A stretch of DNA of 57,191 nt, taken from assembly GCA_023248155.1 (NCBI GenBank), contig JAHFFE010000002.1, positions 197,673 through 254,863 on the forward strand, in the 5' to 3' direction. The position numbers and the translations under genes were made by a program. This DNA is from Candidatus Omnitrophota bacterium (GTDB lineage Bacteria > Omnitrophota > Gorgyraeia > 1-14-0-20-64-10). This document shows, in pieces, positions 1 through 57,191 of the stretch. Numbering within the stretch: the first letter of the stretch is position 1; every line of letters begins with the position of its first letter. Below the pieces are notes generated by a model. The model was not told the DNA's origin, did no database searches, and worked only from the letters and a program-made list of their open reading frames with translations.

Positions 1-858
1 CTCTATGGCGAAATGGATGTTTCGACGATGACCGACCGTCCCGCCGGCCGCCAGCCGATCCGCACGCGCTGGGTCGATTCGACGCGGCGCGACGAAGTAT
101 TCGCTTCGGTTCGGAAGGAACTCGACGCCGGACGGCAGGCCTATGTCGTTTGTCCGCGCATCGGCAAGGAAAAAGAAAAAGCAAAAATAAAAAGCGAAAC
201 CCAGAACCAGTGGGATAAAACGTTCGCCGCGCCGGTAGAAGAAGAACCGCCCGAACCATCGGTGGCAACCGCCACGGCGATCTTCGCCGAGTATCAGAAG
301 ATTTTTTCCGGCTACCGGGTCGGGTTGTTGCACGGACGGATGCAGCCCGATGAACAGCGCCGCGTTTTTGCGGCGTTCCGTGAAAAAGAAATTCAGGTGT
401 TGGTGGCTACGCAGTTGATTGAAGTCGGCGTCGATATTCCCAACGCCACTGTGATGGTGATCGAGGGGGCCGAGCGGTTCGGCCTTTCGCAGCTGCATCA
501 GCTGCGCGGCCGCGTCGGCCGCGGCGAACACGAAGGGACCTGCATCCTCGTCGCGGAACCGAAATATCCGGACAGCGTCACGCGCATGCAGACAATGGTG
601 GAGCTGTCCGACGGATTCAAGATCGCCGAAGAAGATTTAAAACTGCGCGGCCCCGGCGAGATGCTGGGCAGCCGCCAGTCGGGCTTGCCCGATCTGAAAT
701 GTCTTGAATGGGCCACGCAGGGCAAATGGCTTGAGACGACCCGCGCCGAGGCCGAACAGTTATTGACGCAGGACCCCGGCCTCAGTCGATCCGAACACCG
801 GTTATTAAAAAAAGAAATCATCCTTCGTTTTCCGAGAATGCTGGAGACCACCGCGTGA
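1..858 (+). CDS. recG: ATP-dependent DNA helicase RecG, C-terminal part (5' end lies outside the window)
   Basis: Frame 1 is open to the window edge. Helicase C-terminal motifs VLVATQLIEVGVDIPNATVMVIEGAERFGLSQLHQLRGRVGRG are present. Confidence 0.85.
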   Translation, partial: LYGEMDVSTMTDRPAGRQPIRTRWVDSTRRDEVFASVRKELDAGRQAYVVCPRIGKEKEKAKIKSETQNQWDKTFAAPVEEEPPEPSVATATAIFAEYQKIFSGYRVGLLHGRMQPDEQRRVFAAFREKEIQVLVATQLIEVGVDIPNATVMVIEGAERFGLSQLHQLRGRVGRGEHEGTCILVAEPKYPDSVTRMQTMVELSDGFKIAEEDLKLRGPGEMLGSRQSGLPDLKCLEWATQGKWLETTRAEAEQLLTQDPGLSRSEHRLLKKEIILRFPRMLETTA

Positions 859-1424
859 GAATTACCGGCGGCGCTTATTCCGGACGGGTTCTTCGGGTTT
901 CTAAAACGCTGGAGTTGCGGCCTACTCAGGATTATGTGCGGCAGGCGCTCTTTAATATTTTAGGCGATGCCGTAGAGGGAAGCCGGATACTGGACCTGTT
1001 TGCCGGCACCGGCGCACTGGGCATTGAAGCGCTCAGCCGCGGCGCTGCCTCAGTTGATTTTGTCGAAAAAGATATTCCGGCCGTCCAGTCGATCCAAAAG
1101 AGTCTGGAACAGCTGGACTGGACCGAACTGGGGTCTAAAACCCGCATAATCCGCAAAGAAGCGCTGGCGGCGCTGGCGCAATTGGACCAGCAGGGATGCC
1201 GGTATCAGTTTGTCTTTTTAGACCCTCCGTACGGCGAGGATTGGCCCAGAAAAACCTTGAACGCCTTATCCCGCTATGCTATAGTTTCCCCCGGTGGCTG
1301 GGTGGTCGTAGAACAGGCTAAACGCGACCCGATTCCTGACCCCGATTTAGGGGAAAAGGGGCTTTTTTCACTCCGCCGAAAGCAATTGTACGGGGATACA
1401 GTCCTTCTTTTTTACCAGCAGTAA
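855..1424 (+). CDS. rsmD: 16S rRNA (guanine966-N2)-methyltransferase RsmD
   Basis: SAM-binding motif LDLFAGTGALGIEALSRGA and a DPPY motif. GTG start overlaps the recG stop by 4 nt. Confidence 0.85.
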   Translation: MRITGGAYSGRVLRVSKTLELRPTQDYVRQALFNILGDAVEGSRILDLFAGTGALGIEALSRGAASVDFVEKDIPAVQSIQKSLEQLDWTELGSKTRIIRKEALAALAQLDQQGCRYQFVFLDPPYGEDWPRKTLNALSRYAIVSPGGWVVVEQAKRDPIPDPDLGEKGLFSLRRKQLYGDTVLLFYQQ

Positions 1425-1459
1425 GGTCTTAACCCCCCAAAAAGGAGTTTGTTTGTCCG

Positions 1460-1963
1460 GTGAAACAGCGACGGTCCGCAGGATCCCGCATTGCGGTTTA
1501 TCCGGGCACCTTTGATCCCGTTACGAACGGTCATCTGGATTTAATCCGGCGCGCGGCCGAACTTTTCCCGCGCGTGATCGTCGGTGTTGCCGTGACCAAC
1601 AGCAAAGAGACGCTGTTTTCCGTCGAGGAGCGCGTTGAATTTCTGCGGCGGGCGACGCGGGCGATCAAGCCGGTGACGGTGCTTCCGATGGAAGGATTGG
1701 CCGTTAAATTCGCGCGCATTCACAAGGCTCCGGTCATTCTGCGCGGGTTGCGGATGTTGTCCGATTTTGAATATGAATTTCAGCTGGCATTGACCAACCG
1801 CCAGCTGGATCCGACGATTGAAACGGTTTTTTTGATGCCTTCCGCCGAATATTCGTATTTATCGTCGCGGTTGATTAAAGAGGCGGCGTCGCTGGGAGCG
1901 GATGTGCGCGGACTGATTCCAAAGTTCGTCGTTCCAAGGCTTCAGGAGAAGCTGGGCCGGTGA
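1460..1963 (+). CDS. coaD: phosphopantetheine adenylyltransferase
   Basis: YPGTFDPVTNGHLD nucleotidyltransferase motif. Length is 167 aa. Confidence 0.9.
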   Translation: MKQRRSAGSRIAVYPGTFDPVTNGHLDLIRRAAELFPRVIVGVAVTNSKETLFSVEERVEFLRRATRAIKPVTVLPMEGLAVKFARIHKAPVILRGLRMLSDFEYEFQLALTNRQLDPTIETVFLMPSAEYSYLSSRLIKEAASLGADVRGLIPKFVVPRLQEKLGR

Positions 1964-2373
1964 AGATTAAAGTCGCCGACATTCCGGAAGAGGAAAGCCT
2001 CACGCTTCAAGAATCGTTGCGGCCGGAGCCGCTGCGTTTGGAAACTCCGGTCTGGAAATTTTCGGGACCGCTGGAACTGACGGCATCGTTCCAGCGTACC
2101 GATGATGTCGTACTGGTTGCCGTGGAATTATCCGGTCCGACACAGCGCGTCTGCGCGCGGTGCCTGGAGCCGTACTCGGCCGATTACAGCGGCCGGTTTC
2201 ATTTGGATTATCAGCTGAACCCTTCGATGACGCTCGACATCACCGAAGATGTTCGGCAGGAAATTTTACTCAGTTATCCGGTTCGTCCGCTGTGCCGGGA
2301 CGATTGCCGGGGATTGTGTCCCCAGTGCGGGGCCAATTTGAATGAAAGGAGTTGTTCTCATGCCTCTTCCTAA
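1960..2373 (+). CDS. DUF177 / YceD-family protein
   Basis: Cys cluster CARCLEPY...CRDDCRGLCPQCGANLN. It sits in the conserved position directly upstream of rpmF-plsX. Confidence 0.8.
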   Translation: MKIKVADIPEEESLTLQESLRPEPLRLETPVWKFSGPLELTASFQRTDDVVLVAVELSGPTQRVCARCLEPYSADYSGRFHLDYQLNPSMTLDITEDVRQEILLSYPVRPLCRDDCRGLCPQCGANLNERSCSHASS

Positions 2374-2551
2374 GCGTCGATTCTCGCGTTCACGCCGTGA
2401 CAAGCGCAGAACGCAGATCCACTTAAAAGCTGCTTCCGTGACGAAGTGTTCTCAGTGTGCTTCGCCGTTGGTGACGCACCAGATCTGCACGGTCTGCGGT
2501 TATTACCGCGGCCGCGCCGTGGTTGCCGTTAAAACCAAGAAATCCGCGTAA
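2360..2551 (+). CDS. rpmF: 50S ribosomal protein L32
   Basis: PLPKRRFSRSRRDKRR N-terminus plus a CxxC...CxxC zinc ribbon. I moved the start from the track's 2342 to ATG 2360, which is preceded by GAAAGGAG. Confidence 0.9.
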   Translation: MPLPKRRFSRSRRDKRRTQIHLKAASVTKCSQCASPLVTHQICTVCGYYRGRAVVAVKTKKSA

Positions 2552-2559
2552 AAAACTCC

Positions 2560-3570
2560 ATGGTCCGGATCGGAGTCGACGGAATGGGCGGCGACCGCGC
2601 GCCCGGCGTCGTGGTAGATGGAGCCGTTGAAGCGGCCCGTTCACTGAAGGTCGAAATTGTTTTGATCGGTCCGAAAGATGTTATGGACCGTGAACTCAAA
2701 CGGCATTCGTCTGTCCCGTCCAACCTGCGCGTGCATCATGCGCCCGAGGTGATCGGAATGGCCGAATCTCCGGCTGCCAGCGTCCGCAAGAAACCGAACT
2801 CCTCCATCTGCCAGATGGTTGAATTGGCAAAAAACGGCGAGGTCGACGCGATCGTCAGCGCCGGAAACACCGGAGCCGTTGTCTGCGCCGCGACGATGGG
2901 ACTGGGTCTGCTCGAAGGAATCGAGCGGCCCGGCATTGCCGTCGTGATCCCCTCCGTGAAAGGACCTGTGGCCGTTCTCGATGTCGGCGCCAACATTGAT
3001 CCCAAACCGGCGCACCTGTTCCAGTACGGATTGATGGGATCAGTCTACATGCAGCATGTGCTCAACGTGGACAATCCATCGGTCGGTCTGCTGAATGTCG
3101 GCGAAGAAGAATCCAAAGGAACCGATTTCATGAAGCAGGTATTTAAACTGCTGGGCGATTCCGACCTGAACTTTATCGGCAATGTGGAAGGCCGCGACAT
3201 TTACCGCGGTAAATCGCATGTGGTGGTGACCGACGGCTTCGTCGGTAATGTGACGCTGAAAGTGTCGGAGGGAATCGTCTTCGCGCTGACCGAACTGCTC
3301 AAGCGGGAACTCAAACGAACCTGGCTCAATAAAATGGGCGCGTTGTTGCTGCTGCCGGCGTTCAAGCGGCTTAAAAAACAGCTCGATTACGCGCAGTACG
3401 GCGGGGCCCCTCTGCTGGGTGTGAAGGGTGCCTGTTTTATCGGGCACGGATCTTCGTCGGCGCATGCGATCCATAACGCGATCATCGCGGCCGTCACTTT
3501 TGTTTCACACGATGTGAACCGCGCCATTATCGAGAAGGTTCAACAACAACCAAAAGGGGCCGCGGTATGA
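2560..3570 (+). CDS. plsX: phosphate acyltransferase PlsX
   Basis: GVDGMGGD N-terminal motif, 336 aa, and rpmF-plsX-fabH synteny. Confidence 0.9.
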   Translation: MVRIGVDGMGGDRAPGVVVDGAVEAARSLKVEIVLIGPKDVMDRELKRHSSVPSNLRVHHAPEVIGMAESPAASVRKKPNSSICQMVELAKNGEVDAIVSAGNTGAVVCAATMGLGLLEGIERPGIAVVIPSVKGPVAVLDVGANIDPKPAHLFQYGLMGSVYMQHVLNVDNPSVGLLNVGEEESKGTDFMKQVFKLLGDSDLNFIGNVEGRDIYRGKSHVVVTDGFVGNVTLKVSEGIVFALTELLKRELKRTWLNKMGALLLLPAFKRLKKQLDYAQYGGAPLLGVKGACFIGHGSSSAHAIHNAIIAAVTFVSHDVNRAIIEKVQQQPKGAAV

Positions 3571-4547
3571 GCCGAGCTGTTGGATTTAAAGGTCTTGGTT
3601 TTTATCTGCCCGAACGGATCATGACCAACGATGATGTCGCAAAGATCGTTGATACCAATGATGAATGGATCCGTACGCGCACCGGCATCTCGACGCGGCG
3701 CATTGCCGCGGCGAATGAAAATACCAGCGACCTGGCCGTCAAGGCTGCGCAGGCCGCCATCGCCGACGCCGGCCTGACCGTTAATGACATCGATCTGATT
3801 CTTGTGGCGACAATGACGCCCGATATGCCGTGTCCGTCGACCGCCTGCCTGGTGCAGACCAAGCTGGGCGCTCCGACGATTGCGGCGACCGATGTATCGG
3901 CCGCCTGCTCCGGATTTGTTTACGGCGTCGTCGTGGGCCAGCAGTTTATCGCCAGCGGAACTTACAACCATGTGCTGGTAATCGGCGCCGAGGTGCTCTC
4001 GCGCGTCGTCGACTGGCAGGACCGTTCCACCTGTGTTTTATTCGGCGACGGCGCCGGCGCGGTGGTGTTGGGGCCGGTCGAAAGCGGCGGCATTTTATCG
4101 ACGGTGCTGGGCGCCAATGGCGCGCAGGCCGATCTGTTGAAAGTGCCCGGCGGCGGCACGGCTCAGCCGACTTCGCTGGCGTCGATCGAAGCCCGCGCCC
4201 ATTATTTGAAAATGAACGGCGGCGAAGTATTCAAGCATGCGGTGCGCGGCATGTCCGACGCGGCGTTGCTGGCGATCAAGAAGGCCGGCATTTCTCCCGA
4301 GAAAATCGCCTGCGTTGTTCCGCATCAGGCCAATATCCGCATCATCCAGTCGGTCGTCGAGCGCGCCGGAATTCCGATGGAAAAAGTTTATTTGAATGTT
4401 CACCGCTACGGCAACATGTCGGCCGCATCGACAGTGGTTGCGCTTTGTGAGGCCGTGAAAGAAGGCCGCATCAAGAAGGGCGATTACGCGCTGTTGGTCG
4501 CATTCGGCGCCGGTCTCACTTGGGGCGCTGCCGTAGTCCAGTGGTAG
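3567..4547 (+). CDS. fabH: 3-oxoacyl-ACP synthase III
   Basis: KAS III catalytic contexts SAACSGF (Cys), PHQANIRI (His) and YGNMSAAS (Asn). Confidence 0.9.
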   Translation: MSRAVGFKGLGFYLPERIMTNDDVAKIVDTNDEWIRTRTGISTRRIAAANENTSDLAVKAAQAAIADAGLTVNDIDLILVATMTPDMPCPSTACLVQTKLGAPTIAATDVSAACSGFVYGVVVGQQFIASGTYNHVLVIGAEVLSRVVDWQDRSTCVLFGDGAGAVVLGPVESGGILSTVLGANGAQADLLKVPGGGTAQPTSLASIEARAHYLKMNGGEVFKHAVRGMSDAALLAIKKAGISPEKIACVVPHQANIRIIQSVVERAGIPMEKVYLNVHRYGNMSAASTVVALCEAVKEGRIKKGDYALLVAFGAGLTWGAAVVQW

Positions 4548-5479
4548 CGCCGTACGCATTATTATTTCCGGGGCAGGGCGCGCAGTCCATCGGCATGGGC
4601 AAAGATCTGGCGGCCGCCTATCCTGCAGCCAAAGCCCGCTTTGACGAAGCCGACGCGATTCTGGGCTACTCGATTAGTCAACTCTGCTGGGAAGGTCCCG
4701 CCGATCAATTAACCCGCACCGAGCATTGCCAGCCGGCGCTCTATGTTTCTTCATTCGCGGCATTGGCCGCGCTGGAATCGGAATTGGGAAACAAAGCTCC
4801 TTTAAAACCATCGGCCGGCGCCGGGTTAAGTCTGGGTGAATATACGGCATTGGCGGCGGCCGGGGCGGTCTCATTTGCCGACGGATTGAAGCTGGTCCGT
4901 TTGCGCGGGCAGGCGATGCAGGAAGCGGCTCAGAAAACAGCCGGTGCGATGGCCAGCGTTTTGGGAATGGAACTCGACGCGCTTTCCGCGGTGTGCGCCG
5001 AGAGCGGCGCGCAGGTAGCCAATTTAAATTCACCGGGGCAGATCGTTATTTCCGGAACCGCCGAATCGGTTGCGGCCGCTTCCGCGAAAGCAAAAGAAAA
5101 AGGGGCCAAGCGGGTGATTCCGCTCGAGGTGGCCGGCGCGTTTCATTCCCGATTAATGGAGCCCGCTGCCGATAAGCTGCGGCAAGCGCTTCTTTCGGTC
5201 GGGGTTCAGAATGCCCACTATTCAGTCCTAAGTAACGTTACGGGGGTTTATCATGCCGATCCAGAGTCGATTCGAAAACGGTTAGTGGAGCAATTAACCC
5301 ATTCTGTAAATTGGATCGGCTGTGTTGAAACAATGGCTAAATCAGGCATTAAAACCTATTTTGAGCTGGGATCCGGCACCGTTCTCAAGGGGCTGGTCAA
5401 GAAGATTGATCCGGAAGCGGTGGTCTATTCCGTTGGAACTCCGGAGCAGGTAAAGGAAGTTGCGGGGTTGTGGGCTTAA
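4520..5479 (+). CDS. fabD: malonyl-CoA:ACP transacylase
   Basis: LFPGQGAQSIGMG and the active-site motif GLSLGEY. The start is uncertain: TTG 4520 from the track, or GTG about 4541. Confidence 0.9.
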   Translation: MGRCRSPVVAPYALLFPGQGAQSIGMGKDLAAAYPAAKARFDEADAILGYSISQLCWEGPADQLTRTEHCQPALYVSSFAALAALESELGNKAPLKPSAGAGLSLGEYTALAAAGAVSFADGLKLVRLRGQAMQEAAQKTAGAMASVLGMELDALSAVCAESGAQVANLNSPGQIVISGTAESVAAASAKAKEKGAKRVIPLEVAGAFHSRLMEPAADKLRQALLSVGVQNAHYSVLSNVTGVYHADPESIRKRLVEQLTHSVNWIGCVETMAKSGIKTYFELGSGTVLKGLVKKIDPEAVVYSVGTPEQVKEVAGLWA

Positions 5480-5542
5480 AGAACTTGACAAAAAAGACGG
5501 CATCGCTATACTGGCAAGATACAAATTTTTAGGAGGATTACA

Positions 5543-5791
5543 ATGAGCAATCTGATCGAGAAGGTAAAAGGAATTGTGGCGGAGCAGTTGGGTGTTAAGC
5601 CGGAAGAAGTGACGCCGGAAGCCAAGTTCATCGATGATTTGGGCGCCGATTCGCTCGATACCGTCGAATTGGTCATGGCTCTGGAAGAAGAGTTTGGTCT
5701 CGAGATCCCGGATGAAGAAGCCGAGAAGCTGGTTACCGTCGGCGACGCCATCAAGTACATCGAGACGAAAGCCGGCCAGAAGGCCTCTTAA
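5543..5791 (+). CDS. acpP: acyl carrier protein
   Basis: [20 protein letters not shown] phosphopantetheine-attachment motif. AGGAGG lies upstream. Confidence 0.95.
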
Positions 5792-5815
5792 AAAAACCGC
5801 AGGTTTCTCTCCCTC

Positions 5816-7063
5816 GTGGAAAAAAAACGCCGCGTTGTTGTCACCGGTTTGGGGGTTATTTCCCCTGTCGGGAACACCGTTTCTGAAGCGTGGGATTCGA
5901 TGGTCCACGGCAAGAGCGGTGTCGGTCCGCTTTCTTTGTTTGATGCTTCCCAATATCCGACGAGAATCGCGGCTGAGGTCAAAAATTTTGACCCCTCCGC
6001 GCATCTCTCCCATAAAGAGCTGAAGCATTCCGACCGGTTCGTCCAGTTTTCGGTGGTGGCCGCCAAACAGGCGGTTGCCGATGCCAAGCTGGACATGACC
6101 CAGCAGGATCCGACGCGCGTCGGCGTCTGGATCGGCACCGGCATGGGCGGCTTGGGAACGCTGGAAGAAGGATACCGCGATCTCTCGACGCGCGGACCGA
6201 GCAAGGTCCGCCCGTTTTTCATCCCGATGATTATCTGCAACATGGCGCCGGGCCAGGTTTCCATCAGCATCGGCGCCAAAGGTCCGAATTCTTGCACTGT
6301 CAGCGCCTGTGCTTCCGGCGCGCATGCCATCGGTGATGCCAAAGAAATCATTGAGCGCGGCGCGGCCGATGTCGTAGTTTGCGGCGGATCCGAATGCGCG
6401 ATCACGCCGCTGGGCGTGGCCGGTTTCTGCGCGCTGAAAGCGTTGTCAACGCGCAACGATGAGCCGTTGACGGCCAGCCGCCCGTTTGACAAAACGCGCG
6501 ACGGATTCGTGATCGCCGAAGGCGCGGCGATGATTGTATTGGAAGAGCTGGAGCATGCGAAAGCCCGAGGCGCGCACATTTACGGCGAGCTGGTCGGTTA
6601 CGGCATGACCGGCGACGCCTACCATATTACGGCGCCGGATCCGGATGGAACCGGTGCGGCCGGAGCAATGGCCGCGGCACTCAAGACCGCCGGCATCAAG
6701 GGCGATCAAATTTCCTATATTAACGCGCATGGAACTTCCACGCCGCTGAACGATAAAATTGAAACCAAAGCGATCAAGCAGGTATTTGGCGCGCAGGCGT
6801 ACAAAATACCGGTCAGCTCGACGAAGTCTACAACGGGCCATCTGCTGGGCGCCGCCGGCGCCATTGAATTCATGGCCTGCTGTCTGGCTCTGAAAGACCA
6901 GACCATTCCACCCACCATCAATTACAAAACGCCGGATCCGGAATGCGATCTCGATTATGTTCCGAATGAGGCGCGCCGCGTGAAACTCGACTATTTAATG
7001 AGCAACTCACTCGGCTTTGGCGGGCACAATGTCAGTTTGATCGTCAAGAAATTCGAAGGATAA
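5816..7063 (+). CDS. fabF: 3-oxoacyl-ACP synthase II
   Basis: KAS II motifs [22 protein letters not shown] and TGHLLGAAG. Confidence 0.95.
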
Positions 7064-7076
7064 ACCCGGAGAGCGC

Positions 7077-7844
7077 ATGCTTCTTCAAGGTAAAAAAGGA
7101 CTGGTGGTCGGCGTCGCGAATAAACGATCGATCGCCTGGGCGATCGCGCAGGCGGCCCACCGCGAGGGGGCCCAGCTGGCGTTTACCTATCAGGGCGAGC
7201 GGTTAAAAGAATCGGTGACCGAACTGGCCGCTTCGTTGGGCGGAACCAGCCCTTTGTTTGAGTGCGATGTCACCAATGACGCGCAGATTCAGCAGGCGAT
7301 CGACGGCGTCAAAGCGTCTTTCGGAACGATCGATTTCCTGGTCCACGCGGTGGCGTTCGCCAAGCGCGAGGAATTGGAAAACGAATTCGTGACCACTTCG
7401 CGCGAAGGGTTCAAGATGGCGCTTGATGTTTCCAGCTACAGTCTGGTGGCGCTGGCGCAGAAAGCGGCGCCGATCTTTTCCGAGGGGGCCAGCATTATCG
7501 CGCTGACCTACTACGGCGCAGAGAAGGTCATTCCCCGTTACAACGTCATGGGCGTGGCCAAAGCGGCGCTGGAAGCGGCGATCCGCTACCTGGCGTTCGA
7601 TCTGGGCGCCAAAAAGATCCGCGTCAACGGCGTCTCAGCCGGACCGGTGCAGACGCTGGCCGCGCGCGGAATTTCCGGTTTTACCGATATGATGAAAATT
7701 GTCGAGTCCCGCGCGCCGCTGCGGCGCAATGTGGAAATCGGCGAGGTCGCCAATGCAGCGGTGTTCCTGCTCTCTCCATTATCGTCGGGCATCACCGGTG
7801 AGATCCTCTACGTCGATTGCGGCTATAACATCGTCGGAATGTAA
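7077..7844 (+). CDS. fabI: enoyl-ACP reductase (NADH), FabI type
   Basis: GVANKRSIAWAIA N-terminus and the YNVMGVAKAALEA catalytic Tyr/Lys region. Length is 255 aa. Confidence 0.9.
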   Translation: MLLQGKKGLVVGVANKRSIAWAIAQAAHREGAQLAFTYQGERLKESVTELAASLGGTSPLFECDVTNDAQIQQAIDGVKASFGTIDFLVHAVAFAKREELENEFVTTSREGFKMALDVSSYSLVALAQKAAPIFSEGASIIALTYYGAEKVIPRYNVMGVAKAALEAAIRYLAFDLGAKKIRVNGVSAGPVQTLAARGISGFTDMMKIVESRAPLRRNVEIGEVANAAVFLLSPLSSGITGEILYVDCGYNIVGM

Positions 7845-7846
7845 CG

Positions 7847-8734
7847 ATGGCGCATGGTTGGCGTTCCCGCCAGCATCACTATAAACAAAAACTCCGCTCT
7901 GAAGTGGTTGTCTTCGCCGCCGGCGCGCTGATTCTCGGTTTCCTTTTTTCCGTCTGGGCCGATTCGCAAATGAAATCCAGTGCGTCATACCGTCACAGTT
8001 TAGCCGCGCCGTATTCCGCGCCGCGTCCCGCGTCCGATACATTCTCGGATATTTTGCAAAAACAAACCGTTGACACCGATTGGGATTCCTACACTCACGG
8101 GAAATCTTCTCCGGAATCGGAACCGCAAGCGGAAACAGGGCAGGAAACGCCCGCTTCAACTGAAACCCCGGCATCCCCGTCAGCGGTTGTCCCCGAACCA
8201 GCTGCGCCGACGATGCCCGCACTGTTTTCGGGGCCGGCCGCAGCCGCCTCGTATGACTGGGTCGAGATCCTTCTTCCGGCCGTGATGGAATCGACGATGC
8301 CGGTGGTGATGGATACCGCGATGCACCGGTTGACCAGCGCGATGGAAGCCGCCGGTGAACACTCACTGGCGCGCCGGTTCACCGAAGAAGAGTTCAACCG
8401 GTTCGTCGTCAATTATGTCAACCGTGAATCGGGCGGGCAGCTGCGGTCAATGCGCGTAGGGCTTCGGCCCGAAGGATTTTTATTCCAGGCCCAGGCGTTT
8501 GTTGGAAAAGATCAGTTTCCGGTCAGCGGGTTAATCCGTTTCTCTCTCTCCGATTTCACCCCAAAACTTTCGATCAAAGAATTGAAAATTGCTTCCCATG
8601 CGGTTTCCGATAAAACCTGCGGTCAACTCGAAAAACTGGTTAACCAGAAAATCGCCCAGAAAAATTATCCGCTGCAGGTTAAAGAGTTTCAGATGAAGGA
8701 TGGGGCGGTCTGGATGTCGGTCGAAACCGTCTAG
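7847..8734 (+). CDS. hypothetical membrane-anchored protein
   Basis: One N-terminal hydrophobic helix (VVVFAAGALILGFLFSVW), a Pro/Ser/Ala-rich linker and a C-terminal globular part. I recognise no family. It starts 3 nt after fabI. Confidence 0.5.
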   Translation: MAHGWRSRQHHYKQKLRSEVVVFAAGALILGFLFSVWADSQMKSSASYRHSLAAPYSAPRPASDTFSDILQKQTVDTDWDSYTHGKSSPESEPQAETGQETPASTETPASPSAVVPEPAAPTMPALFSGPAAAASYDWVEILLPAVMESTMPVVMDTAMHRLTSAMEAAGEHSLARRFTEEEFNRFVVNYVNRESGGQLRSMRVGLRPEGFLFQAQAFVGKDQFPVSGLIRFSLSDFTPKLSIKELKIASHAVSDKTCGQLEKLVNQKIAQKNYPLQVKEFQMKDGAVWMSVETV

Positions 8735-8812
8735 CCGTTTACCGAAAAAGGCCCATCTGCTCTCCCGCCACAACTATATGTAGGGGTTTTTATTTTAGGT
8801 TACCCCATGATA

Positions 8813-8840
8813 TTGATCTTAAGCACAACTACGGTATAAT
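8813..8840 (+). promoter_or_regulatory. putative sigma70-type promoter of smc
   Basis: TTGATC, a 16-nt spacer, then TATAAT about 33 nt upstream of the smc GTG, in an AT-rich spacer. Confidence 0.35.
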
Positions 8841-8872
8841 GAATCTAACTTTGGGAGAGAAGATAAAATCCT

Positions 8873-11800
8873 GTGCGTTTTAAAAAACTTGAACTGATCG
8901 GTTTTAAATCATTCGCGGATCCGACCGCGCTCATTTTTGAGCCGGGCGTGACTGCCGTAGTCGGTCCCAACGGCTGCGGAAAATCGAATGTGGCCGATGC
9001 CATCAAATGGGTGCTCGGCGAACAGTCGGCGCGCGAACTGCGCGGCGGCCGGATGGAAGATCTCATTTTCAGCGGCTCGGACCGGCGCGATCCGGTGCAT
9101 TACGCCGAAGTTTCCCTCACGCTCGACAACTCCCAGAAAAAACTTCCGGTCGATTACGAAGAAGTGACGATCTCCCGCCGGCTGTTCCGTTCCGGAGAGA
9201 GCGAATACCTTCTCAATAAAACAGTGGTCCGTCTGCGCGACATTCACGAAATGCTGATGGGCACCGGCGTCGGTACATCGGCCTATTCGCTGTTTGAGCA
9301 GGGGCGGATCGAGCAGATTATCAGCGCCAAGCCCGAAGACCGCCGCGCTGTGTTTGAAGAAGCGGCCGGCATTACCAAATTCAAATCGCAGAAACGCGAA
9401 GCGATGCGCCGCCTCGAGGAGACCGAAGAAAATCTTTCCCGCGTCACCGATATTGTCGTCGAAGTGCGCCGCCAACTGCAGTCGCTGGAGCGGCAGGTGC
9501 GCCGCGCCAAATCGTATCAGGACCAGTATGAACAGCTCAAGCAGATGGAAGTCCGTCTGGCGCGCGGCGAAACGGTCCGCCTCAATCTTTTGTGGAACGA
9601 GAAGCAATCGGTATTGGATTCGGCGCAGCGGCAGCTCGACTCAGCCGAATCGGAATCAGCCGAGCAGGAACAGCGCTTAAACCGCGCCCGGGCCGCGGCC
9701 GCGCAGGCCGAGCAATCGCTGGCGTCGGCGCGCGAGGCCTATTTGTCGGTGGTGCACCGGCAGGAAACCGTCGAGAGCGGTCTGCAGGTTCATCGCGAAC
9801 GGATTGCCGAAGCGCAGTCCCGTTCCGAAACACTGGTACAGGAAGTTTCGGAAGTGCAGCAGCGCCTGCTGGATTTGGACCGTCAGGAAAAAGAACTGGC
9901 GGAACTGCTGGCCCGCGAAGAATCGGTCCGGAATGAAAAGCAGGAGCGCATCAATCAATGGCAGGTTCGTTTAGAGCAGGAACTGCGTGTCGTCGAGGAA
10001 GCGCAGGGAGCGATTTCCCGCGCGCGGCAGTCACTGCTCGAAGCGACCCACGCTCAGGTGCAGGCAAAAAATGAATTGGCTCGTGTCCGTCAGGAATCGG
10101 TGCGGCTTGAAGCGCGTTCGTCGCGGCTGCAGATGGAGCTGTCCAAAGTATCGGCCGAAATTCAGCAGAGTCAGTCCCGGCTGGGCGGAATGGAAGCCGG
10201 TTTCTTCGAATTAAAAGCAGCGCTCGATCTTCTGGAAACGGACCGTCTGAAAAACCGCGAAAATCTTTCGGCGACCGAATCGCTGTTGATGATGGTTCAG
10301 CAGGAAGTGTTCGGCCTGGAACAGGAATGGACGCGATTCGGATCTCAGCTGGAAATGCTGCGCGGATTGCTGGCCAGCCATGAGGGTTACTCCAGCGGCG
10401 TCAAAGAATTTTTAACGGCCATCGATCAGGGGCGCCTTTCTCGCGACGGGATTTTCGGCGTTCTGGCCGAACTGATCCAGGTGGCGTCTTCGGAAACGGC
10501 CGCCGTCGACGCGGCGCTCGGACCCTGGTCCGAGGCGGTCGTGGTTGAGTCGTCCGAGGTGGCCGAGCGCTGCCGCGCTTATCTGGAGCAAACCAAAGCC
10601 GGCCGTGTTCTTTTTCTGATTCGCGATCGTCTTCCTCAAAATAATTTCTCCGGTTCAGCGGCTCATTCATTTGCGGACGCTGTTCTTTTGTCCGATAAAA
10701 TCACAACGGCTCCGGAACTGTCCGGATTGGTCCGTTTAATTCTGGCCGATACCTGGCTGATGGCCGACCGTTTTTCTGCGGAACGGGCGCTGGAATCGGC
10801 GCGCGAATTTCCGGCCGCTCGATTCGTCACCTCCGAAGGGGAATTGCTCACGCCCTGGAGCCGTCTGTTGGGGGCCTCTCCATCGACGGAAGGTTTGATA
10901 GTTGGCCGGACCAGCCGCGTGCAGGCGCTGGAAACCGCTTCGTTTCAGACGCAGGGAAAACTGGAAGATGCCCGCCGCCGGCTCGCCGTTCTTCAGCTGG
11001 AGAAAGAATCCCAGAACCAGACCGTTGCTTCGCTCGAGCGCGATTTCCAGTCCCGCTCCCAGGATTTAAACCGCGTCGATGCCAATACGGCCGCCGTGCG
11101 CGCCGACCTGGAAAAACTGACGCAGGAAAATCAGGTGCTGATCGCCGAGGAACAGCAGGTCTCGGCCGAACTGAAAACAATTTCCGAACAGGCCGATCAG
11201 TCTGAGCGCGAATCGTCCGGGTGCGAACAGCGCGTCGATTCGTTTCAGCAGGAAATTTTAAAGGCGCAGGAGTTGATTGCCGCCTCGAACCGGACCAAAG
11301 AGGAAATTTCCGTTCAACTGGCGACGGCCCGCGCCGAGATGGCGTCGTTCGATCAGGTATCGTCCAGCCGTTCTGCTTCGCTGCAAGTGTTGCAGGAATC
11401 GGTCCGTTCGGCGCAGGCCGGTATTGAATCCCGGCGGCAGGAAGGCAGCGCGCTCCGCCAAAAACAATCCGAATGGGAACAAATCTGCGAGCAGGCGGTC
11501 CGTCAGCTGGAGCAATTGAAATTGGAAAAAGAATCGGCGCAGGCCCAGGTCGGGCGCGCGCAGCAGGCCAAGGAACAGTCGGTGCAGGCCGCCGAATCGG
11601 AAGAGAAAGAGTTCGTGGCGTTGCGGCGCCGCCTGGAACAGCAGCAGACTGTTTTGCATACGCAGCAGATGGAACAGGCCCAAATTTCATTTCAGAAAGA
11701 GCAGCTATCGACCCGGTTGGTTCAGCTTTATCAGATTCGTCTTGAAGAGCTGCTGGCGGCTCCCGCCGAAACCGATGGTTCCGTCAATTTGGAACCGGCC

Positions 11801-12562
11801 GATTCCGCCGAGGATCCCGAAACACTGCGCGGCCGCATCGACGAACTTTCGTCTAAACTGCAGCGGCTGGGCCCGGTCAACCTCGGTTCCATCGAGGAAG
11901 AGCGCGAATTGCAGAACCGGTACGAATATTTGACCACGCAGCAAAATGACCTGGTCAAAGCCAAGGAAGACCTTCACGAAGCGCTCTCTAAAATCAACAA
12001 GACCACGCGCACGATGTTCCGTGAAACGTTCGTTGCGATTCAGGCGCAGTTTGCGATCACCTTCACGCAGCTGTTCGGCGGCGGAGAAGCCGAGCTGGTG
12101 CTGCTGGATGAAGGGGACATCCTCGAGAGCGGCGTTGAGATCATCGCGCGGCCGCCCGGCAAGCATCTGCAGTCGATTTCGCTGATGTCCGGCGGAGAAA
12201 AAGCGCTCACCACGATCGCGCTGCTGTTCGCGATCTTCCGCGTGAAGCCGAGCCCATTCTGTTTATTGGACGAAATTGACGCGCCGCTCGATGAGGCGAA
12301 TGTCGACCGGTTCACGCGCGCGCTGCGCGAATTCCTGAAAGATTCCCAGTTCATCATCATCACGCATAATAAAAAGACGATGTCGATGGCCGATGTAATG
12401 TATGGAATCACGATGCAGGAAGCCGGTATTTCGAGGATTGTTTCCGTGAAGTTTAAGAAAGACGGGCGCGTGGTTGATGCGCCTATTCCGCAGGCCCAGC
12501 CGGCCGATCCGTCGGCGGCTCCGTCACAACAGACGGCTGTTTCAGCTCCGACGAACGGTTAA
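8873..12562 (+). CDS. smc: chromosome partition protein SMC
   Basis: Walker A GPNGCGKSN, long coiled-coil arms and a hinge. The C-terminus carries the signature SGGEKALTTIALLFA and Walker B LLDEIDAPLD. Confidence 0.95.
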   Translation: MRFKKLELIGFKSFADPTALIFEPGVTAVVGPNGCGKSNVADAIKWVLGEQSARELRGGRMEDLIFSGSDRRDPVHYAEVSLTLDNSQKKLPVDYEEVTISRRLFRSGESEYLLNKTVVRLRDIHEMLMGTGVGTSAYSLFEQGRIEQIISAKPEDRRAVFEEAAGITKFKSQKREAMRRLEETEENLSRVTDIVVEVRRQLQSLERQVRRAKSYQDQYEQLKQMEVRLARGETVRLNLLWNEKQSVLDSAQRQLDSAESESAEQEQRLNRARAAAAQAEQSLASAREAYLSVVHRQETVESGLQVHRERIAEAQSRSETLVQEVSEVQQRLLDLDRQEKELAELLAREESVRNEKQERINQWQVRLEQELRVVEEAQGAISRARQSLLEATHAQVQAKNELARVRQESVRLEARSSRLQMELSKVSAEIQQSQSRLGGMEAGFFELKAALDLLETDRLKNRENLSATESLLMMVQQEVFGLEQEWTRFGSQLEMLRGLLASHEGYSSGVKEFLTAIDQGRLSRDGIFGVLAELIQVASSETAAVDAALGPWSEAVVVESSEVAERCRAYLEQTKAGRVLFLIRDRLPQNNFSGSAAHSFADAVLLSDKITTAPELSGLVRLILADTWLMADRFSAERALESAREFPAARFVTSEGELLTPWSRLLGASPSTEGLIVGRTSRVQALETASFQTQGKLEDARRRLAVLQLEKESQNQTVASLERDFQSRSQDLNRVDANTAAVRADLEKLTQENQVLIAEEQQVSAELKTISEQADQSERESSGCEQRVDSFQQEILKAQELIAASNRTKEEISVQLATARAEMASFDQVSSSRSASLQVLQESVRSAQAGIESRRQEGSALRQKQSEWEQICEQAVRQLEQLKLEKESAQAQVGRAQQAKEQSVQAAESEEKEFVALRRRLEQQQTVLHTQQMEQAQISFQKEQLSTRLVQLYQIRLEELLAAPAETDGSVNLEPADSAEDPETLRGRIDELSSKLQRLGPVNLGSIEEERELQNRYEYLTTQQNDLVKAKEDLHEALSKINKTTRTMFRETFVAIQAQFAITFTQLFGGGEAELVLLDEGDILESGVEIIARPPGKHLQSISLMSGGEKALTTIALLFAIFRVKPSPFCLLDEIDAPLDEANVDRFTRALREFLKDSQFIIITHNKKTMSMADVMYGITMQEAGISRIVSVKFKKDGRVVDAPIPQAQPADPSAAPSQQTAVSAPTNG

Positions 12563-14050
12563 CGCTGCCGCCAAAACAATTCCCGCCGCGACAATTCCAG
12601 ACGCCAGCCACCACGGCATTACGGCACGCGCAGGTTCTCTCGCTCCGCGCGCGTTTGCGTTGTAATAAATATAAGCCATTTCCGTTTCAGCCAGCGGCCG
12701 CAGGTGGAATGTGACGGCGGCTTGTTCCATGACCGGGTCGGCTTTGCCTTCGCGCGTTTTCAGCCAAATCACCAGTCGTGCCGGCCGGATAAGGGCATTC
12801 AACGGACGGTCGGCCATTTCGCGCAGCATCTGATTGGTGCAGGCGCGGCCGGTTAAACTGGAGAGCATCCCGCCCATGTAATTCAGATTGCAATAAATCA
12901 GTTCGTTGGGCCGCGTGTGCGCTTCAATCGTGCGGGTCAGTTCTTCGATGTAACGCGGGTGATAGAGCGATGTGGCGATCGCCGCGTGCGAATCCGTCCG
13001 GATCCCGGATAAAACAAGCGGCGTACTTTCGGCCCAGGAAATAGCCGGCCGACCATTTTTAAAAGTTACTGACGGACTGAAGATCACCAGTGCCGCCAGC
13101 AGTCCCAAAAAGATCAGGCGCGTTGTTTTTGCGCGCAATCTTTCCAGCGCGAACCCGGCCAGCATCAGCGCCGGAAAAATTCCCTGGCCGGTCCAGAACC
13201 GGTAGGGGTAAAAAAACACCATCGGAATAAAGGCGATCCAGAGCGCCGGCCATAACCGGGAAATGCCGCGCTCTTTCCAGGCCACGATTGCTCCAGCCAG
13301 ACCCAGTGCCAGCCAAACCAGCGGCAGTTCCAGCATGCGGTCCTGACCGCGCGGCTGCAGCGCGATCAATTGCCGATGTAGACCAATCTGCAGCAGCCAT
13401 GGAGCGGCCAGTAATAGGCCGAGCGCGATCGCGCCTACGGTTGTTTTCCGGTAAGCCGGTTCCACGACGGTGAATAGAACCAATCCCAATAAAAACAGCC
13501 AGGGTAGTCCCGCGTGCGACCAGAATGCCAGCCCGAGAAAAATTCCGGCCGGCACTGCTTTTTGCCGGTGCAGCGCCAGCGCCGTTCCGAGAAAAAACAC
13601 CAGTGCCAGCGTTGCCGGCGGATTATTGACGCAGGAGAGAAAAAAAGAATATGGAATTGAAACGGCCACCGCCGCCAGGACGGCCGGTTTCCATCCGCGG
13701 ATGCGCGATACCACCAGCAACAGACCGGCCAGCAGCGCCGGGAATAGGGCCCAACTCCAGAGTTTGGCCAGTGTAATCGGGTGGATGCCGGCGATCAGCC
13801 CCGGTAAAAAAAGAAGATGGAATAATGGCGGGTAAAGATGCGGGCGCCCCTGCGGAGCGCTTTCCCAGAACGCGTGCAGTGTCGGGCCTCCGGCCTGGCG
13901 GAACCCTTCAATCACCGAAAGATGGTAATAGCTGTCGAGAAAATAAGGCAGGTTGGGCCACTGCGCGGCCATCAAAATAACGGAAAATAAGAAGAGAATC
14001 AAACCGGCCAATTTCCAGGGCGATTCAATTTTCCATGAGGAATTTGTCAT
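12542..14050 (-). CDS. polytopic membrane protein, possibly a GT-C (ArnT/PMT-like) glycosyltransferase
   Basis: About 10 or more hydrophobic segments followed by a soluble C-terminal domain. I trimmed the start to ATG 14050 (MTNSSWKIE) because the track's upstream extension runs into repeat A. The 3' end overlaps smc convergently by 21 nt. Confidence 0.55.
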   Translation of the reverse strand: MTNSSWKIESPWKLAGLILFLFSVILMAAQWPNLPYFLDSYYHLSVIEGFRQAGGPTLHAFWESAPQGRPHLYPPLFHLLFLPGLIAGIHPITLAKLWSWALFPALLAGLLLVVSRIRGWKPAVLAAVAVSIPYSFFLSCVNNPPATLALVFFLGTALALHRQKAVPAGIFLGLAFWSHAGLPWLFLLGLVLFTVVEPAYRKTTVGAIALGLLLAAPWLLQIGLHRQLIALQPRGQDRMLELPLVWLALGLAGAIVAWKERGISRLWPALWIAFIPMVFFYPYRFWTGQGIFPALMLAGFALERLRAKTTRLIFLGLLAALVIFSPSVTFKNGRPAISWAESTPLVLSGIRTDSHAAIATSLYHPRYIEELTRTIEAHTRPNELIYCNLNYMGGMLSSLTGRACTNQMLREMADRPLNALIRPARLVIWLKTREGKADPVMEQAAVTFHLRPLAETEMAYIYYNANARGAREPARAVMPWWLASGIVAAGIVLAAALTVRRS

Positions 14051-14100
14051 GGTTTTATTATACTCCGGTGATTGACAAATCCGACGGGAAACGCTATTGT

Positions 14101-14382
14101 TAGAACCGGTCTCGTAAATCCCCGTGGCCGCGCTTAAGCAGAATGACAAGCCAGACAAGGCGCGAGGAGGCCGGCGGTGCCGAAGGAGCGCACCGTCAAC
14201 GACGAGCAACGAAGTATGGCGATGTCAGGCTGTTAAGCCCGAAGGGTTTCGGCGGCAGGCCATCGTCTCCTGCGGCGCTCTTCCTCGGCGGATTACTGTG
14301 AATACGCCGTCGTCATCGCTTCTTGGATCCGACGGCCTGGCGCTCGAAACGCGGCTCACGCGGATTTACGAGACCGGTTCTG
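14101..14382 (+). repeat. structured repeat family A, copy 1 (282 nt, closed by a perfect 19-bp terminal stem)
   Basis: About 94% identical without indels to 23146-23427 (hand alignment). Termini AGAACCGGTCTCGTAAATC / GATTTACGAGACCGGTTCT are exact inverted repeats. It ends 32 nt before the start codon at 14414. Confidence 0.9.
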
Positions 14383-14413
14383 TACCCGCAAGGACAACTC
14401 ACAAGGAGATTCA

Positions 14414-15817
14414 ATGTCTTTTTCCATGACGGCCGCGTCCAAAACATCGCTGTTCCGGCTCTACAATCCCGGAACCTGGGGCAACAGTTTTGCGCTGGAC
14501 GGTTTTCCGGCGCTGAAAGAGGGTAAGGCATGGCCGGTGCGGCTGGCCGAATTTATCGAGCTCAAAGGCGCCGCCTGCATGACCACCAACCAGACGCTGT
14601 TCCGGCAGCTGCTTGAGACCGGCACGCTCGATGACCGTCTGCGCGTATTTGTGCGCGAAGGCAAAACGGCGGCGCAGGTTTATCAGGCGCTTTACAATGA
14701 AGCGACCATGGAAGCAGCCCAAATTTTCTCGAGCATACACGAGCAGTGGCCGTGTGAAGGCCGCGTTTCACAGGAAGCCTCGGCGTTGTTGACTGAACTG
14801 GAACCCCTGCTCAACGAAGTCAGCCGTATTTCCGGGGCGATGGCCGGCGTAGGGGCTTTTACGAAAATTCCGAACCTGGCGGTGGGTCCACAGGCGGTCC
14901 GTCGTGCCGTCGCGACGGGGCGGATCAGCCCGAATGTGACGCTCGTTTTTTCTGACAAGCATTATCTGGACACGACCGAAGGCTATTTGCTCGGTCTCAA
15001 TGATCTGATTGAGCGGCTGCGCGGCGAGGGGATTTCCGCCGACGAGATCCGCAAAACAGCCAGCGCGATTCATTCGGTCAACTCGCTGTTTGTCAGCCGC
15101 GTCGATCGCGTGGTCGATCCCTGGATCGACGAAGCCGTTGCGCGCGAAACCGATCCGGCGAAGCAAAAAGCATTGAAGCTGCTCAAGGGCAAAGTGGCCG
15201 TGGCGCAGGCCAAAAAAGTCTACGCGTTGTTTGAAACGATTTTCCTCGGCAAACCGTTCTCCGACCCGGAAGGATTGTTCGCCGCCGAAATGCCGCGCAT
15301 CACGCGCATGAAAGAACTGTTCGCCCGTTTGAAAACGTTCGGCGCCAATCCACAGCGGCTGTTGATCGCTTCCAGCGGCGTGAAATCAGATCAGCCGTAT
15401 TCGCCGCTGCTCTATGTGCTTCCGTTTTTGGGGCCCTGGTCGGCCAACACAATGCCCGAGGCGACTTTCGAGGCGACGGTTTGTTTTGTCGCGTCATTGT
15501 CCGACGCGCAAGCGGCTGATTTGCGCGACCGCAATTTAATGGCCGAGCCGTTGCCGGAAATTCCGACCGACATTCAGCCGGCCGGAGAATGGGACCGGAT
15601 ATTACAGTTAACGCCGGCCCAGCGCGCGCAGCAGGGAATCGGCGCGCTGACAGCCGATCGGATTTTAAAACAGGCCCGGGACTGGGTGCTGACCCCGAAG
15701 AACAGTTCACTTCGCCAGATCGGCGATCAGCTGCGCGACAAAGGCGCCGAATCATTCTTTGCCGACGAGAAAGCGACTCTGCAGGCGATTGAAACCAAAT
15801 TGCAGCAGTTTCGGTAA
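14414..15817 (+). CDS. transaldolase-family protein (divergent, long form)
   Basis: [12 protein letters not shown] resembles the transaldolase SFFVSRID motif. FTKIP could carry the Schiff-base Lys. TTNQTLF stands where TSNPxIF is usual. AAGGAG lies 7 nt upstream of the ATG. Confidence 0.65.
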
Positions 15818-15826
15818 ATCCCCCCC

Positions 15827-17038
15827 ATGCTCAATTCAATACCTGAAATTCTAGACGAACTTAAATCCGGACGGATGGTCATCGTCGTTGATGACGAAGA
15901 CCGCGAGAATGAGGGCGATCTCGTTCTGGCCGCCCAGTTCGCCACGCCCGAGGCAATTAATTTTATGTCGAGCCAGGGCCGCGGCCTGGTCTGCGTTCCA
16001 ATGGAGCCGGAACGGCTTCAGGTCATGGATTTGAAACCGATGGTGATGGATAACCAAACTCCGTTGGCGACCGCATGGACCGTTTCGGTCGATGCGAAAA
16101 AAGGGGTGACCACCGGTATCTCAGCGCACGATCGCGCGAAAACAATCAGCACGCTGATTGATCCGGATGCCCGTCCGTCCGACCTGGTTCGTCCCGGCCA
16201 CACATTTCCGCTGCGCGCGCGCCACGGCGGTGTGTTGGTCCGCGCGGGGCATACCGAGGCCGCCGTCGATCTGATGCGAATGGCCGGTCTCTATCCGGCC
16301 GGCGTCATCTGTGAAATCATGAGCCCCGACGGGTCCATGGCCCGCATGCCGCAGCTGCTCGAGTTTTCAAAAAAACATCAATTGAAAATTTGCACGATCG
16401 CCGATTTGATCCGCTACCGCATGACGAAGGAGCGGTTTGTCCGGCGCGTGGCCAACACCAAACTGCCGACGCCGTACGGCGAATTTGATCTGATCGTTTA
16501 CGAATCGGACATCGACGGGCAGGCGCATATGGCGCTGGTGCTGGGGGATATCCGCCAGCCGCCGGTGCTGGTCCGCGTTCATTCGCAGTGCGTGACCGGC
16601 GACCTGTTCGGATCGTGGCGCTGTGATTGCGGTCCTCAACTGCAGGCCGCGCTCAAGCGGATCCAGCAGGAAGGCCGCGGCGTGATTCTTTATCTGCGTC
16701 AGGAAGGGCGCGGCATCGGCCTGGTCAACAAGGTGAAGGCCTACGCGCTGCAGGACCAGGGTCTCGATACGGTCCAGGCGAATGAAGCGCTTGGTTTTAA
16801 AGCCGACCTGCGCGATTACGGAATCGGCGCGCAGATTTTAGTCGATTTGGGATTGACGGAAATCCGGTTGATGACCAATAATCCGCGCAAGGTGGTGGGG
16901 CTGGAAGGGTTCGGACTGAAGCTGGCCGAGCGTGTTCCTCTGGAAATTCCGCCGACGCCGGCCAATGCGAAATATTTAAAGACCAAGCGCGAAAAACTGG
17001 GCCACATGTTACTGGAAACGCTGGACACCGATGAGTAG
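15827..17038 (+). CDS. ribBA: bifunctional 3,4-dihydroxy-2-butanone-4-phosphate synthase / GTP cyclohydrolase II
   Basis: The N-half has [14 protein letters not shown] and the C-half has [18 protein letters not shown]. Confidence 0.95.
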
Positions 17039-17447
17039 TAAATTTGCAGTGGTGTCCAGCCGTTTCAACAAAGAAATCACGCAGCGCCTTGCCGATGGCG
17101 CGGTCCGGTATCTGACCGGGCGCGGTGTGCGCGCGTCGGCGATCGACCGCCGCGAAGTTTCCGGCGCGTTTGAGCTTCCGGCCGCGGCAATGCGCCTGGC
17201 CCGCTCGCGAAAATACCGGGCGATTATCGCCGTGGGTGCTATTCTGGAAGGGGACACAAAACATTATGCGTATTTATCGCAGACAACAATGACAGGACTG
17301 ATGATGGTTTCCGTATTGACCGGCGTTCCGGTGACCTGCGGCGTGATTACCGCCAAAACCTGGAAACAGGCGCGGGCCCGTTCACTCGTCAAAGGCGTTA
17401 ACCGTGGCTGGGATGCGGCGCAGGCCGCCTGGGAGTTGGCGCAATGA
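17031..17447 (+). CDS. ribH: 6,7-dimethyl-8-ribityllumazine synthase
   Basis: Lumazine-synthase pattern SRFNKEIT...VSGAFELP...[19 protein letters not shown]. It overlaps ribBA by 8 nt. Confidence 0.9.
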
Positions 17448-17875
17448 AAGGCAAGCGGTCGCAGGCGCGCGAATCGGCGCTGAAAGCGTTGTATCAATTG
17501 GACATCACGCACGACGCTCCCGAAGAAGCGCTCCGCATTTTTTTCCGGCACCACCGCGTGCCGCCCTCGTCGCAGCCGTTTGTTTCGGGACTGGTCTGCG
17601 GTACCGTCGAGCGGATGAAAGAAATCGATACGCTGCTCTCGAAATATGCCACCAACTGGACGCTGGAACGGATGGCCATCGTCGACCGCAACATTCTGCG
17701 GCTGGGCGTTTATGAACTGTTGTACGGGCAGAAAACGCCGCCGAAGGTGGTCATCAACGAGGCCGTGGAACTGGCCAAGGGATACGGCACTTCCGATTCC
17801 GGAAAATTCGTCAACGGCGTCCTGGACGCGATTCATAAAGGACAGGCGGCCGTTTCCGAGACCTCCGAAGCTTGA
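17444..17875 (+). CDS. nusB: transcription antitermination factor NusB
   Basis: [13 protein letters not shown]...[11 protein letters not shown]...[11 protein letters not shown], 143 aa, in the classic ribH-nusB linkage. Confidence 0.9.
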
Positions 17876-18714
17876 ACGATTCCCGCTGCGTTGATCTGCA
17901 CCTGCACACCTGCCGTTCCGACGGAACTTTTACTCCGCAAGAATTAATTGAGCGGGCGCGCGCTCTCAATCTGGCGGCCATCAGTATTACCGACCATGAT
18001 ACCGTCGCTTCCGTTGCGGAGCTCGAGCAATGGCGTGTCTGGGCCGGCAGCGAGATGGAAATTATTTCCGGAATCGAACTGACGGTTTCATTCCGCAACC
18101 GCGAACTGCATTTACTCGGGTACGGTTTTTCGGTGGATGATGCGCCGCTGCTCGCGTTTCTGGAATCGGCGCATGCGCGCCGTCTTGAACGGCTGCGCGC
18201 GATGCTCGAACAGCTCCGCCAAAAAGGAGTTGTTCTTTCGTGGGATGAATTAATGGAGGTGGCTTCGGAGAGCCGTTCTCCGGGCCGTCCGCATCTGGCC
18301 GAGCTGCTGGTTCGCCGCCGCGTGGTCGGTTCGTTGAAAGAAGTTTATGACCGTTTCCTCGGAGATTCCGCTTCCTGTTTTGTCCGGATGGTCGATACGA
18401 CCGTCGAAGAAGCCTGCCGTCTGATCCGCCAGGCCGGCGGCGTTATTGTGCTGGCGCACCCGTTCCATTTGGTCCGCGATGAATGGTGTCCGGAATTGGC
18501 CGCGCAGGGTGTTCAGGGTGTGGAGGCGTACCATTCTGATCAGAGTTCTTCGGTGACGCTGTTCTACCAAAAAGTGGCCAGAGAATTAAATTGGATCGAT
18601 ACCGGCGGTTCCGACTGCCACGGATTTCGCAAGTCGAAAGGTCCGCTGATTGGAACGGTGCCGGTTCCGTACCGTTGTCTCGAAGCGATTCGTCAAGTGC
18701 AACATGCCGCATAA
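17872..18714 (+). CDS. PHP-domain phosphoesterase (TrpH/YciV-like)
   Basis: [12 protein letters not shown] and [12 protein letters not shown] metal-binding motifs, with C-terminal GGSDCHG. Confidence 0.8.
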
Positions 18715-19819
18715 CCCTGAATTGGTTTATATGAAAGAAGCGTTGCGGCTGGCCGCGAAAGCGCGCGGCAAGACTGCGCCCAATCCGATGGTCGGTGCCG
18801 TCGTTGTGAATGACGGAAAGATCGTCGGCCGTGGTTTTCACCCCAAAGCAGGGCAGCCGCATGCCGAAATTTTCGCGCTGCGCCAGGCCGGCAAAAAAGC
18901 GCGCGGCAGCACGCTGTATGTTTCGTTGGAGCCGTGCGCGCATACGGGGCGGACGCCGCCCTGTACCGATGCAATCCGCCGCGCCGGGGTTCGCCGCGTT
19001 ATTGCCGCGATGATCGATCCGAATCCCATTACGCGCGGCCGCGGTCTTGCGCAATTAAAACAGCAGGGAATTTTAACCCGGGTGGGTCTTCTAAAAAACA
19101 AAGCACAGCGCCTCAATGCCGATTTTATCCGCAGAATGAACCGGACTCGCCCCGAGGTGACGCTGAAGATCGCGCAATCACTGGATGGAAAAATCGCGAC
19201 GCGCACCGGACAGTCGCGCTGGATTACCGCTGCTCCGGCGCGGAACTGGACGCATCGGCTGCGTGCGCAGATGGATGCGATTTTAATCGGCATCGAAACC
19301 GTTTTAAAAGATGATCCGCGCCTGACCGTTCGCGGCGCGAAGTTCGGCGCGAAACCGGCGCGGATTGTTCTCGATTCCCGGCTGCGGATGCCGCTCTCCG
19401 CCCGGATGTTGAAGGATCGCGGCGGCCGCGTCTGGATTGCCGCTCTGCCGGGCGCTTCTCTGCAAAAAGAGAAACAGCTGCGCGCCGCCGGCGCCGAGAT
19501 ACTCCGCGTTCCGGCGCGACAGGGTCGGATTGACCTCACAAAATTAATGGAATTGCTGAATGCCCGCGGCATCCATCAGCTGTTGATTGAAGGCGGCGGC
19601 GAAACTGCTGCTTCGGCGCTCGATCAGAAACTGGTCGATCATCTGGTCTGGATCATTGCGCCTAAAATCATCGGCGGCCGCGCCGCGGTTCCGTCCGTCG
19701 GCGGACTCGGCGCCGCCACGCTCGAGAAAGCGGTTGTTTTACGCCGCTGGAAGATCCGTCCGCTGGGCCCGGATATTTTGGTGACAGCCGATTTCAGCGG
19801 TACAATAAGTAAGAGATGA
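18704..19819 (+). CDS. ribD: bifunctional riboflavin-biosynthesis deaminase / reductase RibD
   Basis: Deaminase zinc motifs HAEIFAL and PCAHTGRTPPC, plus a reductase C-half. I chose ATG 18704 as the start; the track's 18650 lies inside the PHP gene. Confidence 0.9.
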   Translation: MPHNPELVYMKEALRLAAKARGKTAPNPMVGAVVVNDGKIVGRGFHPKAGQPHAEIFALRQAGKKARGSTLYVSLEPCAHTGRTPPCTDAIRRAGVRRVIAAMIDPNPITRGRGLAQLKQQGILTRVGLLKNKAQRLNADFIRRMNRTRPEVTLKIAQSLDGKIATRTGQSRWITAAPARNWTHRLRAQMDAILIGIETVLKDDPRLTVRGAKFGAKPARIVLDSRLRMPLSARMLKDRGGRVWIAALPGASLQKEKQLRAAGAEILRVPARQGRIDLTKLMELLNARGIHQLLIEGGGETAASALDQKLVDHLVWIIAPKIIGGRAAVPSVGGLGAATLEKAVVLRRWKIRPLGPDILVTADFSGTISKR

Positions 19820-20709
19820 GGAATCCACGGATGAAAAACCGGTTTTGGCGATTCAGCGCTGTTGCGATCGTTGGTTTTCTCTGTTTGTCCGCTGTTCCGG
19901 CGCGTGCGGTGAATCCTGGGGCGGCAGACGCCTCCGATTCGGAACGGTTGAGAATTCTTGAAGAAAATACCCGCCGTCATATGGAAGAAACGCAGAAAAC
20001 CCTCGATGAGTTCAAGAAATCGCAGGAACTTCATCGCAAAACGCAATCCTGGGTGGATCAGATTTTCGCGTTGATCAAAGAAAAAAAATATGCCGAAGCC
20101 CGCCGCATCGTCGATCAATGGGCCAAGGAAGACCCTTCCGATACGCAGCCGTCGCTGTTGCGCAAAACGCTGATGCGTCTTGATTCCGAACCCGATGAGC
20201 AAAAGCGCCAGCAAATTTTAATGGACTACATCAACGATACGCTTTCCGGAATGAACGACTCAGTAGAAAAAATAAATTCCAATTTAGACAAGATCAACGA
20301 GAAAACGGCCGATTTTCAGCCCAAGAATGCCAATGAAGAATTGGGGCTGGCCGTCGCGTCGGGAGATAAGCCGCTGGTCCGAAAATTGCTGGCTCAGGGC
20401 GCCGATCCGAACGCGAAAGACCGATGGGGCATGATTCCGATAGAAACGGCCGCGCGCAACGGAGATGCCGAGGTGCTGCGGTGGTTCATCGAGCGGAAAG
20501 CCGATGTCAACGCAAAAGGAATGATGGGACTTACGCCGTTGATCTCCGCTGTCAGTTCCGGTTCGGAAGAAAAGGTCCGGATTCTTCTAAAAGCCGGCGC
20601 CGATCCCAACGCGAAAACCGAGACCGGAGTTACGGCGCTGAAACGGGCGCAAACGCTGGGACAGAACGCCATCGTCGAACTGCTTAGAAACGCCGGCGCG
20701 ACGGAATAA
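19816..20709 (+). CDS. exported ankyrin-repeat protein
   Basis: Signal peptide FSAVAIVGFLCLSAVPARA, a helical region, then about 4 ankyrin repeats (e.g. GMIPIETAARNGDAEVLRWFIERKADVNAK, GLTPLISAVSSGSEEKVRILLKAGADPNAK). An ATGA overlap joins it to the ribD stop. Confidence 0.8.
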   Translation: MRNPRMKNRFWRFSAVAIVGFLCLSAVPARAVNPGAADASDSERLRILEENTRRHMEETQKTLDEFKKSQELHRKTQSWVDQIFALIKEKKYAEARRIVDQWAKEDPSDTQPSLLRKTLMRLDSEPDEQKRQQILMDYINDTLSGMNDSVEKINSNLDKINEKTADFQPKNANEELGLAVASGDKPLVRKLLAQGADPNAKDRWGMIPIETAARNGDAEVLRWFIERKADVNAKGMMGLTPLISAVSSGSEEKVRILLKAGADPNAKTETGVTALKRAQTLGQNAIVELLRNAGATE

Positions 20710-20719
20710 TCGCTTCATC

Positions 20720-21295
20720 ATGTTTACCGGAATTATCCAATCGCTCGGCCGGGTTTCCTCGGCGAATAAGGGGCGATTGATCCTCGAACGGCCCTCCGGT
20801 TTTTCCGCTCTTTTATCCGGTGAAAGTATTGCCGTCAACGGCGTTTGTCTGACGCTGGAACGGGCCGATTCCAAAAAACTCTTTTTCCGATTACTGCCCG
20901 AAACGCTGCGCGCCACCACGCTGGGCCGGCTGAAACCGGGGCAGCCGGTCCACCTGGAACGGGCGCTAAAACTGGGCGATCGTCTGGGCGGGCACTGGCT
21001 TTTGGGTCATGTCGACGCGCAGGTGAAGTTGAATGCCGTCCGCTCGGCCGGCAGTTCAAAATCATTGGAAATTTCTTTTCCCGAATCGCTGCGGCCGTTT
21101 TTAGTTGCGAAAGGGCCGGTCGCGCTCGACGGCGTCAGCTTGACCGTGGGCGATTCCGTCGGAAAAAACCGATTTTCGGTCCACTTGGTGGCGCACACGC
21201 TTAAATCAACACGGCTGGGATCCAGGCGGACCGGTGATTTTTTGAATCTTGAATTGGATCTGATCGTGAAATATTTGCATGGAATACTGGCTTGA
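20720..21295 (+). CDS. ribE: riboflavin synthase (alpha chain)
   Basis: MFTGIIQSLGRV N-terminus and two lumazine-binding repeats (GESIAVNGVCLT / GPVALDGVSLTV). Confidence 0.9.
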   Translation: MFTGIIQSLGRVSSANKGRLILERPSGFSALLSGESIAVNGVCLTLERADSKKLFFRLLPETLRATTLGRLKPGQPVHLERALKLGDRLGGHWLLGHVDAQVKLNAVRSAGSSKSLEISFPESLRPFLVAKGPVALDGVSLTVGDSVGKNRFSVHLVAHTLKSTRLGSRRTGDFLNLELDLIVKYLHGILA

Positions 21296-21792
21296 AGCGT
21301 CAGCGCCTGCCGCGTTCGTGGATTGGCCTGGTGGCGCTTTTACTGGCGTTGGCCGGGCTCTGGCCTTCGGTATCGAAGCCGCAGCCCGTCGAGACGCAGC
21401 AGGCAGTCGTGCGGCGCGTCTCCGATGGAGACACCGTGGTCTTGATCGATGGCCGCCGGGTGCGGTACATTGGAATTGATACGCCGGAGCTGCACCATCC
21501 GACCAAGCCGGTCCAGTATTACGCGCGCGAGGCCGCCGAGTTCAACCGGCAGCTGGTCGAAGGAAAACAGGTCCGTATCGAATATGATCTTGAACGGAAA
21601 GACAAATACGGCCGGACATTGGCTTACCTCTATTTGCCCGACGGCACATTCGTCAACGCCGAACTGGTCCGGCAGGGGTACGCGCACACGCTGACGATTC
21701 CGCCGAACGTGCGGCACGCGGACGAATTTACGCAATTGCAGAGAGAAGCGCGTACGGCGCGCCGCGGATTATGGAACAAACAACGACAATGA
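21292..21792 (+). CDS. exported thermonuclease (SNase-fold) family protein
   Basis: N-terminal hydrophobic leader. SNase motifs VSDGDTVVL...VRYIGIDTPE...KDKYGRTLAYLYL...VNAELVRQGYA. The TTG start overlaps the ribE stop. Confidence 0.85.
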   Translation: MKRQRLPRSWIGLVALLLALAGLWPSVSKPQPVETQQAVVRRVSDGDTVVLIDGRRVRYIGIDTPELHHPTKPVQYYAREAAEFNRQLVEGKQVRIEYDLERKDKYGRTLAYLYLPDGTFVNAELVRQGYAHTLTIPPNVRHADEFTQLQREARTARRGLWNKQRQ

Positions 21793-23021
21793 ATAAAAAA
21801 ATTGCAGCGCTGATCATGGGGTATGGAATTCTCGCGGCCGGGCTGACCGGGTGCGTGAAGCGCGTCATTTTAATCGACTCCAAGCCGCCCGGCGCCGGCG
21901 TCTGGATCAATGAGCATTATGTCGGCAAGACGCCGGTTTCGCACGAATTCATCACGCACGGCCGGTATAAATTCCGCCTGGAAAAAACCGGTTTTCGCGA
22001 ACTGACCGCGCGCGAAATGATTAAGGCGCCGGTTTACGAATGGATTCCGTTCGATTTCTTTTTTGAGAACCTGATTCCGACGAAACTTGAAGAGAAACAT
22101 GCATTCCAATACGCGCTGGTTCCTCAGCCGCCGGCAGAATTGCTGGAGCCTGACACCGGTAAAGATCCCGCTCCGTGGGTGGCGCAATTGTCCGACGCGC
22201 GGCCGGCACTCCGCCGTGAGGCGGCTGTCGCGCTGGCCCGTTTGCGTGCGCCCTCCAGCGTTCCGGCTCTTGAGAAATCGACGCACGATGCAGAATCTTC
22301 CGTCCGAATCGCGGCAGTGGCCGCTTATCGGGCCGTGGCCGGGCCCAAGGCCGCTCCCCGCTTAATCGAGATGCTCGCCGCCGATCCTGATGCCGAGGTA
22401 CGTTGGCAGGCCGCCGCGCAGCTGGAAGCGCTCAAAGAACGGTCCACCGTTCCCGCGTTAATCGCCGCGCTCAATGATCATTCCGGCTTGGTGAGGGTTG
22501 GGGCGGTGGAAGCGCTCACGGCCATCGGCGACCCGGCCGCCGTTGAACCGCTGATCAAAACGCTCGCGGACAAAGATACGTCAGTTCGCCGTTCCTCCAC
22601 GATGGGATTGGGAAAACTGGGCGACCGCAGGGCCGTTCCTGGTTTGAAAACAGTTTTATTCCGCCATGATTTTGAGACGCGCCGCCGCGCCGTTAAATCG
22701 CTGGCGCGGCTGAAAGATCCGTCCTGCACGATCGCGCTGGTGCGCACTTTCGCCGACTACGATCCGGAAGTCCGCCAGAATGCCACCGACGCGTTGATCG
22801 AGTTCGGCGACCGTTCCCAAGCGGTGCCTCTGCTGATTCGCTATCTCCGTTCATGGCAGCCGGTCACGCGTCAACATGCGGCGATTGTATTGGGCGCCAT
22901 GAAAGATCCGCGCGCGCTGGCGCCGCTGCGCCGGCAGGTGGTCCGCGAATCCAACGAGGCTACCCGCGTTGCGATGGCCGAAGCGATCCGCCAGATCGAC
23001 GCCTCAGCCCACTCAACCTAG
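21789..23021 (+). CDS. lipoprotein with a PEGA-like N-domain and HEAT (PBS-lyase-type) repeats
   Basis: Lipobox LTGC. PEGA-like segment IDSKPPGAGVWINEHYVGKTP. There are at least 6 repeats of the form D.D..VR..AA.AL. An ATGA overlap joins it to the nuclease stop. Confidence 0.7.
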   Translation: MNKKIAALIMGYGILAAGLTGCVKRVILIDSKPPGAGVWINEHYVGKTPVSHEFITHGRYKFRLEKTGFRELTAREMIKAPVYEWIPFDFFFENLIPTKLEEKHAFQYALVPQPPAELLEPDTGKDPAPWVAQLSDARPALRREAAVALARLRAPSSVPALEKSTHDAESSVRIAAVAAYRAVAGPKAAPRLIEMLAADPDAEVRWQAAAQLEALKERSTVPALIAALNDHSGLVRVGAVEALTAIGDPAAVEPLIKTLADKDTSVRRSSTMGLGKLGDRRAVPGLKTVLFRHDFETRRRAVKSLARLKDPSCTIALVRTFADYDPEVRQNATDALIEFGDRSQAVPLLIRYLRSWQPVTRQHAAIVLGAMKDPRALAPLRRQVVRESNEATRVAMAEAIRQIDASAHST

Positions 23022-23061
23022 ACCGTCTAAACGCTATCTGATACAATACGGGTTCTATCTT

Positions 23062-23139
23062 CGGGGCGTGGCTCAGTTTGGCTAGAGCGCTGCGTTCGGG
23101 ACGCAGAGGTCGGAGGTTCAAATCCTCCCGCCCCGACCA
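23062..23139 (+). tRNA. tRNA-Pro (anticodon CGG), CCA encoded
   Basis: Hand-folded cloverleaf. Acceptor stem is CGGGGCG/CGCCCCG. Anticodon arm is CTGCG-TTCGGGA-CGCAG. T-arm is GGAGG-TTCAAAT-CCTCC. Discriminator is A, followed by CCA. Confidence 0.9.
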
Positions 23140-23145
23140 TTTCAC

Positions 23146-23427
23146 TAGAACCGGTCTCATAAATTCCCGTGGCCGCGCTTAAGCAGAATGACGAGCCAGA
23201 CAAGGCGCGAGGAGGCCGGCGGTGCCGAAGGAGAGCACCGTCAACGACGAGCAACGCCGTATGGCGAAGTCAGTCTGTTAAGCCCGGAGGGTTTCGGCGG
23301 CAGGCCGCCGTCTCCGTCGGCGCTCTTCCTCGGCGGATTACTGTGAATACGCCGTCGTCATCGCTTCTTGGATCCGATGGCCTGGCGCTCGAAACGCGGC
23401 TTACGCGAATTTATGAGACCGGTTCTA
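23146..23427 (+). repeat. structured repeat family A, copy 2 (282 nt)
   Basis: Begins 7 nt after tRNA-Pro and ends 16 nt before the sodC ATG. Termini AGAACCGGTCTCATAAATT / AATTTATGAGACCGGTTCT are again a perfect 19-bp inverted repeat. Confidence 0.9.
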
Positions 23428-23443
23428 ATCGGAGGGTCTTTCC

Positions 23444-23971
23444 ATGAAAAAAACGGCGTTCATTCTGGCACTCCTCGTGGCGTTCTCCGTTGGAACTGCA
23501 TCTGCCGCTCAAACGCGTATCAAGCCGGCCAAAGCCGTTTTAATCAACGCGCAGGGCGAGCCGGTCGGCTGGGCCACGCTGACGGAAGTTCCGGGCCGCG
23601 GCGTGCGCGTTCAACTGAAGGTGTCGAACCTTTCCTCCGGACGCCACGCGTTCCATATTCATGATGTCGGCAAGGCCGATGCCCCCGATTTCAAATCGGC
23701 CGGCGGACATTTCAATCCGCAGCACAAACAGCATGGACATAAGAACCCGGCCGGAGCGCATGCCGGAGATTTGCCGAACCTTTTAGTCGGTAAAGATGGA
23801 AAAGGCCGCGCCGATATCGTCGTTTCCGGCGTAACGCTGGGCGAAGGGGAAAACTCGCTGTTTCATGCGGGCGGGACCTCGTTGGTGGTTCATGCATCCG
23901 AAGACGATCAGAGAACCGATCCGTCTGGAAATGCCGGAGCCCGTGTCGCCTGCGGAGTAATTGAACGGTAG
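23444..23971 (+). CDS. sodC: periplasmic Cu/Zn superoxide dismutase
   Basis: Signal peptide, then metal-ligand contexts FHIHDVG, GGHFNPQHKQHGH, GDLPNL and LVVHASEDD, ending in ARVACGVI. Confidence 0.9.
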   Translation: MKKTAFILALLVAFSVGTASAAQTRIKPAKAVLINAQGEPVGWATLTEVPGRGVRVQLKVSNLSSGRHAFHIHDVGKADAPDFKSAGGHFNPQHKQHGHKNPAGAHAGDLPNLLVGKDGKGRADIVVSGVTLGEGENSLFHAGGTSLVVHASEDDQRTDPSGNAGARVACGVIER

Positions 23972-23973
23972 GC

Positions 23974-26288
<2,315 letters not shown>

Positions 26289-26819
26289 ATGAGAAATGCC
26301 ACCCGTCGTGTTTTTTCCTCTCTTTTAATTGGCTGGCTTCTTTTTGGGATGGTGGGATGCGGTCCGCAGTGGAAAAAGAAATTTGTCCGCAAGCGGGCCA
26401 AGGAAGCCCCGATTGCCCAGCCGATCCTGGAACTGCAGCCCGACATGAAAGCAGTCCTTCCGGCGGCCGATCGTTATCGCGAACATTACGCGTTCTGGAA
26501 AAGCTGGCATTCGGAGTTGCTGCTCTCGCTGGGGCAGATTCAGAAGCGCGACCAGCGCTACCTGGCCGGCTCCCTCAATGAACTGCGCGCGATGCAGGCG
26601 CTGTTAACCGGGGAACCTTCCGATAAGATGAAGATCATTCTGTTGGAGATGTCGGAAATCCAGCAGCAGTTTACAAACGCATCGCCGGCCTGGCATCCAT
26701 CCTCGTCGATCCGCACGCAGCTGGAACGGATCGAGCGCCAGGTCAACCGCGAATTTCAATATTCCAAAGTGAAAAAATCGCTGGTGGCTGACCCTGCCCA
26801 GGATAGTGAAGCCCGCTAA
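26289..26819 (+). CDS. hypothetical lipoprotein
   Basis: Lipobox LFGMVGC. The rest looks helical and I recognise no family. Confidence 0.5.
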   Translation: MRNATRRVFSSLLIGWLLFGMVGCGPQWKKKFVRKRAKEAPIAQPILELQPDMKAVLPAADRYREHYAFWKSWHSELLLSLGQIQKRDQRYLAGSLNELRAMQALLTGEPSDKMKIILLEMSEIQQQFTNASPAWHPSSSIRTQLERIERQVNREFQYSKVKKSLVADPAQDSEAR

Positions 26820-27729
26820 AAAGAAACCGGCAGAACTTTCCGATCTTTGGAAAGATCGGATCCAGCAGACGATGGATTTTCTGCTGTTGGAGCGGGGCCT
26901 CTCCACCAACACCATTTCCGCCTACCGCCGCGATTTAAAACAGTTCGCGCTCGCGGTCAAAAGCAAGGAACCTTCCGGCATTTCCCGCGCGGAGATTGTC
27001 GACCATTTGATGGAATTGCGCGACGGCGGCATGACCGCATCTTCGGTGGCGCGCAAACTGGTGGCGATTAAAGTGTTTTTCCGGTTTTTACTCTCGCAGA
27101 ATATTTTGCGCGAAGATCCGTCCGGCGCTATTGAGTCGCCGCGGTTAATGAAAGGCCTGCCCGATGTGCTCGACGTGGAAGAGGTCGCCCGTTTGCTGCA
27201 TGCCGCCGATGCCCGCGACGGGAAAAAAGCGCTGCGCGACCGCGCGATGCTGGAACTGATTTACGCGTCCGGACTGCGTGTTTCCGAGGCGGCAAACTTA
27301 AAAATCAGCGATTTAAACCGCGAGGCCGGATTTTTACGCTGTCTGGGCAAGGGCGGGAAGGAGCGGGTGGTTCCGGTCGGCCGCCACGCCCTCGACTGGA
27401 TCGAAAAATACCTCTCGAATGGCCGTGAATCGTTCAAGCCGAAAGCAGAGACCAAGCAATTGTTCGTTAACCGGTTCGGCCGGCCGATTTCGCGGCAGGC
27501 GATCTGGATGATGATCAAATATTACGCGAAAACGGCCCGCATTCGCAAAGAAGTCAAGCCGCATACGCTGCGGCACTCATTCGCCACCCATTTGTTGGAA
27601 GCCGGCGCCGATTTGCGCGTCGTGCAGGAGCTGCTGGGCCATGCCTCAATTGCCACAACGCAGATCTATACGCATGTCGACCGCGCCCGTCTCAAATCGA
27701 TCCATTCCCAGTTCCACCCCCGCGCCTAA
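26806..27729 (+). CDS. xerD: tyrosine recombinase XerD/XerC
   Basis: N-terminal SAM-like domain (LSTNTISAYRRDLKQF). Catalytic contexts GLRVSE, HTLRHSFATHLL and LLGHASIATTQIYTHV. Confidence 0.85.
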   Translation: MKPAKKKPAELSDLWKDRIQQTMDFLLLERGLSTNTISAYRRDLKQFALAVKSKEPSGISRAEIVDHLMELRDGGMTASSVARKLVAIKVFFRFLLSQNILREDPSGAIESPRLMKGLPDVLDVEEVARLLHAADARDGKKALRDRAMLELIYASGLRVSEAANLKISDLNREAGFLRCLGKGGKERVVPVGRHALDWIEKYLSNGRESFKPKAETKQLFVNRFGRPISRQAIWMMIKYYAKTARIRKEVKPHTLRHSFATHLLEAGADLRVVQELLGHASIATTQIYTHVDRARLKSIHSQFHPRA

Positions 27730-27746
27730 AACCGTTCGATATTTTC

Positions 27747-27776
27747 TTGGCATTTTTGCCCTTAATAATGTATAAT
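27747..27776 (+). promoter_or_regulatory. putative sigma70-type promoter of the giant-protein operon
   Basis: TTGGCA (27747-27752), an 18-nt spacer, then TATAAT (27771-27776) inside the AT-rich 135-nt xerD-27865 spacer. GGAAGG lies about 9 nt upstream of the TTG start. Confidence 0.4.
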
Positions 27777-27864
27777 TACTTTACATAAGTTAAGATATTC
27801 TTTACAAAAACAGGATAACCCGATCGACACCAAATACCTGACAAAAACTGGAAGGTTTATTTTT

Positions 27865-30800
27865 TTGTACCGCTTTTTTGCGGGCTTAATAATCCTTTCG
27901 CTAATCCTGCCGCCGCAGTCTGCCTGGGCTCTCCGCGCGGTCTCTGCGAAAGAATCGGCCGGCCTGAAACAGCTCGCCTCCGGATTGGAGGAGAGGATTG
28001 GTTCTCCGGATTCCGACGCTACTGATGCCGAGTTGCTTCGTCAGCTGGATAGTCATCCTCAAACGGATTCCGCCGGACATCCTTACATGAAGACCCTCAC
28101 AGATTTCCATTCGGCTGTGGCGGAACCGCTGTTGAAAAGAAACTCAGGTTTAACAGATTTAGACCGGGACCGCCTGATAAAAACGGTTCTGCCGGGGTTC
28201 AGAGGAGAGATCCGGTTGTTTGATTTAAGTTTTCTGGTGGTTCCCGTCCGCCTGAACACCGATGGATCGATTGACATCGCGCGCCAGGTTCTTGAGCAGG
28301 CGCCGGCCGATCTGTTAATCAATCTGTTTACAAGCTACGACACGGCGGCGCTTCTGCGCTGGGCGGAAATAAACTTGAAGCAAGTGACGCCGTCACCGGC
28401 CATCGGCCGTTTGGAGCGGTTTGTCGCCGGAGGCGCCGATCGCCAAGCAAAGAAAAAAAAGACAAGCCGTCCTTCGGAACCAAAATCCCGGCCGGCGGAT
28501 ACGCTTCCCGCGGCGGAGCAGTTGACTACGGATCTTTTCCTGGGAGATGGGGTAGATTTGGCGGATACGCTTTCCTCCGCCACGCTGGAACTCGGTTTGC
28601 AAGCGCTGCTAAGAGATTCTGATTTGCCGGAACCGCCGCCCGCCGCGGCGGCCGAGCCGGCGTTGCCGCCGCCGGTACCCGGGACGGTGATCAGTTCCTC
28701 TGGACAATTAAAAACGGAAATGGCGCGCCGCGTCCGGGATCTCCATGCCGGAATAATCCCGGACAATATGGTGGTAATGACCGGCAACGGTTTCGACCAG
28801 GACCAGATCAAAATCTCTGTTGGCGCTTTGCCGGGCGCGCCTATTCAGACCGAGGTATTGATTCTTCCGGGACTTTCTCAGCCGGGCGTGTTCCTGCCCG
28901 ACCCTAGAACCGGTTCCGCTTCATCCCTCCCATACCGGATTGTCTGGGATCCGAAGCCTGTTCTGGAGGCATTGAGAAAGAACGTTGTTTTAGAGGAAAT
29001 GAGGGGAATGATGCGGGGGGATATTCAGAGAGCGCAGGACAGCATGCCCTGGCTGAATCGGCTTCTCGATACCGCCGAGCGGCTGTTGGCCGATCAGGGT
29101 GAAGAAGCCCGGATTCAGAACGCCAGAGCGGCTCAGCCGAAGATCGATCAACTGCTGAAAGTTGTTTCGGAAAAAGAAGAGGAGTTTTATCGGCTCTACG
29201 GCCGGTTATCGAGCGTGCTGATCGAGCTGAAAGAACAGGCCGATGAAAATGGCGAAATCCCAAGTGAGTTGGCCCAGGCCCGTTTACAGGAGTTGGCCAC
29301 GCTGTTTTCGGCTTACCCGCGGGCCGAGTACGGCATTCTGGATATTGTCCGGACACTGCCGCAGCAAGATGCCGTATCGCTCCGCGATATTGAAAATGCG
29401 CTGTCGGGCACGAAGGTATTTCTTCAGCGGAATCATAAACAGGAGATTTCCGGCCAGCTTCCCGCCGAAATCATCCTGAATTTTTACCACGACGCGAAAC
29501 GGATTGCGAACAGGCGTTATCTTCAGCAATTGAAACTCCGTTTTCAAGCCGCCGGCGAGGACCCCTCCGACTCCGACCGGGAAGCTGTTTCTCAATTCGC
29601 GTTGGCGGTTTTGTCGGAGGAGACCGGCCATCTGATTTCTAATTGGATATCGAGCAGCCAGGATCGCGCAGGATCGCCGGCCCACCCTCTGCCGGTTTCC
29701 GTGCTGGGCGTGGGGTTTCTCAACGCTCAAAACCAGATGCGATTTATTCCGGGCGGGTTAGTGGAGTACGACATTCCGGCGCAAAGAGAGTTCCATTGGT
29801 CGGCGGACCGGGTTCTTCCCTCCTATCAGGCCGGCGACCGGATCGTGCTGATGCTTCCTTCGCATACCGGCGGGCTGACCCAGAATCAGTTCCACGCGTT
29901 CTTTGAGGGTTGGTTTTACCTGATGAACGAGAATCCGGAGATTCCCGAAATTCTGCTGGCGATCGCCGAAGAAGACGGATCGATCCGTTTGTTACGGCCG
30001 CGCATTCCCGAGCGAGGCAAAGAGGCCTGGGCCACCTTGGCCCGTATTTCAAATGAAATCAACGCCTGTTATCAAACTTCCGCGGAATGGATCAGCCGGA
30101 TGAAAAGTTCCGGATCGAATGCCTGGCTGGTTAACAACATGCGCGCGGCCGGCTCTCTTTTGTCGGTTGCCCAGAAGGCGCAGTCAAGCGATATGTCCGG
30201 AAGAGAATGGTGGATTCGCCGGTTCCGGGTCTCGGAACTCTTTCTCGCTGAGGTTTCTTCTCTTTTTGGGCCGGATGCCGCAGAGGCCGTCAGGGAACAG
30301 TGGAAGGCCGATCCTCGGCACGCAAAAACATTAGAAGATTTGCGTGACCGGCTTAACCTTCCGGATATCGAACAGAAAAGGCCCAGAGAAGTTGCCGCGA
30401 TTCGCCAGCGGGTCAGTTACATCGGCCGAACACCGGAAGATCTCGGTTATGTTTTCGCACCGTTGATTGATTTGGCGGTGGCCGTTGTTGAGGAACGGCA
30501 GGGGGTCGACCTGTTGAACACCCCCTGGATGTTTGAAGAGGTTCCGCTGTTTCCGAATGAGCCGAAACCGGAACAAAAGAAAAAAGATTGGTTTGCCGAA
30601 ACCTGGGCTCTATGGAAGAAAGAAGACCGGTTTCGAAAAAATCCAAGATTTGGCAAGGCAGAAGATGCCGAGCCATTTGCCCGAACCTGGGTGGCGGAGC
30701 GGGTCGCCAAAGCGGTTGATGGGAAAGATCCTGAATTTAAATGGATCGATTTTTCCAAAGCGCTGGAAGCCCACCGGAAGCAGGAGGCCCGGCGCCGGGA

Positions 30801-33800
30801 AGAGATGCGCCAGCGCGTGGAGCAGATGAAATCAGCCGCTGTTACGGCCGCGTCTCCTGAGTCGACCCCTGCTCAACAGACGGAGACGCTGGAACAGTGG
30901 GGCGTTTTGTCCGCCGAATTGACCTCTTCAGAAAGAGCGGAAGTCGAACCGGCGCTGGCCCCGGCGGCCCAGCGGCTGACGCGGCCGCATGGCGCCTGGG
31001 CGCTGGCCGGTTGGGCGCTTAATCATGGGCTGTTTGAACCGGAGTTGCCGGTTTCCAAACTGTTGACTCGGTTGGCATCGCAGTTTCCAACCGGTTCAAA
31101 AATCCGAGACCATGTTTTGATGCGCAGAAATATCGCAGACTTTAATGAAAAAGAAGCTGAGCGAAAAAGCCGCGACGGATCCTCATCGGCTTCGGTTGTT
31201 CCGGCAAAAAATCAAGTTCGGGTTCCTTCGGAAACGCTCGCCGATCTCCTGTTGCTGGCCGAGCAACAGTTGACCGATCTGGACCGCCTGCTTCAGCCAT
31301 TTCCAGAACAACAAGCGGTTATCCGGGAACAGCGCCATTGGGTGCGCAACCTCTGGACAGTGGAAGAGGTGGCTCGGTTGGGCCGCTCGGGCGTCGCTGT
31401 TGACGCCGGTTCGATTCGGATTACTTTCGGCTATTTGGATCGGTTTTCCGCTGATCTGGAACCGGATTTGTTGGAGGCCGTTCATCGATTATCGGGGAGA
31501 TCGGTCCGGCGATGGGTGGATCTCGATCAGAAAAGGATTCATGCGGCTGTTTCCGAATCGATGGCTGCCGGCGATATGCAGGCCGCCTATGCCGATTTGC
31601 TGGCATTGGATCAAACAATGGCAGCTGACGCCCAGATGCTTCGCCAACAGGGCTTTACTCAGGGGGCTTCTGTTTTGGAAACAGCGCGCGTTTCTCTGGC
31701 AATGGCGCTGGCGGCCACCGAAGGGATTCAGAAGAGCGAAGCTCTGGCGAGCCGAGTGACCGCCGATAGCGGTACCGCCGTTCATGCCGAATTGGAAGTC
31801 AACCAGCGGCTTCGTATTCAAGCTGGCCTGGGCTGGATCAGCCGCCTGAACGAAGCCCGCCGCCGCTTGCTGGACCGGTTCTCCGGGGAAGTCGAGCGGA
31901 CCGCTCGCGACCGAATGGCCTCTGTCAATTCGCTTTCCTTTGAACAGGCGGAGGCGCTAAATCGGTCGATCCAGGAAGGAATGGCGTCTCTATCCGAATT
32001 TTCCGACCTGGCTGGCCGCAGGACCGCGCTCTCGGAACTTCGTCAGCAGGTGCGCCGCCGCGCGCTGGCCAGCCCGCAGCAGCCGCCCGCGAAGGCCGCC
32101 CGATTTATTCTTGCGCAGGATGCGTTCCAGACGGCGTTAATCCAGGATAAGGATGTTCGCGCCTGGCTTCGTTCCGTGGCGGAAGGAGATTCCCCAAAAA
32201 ACACAGGAGTTCTTTTACCTCGCGTGACTCGCCAGAGAGCGAAGGGTTCCGGCATTACACAGGAATTCTACACGGCGGTGGAAAATCTGATGAACCCGTC
32301 CGCACCGGAGGCTGTTACCCCTGAAACGATTGTGGAACCAGAAACACCGCCGGAGTCATCAGCTATTTCCACGGAATCAGCGGCGATTGTTTCGGAGCCG
32401 GAACCCGAGCCGCCCGTAGTCATCGTTGCGCCGGTAGTACCCGAAATTTCATCGGCTGCCGTGGAACCGGTTGTGGTGCAAGAACTGGTGCCGGAGCCTG
32501 TTGTAACATCGGAACCGGAATCGCCCCCGGTTGTCATCGTATCGGCGCCCATTGTTGCCGTGCCGGTTTCTACAGCCGTTCTTCCCGCGTCCGAAACCAG
32601 GTGGAAATCCCAAGAAGTTACACTGTTGCCGGACAATTATGTTCGGATAACAACTGCAGATCCAACAGACCTCGTGCAGATGGAGTTTGGCGGCAGGGAA
32701 TGGCTGGGAGTGAAGACTTACCCGGTAGAAAGGATTAATGTAGTCACCTCAAAACATCTGATTCCGGTATCCGGCAATGAACTAGCGGCGGCCGCGCTGG
32801 CAACGGGAGACTGGCGGCAGGCTGCTTCTCTGTTAGGACGGGAGGAAAAACACCAAAAGGCTCACGAAGGGGAGTGGGTTAACAACTCGGTCTTGGTCTA
32901 TGCAGGGGTTGATGACAGGTTCGGCATTGAAAATGAGATTTACTTTCTTTCGCCGGAAGATCTTCAACGGATGCGAGAGGATTTAACTGTGATCACCGGC
33001 AGCCGTAAAACCGGAGCTCTCGGAAAGCAGCGCTTTTTTGAAGCGAGGGCTGTACGGCTCACCGTTCGGTTTAACTCTGAAGATCGGGTTGGAAGCGTCA
33101 TACCGGTGACCGTATTTAACTCGCGTCAACAGTACGGCAGCCCGGTGATTGGAACGGCAGACTCGCTTGGACCGCTTCCGCAATTGCCCAAAACAGTTTC
33201 GTCCCAGATGGTTTCAGCTTCATCGCCTGTTTCGGTCTCTGCGGCTGCGGTTGTGTCCCTATCGCCTACAAAACAAAAACAGCTGTCGAGAGCCGAGCAA
33301 ATAGCGGAGAACAATAATCGGCTCGAGCAATCCCGTGATCCTCAAGAAGTAGCCCAGGTACTGCTTTCCGACGCGCGGTTTTCCCCGGCGATCGATGAGA
33401 ATTTCCGGGTTCCTTCCGAGGACGGCGCGGGCAATCTCCGGTCGTGGCTGGAATCGGTTCGAGATCACAAGACCGATGTTAATCTTGCCAGACAGCTTCA
33501 AAGAACCCGGGCGGCCGTTGATTCGGTGGAAGGCAACAACCGTCAGTTGTTTTATCAGGCATTCGACAGTATGCTTCCATTCGCGTTACAGGAAGCGGGT
33601 GCCAGCGCCGCCGAAAATACTTCCGCTGGTCTGGAAGAAAAGACAATGCCGGTGGCGCAGTTTGAAGAGGAGTACGGAAAACTTTTGGCTGGGCTGAACG
33701 CGGAACATTTGGCCGACCTGAAACACGCGGGCGCCGACTCGGTTATCGTGATTCCGCTGACCGGACAACTGCCGCTTTATGTACAGGGATCGGATTTGTT

Positions 33801-34110
33801 GAAGGCTGTTCGCGATGAGTTTGCCGGCAAACTGGGTGGCGACCGGTTCGCTCCGGAATTAATTACCGAAACTATTGCGTGGCAGAAAATTGGATTGGTC
33901 TTGAAAGATGAAACGCTGGATGAACTCCCATTAAATCCAAACGCACTCCCTATCAGGGACAGTTCCGCTGATAAAATCAATGAGCTGGACCCCGTAGAAT
34001 TGTTGCTGGAGATTTTTAAATCCCATTTGCCGTCCGATTCCGTCCATATGGGTGAAATGCTGTTGACCGATCAATCGGGCCAAACCTATCTGGTTTTACT
34101 TTCCGCATGA
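27865..34110 (+). CDS. giant exported protein P1 (2,081 aa), AGxEE-delimited family, no recognisable catalytic domain
   Basis: Uninterrupted 6.2-kb ORF. Signal peptide ...LPPQSAWA|LRAVS and leader ending in SGLEE (27979-27993). A Pro/Glu/Val linker lies around 32290-32590. AGLEE (33625-33639) precedes a 156-aa terminal module. Confidence 0.8.
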   Translation: MYRFFAGLIILSLILPPQSAWALRAVSAKESAGLKQLASGLEERIGSPDSDATDAELLRQLDSHPQTDSAGHPYMKTLTDFHSAVAEPLLKRNSGLTDLDRDRLIKTVLPGFRGEIRLFDLSFLVVPVRLNTDGSIDIARQVLEQAPADLLINLFTSYDTAALLRWAEINLKQVTPSPAIGRLERFVAGGADRQAKKKKTSRPSEPKSRPADTLPAAEQLTTDLFLGDGVDLADTLSSATLELGLQALLRDSDLPEPPPAAAAEPALPPPVPGTVISSSGQLKTEMARRVRDLHAGIIPDNMVVMTGNGFDQDQIKISVGALPGAPIQTEVLILPGLSQPGVFLPDPRTGSASSLPYRIVWDPKPVLEALRKNVVLEEMRGMMRGDIQRAQDSMPWLNRLLDTAERLLADQGEEARIQNARAAQPKIDQLLKVVSEKEEEFYRLYGRLSSVLIELKEQADENGEIPSELAQARLQELATLFSAYPRAEYGILDIVRTLPQQDAVSLRDIENALSGTKVFLQRNHKQEISGQLPAEIILNFYHDAKRIANRRYLQQLKLRFQAAGEDPSDSDREAVSQFALAVLSEETGHLISNWISSSQDRAGSPAHPLPVSVLGVGFLNAQNQMRFIPGGLVEYDIPAQREFHWSADRVLPSYQAGDRIVLMLPSHTGGLTQNQFHAFFEGWFYLMNENPEIPEILLAIAEEDGSIRLLRPRIPERGKEAWATLARISNEINACYQTSAEWISRMKSSGSNAWLVNNMRAAGSLLSVAQKAQSSDMSGREWWIRRFRVSELFLAEVSSLFGPDAAEAVREQWKADPRHAKTLEDLRDRLNLPDIEQKRPREVAAIRQRVSYIGRTPEDLGYVFAPLIDLAVAVVEERQGVDLLNTPWMFEEVPLFPNEPKPEQKKKDWFAETWALWKKEDRFRKNPRFGKAEDAEPFARTWVAERVAKAVDGKDPEFKWIDFSKALEAHRKQEARRREEMRQRVEQMKSAAVTAASPESTPAQQTETLEQWGVLSAELTSSERAEVEPALAPAAQRLTRPHGAWALAGWALNHGLFEPELPVSKLLTRLASQFPTGSKIRDHVLMRRNIADFNEKEAERKSRDGSSSASVVPAKNQVRVPSETLADLLLLAEQQLTDLDRLLQPFPEQQAVIREQRHWVRNLWTVEEVARLGRSGVAVDAGSIRITFGYLDRFSADLEPDLLEAVHRLSGRSVRRWVDLDQKRIHAAVSESMAAGDMQAAYADLLALDQTMAADAQMLRQQGFTQGASVLETARVSLAMALAATEGIQKSEALASRVTADSGTAVHAELEVNQRLRIQAGLGWISRLNEARRRLLDRFSGEVERTARDRMASVNSLSFEQAEALNRSIQEGMASLSEFSDLAGRRTALSELRQQVRRRALASPQQPPAKAARFILAQDAFQTALIQDKDVRAWLRSVAEGDSPKNTGVLLPRVTRQRAKGSGITQEFYTAVENLMNPSAPEAVTPETIVEPETPPESSAISTESAAIVSEPEPEPPVVIVAPVVPEISSAAVEPVVVQELVPEPVVTSEPESPPVVIVSAPIVAVPVSTAVLPASETRWKSQEVTLLPDNYVRITTADPTDLVQMEFGGREWLGVKTYPVERINVVTSKHLIPVSGNELAAAALATGDWRQAASLLGREEKHQKAHEGEWVNNSVLVYAGVDDRFGIENEIYFLSPEDLQRMREDLTVITGSRKTGALGKQRFFEARAVRLTVRFNSEDRVGSVIPVTVFNSRQQYGSPVIGTADSLGPLPQLPKTVSSQMVSASSPVSVSAAAVVSLSPTKQKQLSRAEQIAENNNRLEQSRDPQEVAQVLLSDARFSPAIDENFRVPSEDGAGNLRSWLESVRDHKTDVNLARQLQRTRAAVDSVEGNNRQLFYQAFDSMLPFALQEAGASAAENTSAGLEEKTMPVAQFEEEYGKLLAGLNAEHLADLKHAGADSVIVIPLTGQLPLYVQGSDLLKAVRDEFAGKLGGDRFAPELITETIAWQKIGLVLKDETLDELPLNPNALPIRDSSADKINELDPVELLLEIFKSHLPSDSVHMGEMLLTDQSGQTYLVLLSA

Positions 34111-37100
34111 GGAAGATATCCGTTTTATTACTGGTCGCGTTTCTGGCCAATTCTATTCCTGCGTACGCATTGCGCGTCGAGCAGCCGGAACATCCTGCTT
34201 CCCAATTCACTCTGGCGCGACGACTTAATGACTCTTCCGGGTTGGAAGAAGTCAAACCTCTGTGGACCACTGATCTGGGAAAAAACCGGATTTGGCAAAC
34301 GAGTTTACTGCCTGGAGCCCAACGCCGGATCGCGGCCATCACAACAACATTTCTTCATATCGGAGATCTTCAGGAATCACCGGTGCCAGCGTTGAATTTG
34401 AAGACGGTTTCTTTGCAACTAAAGTCGTCCGAAAGTTATCGAGGCATGGTCGTCGGCCCTGTCACCGATTCCGGCAATCAATTTCTAGCCATGGGATCAA
34501 CCAGCGGCAGAGTGGTCGTCCGCGACCTGAATTCCGAGGATGCTCCTACTGTTGTTTTAGGCGACACCAGGAGTTTTCAGGCCAGCGGCAGTGTGGCGAT
34601 TGATCCCGACGGAAAAACTGTATTTGTCACAGGAATAAATTCTCGGGTTCACGCCTGGAATATGGAGACGCAGACAGCGGTTCCCAATCATCCGACAGCT
34701 TCTTTTTTTGAGCCGGACTCCAATGAAGCGAAATTCATTCAGGACTCGGACAAGCGGTTGACGGCGCTCACGGGCAAAAGCCAGATTCAGATATGGGATT
34801 CGCGAGATCAGACCGGATGGCGGTGGCGGCCGTCTAAGTTAGGGGATTTGTCTGTTTCGCAATTCAGCCGCACCGGAAAATTGATCGCGGTTGCTCAGAA
34901 CAATGTTATTCATCTTTTTCCCACGGATGACCGGGATAGAGTCAGGACTCTTAAAGAGGCGCGAATGGGGAAAGAAATAACCAGCCTTGCCTTCAGTCCT
35001 GATTCCGAGTATTTGATTGCGGGGGACAAACGGGGCATTCTTCACATGTGGAATATTGCGAGTTCGCGCGCGACGGAATCCAACGCCCAAATTCAGGCGC
35101 ACGAGGGGCCGATCTCTTCGTTGTTTTTTTATACCGACAAACTATCGGGCCGTACCGCCCTGGTTTCGTCCGGCCATGACGGCAATGTCAAAGCGTGGGA
35201 CTTGGCCGCCTTGATTTCCGCCGGGCTGGAAGAAGATCTGCCGGATGAATTAGTGAGGGCGACTTTTTCGGGGGAAAGAGTTCCTGTGCGGGTTCTCGAT
35301 CTGGCGAGGGATAGGCCGTTCTTCAACGCGGTTTACACCGCGCCCGATGAACAAGTTAAAGGGTTTGTCCCCATCGCTCGTCTTTTTCATGATCCTGGAG
35401 AGCGAATGCGAGTCAACCAAAAATGGGACCGTCTAATGGCCAACGGTGATGAGCCGATCATGGCCCGGGTTGATTTGCAGGGCGGAGAGTTGCATTTTTA
35501 TCCCGATCTGGAGCTGAACGCGCTGGACAGCGCGCTGAATCGCTTACTGACCGATGTGGAAAAGATGGTTGGCGCATCTCCTCTTGGTCTGCCTGCTCAG
35601 GTAGTTAAGCGGGTCACCGGAGGGAAAGGGGCCGAGGTCCTCTATCGGCTCGAAGATGGCAGTGGCCGCGGGGGGCGCGGCTACCTAACAGTTGCTGGAG
35701 ACTACTCCAACTGGCTCCAGCAGCAAATCGGACATGAGATCCGCGTCACTCCGGTAGGGGTCGACCGCGACAGGAGCGAACGGCAGGTGATTTTCCGGCC
35801 CGCCGGATTGCCGTTGAACAAAGGTGCTTTGCTGGAGCAGAAACTGCTTGAGAGATCGGTGCCATCCGATGAAATTGAGAGCTTTCTTGATCGGCAGTTA
35901 CTTCAGGACAGGGAACTGCCGAAACTGTTGATCCCGATTTACGAGCATAGCCGTTCCCGCGTATGGAGAAATATGACGCGTTCGCACCGGCTTGCGGTTT
36001 TGCGCTGGCTGGCAGGCAGAAGCGATTCCGCCGATGCCGACCTGGCCGGCTGGTTGTTCCACATGTTTGCTCGGGCCTCGAAGGATCCAATGCATGGGCG
36101 GACCATCCAGGCCTGGGCTCTGCGCGGCATGGCGGGTGCCGCTCGAGATGACGCGCAAACGGAAACCGCGCGGCAAAGCGTCGAAGCGTGGTTTCAGCGG
36201 ACGCCTCTTCCCGAACCGAAACACACGGCGATTCTGGATCCGGTCGTTTATGAATTGTTCGGGTGGCCCCAAGATGCCTACGCGCTTTCTTTGGATGTCC
36301 AAGCCCGTTTCTCCGCGGGCCAGGAAGAAAACACCGCGGCCTGGGACGCTCTGCAGGACAAGATCAATAAGGAGACTCCAATCAAAGTGCGTATTGGGGA
36401 GGTTCTCCACGCCAGTAAAAGTGTAGCCATCCGTTATAGCCATGATGGAGAAGATCTTCCTGGAGTAATGCCTTTTCCTGCTATAGAAAACCTTCCATCA
36501 TCTTACTTGGCGGATTTGTTCTTGCTTCAAAAAGGGCAGGAAATCGATGTTCTTCCAAAACAGATTATCATCGACGACTTAAACCGGAAGCAATTCACTG
36601 CTTTTGTGGGAATTGCTGAATTTGATTTTCTGGGTCAGCGCCTGCAGGCGATACGAGAAATTCAGCGGGCTGCGGCCAGTGGTGTGGAAATTGAAATGGA
36701 ATTATTAGGAGTAGTGAATAAAGAAAGAGGAGTTGTTGCATTCAAATATCAATCGTCTGCTGGAGACGTTGTTTTTAAAACCTATTTAAGCCGGTTTTTC
36801 TCAACAGGAGTAACTGGAAATTATCCTGTTCACACTGTGAATAGTTGGGTAGCGTATCATACCGGGAAGAGTAAAAGAGTAAAAATTATTCCGACGGAAT
36901 TTCAAAAGGGCGGCTCTTACCCGCAGGTTTATTTCAAGGTGAACCTGTCTAACGAGGAGCTGAATCAGGAAATTTGGCATGGACGGGCTGAGCTTAAGCA
37001 GAAGTTTGATCAAGGTCATACGGTCGATTTCGGAGTGGAATGGTTTTCTCATAACAGCGTGCAAGTCTTTTATATTGGAGAACAGGGATGGGCGCGAACG

Positions 37101-38735
37101 ATTGTTCCCATGAGTTTGCTGTTTGATGCTTCAGAGCAGGTTTCGCTGGATGATACCCAGGAGTGGGTTTTGCGGAGTGTCGGTGATTTATGGAGAGGGG
37201 TTCCATTGGTTTCCAACAGAGACGGTTCGGGCTATCCTATCGTTGGTAATCCCAAATTTTCTGCTCGTCGGGCATTAGATCAAGTAGAACCGGCTCTTCA
37301 AGAACTGCGCGAAATGGCTGGACGATCGGTTCCTCCGGAAATTACGGTCATCGCGCGAATGGCCAATTCCAATGGATTGGCCGTTCTTTATGAAGGGAAA
37401 AATGGTTCATGGAAAAGAGGATATATTGATATTCGCGAGGTTAAGCCAACCGGCGCAAGTCCTGAACAGCGTCGCCAGTGGATGAATCAAGCCATAGACC
37501 GCAAAATCCACGTTACGCTCAGAGCAATCAAAACCCCAGAATCTTCCACCAAGGTATATTTTTCCTGGCCGGACCCTGAGCGGGATTTGCACGATGATTT
37601 TGGCGCCGGGATACTTGGCGCCGGCCAGGAAGAAGCGTATGCCTATATGGGTCGCTTTATGGATAAAGATCCTTTGGTGCGCCGTGCCGCGCGCAATGAA
37701 TTGTTGAGACGGGGTGACGCCGCCATACCGATTGTCATCGAACTGTTTGGATTGATAAGTAATTCGCGTATTGAAATGGTTCAAACCGTTCGCGTGCTGG
37801 CCGCCGAAAATCCTTCATTTATTTCTCATGTCATAGAGCCGATCCGCCGGCATCTGGATGGAGATCCTGAATGGGGAAGTTATACTCCTTTGCGTAACGC
37901 ATTAATGACGCTCTCTGCGCTGAGTCCGGAGCAGGCTTCTGACGCGATTCCGTTGCTGGAGCGGTTGTTATCGAGAGAAGAACGCAACCGTGTTATAGGA
38001 TTCGATCCCGACTTTAGCAATCAAGGACATACCTGGTCGGTCTGGATATTTCCCTATGCGTTTCAGGCAATTCGCCAACTTTCTTCCAGTCGATATAATG
38101 AAATGCTTGCCCAATGGACTGTTTATAAAAATTCTGGGCCGGAAATTTACAGATTCTTGGTGAATTCTATTCTTGAAAATCTTGAACGGATCGATCAGGA
38201 AAGAGGCATTCCGCACGCCGATGCGTGGGCTTCCACGGAACCGTTGATTGAGGCGGCTGTTCAGCCGGTGCATCAGCTGGCCGAGCAGGAAAAGCCGCTG
38301 ATTGTACTGGTTAGATCCGATATGGTGCGCGGCGATCGGGAGGATATTCCTTGGGAACAAATTTCCAGACAGTTGTCGGAATTAACCGGCTATCCGTCGA
38401 TTCAGGTCGATGATTCTTCTTCATCTCGAGTGTTGGGATATCAGAGAAGCGGAAATACAATCATTCATCTGGTTCCGGAAGATTTTCCTGCAGGGTATGA
38501 GCGTGTTATGCTCAACACGGTCCGCGTGAAATTAGGCACGAATAAGGATGTTGAGAGGGACATGTTTAGTATTGAGCTGCATGCGTTACCGGGTGTCATT
38601 ACCGGTGCGTTGGCGCACTGGCAACAGTATCAAAACGAAGCACAAATTCCTGTTTTTAACGCAATTCCATATATGAATTTGAACCTGCTTTCCGCGGCCG
38701 ATGTCTGGCAGATTCTCGCCGATCAGTTTGCGTAA
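34107..38735 (+). CDS. giant exported protein P2 (1,542 aa): WD40-like propeller + S1/OB-like repeats + HEAT-like region, AGxEE-delimited family
   Basis: An ATGA overlap joins it to the P1 stop. Signal peptide ...NSIPAYA|LRVE with SGLEE at 34236-34250. WD-type blades are visible (e.g. GHDGNVKAWDL, GDKRGILHMWNI). About six S1-like modules follow, with AG[LQ]EE at 35220, 36315 and 37620. Confidence 0.8.
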   Translation: MRKISVLLLVAFLANSIPAYALRVEQPEHPASQFTLARRLNDSSGLEEVKPLWTTDLGKNRIWQTSLLPGAQRRIAAITTTFLHIGDLQESPVPALNLKTVSLQLKSSESYRGMVVGPVTDSGNQFLAMGSTSGRVVVRDLNSEDAPTVVLGDTRSFQASGSVAIDPDGKTVFVTGINSRVHAWNMETQTAVPNHPTASFFEPDSNEAKFIQDSDKRLTALTGKSQIQIWDSRDQTGWRWRPSKLGDLSVSQFSRTGKLIAVAQNNVIHLFPTDDRDRVRTLKEARMGKEITSLAFSPDSEYLIAGDKRGILHMWNIASSRATESNAQIQAHEGPISSLFFYTDKLSGRTALVSSGHDGNVKAWDLAALISAGLEEDLPDELVRATFSGERVPVRVLDLARDRPFFNAVYTAPDEQVKGFVPIARLFHDPGERMRVNQKWDRLMANGDEPIMARVDLQGGELHFYPDLELNALDSALNRLLTDVEKMVGASPLGLPAQVVKRVTGGKGAEVLYRLEDGSGRGGRGYLTVAGDYSNWLQQQIGHEIRVTPVGVDRDRSERQVIFRPAGLPLNKGALLEQKLLERSVPSDEIESFLDRQLLQDRELPKLLIPIYEHSRSRVWRNMTRSHRLAVLRWLAGRSDSADADLAGWLFHMFARASKDPMHGRTIQAWALRGMAGAARDDAQTETARQSVEAWFQRTPLPEPKHTAILDPVVYELFGWPQDAYALSLDVQARFSAGQEENTAAWDALQDKINKETPIKVRIGEVLHASKSVAIRYSHDGEDLPGVMPFPAIENLPSSYLADLFLLQKGQEIDVLPKQIIIDDLNRKQFTAFVGIAEFDFLGQRLQAIREIQRAAASGVEIEMELLGVVNKERGVVAFKYQSSAGDVVFKTYLSRFFSTGVTGNYPVHTVNSWVAYHTGKSKRVKIIPTEFQKGGSYPQVYFKVNLSNEELNQEIWHGRAELKQKFDQGHTVDFGVEWFSHNSVQVFYIGEQGWARTIVPMSLLFDASEQVSLDDTQEWVLRSVGDLWRGVPLVSNRDGSGYPIVGNPKFSARRALDQVEPALQELREMAGRSVPPEITVIARMANSNGLAVLYEGKNGSWKRGYIDIREVKPTGASPEQRRQWMNQAIDRKIHVTLRAIKTPESSTKVYFSWPDPERDLHDDFGAGILGAGQEEAYAYMGRFMDKDPLVRRAARNELLRRGDAAIPIVIELFGLISNSRIEMVQTVRVLAAENPSFISHVIEPIRRHLDGDPEWGSYTPLRNALMTLSALSPEQASDAIPLLERLLSREERNRVIGFDPDFSNQGHTWSVWIFPYAFQAIRQLSSSRYNEMLAQWTVYKNSGPEIYRFLVNSILENLERIDQERGIPHADAWASTEPLIEAAVQPVHQLAEQEKPLIVLVRSDMVRGDREDIPWEQISRQLSELTGYPSIQVDDSSSSRVLGYQRSGNTIIHLVPEDFPAGYERVMLNTVRVKLGTNKDVERDMFSIELHALPGVITGALAHWQQYQNEAQIPVFNAIPYMNLNLLSAADVWQILADQFA

Positions 38736-38768
38736 GGCTGTGCTATCATAGTCTATTCTGCGAGCTTT

Positions 38769-38842
38769 GCGCTCGTAGCTCAGCTGGATAGAGCACTAGC
38801 CTCCGAAGCTAGGGGTCGCGCGTTCAAATCGCGCCGAGCGCG
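38769..38842 (+). tRNA. tRNA-Arg (anticodon CCG)
   Basis: Hand-folded cloverleaf. Acceptor stem is GCGCTCG/CGAGCGC. Anticodon arm is CTAGC-CTCCGAA-GCTAG. T-arm is GCGCG-TTCAAAT-CGCGC. Discriminator is G with no CCA, followed by TTTTTT. Confidence 0.9.
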
Positions 38843-38848
38843 TTTTTT

Positions 38849-38926
38849 ATGTCATCCTGAGATCGTTTTTGCTCAGGATCTTGATAACAAATGCAAGATG
38901 CTGAACAAAAAATTTTCAGCATGACA
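38849..38926 (+). repeat. two-hairpin repeat family C, copy 1
   Basis: ATGTCAT-[ATCCTGAG..CTCAGGAT]-ATCTT..-[ATGCTGAA..TTCAGCAT]-GACA. The first ~36 nt align with 50256-50291. Confidence 0.6.
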
Positions 38927-38981
38927 AGGGTATTGATCGGGCAATAATCGATGGACATATTTGAATAGAGAGAAGGTTTTT

Positions 38982-39356
38982 ATGCCGGGAGATCGGTTAC
39001 AGCGTGTCGGAGAAGAAATCCGCAAAGAAGTCGCTCAAATTCTGCAGACGGAGCTAAAAGATCCTCGTGTCGGCGGGTTTGTGACGATCACGCATGTCCG
39101 CGTGACGCCCGACTTGCGGCAGGCCACCGTTTATTTCAGCCTGATGGGCGGCACCAAAACCCCCGAAGAAACCGAAGCCGGCCTGCAGAGCGCGCGCGGA
39201 TTTGTGCGCAAGTTAATCGGCGAACGGATCCGGATCAAGTTCAATCCCGAAATTTCTTTTAAGCACGATCCGTCGGTAGCCGAGTCGATCCGCATCGCGA
39301 AACTGCTGGGCTCTTTCAAGCCGGCGGAAGAATCGAAAGAGAAGAATGACAAATAA
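38982..39356 (+). CDS. rbfA: ribosome-binding factor A
   Basis: RLQRVGEEIRKEVAQIL...DPRVGGFVTITHVRVTPDLRQATVYFS. I chose ATG 38982 as the start; the track's TTG is at 38961. Confidence 0.85.
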   Translation: MPGDRLQRVGEEIRKEVAQILQTELKDPRVGGFVTITHVRVTPDLRQATVYFSLMGGTKTPEETEAGLQSARGFVRKLIGERIRIKFNPEISFKHDPSVAESIRIAKLLGSFKPAEESKEKNDK

Positions 39357-40338
39357 ACCCAAGCGCCATTCCATCAAACAGGTCGTCGAAACCATTCGCC
39401 GCCACAAGCGGTTTATGGTCTCGGCGCATGTGAATCCGGACCCCGACGCGCTGGGTTCCGGCCTGGCGCTGGCGTCTCTGCTCAAGCGGCTCGGCAAGCA
39501 GGTAATGGTGGTTACCGACGGCGGAATGCCCCCCGCGTTTAACTATTTCCCGAAACCGGTTCCCGTGCTGGACCGCCTTCCGAAAAATGCCCGAATTGAA
39601 GCGGCATTCACGACCGATGTGCCGATTTTAAGCCGCACCGGAAAAATGGCCGAAACCATCGCGGCCGTTCCGGTGGTCGTTAACATCGATCATCATATCA
39701 GCAACTACCTGTTTGGAACGGTCAACTGGCTCGATGTCAACGCGTCGGCCACGGGCGAGATGGTCTACTACCTGTTCGAGGCGTTCGGCAAGAAACCAAC
39801 GCGCGACGAAGCGTTCCTTCTTTATATGGCCATCGTGACCGACACCGGCTCTTTCCGCTACCGCAACAGCACGCCGGCGGTTCACCGGATCGCGGGCGAA
39901 TTAATCGCGGCGGGCGTTGATCCGCTCTATGTGTCGCAAAAGTTGTACGAGAAACATTCTGTCACCGATTTGAAATTTTTGGGCCATGTGCTGGCGCAGA
40001 TGCGCTACACGCCCGACAAGAAGATTGCCTGGCTCGAATTGCCGGTGTCGCTGCTCAAGCGGTGGAAGCCGGGCCCCGAGATCCGCGACGAGCTGGTCAA
40101 TTATCCGCGCTCAGTCGAATCGGTCGAGGCGGCGTTCGTGCTGCGGCAGGAATCGGTTGATCAAAAAGTGCGCGTCAGTTTTCGTTCGAAGGGGCGCGTC
40201 GATGTGAACGCGGTCGCGGCCCGGTTTGGCGGCGGGGGCCATTCGGCCGCCAGCGGTTGTACGATCATCGGGACGCTTCCGGCAGTCCGTTCGCGCGTTC
40301 TCGCTGCGGTTCGCCAAGCGGTTAAAAAGCTTAGATAG
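39346..40338 (+). CDS. nrnA: DHH/DHHA1 phosphoesterase (NrnA-like oligoribonuclease / pAp phosphatase)
   Basis: Motifs HVNPDPDALGS, NIDHH and GGGGHSAASG. Confidence 0.8.
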   Translation: MTNKPKRHSIKQVVETIRRHKRFMVSAHVNPDPDALGSGLALASLLKRLGKQVMVVTDGGMPPAFNYFPKPVPVLDRLPKNARIEAAFTTDVPILSRTGKMAETIAAVPVVVNIDHHISNYLFGTVNWLDVNASATGEMVYYLFEAFGKKPTRDEAFLLYMAIVTDTGSFRYRNSTPAVHRIAGELIAAGVDPLYVSQKLYEKHSVTDLKFLGHVLAQMRYTPDKKIAWLELPVSLLKRWKPGPEIRDELVNYPRSVESVEAAFVLRQESVDQKVRVSFRSKGRVDVNAVAARFGGGGHSAASGCTIIGTLPAVRSRVLAAVRQAVKKLR

Positions 40339-40345
40339 GACAACC

Positions 40346-41086
40346 ATGTCTTCTGTGCGCGTTCCATCCGCGACACCGGCTGAATACAGCGGCCTGCTTC
40401 TGATCGACAAACCGGCCGGAATCACTTCCCACGACGCGGTCGACCGTATCCGCCGCCGGTTCAAGATGCGCCGCGTCGGCCACGGCGGCACGCTCGATCC
40501 GGCCGCCACCGGGCTTTTAATCCTGCTGGTCGGCCGCGCCACGCGCTGCGCCCGGTTTTTGTTGAACGCCGACAAAACCTATTTCTCCACGCTTCGGCTC
40601 GGCCAGTCCACCGACACGCAGGACAGCGCCGGAAAAATCCTGGAAACCAAACCGGTCGCTGAACTTTCGCGCGAGCAGCTCGAGAAAATCTGTGAAGAAT
40701 TCCGCGGCGAGATTGAGCAGGAAATTCCCGCGTATTCGGCCGTCCGCGTCGAGGGCAAACGTTTTTATGAACTGGCCCGCGAGGGGAAAGCGGTTCCGCA
40801 GCGGTTCAGAAAAGTGAAAATCTATTCTTTAAAAATTGCCGAAATCCGTTTGCCGGAAGTGGACCTTGAGGTGACTTGCTCGAGCGGAACCTACATCCGC
40901 ACGCTGTGCGCCGACATCGGCAAGCGGTTGGGCTGCGGCGGACATTTAAGCCGGCTTTCCCGCGCGAGCGTCGGCCCATTTTCCATCGATAAAGCGGTCG
41001 CGCTTGATCAGGCCGGACCCGAGCATCTGCTGCCGATAGAGCAGGTGCTCTCGATCGGTCCGGTGTCGTCGCGTTCCGACCGCTGA
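40346..41086 (+). CDS. truB: tRNA pseudouridine-55 synthase
   Basis: LLIDKPAGITSHDAV and GHGGTLDP (catalytic Asp). I chose ATG 40346 as the start; the track's 40226 overlaps nrnA. Confidence 0.9.
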   Translation: MSSVRVPSATPAEYSGLLLIDKPAGITSHDAVDRIRRRFKMRRVGHGGTLDPAATGLLILLVGRATRCARFLLNADKTYFSTLRLGQSTDTQDSAGKILETKPVAELSREQLEKICEEFRGEIEQEIPAYSAVRVEGKRFYELAREGKAVPQRFRKVKIYSLKIAEIRLPEVDLEVTCSSGTYIRTLCADIGKRLGCGGHLSRLSRASVGPFSIDKAVALDQAGPEHLLPIEQVLSIGPVSSRSDR

Positions 41087-41095
41087 GGTTTGCCG

Positions 41096-41992
41096 ATGAA
41101 AACCATTTCTTCCGGAACGGTCGCGGTGCTGGGTGTTTTTGACGGCGTCCATCGCGGCCATCAAACCCTTTTGCGTAAAGCGGTTTCGCGCTCGCGCCGT
41201 TTAAAACTTCCGTCGGTCGCCGTCACTTTCAGTCCGCACCCGGCTGCCGTGCTGCACCCCGATAAGCCACGCCTGCTGCTTTCTCTCGATCAGCGTCTCG
41301 AGTATATCCGCGCGGCCGGCATTGACCGGGTTGTGGTAATTCCATTTACGCGCGCTTTTTCCCGCTGGCCTGCGCGCCGGTTCGTGCAGTCGGTGTTGAT
41401 TGACAGGCTGCGTGTCCGCGAACTGGTGGTTGGGCATGATTTCCGGTTCGGACATGACCGCGCCGGCAATGCCGTTTGGCTGGCCCGTCAGGGGAAACAG
41501 CACGGTTTTAAGACGTGGGTGATTGCTCCGGTTCGTTTGGGCGGCCGGCGTGTTTCTTCGCGGACAATCCGGGAATGGATTGCATCCGGCGAATTATCGC
41601 GCGCTAAAAAAGCTCTGGGCCGTTTTCCGTCGGTAGTCGGCCGCGTGATCCATGGCGGCCGGCGCGGACGGCAGCTCGGTTTTTCCACCGCGAATCTGCG
41701 GATCGAGGCCGGACTGTTGCCACCGAATGGTGTGTACGCGGCGTGGGCCAGGGTGGCGAACCGTCGGTACCGCGCGATGGTCAATATCGGTGTTCGTCCG
41801 ACTTTTTCTAAGAAAGAGGTTCGACCCCGGACGGAAGCGCATTTGCTCGATTTTAAAGCGTCGTTGTACGGCCGCCGGCTGGAATTGGAATTTATAAAGC
41901 GGCTGCGGGATGAAAAGAAGTTCGCTTCGCCGGCCGATTTGTCGGCTCAGCTCAAGAAGGACGCCCTCCGCACCCTCCATCTCCTGAGTTAG
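41096..41992 (+). CDS. ribF: bifunctional riboflavin kinase / FAD synthetase
   Basis: The N-half has GVFDGVHRGHQ. The C-half has GFSTANL...VNIGVRPTF...EAHLLDF. Confidence 0.9.
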   Translation: MKTISSGTVAVLGVFDGVHRGHQTLLRKAVSRSRRLKLPSVAVTFSPHPAAVLHPDKPRLLLSLDQRLEYIRAAGIDRVVVIPFTRAFSRWPARRFVQSVLIDRLRVRELVVGHDFRFGHDRAGNAVWLARQGKQHGFKTWVIAPVRLGGRRVSSRTIREWIASGELSRAKKALGRFPSVVGRVIHGGRRGRQLGFSTANLRIEAGLLPPNGVYAAWARVANRRYRAMVNIGVRPTFSKKEVRPRTEAHLLDFKASLYGRRLELEFIKRLRDEKKFASPADLSAQLKKDALRTLHLLS

Positions 41993-42029
41993 TAACCAGG
42001 ATTTCGAGTCGGCTCGGGCACTCGGGTTT

Positions 42030-42358
42030 TTCGAGAGCCGCAAAGGGGTATTGCTCCCGCATCGTTCGTCTCGCTCCACCGTGCTCGCCTCACTCCGGGT
42101 TTCGCCCTCACTCGTCCCGCCAAAGAACTCTGTCGGGACACCATGGCCGTTCGGGCTCTTCACGGTGCGGGTATCAAACCCCTTCGTGGCTCTCACTCTA
42201 GCTCAACCGTGGTTGGGTAAGAGGCGGATCGGGATATGGGGCAAGTGGACCTTGGCGGAGGCCGAAACGAATTGTCTTTCGGCAAGGCCGGAGACAGAGC
42301 GACGGAATGGGTATTCCATTCCGAGCGTGTCCACGGCTCCCATGCCCGGACCGACTCT
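42030..42358 (+). repeat. structured repeat family B, copy 1 (long form, ~329 nt)
   Basis: It shares a ~40-nt 5' block and a ~95-nt 3' block with 56919-57135. It lies in the 464-nt ribF-rpsO spacer. Outer imperfect inverted repeat: GAGTCGGCTCGGGCA (42006-42020) / TGCCCGGACCGACTC. Confidence 0.75.
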
Positions 42359-42456
42359 GAAAAAACGCCTTGCCTGCACGGAATCGCGCCTGCTTTCTCC
42401 TTTACAGCCCCGCGGCCGGGTGGTAGAATAAACACAATATAGAGGAAGAAGATAAA

Positions 42457-42726
42457 ATGACTTTAGTGAAAGAGCAAAAAGAGAAGGTAATTCAAACCTA
42501 TAAGAAGCATGGAACCGACACCGGTTCCGCGCAGGTGCAGGTGGCCATTCTGACCGAGCGAATCAACGAGTTGACCGCGCATTTTAAGGCCAATCCGAAG
42601 GATCATCACTCCCGCCGGGGGCTTTTAAAGATGGTCAGTTTGCGCCGTAAATTACTGGAGTACCTCAAGTCGACGGATCGAACCGAATACAAGAGTTTGA
42701 TCGATCGTCTCAACCTCCGGAAATAA
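42457..42726 (+). CDS. rpsO: 30S ribosomal protein S15
   Basis: GSAQVQVAILTERINELTAHFK..HKKDHHSRRGLLKMV pattern, 89 aa, upstream of pnp. Confidence 0.95.
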   Translation: MTLVKEQKEKVIQTYKKHGTDTGSAQVQVAILTERINELTAHFKANPKDHHSRRGLLKMVSLRRKLLEYLKSTDRTEYKSLIDRLNLRK

Positions 42727-42747
42727 CCGGTCGATTTTTCGATCCGG
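42727..42747 (+). promoter_or_regulatory. hairpin directly after the rpsO stop (possible attenuator or processing site in the rpsO-pnp spacer)
   Basis: CCGGTCGA-TTTT-TCGA(T)CCGG forms an 8-bp stem with one bulge. No U-tract follows, so it is not a clear intrinsic terminator. Confidence 0.3.
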
Positions 42748-42856
42748 CTCATCTTACCCCGGTGCTACGATGGGTATACACCCCTTCCAAATGCGCGATG
42801 AACATTCCGCGAAGGTCCAATACAACAGAAGAAAAGGAAAATAAACAGGTGATTTC

Positions 42857-45277
42857 ATGACAACAGCAGCAGCGCGCCGCGTTCAGGCGCAGTACGGAAA
42901 AGAGCAATTGATTTTGGAAACAGGCCGGTTGGCCAAGCAGGCCGACGGCGCCGTGTTGGCGCAGTACGGCGGGACCGCAGTACTCGTCTCAGTGGTGATC
43001 TCCAAAGAGCCGAAAGAAGGCATTGATTTTCTGCCGCTGACGGTCGAGTACCAGGAACGAACTTACGCCGCGGGCAAGATCCCGGGCGGATTTTTCAAGC
43101 GCGAAGGACGGCCTTCCGAGAAAGAGATTCTGACGTCACGGCTGATTGACCGCCCGATCCGTCCTCTGTTCGCGAAGGGATTCGTGAATGAAGTGCAGGT
43201 GATCGCGTTCGTGCTGTCGCACGACAAGGTGAACGATCCGGATGTCGTCGCGATCAACGCCGCTTCCGCGGCGCTGGCTGTTGCCGGCGCTCCGGTTGCC
43301 CGCATCGCCGCTTGCCGCGTCGGGCGTGTGGATGGGCAGTTCATTCTGAACCCGGCTTATGAAGAGATGGAAAAGGGCGACCTGGACCTGGTGGTCGTTG
43401 CGACCAAAGACGGCATCATCATGGTCGAGTCGGGCGCCAAGGAAATTCCGGAAGATGTGATGGTTGAGGCGTTGAAGTTCGGCCAGGAACATTGCCAGCA
43501 GTCGATCGCGCTGCAGCAGGAATTGGCGGCTCAGGTTGGAAAGCCGGAGCGCCAGGTTCCGTTGCGCAAGACGGATGATGAACTATTGAAGAAAGTTCAG
43601 CAGATCGCCGGACCCCGCCTGGAAGAAGGCATCCGCGCGCGCAGCGAGAAAGAGGGCGGCGACGATGGAAAGAAGGCGCTGATCCAGGAAATTCTCGGGC
43701 AGGTGAATCCGAATCCGGATAAGCCGGTCTTTACCGCGGTCCATGTGGCCGAGGCGATCGGAACGCTCGAAAAGAAAATCATCCGCGGCAACATCGCGGA
43801 GCGCGGACAGCGCGTGGACGGCCGTGATTTAACGACGGTCCGCCCGATCAGCTGCGAAGTGGGCATTTTGCAGCGCACGCACGGCACCGGCCTCTTCCAG
43901 CGCGGACAGACGCAGAGTCTCTGCGCCGTGACGCTGGGCACCGGCTCCGACGAGCAGATGATCGACTCGCTCACCGGCAAGTGGAACAAATCGTTTATGC
44001 TGCATTACAATTTCCCGCCGTTCTCGGTGGGTGAAACGCGCCCGATGCGCGGTCCGGGCCGTCGTGAAATCGGCCACGGTGCTTTGGCGGAGCGCGCGCT
44101 GCGCGCGGTAGTCCCGACCAAAGAGCAGTTCCCCTACACGATCCGGCTGGTTTCCGAAATTCTGGAATCCAACGGATCCTCGTCGATGGCGACGGTGTGC
44201 GGCGGTACGCTAGCATTGCTCGATGCGGGTGTCCCGCTGAAGGCGCCGGTTGCCGGCATCGCGATGGGTCTGATCAAGGAAAACAATCAGTACACGGTTC
44301 TAACCGACATCATCGGCCTCGAGGACCATTACGGCGACATGGACTTCAAAGTGGCCGGCACGGCGCAGGGCATCACGGCGCTGCAGCTGGATTTGAAGGT
44401 GGCGGGTGTCCCGGTGGAAATTCTGGCCAAGGCGATCGCGCAGTCGAAACCGGCGCGCGAAATGATTCTGCAGAAAATTGCCGAGACGATTGCTTCGCCT
44501 CGCGCGGAGCTCTCGCAGTACGCGCCGCGAATTGCCGTGATCAAGATTGACCCGGAGAAGATTGGCGCGTTGATCGGTCCGGGCGGCAAGGTCATTCGCC
44601 GCATCACGCAGGAAACGGGCGCCACAATTGATGTGGAAGACGACGGTACCGTGCGCATCGCCTGTTCCGATCCGGTCGGCGCGAAGAAAGCGTTCGATTT
44701 CGTGACAGGGCTCACCGAAGAAGTTCAGGTCGGCAAGGTCTATCAGGGCACCGTCAAGCGGCTCATGAATTTCGGCGCGTTCTGCGAAATTCTGCCGGGC
44801 AAAGAAGGCTTGTGCCATGTGTCCGAATTGTCGGACCAGTTCGTTCCGCGCGTCGAGGATGTGGTCAAGGTCGGCGACCCGATTGAAGTGAAAGTAGTCG
44901 AGGTCGATACGATGGGCCGCATCAACTTGAGCCATCGCCAGACGCTGGCGTCGTATGTTCCGTCGGCCGAAGGTGAAAGATCCGGCGGGCAGGGTGGTGG
45001 AGATCGCGGACCGCGCAGCGGCGGTGATCGCGGCCCACGGGGCGGCGGAGATCGCGGACCGCGCAGCGGCGGTGGAGATCGCGGAGGGCGCGGTGGATTT
45101 GGCGGCCGTGATCGCGGCCCAAGGAGCGGCGGAGATCGCGGTCCTCGCGGCGGCGGTGCTCGTCAGCCCGGATCAGAGTCCTCACGGGCTCCCCGGACGC
45201 ATGAGCATGCGGCCGAAGCAGCACCGAGTCTTCCACCGGAAGCCATTGAGGAAGATTTCTCACACCCAGAGGCCTAA
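42857..45277 (+). CDS. pnp: polyribonucleotide nucleotidyltransferase (PNPase) with an Arg/Gly-rich C-terminal extension
   Basis: Two RNase PH domains, a KH domain (GPGGKVIRRITQETG) and an S1 domain (GKVYQGTVKRLMNFGAFCEI), followed by a ~111-aa tail. Confidence 0.95.
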   Translation: MTTAAARRVQAQYGKEQLILETGRLAKQADGAVLAQYGGTAVLVSVVISKEPKEGIDFLPLTVEYQERTYAAGKIPGGFFKREGRPSEKEILTSRLIDRPIRPLFAKGFVNEVQVIAFVLSHDKVNDPDVVAINAASAALAVAGAPVARIAACRVGRVDGQFILNPAYEEMEKGDLDLVVVATKDGIIMVESGAKEIPEDVMVEALKFGQEHCQQSIALQQELAAQVGKPERQVPLRKTDDELLKKVQQIAGPRLEEGIRARSEKEGGDDGKKALIQEILGQVNPNPDKPVFTAVHVAEAIGTLEKKIIRGNIAERGQRVDGRDLTTVRPISCEVGILQRTHGTGLFQRGQTQSLCAVTLGTGSDEQMIDSLTGKWNKSFMLHYNFPPFSVGETRPMRGPGRREIGHGALAERALRAVVPTKEQFPYTIRLVSEILESNGSSSMATVCGGTLALLDAGVPLKAPVAGIAMGLIKENNQYTVLTDIIGLEDHYGDMDFKVAGTAQGITALQLDLKVAGVPVEILAKAIAQSKPAREMILQKIAETIASPRAELSQYAPRIAVIKIDPEKIGALIGPGGKVIRRITQETGATIDVEDDGTVRIACSDPVGAKKAFDFVTGLTEEVQVGKVYQGTVKRLMNFGAFCEILPGKEGLCHVSELSDQFVPRVEDVVKVGDPIEVKVVEVDTMGRINLSHRQTLASYVPSAEGERSGGQGGGDRGPRSGGDRGPRGGGDRGPRSGGGDRGGRGGFGGRDRGPRSGGDRGPRGGGARQPGSESSRAPRTHEHAAEAAPSLPPEAIEEDFSHPEA
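44981..45156 (+). repeat. in-frame tandem ~24-nt repeats encoding (G)GDRGPR(S/G)G units in the pnp tail
   Basis: Five DRGPR units and one DRGGR unit are readable in SGGQGGGDRGPRSGGDRGPRGGGDRGPRSGGGDRGGRGGFGGRDRGPRSGGDRGPRGGG. Confidence 0.85.
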
Positions 45278-45280
45278 CCG

Positions 45281-47620
45281 TTGACACGGACAAAGAAGAA
45301 TAGCGCATCCTGGCTCACTCCCCAGCGTTTGAATGAACTCTGGGGAGTTCTTCTTCTCGCGGCCAGCGTTTTCGTGCTGATGAGCCTTGTTTCATACCAC
45401 CGCGACGATTTATCGTTCTTCACGTCGGATCCGTCGCCGGAGGTTCGCAACGCGTGCGGCGTCGTCGGCGCGTTCGTGGCCGAAGTGCTGCGCTCCAGCA
45501 TCGGCTGGTCGGCCTTTTTTCTGCCATTCCTAGGCTTTTTCTGGGCGGTGGCCTGTTTCAGCGGCAAACCGGTCCAGCGATTCAAAATCAAAGTCATCAG
45601 CGCCATCCTGTTCACACTTTCATTCAGCAGTTTCATCGCGATTATCGTTGACTCTTCTGCTGCCGCCAGCATTGAGCGCGGCGGAATCGTCGGGCAGATG
45701 CTCGGAAAACAGATGCTTCAATATTGCGACTGGTGGGGAGCTGTCATCGTGCTGATGACAGTGGCGGTGCTGTCGCTGATTCTCTCGACGGAATTGGTAG
45801 TTTGGCCGCTGCTGAAAGCGTTCGGCGATTGGGCGCTTAAGAGTTTTCGGGCCGGCTGGGCTGGTGTTTCCAATGCGATTGCGCATTTGGGAAAGAAACA
45901 GCCGGCATCCCGCGCCTACACAATTCAGAAACCGGCTGTAAAACCGTCTGCCGCTCAAGCGGCAGTGGTTACGAAACCGGCCATAAAACCAAAAATAGAA
46001 ATTAAAATGCCGGAACCGGCTCCCAAAGTAAAAACAATTTCTTCGGTACCGGCTCCGTCGGTTTCGACACCGAAACCGGCCGCGCCCGCCAAGGCCGTTC
46101 GAGTCGAGTCATCCGAAACGAAAAAGCCGGAAGAGATCAAGCCGCCCTATCAACTGCCGTCGCTTGATTTATTGAATCCGCCGGTGCCCGGCACCGAGAC
46201 GGTCAGCCAGAGCAAAGAAAATTTACAGGCCAGCGCGAAAGTTCTCGAAGATACGCTGCGCGAGTTCGGCATCGACGCGCGCGTGGCCGAAGTGGAATTG
46301 GGCCCCGTCATTACGCGCTACGAAGTAGAGCCGGCGCCCGGCGTGAAGGTGCAGAAAATCACGACGCTGTCCGACGATCTGGCGCTGGCGATGAAGGCGA
46401 CTTCGGTCCGCATCATCGCGCCGATCCCCGGCAAATCGCGCGTCGGCATCGAAGTCCCGAATTCATCCTCTACGAAAGTGATGCTGCGCGAAGTGCTGGA
46501 GTCGCCCGAATTCCAGAACTCGAAATCCAAGCTGACGATCGCGCTGGGCAAAGATTCCGCGGGGCATCCGCTGATTGCCGATCTGGCGACCATGCCGCAC
46601 CTGTTGATCGCCGGCGCGACCGGATCCGGGAAAACGGTCTGCATGAACTCGCTGATCATGTCGCTGCTGTTCCGCGCTTCGCCGGATGAAGTCCGGTTTT
46701 TGATGGTCGATCCGAAAATGGTTGAGTTGGTCCCGTTTAATATGCTGCCGCACCTGGTGATGCCGGTAATGACCAACGCGAAAAAAGTTCCGGCCGCGCT
46801 CAACTGGGCGATTGAAGAGATGGAAAGCCGCTACCGGCTGTTCGCGAAACTGGGCGTGCGCAACATTGACGGCTACAATCAGAAACTGGCGGCCGGCCAG
46901 CTTCCTGCCGAAGAAATTCCGGAACATCTGCCGTATATCGTCATCATCATTGATGAGCTGGCCGACCTGATGATGGTGGCGCAGGCCGAAATCGAAAAAA
47001 CGATCTGCCGCCTGGCACAGTTGTCGCGCGCCGTCGGAATCCATATGGTGCTGGCCACGCAGAGGCCGTCGGTCGATGTGCTGACCGGCGTCATCAAGGC
47101 GAACCTGCCGGCCCGTATTTCGTTCCAGGTGGCATCGCGCGTCGATTCGCGCACAGTGCTCGACGCTATCGGCGCCGAGAAATTATTGGGCAAGGGCGAT
47201 TTGTTGTTTATGCCGCCGGGCGCTTCCAAATTTACGCGCGGGCAGGGCACGCTAATCACCGATCCCGAGATCGACAAGGTCACGCAGTTTATCAAGGCCC
47301 AGCGCGGTCCGGCCTATGACGGCACAATTTTGAATGAAATGGAAAGCAAAGCCGCGGTCCGCATCGAGAATACAAAAGACGAACTGTATGATGAGGCGGT
47401 GCGCGTTGTGGTTGAGGGCGGTCAGGCGTCGGTGTCGCTGCTGCAGCGGCGTATGCGCCTGGGCTATGGACGGGCGGCCCGCATTGTCGATATGATGGAA
47501 GCGGAAGGGATCGTCGGTCCCGTGCGCGGCGCCAAACCGCGCGAGGTATATCAGAAAGATCTTCCCGACAGCAATGCTCCGGCTGGACAGACCGCCGGTC
47601 GTGACGAGGAGGAATCGTAA
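45281..47620 (+). CDS. ftsK: DNA translocase FtsK
   Basis: N-terminal TM segments and a Pro/Ala/Lys linker. Walker A GATGSGKT, Walker B IIIDELADL, and a gamma winged-helix domain (LLQRRMRLGYGRAARIVDMME). Confidence 0.9.
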   Translation: MTRTKKNSASWLTPQRLNELWGVLLLAASVFVLMSLVSYHRDDLSFFTSDPSPEVRNACGVVGAFVAEVLRSSIGWSAFFLPFLGFFWAVACFSGKPVQRFKIKVISAILFTLSFSSFIAIIVDSSAAASIERGGIVGQMLGKQMLQYCDWWGAVIVLMTVAVLSLILSTELVVWPLLKAFGDWALKSFRAGWAGVSNAIAHLGKKQPASRAYTIQKPAVKPSAAQAAVVTKPAIKPKIEIKMPEPAPKVKTISSVPAPSVSTPKPAAPAKAVRVESSETKKPEEIKPPYQLPSLDLLNPPVPGTETVSQSKENLQASAKVLEDTLREFGIDARVAEVELGPVITRYEVEPAPGVKVQKITTLSDDLALAMKATSVRIIAPIPGKSRVGIEVPNSSSTKVMLREVLESPEFQNSKSKLTIALGKDSAGHPLIADLATMPHLLIAGATGSGKTVCMNSLIMSLLFRASPDEVRFLMVDPKMVELVPFNMLPHLVMPVMTNAKKVPAALNWAIEEMESRYRLFAKLGVRNIDGYNQKLAAGQLPAEEIPEHLPYIVIIIDELADLMMVAQAEIEKTICRLAQLSRAVGIHMVLATQRPSVDVLTGVIKANLPARISFQVASRVDSRTVLDAIGAEKLLGKGDLLFMPPGASKFTRGQGTLITDPEIDKVTQFIKAQRGPAYDGTILNEMESKAAVRIENTKDELYDEAVRVVVEGGQASVSLLQRRMRLGYGRAARIVDMMEAEGIVGPVRGAKPREVYQKDLPDSNAPAGQTAGRDEEES

Positions 47621-48333
47621 TGTCGGCTGGTGCTAAACTAAAAGCCGCCCGCGAGGCGAAAAAACTTACTCTGGAAGAAGCCTGTCTGCGCACGAAAATT
47701 CAGCGCCGCACCATTGAAGCGCTGGAAGAAGACCGTTTGGGTGATCTGCTCGATCCGGCCTACTCCAAGATTTTTCTTAAAAAATATGCGGTTTTTCTCG
47801 GCCTCGATCCTATTTCGTTAATGGAACCTTCCTCCGTCGCCGGCGGCGCGATGGCGGTCGAAACGGAAGTGATCCGTACCGTCGATCCGAAGGCGGCTCC
47901 CGCGTTGACGAAATTTGCGGTTCCCGCGCTGGCGCTTCTGGCCGCGTTGATCGGGGTCGGATTCCTGGGTTATCTGGTTACCGATCTGGTTCATAATTTA
48001 AGCAAGCCCGGATCGCCGGCCGTTGAATCATCCAGAAAGAAAACCGAAGAGCTTTCCGAAAAACAGCCGGTGGTCGCGCTGTCCAAACCGCTGAAGCTGA
48101 CCATTCAAACCACCGCCGAAGTCTGGATGCAGATCAAGGCTGACGGCACCGTCGTTTTTCAGAATGTTTTGCCTGCCAATTCCAAGGAAACCTGGACCGC
48201 TAAAAAAGGGTTTGAACTCTGGACCGGTAATGCCGGTGCCATGCAGGCTCTCTTAAACGGGAAACCGCTCGAGGGTCTTGGCCGCGGCGTTAAAAAAGGA
48301 ATCCGGATTACCCACTCGGGTATCGAGAGTTGA
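47620..48333 (+). CDS. RodZ-like cytoskeleton protein (HTH + TM + DUF4115-like C-domain)
   Basis: HTH segment LKAAREAKKLTLEEACLRTKIQRRTIEALEED, a central TM helix, and a C-terminal beta-rich domain (VWMQIKADG...ELWTGNAGA). Confidence 0.7.
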   Translation: MSAGAKLKAAREAKKLTLEEACLRTKIQRRTIEALEEDRLGDLLDPAYSKIFLKKYAVFLGLDPISLMEPSSVAGGAMAVETEVIRTVDPKAAPALTKFAVPALALLAALIGVGFLGYLVTDLVHNLSKPGSPAVESSRKKTEELSEKQPVVALSKPLKLTIQTTAEVWMQIKADGTVVFQNVLPANSKETWTAKKGFELWTGNAGAMQALLNGKPLEGLGRGVKKGIRITHSGIES

Positions 48334-49676
48334 AAATTCATGTTTTAAGTTTGGGTTGCGCCCGCGCGCTGGTCGATTCGGAAGGATTGGCCGGCCTGCT
48401 GAAAGAAGCGGGGCACTCGCTCAGCCATGAACCGCAGTCGGCCGATTGCGTCGTCGTAAATACCTGCTCATTCATCCGCGAAGCCGAAGAAGAATCGGTC
48501 GCGACGATCCTCGATTTAGCCGAACTTAAAAAGACCGGAAAAATCCGCCGCCTTTATGTGGCCGGATGCCTTCCGCAAAAACGCCGCAATGAGAAAGAAG
48601 ATATGCTCTCGCTGCTGCCTGAAGTAGATGGCTTTCTGGGCCCCGGTGATCTCTCAAAACTGCCGATGCTGATCGAGCGGCAGGAATCGGGCAAGCCCGA
48701 CCGTTTTTTTGTGACGTCGCCGGTCCCGACCTTATTATTCGAGTCGACGGCGCCGCGCCAGCGGTTGACGCCCAAACATTTCGCTTATGTGAAAGTCTCT
48801 GAAGGCTGCGACCATGCCTGCACCTTCTGTTCCATTCCGCAGTTCCGCGGCGCGCACCGTTCACGGTCCATCGAAGATATTTCGGCCGAGGTTCGCCAGC
48901 TGGTTTCCGAAGGGGTAAAAGAATTCAACCTGATCGGGCAGGACAGCTCCTATTACGGCGCCGATATTTACGGCAAGCCGTGCCTGCCGAAATTGCTGCG
49001 CGCGCTTTCTGAGATTCCGGACGTGCGATGGATCCGTATTTTATACGCGCACCCGGCGCATGTGACCGACGATCTGATCGCCGCGATTCGCGACTGCAAG
49101 CCGGTCGTTAAATACATCGACATTCCGTTGCAGCATATCAACGACCGGTTGCTGCGCGCGATGCGCCGCGAAACCGACGGCGATTACATCCGCCGCCTGG
49201 TTCGCAAATTCCGCGAGCAGGTTCCCGGCATGGTGATCCGCAGTACGTTCATCGTCGGGTTCCCCGGGGAGACCGATGCCGATGCCGACGAGCTCGAGGC
49301 ATTTCTCGGCGAGGCCCGTTTCGAGAGGGTCGGCATGTTCCCGTTTTCACCGGAACCGAAAACACCGTCCGAGAAAATGGCGGAACAGGTTCCCGACGAC
49401 GTAAAGAAAAAACGGCTCGACCAGTTAATGCGCCGCCAGCAGGAGATTTCGTACAGCATTAATCAGGGCTGGATCGGCCGCGAGATGGAAGTGCTTATCG
49501 AGGAGCCCGATTCCGAAGACAAAACTCTTTTTATGGGCCGCAGCTATGCCGATGCGCCCGAGGTGGATGGACAGGTGTTCGTGAAATCACCGGCGCCGCT
49601 TGCGGTGGGCGAACTGGTCCGCGTGAAGATCACCGATGCGTATGAATACGATCTGTTCGGCGAGGTGATTCCGTAA
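48330..49676 (+). CDS. rimO: ribosomal protein S12 methylthiotransferase RimO (MiaB-family radical SAM)
   Basis: MTTase N-domain (LSLGCARALVDSE...NTCSFI), radical-SAM motif CDHACTFC and a C-terminal TRAM domain. Confidence 0.75.
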   Translation: MKIHVLSLGCARALVDSEGLAGLLKEAGHSLSHEPQSADCVVVNTCSFIREAEEESVATILDLAELKKTGKIRRLYVAGCLPQKRRNEKEDMLSLLPEVDGFLGPGDLSKLPMLIERQESGKPDRFFVTSPVPTLLFESTAPRQRLTPKHFAYVKVSEGCDHACTFCSIPQFRGAHRSRSIEDISAEVRQLVSEGVKEFNLIGQDSSYYGADIYGKPCLPKLLRALSEIPDVRWIRILYAHPAHVTDDLIAAIRDCKPVVKYIDIPLQHINDRLLRAMRRETDGDYIRRLVRKFREQVPGMVIRSTFIVGFPGETDADADELEAFLGEARFERVGMFPFSPEPKTPSEKMAEQVPDDVKKKRLDQLMRRQQEISYSINQGWIGREMEVLIEEPDSEDKTLFMGRSYADAPEVDGQVFVKSPAPLAVGELVRVKITDAYEYDLFGEVIP

Positions 49677-50251
49677 TGAATCTGCCGAACCAATTAACAC
49701 TGCTGCGCATCGTCCTCAGTTTTGTATTGATCGGCTGCATGCTGATGCCCGGCATTGGTTTTAAGACGGCGGCGGTGGTTGTTTTCGCGCTGGCGGCGTT
49801 GACAGATCTTTTAGACGGGAAATTGGCGCGCGAAAAAGGGCTGATCACCGATTTTGGAATTTTAATGGATCCGATCGCCGATAAAGTGCTGGTGCTCGGA
49901 TCGTTTATGGCGCTGATCCAGCTGGATATTGTTCCGGCCTGGATGGTGGTGCTGATTGCCATGCGCGAATTTTTGCTGACCGGCATCCGTCTGGTGGCGT
50001 TGAACCGCGGACAGGTTCTGGCGGCCGAGCGTTCCGGTAAGAATAAAACCGTGATGCAGATGGTGACGATCGCGCTGGCATTGATCTATTTGGCGCTGCG
50101 TGAAACAGGGTGGGGCGTTTCATCAGGTGCTGAGTCGATCCGGATGATTCGATCGGGGCTCGATTTATTTGTCTGGCTGACGATGATCTTAACCATCACC
50201 AGCGGCATCAGCTTCTTCTGGAATAACCGGAAAGTGATTCTCTCATTCTGA
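49676..50251 (+). CDS. pgsA: CDP-diacylglycerol--glycerol-3-phosphate 3-phosphatidyltransferase
   Basis: CDP-alcohol phosphatidyltransferase motif DLLDGKLAR...GILMDPIADK. Confidence 0.9.
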   Translation: MNLPNQLTLLRIVLSFVLIGCMLMPGIGFKTAAVVVFALAALTDLLDGKLAREKGLITDFGILMDPIADKVLVLGSFMALIQLDIVPAWMVVLIAMREFLLTGIRLVALNRGQVLAAERSGKNKTVMQMVTIALALIYLALRETGWGVSSGAESIRMIRSGLDLFVWLTMILTITSGISFFWNNRKVILSF

Positions 50252-50255
50252 AAAA

Positions 50256-50321
50256 ATGTCATTCCGAGATGGTACTTGCTCGGAATCTTAGATCCTGAGC
50301 AGAAACAATCTCAGGATGACA
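50256..50321 (+). repeat. two-hairpin repeat family C, copy 2
   Basis: ATGTCAT-[TCCGAG..CTCGGA]-ATCTTAG-[ATCCTGAG..CTCAGGAT]-GACA, located in the pgsA-pgpA spacer. Confidence 0.6.
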
Positions 50322-50341
50322 GCGTGGGGTGCCTGATCTCC

Positions 50342-50782
50342 ATGATTACAAAGATGATTGCCACATTCTTCGGGATTGGCTATTTTCCGGCTGCGCCGGG
50401 AACCGCCGCATCGGCGGTGGCGGCGTTACTGGCCTGGTTTGTTTTTGGGCTGCCATTGAATCCTCTAATCTTTCCTTTCTTTTTGGCCGCCATCGGAATT
50501 TGGAGTTCCGATTGTTTTTCGAAACAGATCAACCAAAAAGATCCGCACTGCATTGTGATCGACGAAGTCGCCGGCATGGCGCTGGCTGTTGCCGGACTGC
50601 CGCGCAGCTGGCAGGTTTACTTGGCTGCGTTTGTGCTGTTCCGTCTGCTCGATATTGTCAAGCCGGGCCCGATCCGGAGAGCGGAACAGCTTCCCGGAGG
50701 GTGGGGGATCATGACAGATGATCTTTTGGCCGGCCTGGCGGCGAACATGCTGATCCGCGGATTTTTGTTGTTCGCCCATTGA
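50342..50782 (+). CDS. pgpA: phosphatidylglycerophosphatase A
   Basis: FFGIGYFPAAPGTAAS...IVIDEVAGM...FRLLDIVKPGPI. I chose ATG 50342 as the start because the track's 50276 runs through repeat C. Confidence 0.8.
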   Translation: MITKMIATFFGIGYFPAAPGTAASAVAALLAWFVFGLPLNPLIFPFFLAAIGIWSSDCFSKQINQKDPHCIVIDEVAGMALAVAGLPRSWQVYLAAFVLFRLLDIVKPGPIRRAEQLPGGWGIMTDDLLAGLAANMLIRGFLLFAH

Positions 50783-50788
50783 AAAACT

Positions 50789-53700
50789 ATGATTTATATG
50801 CTAAAATTATTTAACAATAACATGTCTCGCCAGAATTTTTCTTTTGCCCGCTTTTTTGCGGCTTTATTAGCCGTTGCGCAGATCTTTTGCGTAACCGTGA
50901 CGCCTTCCTACGCGCTGCGCGCTGTTTCTCCGTCGGAATCTCGCCCTGATTTGCAAACCCGCCTCTCGGGGCAGGAAGAGCCAGTCAGGGTTTTTGACGC
51001 GTTTAGGCGGTCGGAGGTCAATCCGGAAATCGGGGCCCGCGTCGCAAATTTTCTGATTGGAACGGGCGCGCAAATGCGTGTAGCGCAGGTCGAGATGAAT
51101 CAAACTCTGCCCATTTATTCCAATCCGCACGACGAATATTATTTGATTCTGTCCGGCCGGGGGCTTCTTCAGACGGGCACTCTCGCCGGCAAGGTGGGCT
51201 CTGGAGATTTAATCCGGATTCCGGCCGGATCACCCCATACTATTACGGCTGTTGGCGAGGAATCTCTGACGCTGGCCTTTTTCTATCGGGGTTCGTACCA
51301 GAGAGCCTTGAGGCCGGAAGTTCCGGTTCTTTCCGGCGAAACGCCCGCCGGCCGCGGCCGCTATTTTCTGGAAATCGCCAAGCTCAATGGAGACAGCGAG
51401 AGTGAACTGTTTGTTGGAGAACGGCTCTCGATCCGTTTGTATCAAAAGCGGGGTCGCGTTAACCGTTCTTTTACTCCAGACCGCCAAACCCTCTTGTATG
51501 TAACGACAGGCGAAATGGAACTTGCATTCAATGCAAGTGGTCAACAGTTTTCGTTGAGAAAAGAAAGCGGAATAGTTATTCCGGCCGGCATGATTGTTCA
51601 TTTATCCGGTAAGCATAGTGCTCGCTTTCTTTTAATTTCTGCGTTGGATCGTTTGACGGTTGGAAATTATCGCGAACTTGCCGTGGTGTTGCAGCGTTAT
51701 CACGGCCTGCCGCTTGAAAATCCGCCGGCCAATTCTCCAGCGTATGAGCGCCTGCGCAGTTTGGATAATTATTCCGGCACCAATGGAATTTATCAGTTAA
51801 CAGCCGATCTTCAGGCGGCCAGGGATGCCGGATTATTGCGAATCACAAATCTTTTAGAACAGGACTTGAATCCCCAAAATTTCTACGATGGTTTGCCGGC
51901 ATCTATAAAACGCGATAGAGAATTTCCCGCTCCGAAACTGTCGTGGAAAGACTATTTCAACATTCAGGTTCTTTTGCGGAACTCTCCTGAGCTCTATCGA
52001 GACCCGGAGGGACTTCGAAAACTTGCGGATCAGCAAGAAATAGCACCGGCCGCACTTTGGCATACATTTCATTCCGAGTTTGGTGAACAACTTGGCTGGG
52101 GAGCTATCGCTCAATTCAGAACCGTTCGTCAAGCGGCGGCCACCGCCGGCATGGAAGAGGCGAAGGTGGAAGATTTCTTCGACGAGATTCCGGCGGCCGA
52201 TGCGAACGAGTTCAAGGTGGCAGTGATGGTGCCGGTCAGTGATGCCACGATTGATCGGCTCAGCAAAGAGGGGTATCACATCTACCGCATAAAACCTCAG
52301 AAGGAACCGCTGGGAATTATCGGCGCTGAGAGAACGCGCGCGCTCATTCAAAAAATAAACCCAGATTACCTGATGATCTTTGTGAATGATTCTGTCGATG
52401 AAGAACTTTTGAAGCCGGAGGTGACGCCGAATCTGAAAGGGATTGCCCACATGGGCCTTGGTTTTGGCAATATCACAAAAGCTGCGCGCAAACTTGCCGC
52501 TGAGCGGAAAATCCAGCTTTCCTATGCCGGTGATCCGAGGGTCAGCCGCAATGTGCTTTATAATGCCACTGCCGAGATGGCCGAAACACTGTTGCTGACC
52601 CGCTGGTATGATTTGCTCCGGAATGTCCATCCAAAGATTGGGGTTTTTTCTGAAGGCCAAATCTTGGGAGTTCAACTCCAGGCCTACATTGCCTCTGCCG
52701 GAGGAAATGTTTCCGAGTTAGAGCGGCGAGAGATTCAAGTAGCCGATTTGTTGTGGGCGCAGATGTTTCGGCAGATGAAGCGAGTCGATGCGGCGGTTGA
52801 GTTAGCTCGACAGGGCAAATTTCTCGGAGCAGGGAACGGGGCTGATCGCACGGTCCGAAATTATCAGCTGACAAGACAGCGGGAATTGGGAAAGGCGCCC
52901 AGCCTGGGAATGGTGGGATCTCTGACGATGATTCGCCGCTGGGCCTCGCTTGCCGCCACGCATGGTCTGGATGATCTCTATTATGCTGATCCCAGCGGCG
53001 ACCGGTTCCCGGAACGGGAGGCGTTTCAAATGGGTTTGTCCGTCGGAACTGTGGAGGAAGTGGCGCTGAGTTCCGATTTTCTGTTGCTGGCTCCGGGCAC
53101 GGGCACTGTTTTAACGGCGGATCTGCAGGTGGCTCAAGCGCTGTCCAGAAAGAATCCCGTTTTAAGAGTGGATCCTGCCCAATGGATCTGGACCGGCCCT
53201 GATCTGCAGCTGTTTCTGCCGGACCGGTCGTTGCAAAATCAAACCATCGGTTTTTACGGTTTGGGAACCATCGGCGGAACAGCGGCCTCATTTTTAAAAC
53301 GATTCGGCGCGAATATCATCGCCGTGGTTCGTCATCCCGACGATTACAGGTCCATTGGAGAACGGCTGAATGTCTCGTTTGTTTCTCCGGAACAGATCTG
53401 GCGGAAGGCGCGGCTGGTGTTGTTGTCTCTGCCTGCGGATGCGGGGCAGGTGGTGACGCCTGAGATTTTAGATGACCCAACGACAATCACGGAATTAATC
53501 GGCAACATCGGCCGTGGAGACGCGGTTGCGGGTACTCTTTCAGAAGAAGAAAGCTTCGTGCAGGCGTTGCTTAGAACCGGCAGGGCGTACTCCACGGATG
53601 TTCTTCCGAATGAAAAACTGGAATGGCAGAAACAGCCGTTGAGGGCGCTCGTAGAAAGCGGGCAGGCCATTGTGAGCTCTCATATTGCCAGCAACGCCGA

Positions 53701-54331
53701 GAACCCGCTGACAAAAATCAGCGTGCGCGGCTTGATGGAAGGCACCGCTGTGAACAACCTGCTGGTGATGCGGCATAATCAGTTGCAGCCTGGTGACCCC
53801 AGACCATTACCCAATCCGATTCCTGCGCCGGCCGGCCAGGAGGAAGTTGCTGCTGCGGAACAGCGGGTAGCGGCTGTTATCGATCAGCTTGTCAGAAAAT
53901 CGCAATTTTCCGTTAAGCAAAAGGTGGTAGCGATCGGTCCCAGCGTCTATCAATCAAAAGACTACGACTTCCTGCCGGCTTTTGTTGAAACATATTTTGG
54001 CCCTGTTCAAGAACGAATATTTTTTGATCCGGTGAATCCGCAGAACAGAGAATCTGTCTGGGATACTCAATTTGATTGGAATGCCGGTGACGGGGAATAT
54101 GGAAAACGGGTTGATTTGGTGAGCTATCTGGGGTCTAGCGATGAACAATCTGATTTTAATCGGTGGGCGCAAACTCACTTGCAGGTCAATTTTTCCACAT
54201 TGCATTGGCAAAAAGAGCCGGCGAAATTTTTGCATGAGCTGCTCAGGGAGCTGGCCCTTCCTTTCAACATCCTTTCTGTTAATGAGGATCAACAACTGCA
54301 GGCCGACCTGGAGCTTCTCGTTTCCTCTTAA
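50789..54331 (+). CDS. giant exported protein P3 (1,180 aa): tandem cupins + D-2-hydroxyacid-dehydrogenase-like NAD domain, AGxEE-delimited family
   Basis: Signal peptide ...VTVTPSYA|LRAVS with SGQEE at 50966-50980. Cupin motifs (HDEYYLILSGRG...IRIPAGSPH; LLYVTTGEMEL...VIPAGMIVH). AGMEE is at 52145. The Rossmann region has GLGTIGGTAASFLKRFGANIIAVVRHPD plus NIGRG, DVLPNE and SSH. AGQEE is at 53831. Met12 (50822) is an alternative start. Confidence 0.8.
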   Translation: MIYMLKLFNNNMSRQNFSFARFFAALLAVAQIFCVTVTPSYALRAVSPSESRPDLQTRLSGQEEPVRVFDAFRRSEVNPEIGARVANFLIGTGAQMRVAQVEMNQTLPIYSNPHDEYYLILSGRGLLQTGTLAGKVGSGDLIRIPAGSPHTITAVGEESLTLAFFYRGSYQRALRPEVPVLSGETPAGRGRYFLEIAKLNGDSESELFVGERLSIRLYQKRGRVNRSFTPDRQTLLYVTTGEMELAFNASGQQFSLRKESGIVIPAGMIVHLSGKHSARFLLISALDRLTVGNYRELAVVLQRYHGLPLENPPANSPAYERLRSLDNYSGTNGIYQLTADLQAARDAGLLRITNLLEQDLNPQNFYDGLPASIKRDREFPAPKLSWKDYFNIQVLLRNSPELYRDPEGLRKLADQQEIAPAALWHTFHSEFGEQLGWGAIAQFRTVRQAAATAGMEEAKVEDFFDEIPAADANEFKVAVMVPVSDATIDRLSKEGYHIYRIKPQKEPLGIIGAERTRALIQKINPDYLMIFVNDSVDEELLKPEVTPNLKGIAHMGLGFGNITKAARKLAAERKIQLSYAGDPRVSRNVLYNATAEMAETLLLTRWYDLLRNVHPKIGVFSEGQILGVQLQAYIASAGGNVSELERREIQVADLLWAQMFRQMKRVDAAVELARQGKFLGAGNGADRTVRNYQLTRQRELGKAPSLGMVGSLTMIRRWASLAATHGLDDLYYADPSGDRFPEREAFQMGLSVGTVEEVALSSDFLLLAPGTGTVLTADLQVAQALSRKNPVLRVDPAQWIWTGPDLQLFLPDRSLQNQTIGFYGLGTIGGTAASFLKRFGANIIAVVRHPDDYRSIGERLNVSFVSPEQIWRKARLVLLSLPADAGQVVTPEILDDPTTITELIGNIGRGDAVAGTLSEEESFVQALLRTGRAYSTDVLPNEKLEWQKQPLRALVESGQAIVSSHIASNAENPLTKISVRGLMEGTAVNNLLVMRHNQLQPGDPRPLPNPIPAPAGQEEVAAAEQRVAAVIDQLVRKSQFSVKQKVVAIGPSVYQSKDYDFLPAFVETYFGPVQERIFFDPVNPQNRESVWDTQFDWNAGDGEYGKRVDLVSYLGSSDEQSDFNRWAQTHLQVNFSTLHWQKEPAKFLHELLRELALPFNILSVNEDQQLQADLELLVSS

Positions 54332-54476
54332 TTCTAGTTGTTAGCAGAAACTATTTCTACATATCCTATTGACGCGGACTCCTTTGTAGTAGATACTTCC
54401 ACTGACGGCAACCAACTCCTTTCGGTTTGCTTATTTTTTTAGAGTATTCCTGGGGAGTTTTAAAAAGAGGTGACTA

Positions 54477-55613
54477 ATGAAACTGTCCATGTTCCTAACG
54501 CGAGTAATGGTGATTGGAGCGGCCAGTTTTCTTGCGGTCTCCTTCGGGTATGCTGACGGTGATGGAGTTAACACGGCGACGGGTCCTGTCCTTGTGGAGA
54601 GTGCCGTGATTGTGGGAAATGCGTCCTCCGGCGACTCGGTTGCCACCGTTAACTTCTTAATAGCGCTTACTAATGCAGTTGAAGCAACGACAACGGTGGG
54701 TTCCACTGGTATCACGCCTCCGCCAATGCCTTCGCCGCCTCCCATAGAGGGAGAGGAGCCAATCCCCACGGGGCCTCCTATTCCATTGGATGAGGATGGG
54801 ATTCCTATCCTGCCGACATCGCCGCCCTTTCCAACGGAAGATGCTCCTGTTCCGGTGGATGGAAACGGCAATCCGATTTTCGTGCCATTCCCATTACCGA
54901 TACCCTCTAGTGGACCCTCGGTTCCCGGTCCCGGAGAGCCCAACCCAGGACCTCTTGATCCGCCAGAAATGCCTTTACCGGATGTGGATCCCAACGATAC
55001 ACCTTCTCCCCCTCCGGTAGAAGAGATTCCGCCGCTGGGTGTTCCGCCGGAACCGGAGCCGGCCGTGATTACAGCGGTTCCGACCGTGCCGACTCTGGAA
55101 GCAATCATCGTCTCTACGTCATTCGCGTCGCTGGCGGTAGATGGAGAAGGTAATCCACTAGGGCCGGTTGATTCGGAGGAAGTAGAGGAAGCGATCGACA
55201 TTGCAGAAGAGCTGGAGAATGAGCCCGAGGATACGACAGATCCGAATGATTCGCTGGGTGAAGGCTGCGATGATCTCGAGGATGAGAATTGTATAGAAAC
55301 AGACGGTCCACTCGATCCTATACCAGATCCGGGTCCGCTGGTTACAAATCCAGAGGAGGATGCAACTCCGATTGATTCGCTGATCGAGACAGATGAAGAA
55401 GCGGTAGAGGAAACGGCCTCCGTGCCCGGGCCGGATGAGGAGGAAGCGATCGATCCCAATGATTCGCTCGGTGAAGGTCAAGGTGAAGAGGATGTTGATG
55501 TGGATGGTTCTGAGGAGATCATTATCAATCTGGCAGACGACAATGATGCGCCCCCGCCGGATTCTTTGATTAGTGTCGAAGAAGAAATGAAGGAAGCGGC
55601 AGGGATTAAATGA
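54477..55613 (+). CDS. exported Pro-rich, highly acidic protein P4 (378 aa)
   Basis: AGAGGTG lies upstream of the ATG. Signal peptide MKLSMFLTRVMVIGAASFLAVSFGYA. Long PxP/acidic low-complexity sequence. The C-terminus contains NLADDNDAPPPD. Confidence 0.7.
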   Translation: MKLSMFLTRVMVIGAASFLAVSFGYADGDGVNTATGPVLVESAVIVGNASSGDSVATVNFLIALTNAVEATTTVGSTGITPPPMPSPPPIEGEEPIPTGPPIPLDEDGIPILPTSPPFPTEDAPVPVDGNGNPIFVPFPLPIPSSGPSVPGPGEPNPGPLDPPEMPLPDVDPNDTPSPPPVEEIPPLGVPPEPEPAVITAVPTVPTLEAIIVSTSFASLAVDGEGNPLGPVDSEEVEEAIDIAEELENEPEDTTDPNDSLGEGCDDLEDENCIETDGPLDPIPDPGPLVTNPEEDATPIDSLIETDEEAVEETASVPGPDEEEAIDPNDSLGEGQGEEDVDVDGSEEIIINLADDNDAPPPDSLISVEEEMKEAAGIK

Positions 55614-56257
55614 AACTGTCCATGTTCCTAACGCGGGTGATGGTGATTGGAGCGGCCAGTCTTCTTGCGGTCTCCTCCGGGTATGCTGACGGTAGTGATG
55701 GGTTTACGACAGTCTGCACTGAAATGGTTGAAAACGCGGTGACGGATGGGACGTCTGTCAAGATTCCCTCATCGATGTTGGCTGCCGCTGCCGCAATGGA
55801 TGCTGCGCCTGTTGGTTTTAAACCTTCTGTACAACCTGCAGGTCCCACTGCATTAGGAGTTGCTTTGGGGATTTTCATTGCTAGCCCGAAGCCGCCGCCC
55901 GCGCCGCCATTTGTACCCCCGACGGCACCTCCGCCGGTGGTACCTCCGGTGGTGCTTCCGACGGCACCTCCATCGGTATCGTTGCCCCCGCCAATGCCTT
56001 TGCCGATTGTTGCGACACCTCTTCCGTTTTTTGCTCCATCGGCAACCTCTGTTCCACCGGAACCTCCTGAACCTCCGAAACCCATCCCGGTTATTTCTCT
56101 GGATGACGATCCGACGCTTCCCATGTTTCCTCCGCCGGCGCCGGATGAGCTTCCAGCGGAAGAAGCACCTCCGCCGCCGGATGAAATCATGCTTCCTGCT
56201 CCTGACGGGTCGATCATGAATCTCGGAGACGACGATGATGCGCCCCCACCGGACTAG
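55610..56257 (+). CDS. exported Pro-rich protein P5 (215 aa), tandem paralogue of P4
   Basis: An ATGA overlap joins it to the P4 stop. The signal peptide is nearly identical (MKLSMFLTRVMVIGAASLLAVSSGYA). The C-terminus is NLGDDDDAPPPD. Confidence 0.7.
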   Translation: MKLSMFLTRVMVIGAASLLAVSSGYADGSDGFTTVCTEMVENAVTDGTSVKIPSSMLAAAAAMDAAPVGFKPSVQPAGPTALGVALGIFIASPKPPPAPPFVPPTAPPPVVPPVVLPTAPPSVSLPPPMPLPIVATPLPFFAPSATSVPPEPPEPPKPIPVISLDDDPTLPMFPPPAPDELPAEEAPPPPDEIMLPAPDGSIMNLGDDDDAPPPD

Positions 56258-56277
56258 GATGACGACGAAGAATAAAT

Positions 56278-56862
56278 TTATTCAGAAATAGAAGGCGTAA
56301 CGGTTTTCCCGAGCAGGAATTGCGCCAGGGGCCGGTAGATCGGTCCCTGGCGCGTTAATTCGGAATGAAACAGTGTGACCGATTCAATCGGCCACGGACT
56401 TTTTCCGCGAAATGAAATTCCCTCGATCTGTTTGACCAGCCGTTTGTGTCCGCGCATCGAACGGACCCGCCCGATTGTCAAATGTGCCTTGAACGGTTTC
56501 TCTTCCATCGGAAAACCGAGCGGGCCGCATGCTTTGTCGACGGCCAGCGCCAGGTTTTTCAGATCTTCTTTTCCATGGCTCATGCCGACCCAAATTACGC
56601 GCGCGACCTCGATGGTGGGGAAGCCGCCCGCACCGCGCAGCGCAATTTTAAACGGGTCCACCGTCGAGAGCCGGGAAATCATCGCCTGTTTGATCTCACC
56701 GGCCTGTTCCTTCGTTGTTTCGCCCAGGAATTTTAGAGTCAGGTGCAAGTTTTCGGGGGCTGTCCAGGTGATGTCGGCGCCGCTGGTTTGAAGGTGTTTC
56801 TGCAGTTCACCGATCTGTTCGCGCAGTTCCTGCGTAATCGCAATTCCCAAGAATGCTCTCAT
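56278..56862 (-). CDS. thpR: RNA 2',3'-cyclic phosphodiesterase (2H family, ThpR/LigT)
   Basis: Two H-x-T-x motifs: HLTLKF and HLTIGR. Length is 194 aa. Confidence 0.85.
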   Translation of the reverse strand: MRAFLGIAITQELREQIGELQKHLQTSGADITWTAPENLHLTLKFLGETTKEQAGEIKQAMISRLSTVDPFKIALRGAGGFPTIEVARVIWVGMSHGKEDLKNLALAVDKACGPLGFPMEEKPFKAHLTIGRVRSMRGHKRLVKQIEGISFRGKSPWPIESVTLFHSELTRQGPIYRPLAQFLLGKTVTPSISE

Positions 56863-56918
56863 AATTCCATTCTAACATTTTTGAAGCTCTTTCGCGCTTC
56901 CGTGCAGGCAAGGCATTG

Positions 56919-57135
56919 TTCGAGAGCCGCAAAGGGGTGTTGCTCTCGCACCGTTCGTTTCAGGCGTCTTCGGGTCCTGCCGCTCGGGGACACTCTCCGC
57001 CGTCCGTGCTCGCTTCGCTGCGCGCGTGGCGGCGAAGGCCGAATCGAATTATTATTCGGCAAGGCCGGAGACAGAGCAACGGAATTGGTAGTCAATTCCT
57101 AGCGTGTCCACGGCTCCCATGCCCGGCTCGACTCT
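56919..57135 (+). repeat. structured repeat family B, copy 2 (short form, ~217 nt)
   Basis: Same 5' block (TTCGAGAGCCGCAAAGGGGT.TTGCTC.CGCA.CGTTCGT) and 3' block (..TTCGGCAAGGCCGGAGACAGAGC.ACGGAAT...GTGTCCACGGCTCCCATGCCCGG) as 42030-42358. It lies upstream of thpR near the window edge. Confidence 0.75.
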
Positions 57136-57191
57136 TGTAGCTTTTAGTTTCCTTCGCCGTGAGAAGCGGGATGCTCGGCCAGCTTGTTCAT

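What the first reader, a model, noticed from the sequence alone, without database searches (positions are those of the whole stretch)
50789..54331. P3: an exported protein carrying two cupins and an apparently intact NAD-dependent D-2-hydroxyacid-dehydrogenase-like domain
P3 starts 7 nt after pgpA. After the shared leader come two cupin barrels (~51041-51292 and ~51401-51643). After AGMEE (52145) comes a large alpha/beta region whose C-part carries the hallmarks of D-isomer-specific 2-hydroxyacid dehydrogenases. These are the dinucleotide fold GLGTIGGTAASFLKRFGANIIAVVRHPD (about nt 53250) and plausible counterparts of the catalytic Arg/Glu/His (IGNIGRGDAV, TDVLPNEKLE, IVSSHIASN). After AGQEE (53831) comes a 161-aa terminal module. 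NAD(P)-dependent enzymes are not expected outside the cytoplasm. Either the cargo is delivered somewhere that has nucleotides (another cell or a compartment), or the fold has been co-opted for binding, or the leader is not a classical export signal.
Basis: partly seen in the sequence, partly recalled or inferred. Interest (0 to 1): 0.65.

Follow-up and report, generated by a model that had tools for sequence, protein, structure and literature searches.

The report
Signal-peptide protein carrying intact dehydrogenase cassette
An uncultured Omnitrophota bacterium encodes a cysteine-free, signal-peptide-bearing protein built from separate cassettes, one of which is an apparently working NAD(P)-dependent dehydrogenase, so it is a small, tractable test case for why these bacteria put cytoplasm-type enzymes behind export signals.

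Summary
P3 (window 50789-54331, 1180 aa) has these parts:
- a Sec-type leader
- a bicupin
- a helical module
- a 557-aa D-2-hydroxyacid-dehydrogenase (2-HADH) module
- a 161-aa tail

The pentapeptides SGQEE, AGMEE and AGQEE sit at three of the joints; the bicupin/helical joint has none.

The dehydrogenase module looks functional. GxGxxG, the Arg-Glu-His triad and the DV motif are invariant across 14 homologous modules that are 26-57% identical. AlphaFold gives pLDDT 88.5 and a full two-domain 2-HADH fold. The closest solved relatives are glyoxylate/hydroxypyruvate reductases.

The module differs from known enzymes by a roughly 200-residue insert, which is a degenerate duplicate of half the Rossmann fold. 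It also has a Val-Arg pair where NAD-specific enzymes have an acidic residue, which points to NADP(H).

P3 is not unique. About 40 proteins in this 1.9-Mb genome share the leader, the [AST]-G-x-E-E punctuation and a 15-fold cysteine depletion. The positional orthologue in another assembly has three extra cassettes, each bounded by the motif.

Topology rules and cysteine exclusion favour real export. Where NAD(P)H would come from, and whether the chain is cut, remain untested.

The general kind (Omnitrophota multi-enzyme signal-peptide proteins) is already in preprints. The motif and the insert-bearing dehydrogenase are not.

The parts
50789..54331 (+). P3 open reading frame (1180 aa, stop included). 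The probable true start is M12 at 50822.
   Evidence: The orthologue P0002 starts at the equivalent of M12. The stretch 50789-50821 is AT-rich.
50822..50917 (+). Sec-type signal peptide, aa 12-43: MSRQNFSFAR (n-region, +2), FFAALLAVAQIFCVTV (h-region), TPSYA (c-region, AXA-type site SYA|LR). It contains the protein's only cysteine (C34).
   Evidence: Read directly from the sequence. The leader is conserved in about 38 own-genome paralogues and in P0002, P0006, P0008 and P0011. SignalP was not available.
50918..50980 (+). Post-leader segment LRAVSPSESRPDLQTRL-SGQEE (aa 44-64). It holds the family-wide 'LR' and the first [AST]-G-x-E-E motif.
50981..51649 (+). Bicupin module (aa 65-287). Cupin 1 has Y110/N112 in place of HxH, while E116 and H150 are kept. 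Cupin 2 lacks His ligands in the whole subfamily.
   Evidence: Pfam Cupin_2; TIGR03214; alignment with P0002, P0018, P0036, P0037 and others.
51650..52144 (+). Helical module of unknown function (aa 288-452). It occurs on its own behind a TGLEE motif in other proteins.
   Evidence: BLAST mapping to P0016 (aa 581-744), P0027 (aa 74-212) and P0024. No Pfam match.
52145..52159 (+). Delimiter AGMEE (aa 453-457).
   Evidence: Homology to G010 and P0002 starts just after it.
52160..53830 (+). 2-HADH module (aa 458-1014), a single compact fold. The substrate-binding domain is about aa 474-602. The pseudo-Rossmann insert is about aa 603-800. The NAD(P)-binding domain plus C-terminal helix is about aa 801-1000. 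A disordered Pro-rich linker covers aa 1000-1014.
   Evidence: Pfam; alignment A1 invariants; AlphaFold pLDDT 88.5 and pTM 0.90; Foldseek against PDB, TMt 0.74-0.80 to PTDH and GRHPR; profile against PDB, E 1.3e-47 to 6bii in two stretches.
52595..53188 (+). Insert of about 200 aa within the 2-HADH module. It has helices carrying the conserved ADLLWAQ..RQ..R.D and F-x-G-A-G-N-G...HQL motifs. These are followed by a beta-alpha-beta unit that is a degenerate copy of the first half of the Rossmann fold, with GxGxxG lost (LGMVGSLTMI).
   Evidence: Absent from canonical 2-HADHs in the alignment. DSSP of the model. hhalign of the insert profile against the NAD-domain profile gives Prob 77.6% and E 1.9e-5.
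53258..53332 (+). Dinucleotide-binding signature G824-x-G826-x-x-G829, then beta2 ending in V847-R848-H849 with no acidic residue.
   Evidence: The Gly residues are invariant in A1. V847/R848 align with A175/R176 of the NADP-accepting PTDH E175A/A176R variant (4e5m) and with A-R of Pyrococcus glyoxylate reductase (6bii).
53513..53728 (+). Catalytic residues R909, D937/V938, E942 and H965, plus the invariant R980.
   Evidence: All are invariant in A1. They align with the Arg/Glu/His of PTDH and GRHPR.
53831..53845 (+). Delimiter AGQEE (aa 1015-1019).
53846..54328 (+). C-terminal alpha/beta domain (aa 1020-1180) ending ...DLELLVSS. In 7 of the 10 aligned relatives (P0002, P0021, P0025, P0026, P0028, P0029, P0070) it is visibly the last module of a longer protein; P0023, P0030 and P0033 are short records, and G006/G013 and the own-genome C15 ORF were not checked.
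   Evidence: Hits to the C-termini of the aligned P-set proteins, plus hits in G006, G013 and own C15. Alignment A2. AlphaFold pLDDT 88.5. No PDB fold match, best E 0.046.
49676..50782 (+). Upstream context: pgsA (49676-50251) and pgpA (50276-50782).
   Evidence: Pfam CDP-OH_P_transf and PgpA. The same order PgsA-PgpA-P0002 is seen in L026.
56278..56862 (-). Downstream context: an ORF in the position where G004 and G011 have their pgpA-adjacent convergent ORF and where L026 has a gene called LigT. Not scanned or aligned here.
   Evidence: ORF listed. Pfam LigT call on the L026 neighbour only. Unannotated ORFs in L028 and L030.

Best explanation
**Shown.**
- P3 is a member of an Omnitrophota family of cysteine-depleted modular proteins. 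A conserved Sec-type leader is followed by interchangeable cassettes, with the pentapeptide [A/S/T]-G-[L/Q/A/M]-E-E at most joints.
- In P3 the cassettes are:
  1. a bicupin whose first metal site is partly eroded;
  2. a helical module;
  3. a 557-aa dehydrogenase cassette;
  4. a conserved C-terminal domain whose fold matches no solved PDB structure.
- The dehydrogenase cassette is a complete two-domain D-2-hydroxyacid dehydrogenase.
- Its closest solved relatives are glyoxylate/hydroxypyruvate reductases and phosphite dehydrogenase.
- Its dinucleotide-binding glycines and its Arg-Glu-His catalytic residues are under strong conservation.
- It has a lineage-specific insert that is a degenerate duplicate of half the Rossmann fold.

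**Inferred.**
- The cassette is a working 2-oxoacid/2-hydroxyacid oxidoreductase that prefers NADP(H), because it has Val-Arg where NAD enzymes have an acidic residue.
- The leader takes the chain through the Sec pathway, unfolded and without cofactor.
- The enzyme therefore works outside the producer's cytoplasm. The most plausible site is the contact zone with a host or prey cell, or inside that cell or its lysate, the only nearby source of NAD(P)H for a host-dependent nanobacterium.

**Open.** Whether the chain is cut at the motifs into free enzymes. I put this at about one in three.
For: **Domain identity**
- Pfam 2-Hacid_dh_C scores 53.4 bits against a cut-off of 25.1.
- The profile of 14 modules hits Pyrococcus GRHPR 6bii at E 1.3e-47. 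It matches both the substrate-binding domain (chain residues 2-116) and the NAD domain (143-322).
- AlphaFold gives pLDDT 88.5 and pTM 0.90. Foldseek TMt is 0.74-0.80 to whole 2-HADH chains.

**Intactness**
- Only 19 of 557 columns are invariant across modules that are 26-57% identical.
- These 19 include G824, G826, G829, R909, G910, D937, V938, E942 and H965.
- Had invariant columns fallen at random, all six core positions being invariant would have a chance of about 1.6e-9.

**Insert**
- It is absent from canonical enzymes.
- hhalign of the insert against the NAD domain gives E 1.9e-5.

**NADP inference**
- V847-R848 align with the engineered NADP-accepting PTDH E175A/A176R variant and with the A-R pair of Pyrococcus glyoxylate reductase 6bii.

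**Family membership**
- The motif occurs 164 times in 51 ORFs. The AGQEE DNA pattern occurs 53 times against 1 in the control.
- About 38 proteins share the leader.
- Homology to G010 covers exactly aa 451-1023, between two motifs.
- The positional orthologue P0002 (PgsA-PgpA-P0002) has three extra segments: aa 69-384, 764-993 and 1553-1994. Each is bounded by a motif on both sides.

**Export**
- The n-region carries +2 and the 20 residues after the h-region carry a net -1, which predicts N-in/C-out.
- There is an SYA|LR AXA-type site.
- Cysteine is 0.07% in the family against 1.03% in other long ORFs. Mature P3 has none in about 1140 residues, with P about 7e-6.
- This matches the cysteine exclusion known for exported proteins (PMC2823432).
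- Eleven of the 15 homologous modules counted also have no Cys, whereas seven of the eight canonical 2-HADHs counted, including both own-genome copies, have 1-8.

**Not a recently captured housekeeping gene**
- The genome also has two canonical 2-HADHs, at 205 and 195 bits.

**Print context**
- Omnitrophota 'multi-enzyme metabolic' long proteins with signal peptides are reported in bioRxiv 10.64898/2026.06.07.730766.
Against: - No experiment or proteomics shows export, cleavage or activity.
- Sec export delivers unfolded apo-protein, and no source of NAD(P)H is known in a bacterial periplasm.
- Host delivery is pure inference from the reported lifestyle of the phylum.
- The module scores only 51-53 bits against Pfam and is highly diverged, so its substrate cannot be named.
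- The cupin beside it has lost metal ligands, so some cassettes in this very protein are decaying.
- Pfam on nine sister proteins found no extracytoplasmic-type domain next to the module; the SLT-like look of the P0009 tail did not score.
- The NADP inference rests on two aligned residues.
- The duplication inference has only 77.6% hhalign probability.
- Earlier in-scan checks priced proteolytic cutting of such chains low.
Confidence: 0.55

Rival explanations
1. Cytoplasm-facing membrane-tethered enzyme. The hydrophobic N-terminus would be an uncleaved anchor, or would fail to start translocation. The cassettes would stay on the cytoplasmic side, where NAD(P)H, ATP and SAM are available, and there would be no paradox.
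For: - Every identifiable enzyme found next to this module in sister proteins needs a cytoplasmic cofactor or is a cytoplasm-type enzyme. Examples are fucose pyrophosphorylase, SAM methyltransferases, glycerate kinase (DUF4147+MOFRL), PCMT and HATPase.
- Nielsen & Lui read the TM-only class of Omnitrophota long proteins as cytoplasm-facing.
Against: - The positive-inside rule predicts N-in/C-out: +2 before the helix and a net -1 after it.
- A canonical small-x-small site (SYA|LR) and a helix-breaking Pro precede it.
- The 15-fold cysteine depletion, and zero Cys in mature P3, would be unexplained for cytoplasmic enzymes.
- The genome's own cytoplasmic 2-HADHs do contain Cys.
Confidence: 0.15
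2. Pseudoenzyme or binding module. The 2-HADH fold would be retained only as a scaffold that binds a ligand (a nucleotide, a 2-oxoacid or a host molecule), without turnover.
For: - The module is very diverged, at 51-53 bits against 195-205 bits for the canonical paralogues.
- It carries a pseudo-Rossmann insert that has already lost its glycine motif.
- The adjacent cupin has lost two metal ligands.
- CtBP-type 2-HADH relatives that act as sensors appear among the PDB hits.
Against: - All six core catalytic and cofactor residues, plus the DV motif and a further Arg (R980), are invariant across modules that are 26-57% identical.
- A pure binding role would not need the Arg-Glu-His triad.
- Distant members sit next to glycerate kinase modules (P0017; seen by eye in G034 and G032). 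This is a metabolically sensible partner for a hydroxypyruvate reductase.
Confidence: 0.1
3. Export in the folded, cofactor-loaded state. P3 would be exported after binding NAD(P) in the cytoplasm, by Tat or another folded-protein route. The precedent is Zymomonas glucose-fructose oxidoreductase, which keeps tightly bound NADP in the periplasm.
For: - The genome encodes TatC at 185.6 bits.
- A few family leaders contain RRF(L).
- GFOR is a cited Tat substrate (PMC7317946, found; the detail about its cofactor is from my own knowledge).
Against: - The P3 leader has no twin arginine (SRQNFSFARFF). Most family leaders have a single Arg.
- Family members reach thousands of residues, which is implausible for Tat.
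- Cysteine exclusion fits unfolded export better.
Confidence: 0.05
4. One uncut multidomain protein. The pentapeptides would be linker or docking marks rather than cleavage sites. The dehydrogenase would work as part of a 120-kDa assembly together with the bicupin and the tail.
For: - No protease domain is present in P3.
- Nothing is conserved around the motif apart from small residues at -1.
- The motif also occurs immediately after the signal peptide and, in some relatives, 8-10 residues from the C-terminus. Cutting there would release only tiny peptides.
- An earlier in-scan check priced cleavage of such chains at about 12/100.
Against: - Cassettes are gained and lost exactly at the motifs between orthologues.
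- The dehydrogenase cassette occurs with quite different neighbours, or nearly alone (P0006, P0007, P0008). Each cassette therefore seems to function on its own.
- The motif lies in a disordered Pro-rich linker, with pLDDT below 50 at module residues 543-557.
Confidence: 0.45

Closest known systems
Glyoxylate/hydroxypyruvate reductases (GRHPR; e.g. Pyrococcus 6bii, 5aov, 2dbq; human 2h1s, 2gcg) within the D-isomer-specific 2-hydroxyacid dehydrogenase superfamily
   Same: - It has the same two-domain fold: TMt 0.73-0.79 and profile E 1e-47 to 3e-39.
- GxGxxG is present.
- The catalytic Arg, Glu and His are present, followed by H-I-[GA]-S.
- A later conserved Arg is aligned.
- A basic rather than acidic residue follows beta2, as in 6bii.
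   Different: - It has a 200-residue pseudo-Rossmann insert between the inter-domain helix and the NAD domain.
- It sits inside a signal-peptide-bearing, cysteine-free modular protein.
- It has only about 15% structural-alignment identity to these enzymes.
- Substrate and activity are untested.
Phosphite dehydrogenase PtxD (4e5n, 4e5m, 6ih4)
   Same: - It is the best single-sequence hit and the top Foldseek hit.
- V847-R848 mimic the engineered NADP-accepting E175A/A176R pair.
   Different: - The profile search ranks GRHPRs well above PtxD.
- No phosphite-related context is present.
Omnitrophota 'multi-enzyme metabolic' long proteins (Nielsen & Lui 2026, bioRxiv 10.64898/2026.06.07.730766) and giant genes (West-Roberts et al. 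2023, bioRxiv 10.1101/2023.11.21.568195)
   Same: - The phylum is the same: the same-family genome G010 is a Candidatus Omnitrophota MAG.
- Unrelated cytoplasm-type enzymes are strung behind a signal peptide.
- Cleavage has been suspected but not shown.
   Different: - Those papers treat proteins of at least 10 kaa. Neither mentions a junction motif, and West-Roberts et al. state that cleavage points are unknown.
- P3 is only 1.2 kaa and has defined [AST]GxEE junctions.
- P3 has a positional orthologue that shows cassette gain or loss at those junctions.
Zymomonas mobilis glucose-fructose oxidoreductase (periplasmic enzyme with tightly bound NADP)
   Same: It is a nicotinamide-cofactor enzyme located outside the cytoplasm, which makes it the classic precedent for the paradox.
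   Different: - GFOR uses a twin-arginine leader and is exported folded with its cofactor.
- P3 has a Sec-type leader without RR.
- GFOR belongs to a different fold family (GFO/IDH/MocA).
MARTX-type and viral polyproteins (modular effectors released by cleavage at defined sites)
   Same: It has a beads-on-a-string layout, with a short conserved peptide at the module joints.
   Different: - No protease module is present in P3.
- Cleavage is not demonstrated.
- The motif is unrelated to theirs.

Membership tests
D-isomer-specific 2-hydroxyacid dehydrogenase superfamily (Pfam PF02826 + PF00389) | NAD-binding domain match above the curated cut-off | tested here: met
   PF02826 scores 53.4 bits against a cut-off of 25.1, E 2.6e-14, at aa 809-967.
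D-isomer-specific 2-hydroxyacid dehydrogenase superfamily (Pfam PF02826 + PF00389) | Substrate-binding (catalytic) domain present | tested here: met
   P3 alone is below the cut-off (PF00389 18.7 against 24.6 bits). The module profile, however, matches residues 2-116 of GRHPR 6bii at 52 bits. Sister modules P0004 and P0005 pass at 34.8 and 38.9 bits. The AlphaFold model covers whole 2-HADH chains.
D-isomer-specific 2-hydroxyacid dehydrogenase superfamily (Pfam PF02826 + PF00389) | GxGxxG dinucleotide-binding motif | tested here: met
   G824, G826 and G829 are invariant in 14 modules.
D-isomer-specific 2-hydroxyacid dehydrogenase superfamily (Pfam PF02826 + PF00389) | Catalytic Arg-Glu-His triad | tested here: met
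   R909, E942 and H965 are invariant. They align to the Arg/Glu/His of PTDH and GRHPR.
D-isomer-specific 2-hydroxyacid dehydrogenase superfamily (Pfam PF02826 + PF00389) | Two-domain fold with the active site in the cleft | tested here: met
   AlphaFold gives pLDDT 88.5 and pTM 0.90. Foldseek gives E 1e-15 and TMt 0.74-0.80. Cleft geometry could not be inspected because no coordinates were available.
D-isomer-specific 2-hydroxyacid dehydrogenase superfamily (Pfam PF02826 + PF00389) | NAD(P)H-dependent 2-oxoacid reduction | not testable with these tools
   This needs an enzyme assay.
GRHPR subfamily (glyoxylate/hydroxypyruvate reductase) | Closest relatives and subfamily-specific residues. Activity on glyoxylate or hydroxypyruvate. 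| tested here: inconclusive
   GRHPRs are the best profile hits. H-I-A-S and a later Arg are aligned. A glycerate-kinase module neighbours the distant member P0017 (Pfam) and is seen by eye in G034 and G032, but not in P3. Identity is about 15%, and no tree or assay was done.
Cupin superfamily (PF07883), metal-dependent | Cupin_2 match above the cut-off | tested here: met
   37.8 bits against a cut-off of 27.2.
Cupin superfamily (PF07883), metal-dependent | Metal ligands HxH...E...H | tested here: not met
   P3 has Y110-S-N112...E116...H150, whereas P0002 and P0018 have H-S-H-P-H-D-E. Cupin 2 lacks the His ligands altogether.
Sec-type (SPase I) signal peptide | Positive n-region, uncharged h-region of 12-20 aa, small residues at -3 and -1 | tested here: met
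   MSRQNFSFAR / FFAALLAVAQIFCVTV / TPSYA|LR. This was judged by eye, because no predictor was available.
Sec-type (SPase I) signal peptide | Actual translocation and cleavage | not testable with these tools
   This needs reporter fusions or N-terminal proteomics.
Tat signal peptide | Twin-arginine motif (S/T-R-R-x-F-L-K) | tested here: not met
   The P3 leader has S-R-Q-N-F and F-A-R-F-F only. TatC is nevertheless present in the genome.
Omnitrophota [AST]GxEE-punctuated modular proteins (unpublished; seen in this scan) | Leader with LR followed by a first motif. Internal motifs at homology boundaries. Cysteine depletion. A shared tail domain. | tested here: met
   Boundaries coincide with homology blocks to G010 and P0002. 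The tail is shared with at least 10 proteins.
Proteolytically processed polyprotein | Cleavage at the junction peptide by a defined protease | not testable with these tools
   There is no protease domain in P3, and no proteomic data were accessible.

The most novel reading that the evidence does not exclude
Host-dependent Omnitrophota would export strings of complete, cysteine-free, cofactor-dependent enzymes through Sec. The strings would be released at [AST]-G-x-E-E junctions and delivered into or onto a host or prey cell. There the enzymes, including this NADP(H)-type 2-oxoacid reductase with its pseudo-Rossmann insert, would run on the host's own nucleotide pools. That would amount to metabolic effectors encoded as swappable cassettes.
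Probability: 0.15. Interest if true: 0.85.

Novelty: new variant of a known kind. Interest (0 to 1): 0.5.

Why it matters
- Omnitrophota genomes devote a large share of their coding capacity to signal-peptide proteins made of cytoplasm-type enzymes. In this genome it is about 119,000 residues in 42 ORFs. Nobody knows where these proteins act or whether they are cut.
- P3 is an unusually small and clean example. It has one leader, four cassettes and three defined junctions.
- It carries an enzyme with a simple spectrophotometric assay whose catalytic residues are demonstrably under selection.
- Its positional orthologue shows cassette gain or loss exactly at the junctions.
- This makes three questions directly testable with standard tools: whether the leader exports, whether the motif is cut, and whether an NAD(P) enzyme works outside the cell.
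- The module is also a structurally new 2-HADH variant, with an internal half-Rossmann duplication.

Tried and rejected
- **Word-indexed homologue search.** The search with the whole protein found nothing. This was a sensitivity limit, because the exhaustive HMMER search later found 70 relatives.
- **The search for related loci.**
  - The P3 module alone found no relative in GTDB genomes.
  - The G010 module served only to name the phylum.
- **Home-made signal-peptide scan.** A scan of all six-frame ORFs, meant to test whether 'AxA-LR' is exclusive to the family, was too crude to use. It was swamped by spurious ORFs and the regex was too strict.
- **Tat hypothesis.** TatC exists, but the P3 leader lacks RR.
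- **C-terminal domain.** The model is confident, but there is no significant fold match in PDB, so its function is unassigned.
- **Operon idea.** I considered that P3 might be a conserved part of the pgsA-pgpA phospholipid operon and rejected it. In G004 and G011 no large protein follows pgpA, and G010 and G008 have other neighbours there.
- **Recent capture.** I considered that the module might be a recent capture of the genome's own serA- or ldhA-like genes and rejected it, because those score 195-205 bits and lack the insert.
- **dN/dS between P3 and P0002.** Not attempted, because at 52% amino-acid identity synonymous sites are saturated.

Full report
**1. What is in the sequence**

The frame 50789-54331 (+) is open for 1180 codons. 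It follows pgsA (49676-50251) and pgpA (50276-50782) in a run of housekeeping genes: PNPase, FtsK, RodZ and a RimO-like radical-SAM enzyme.

- SGQEE is aa 60-64.
- AGMEE is aa 453-457, starting at nt 52145.
- GLGTIGG starts at nt 53258.
- AGQEE is aa 1015-1019, starting at nt 53831.
- The tail is 161 residues.

Pfam finds Cupin_2 at aa 105-162 (37.8 bits, cut-off 27.2). It finds 2-Hacid_dh_C at aa 809-967 (53.4 bits, cut-off 25.1). A sub-threshold 2-Hacid_dh catalytic-domain match lies at aa 478-580. NCBIfam's best hits are glyoxylate reductase and 2-hydroxyacid dehydrogenase models, far below equivalog cut-offs.

The probable start is M12 (nt 50822):
- The preceding 33 nt are AT-rich.
- The closest relative starts at the equivalent residue.

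**2. The organism and the family**

The window lies in a 1.9-Mb, 98.5%-complete genome. A same-family genome (G010) is labelled 'MAG: Candidatus Omnitrophota bacterium'. One contig of the present genome is a single 45,037-codon frame.

The pentapeptide [AS]-G-[QLAM]-E-E occurs 164 times in 51 ORFs. The DNA pattern for AGQEE occurs 53 times against 1 for the reversed control.

About 38 proteins start with the same kind of leader:
- a positively charged n-region;
- a hydrophobic stretch of about 16-20 residues;
- a small-x-small site;
- 'LR';
- the first motif, 1-40 residues later.

Forty-two such ORFs total about 119,000 residues. They contain 0.07% cysteine, against 1.03% in the other long ORFs.

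P3's only cysteine (C34) is inside the signal peptide. The chance of no Cys in about 1146 residues at the background rate is about 7e-6.

P1 and P2 in the same window (27865-34110 and 34107-38735) belong to the same family.

Earlier AI notes of this scan describe the same family, and analogous families with other delimiters. I used them as leads and re-derived the points above independently.

**3. Module boundaries are real**

A whole-genome search in 40 relatives matched P3 in separate blocks:
- aa 451-1023 to a 1108-aa protein of G010 (38% identity, E 3e-76);
- aa 1013-1179 to the ends of proteins in G006 and G013;
- the cupin to small proteins.

An exhaustive HMMER search of 1.84 billion representatives gave only 70 hits.

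The best hit, P0002 (2160 aa, 52% identity), lies in the same genomic position (PgsA-PgpA-P0002). It aligns to P3 in four blocks:
- leader;
- bicupin plus helical module;
- dehydrogenase;
- tail.

Its three extra segments are each bounded by a motif on both sides:
- aa 69-384, an alpha/beta-hydrolase;
- aa 764-993;
- aa 1553-1994.

So cassettes are gained or lost exactly at the pentapeptides.

The stretch aa 288-452 of P3 is a further module. It occurs separately in P0016, P0024 and P0027.

In two sister genera, G004 and G011, pgpA is followed by a convergent ORF in the position of the L026 ligT gene, with no large protein between. G010 and G008 have other neighbours there. The P3 locus is therefore a lineage-specific insertion, not part of the phospholipid operon.

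**4. The dehydrogenase cassette**

Relatives of aa 458-1014 occur in at least 20 proteins. All complete examples inspected, except P0005, have a hydrophobic leader. Those inspected were P0002, P0004, P0006, P0008, P0009, P0011, P0012, P0014 and P0019. Minimal forms are leader + module + tail (P0006, 752 aa; P0008, 815 aa).

An alignment of 14 modules, 26-57% identical to P3, has 19 invariant columns (A1). Among them are:
- G824, G826 and G829 (GxGxxG);
- R909 and G910;
- D937 and V938;
- E942;
- H965;
- R980.

In alignments with canonical enzymes and PDB chains, R909, E942 and H965 fall on the catalytic Arg, Glu and His.

AlphaFold on A1 gave pLDDT 88.5 and pTM 0.90. Only the Pro-rich last 15 residues are disordered. 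Foldseek matched whole 2-HADH chains at E about 1e-15 and TMt 0.74-0.80:
- phosphite dehydrogenase 4e5n;
- human GRHPR 2h1s;
- Pyrococcus glyoxylate reductase 2dbq.

The A1 profile matched Pyrococcus GRHPR 6bii at E 1.3e-47, in two stretches:
- profile 17-145 to chain 2-116;
- profile 344-543 to chain 143-322.

This defines an insert of about 200 residues between the inter-domain helix and the NAD domain. The insert has its own conserved motifs (ADLLWAQ..RQ..R.D; F-x-G-A-G-N-G; HQL) and a beta-alpha-beta unit.

hhalign of the insert profile against the NAD-domain profile aligns LGMVGSLTMIRRWASLAATHGL... with IGFYGLGTIGGTAASFLKRFGA... (Prob 77.6%, E 1.9e-5). The insert is therefore most simply a degenerate duplicate of the first half of the Rossmann fold that has lost its glycine motif.

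After beta2, P3 has V847-R848 where NAD-specific enzymes have an acidic residue. These two residues align with A175-R176 of the NADP-accepting PTDH variant 4e5m and with the A-R pair of Pyrococcus glyoxylate reductase 6bii. Most sister modules also have Arg or His there. NADP(H) preference is thus inferred, not shown.

The genome has two canonical 2-HADHs (205 and 195 bits), without the insert and with cysteines.

In 300 evenly drawn Omnitrophota genomes, the insert-bearing module was found in only 6. All the other hits were ordinary enzymes of SerA size, matched on the NAD domain alone.

More distant insert-bearing members show or suggest a glycerate-kinase neighbour. In P0017 Pfam finds DUF4147+MOFRL next to the module. 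In G034 and G032 I read the same from the translations only. That fits a hydroxypyruvate-reductase ancestry, but P3 has no such neighbour.

**5. The other cassettes**

Cupin 1 keeps E116 and H150. It has Y110 and N112 where P0002 and P0018 have H-x-H. Cupin 2 lacks His ligands in the whole subfamily. The bicupin is therefore unlikely to be a standard metal-dependent enzyme in P3.

The tail (aa 1020-1180) is conserved in at least 10 other proteins. In seven of them (P0002, P0021, P0025, P0026, P0028, P0029, P0070) it is visibly the last module of a longer protein. It ends in D-L-x-L-L-[IV]-x-[AS] (A2). It models confidently (pLDDT 88.5) as an alpha/beta domain with no significant PDB match.

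**6. Is it exported, and how could an NAD(P) enzyme work there?**

Evidence for export:
- The leader has the charge distribution (+2 before the helix, net -1 after), the length and the SYA|LR site of a Sec signal peptide.
- It is conserved at the protein level, so it is translated.
- Cysteine exclusion is a known trait of exported proteins in bacteria that avoid oxidative misfolding (PMC2823432). It is extreme here.

Evidence that complicates the picture:
- The leader has no twin arginine, although TatC is present. Export in the folded, cofactor-loaded state in the manner of glucose-fructose oxidoreductase is therefore unlikely.
- Sister proteins combine the module with fucose pyrophosphorylase, SAM methyltransferases, glycerate kinase, PCMT, amylase and HATPase modules. 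The cofactor paradox therefore applies to the family as a whole.

This matches the 'multi-enzyme metabolic' signal-peptide proteins reported for Omnitrophota (bioRxiv 10.64898/2026.06.07.730766). That paper mentions neither a motif nor cleavage. West-Roberts et al. (bioRxiv 10.1101/2023.11.21.568195) suspect cleavage but state that the cut points are unknown.

My best reading is a Sec-exported cassette protein whose dehydrogenase is catalytically competent and acts where host or prey nucleotides are available. The steps after 'competent by sequence and fold' are inference.

Rivals are listed with odds: a cytoplasm-facing tether, a pseudoenzyme, Tat-type export, and an uncut multidomain protein.

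**7. Verdict**

P3 is a new variant within a kind that is already in preprints, and that this scan has met many times. Its specific value has three parts:
- the structurally novel insert-bearing 2-HADH;
- the clean orthologue comparison;
- its suitability as a small experimental test case.

Noticed in passing
window 54477-55613 (+) and 55610-56257 (+): Two paralogous, Pro-rich, very acidic ORFs (378 and 215 aa) lie directly downstream of P3. Their first roughly 28 residues are nearly identical (MKLSMFLTRVMVIGAAS[FL]LAVS[FS]GYADG). This is a different kind of signal peptide, without LR or AGxEE. Neither has a Pfam match. The P0002 locus has one 225-aa ORF in this position.
   Followed up: partly
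genome contig C9 (G000:C9:2-135112): A single open frame of 45,037 codons fills an entire 135-kb contig, and both ends are cut by the contig ends. It contains only two [AS]GxEE motifs.
   Followed up: no
L023 (G032:C19) 516-12082: In another family of the same class there are two adjacent long signal-peptide proteins. One is GlmS-like and the other is cupin + insert-bearing 2-HADH + glycerate kinase + methyltransferase. They seem to be punctuated by an 'R-D-G-G'-like peptide instead of AGxEE, and their leaders contain 'HLR'. The cupin-2-HADH pairing recurs there.
   Followed up: no
window 50783-50821: The first 11 codons of the longest P3 frame are AT-rich (aaaaactatgatttatatgctaaaattatttaacaataac), and no Shine-Dalgarno sequence is visible before either ATG. 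The real start is probably ATG at 50822.
   Followed up: partly
L028, L030 (G004, G011) versus the window: In G004 and G011 pgpA is followed by a convergent ORF resembling the L026 ligT gene. P3 plus the two Pro-rich ORFs look like a block of about 5.5 kb inserted between them in this genus.
   Followed up: partly
P0002 N-terminus (L026 1343-...): The orthologue's leader carries the 'ALR' unit twice (YALRLTSAEETPPRASALRAVSPSES), which is a 15-residue duplication relative to P3.
   Followed up: no
L021 (G010:C33) 3900-7226 (-), plus P0004, P0005 and P0011: Some relatives carry the motif 8-12 residues before the stop codon (…RAGMEEGTGRET*, …ASGLEEQLARDRAA*). Cutting there would release only a short peptide. 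This bears on what the motif does.
   Followed up: no
G000:C20:289627-290244: TatC is present in this small genome. A few family leaders contain RRF(L), for example ERRFLFSRILSALL and FFRRFLSALL, which resembles a Tat motif. Most leaders, including P3's, do not.
   Followed up: partly
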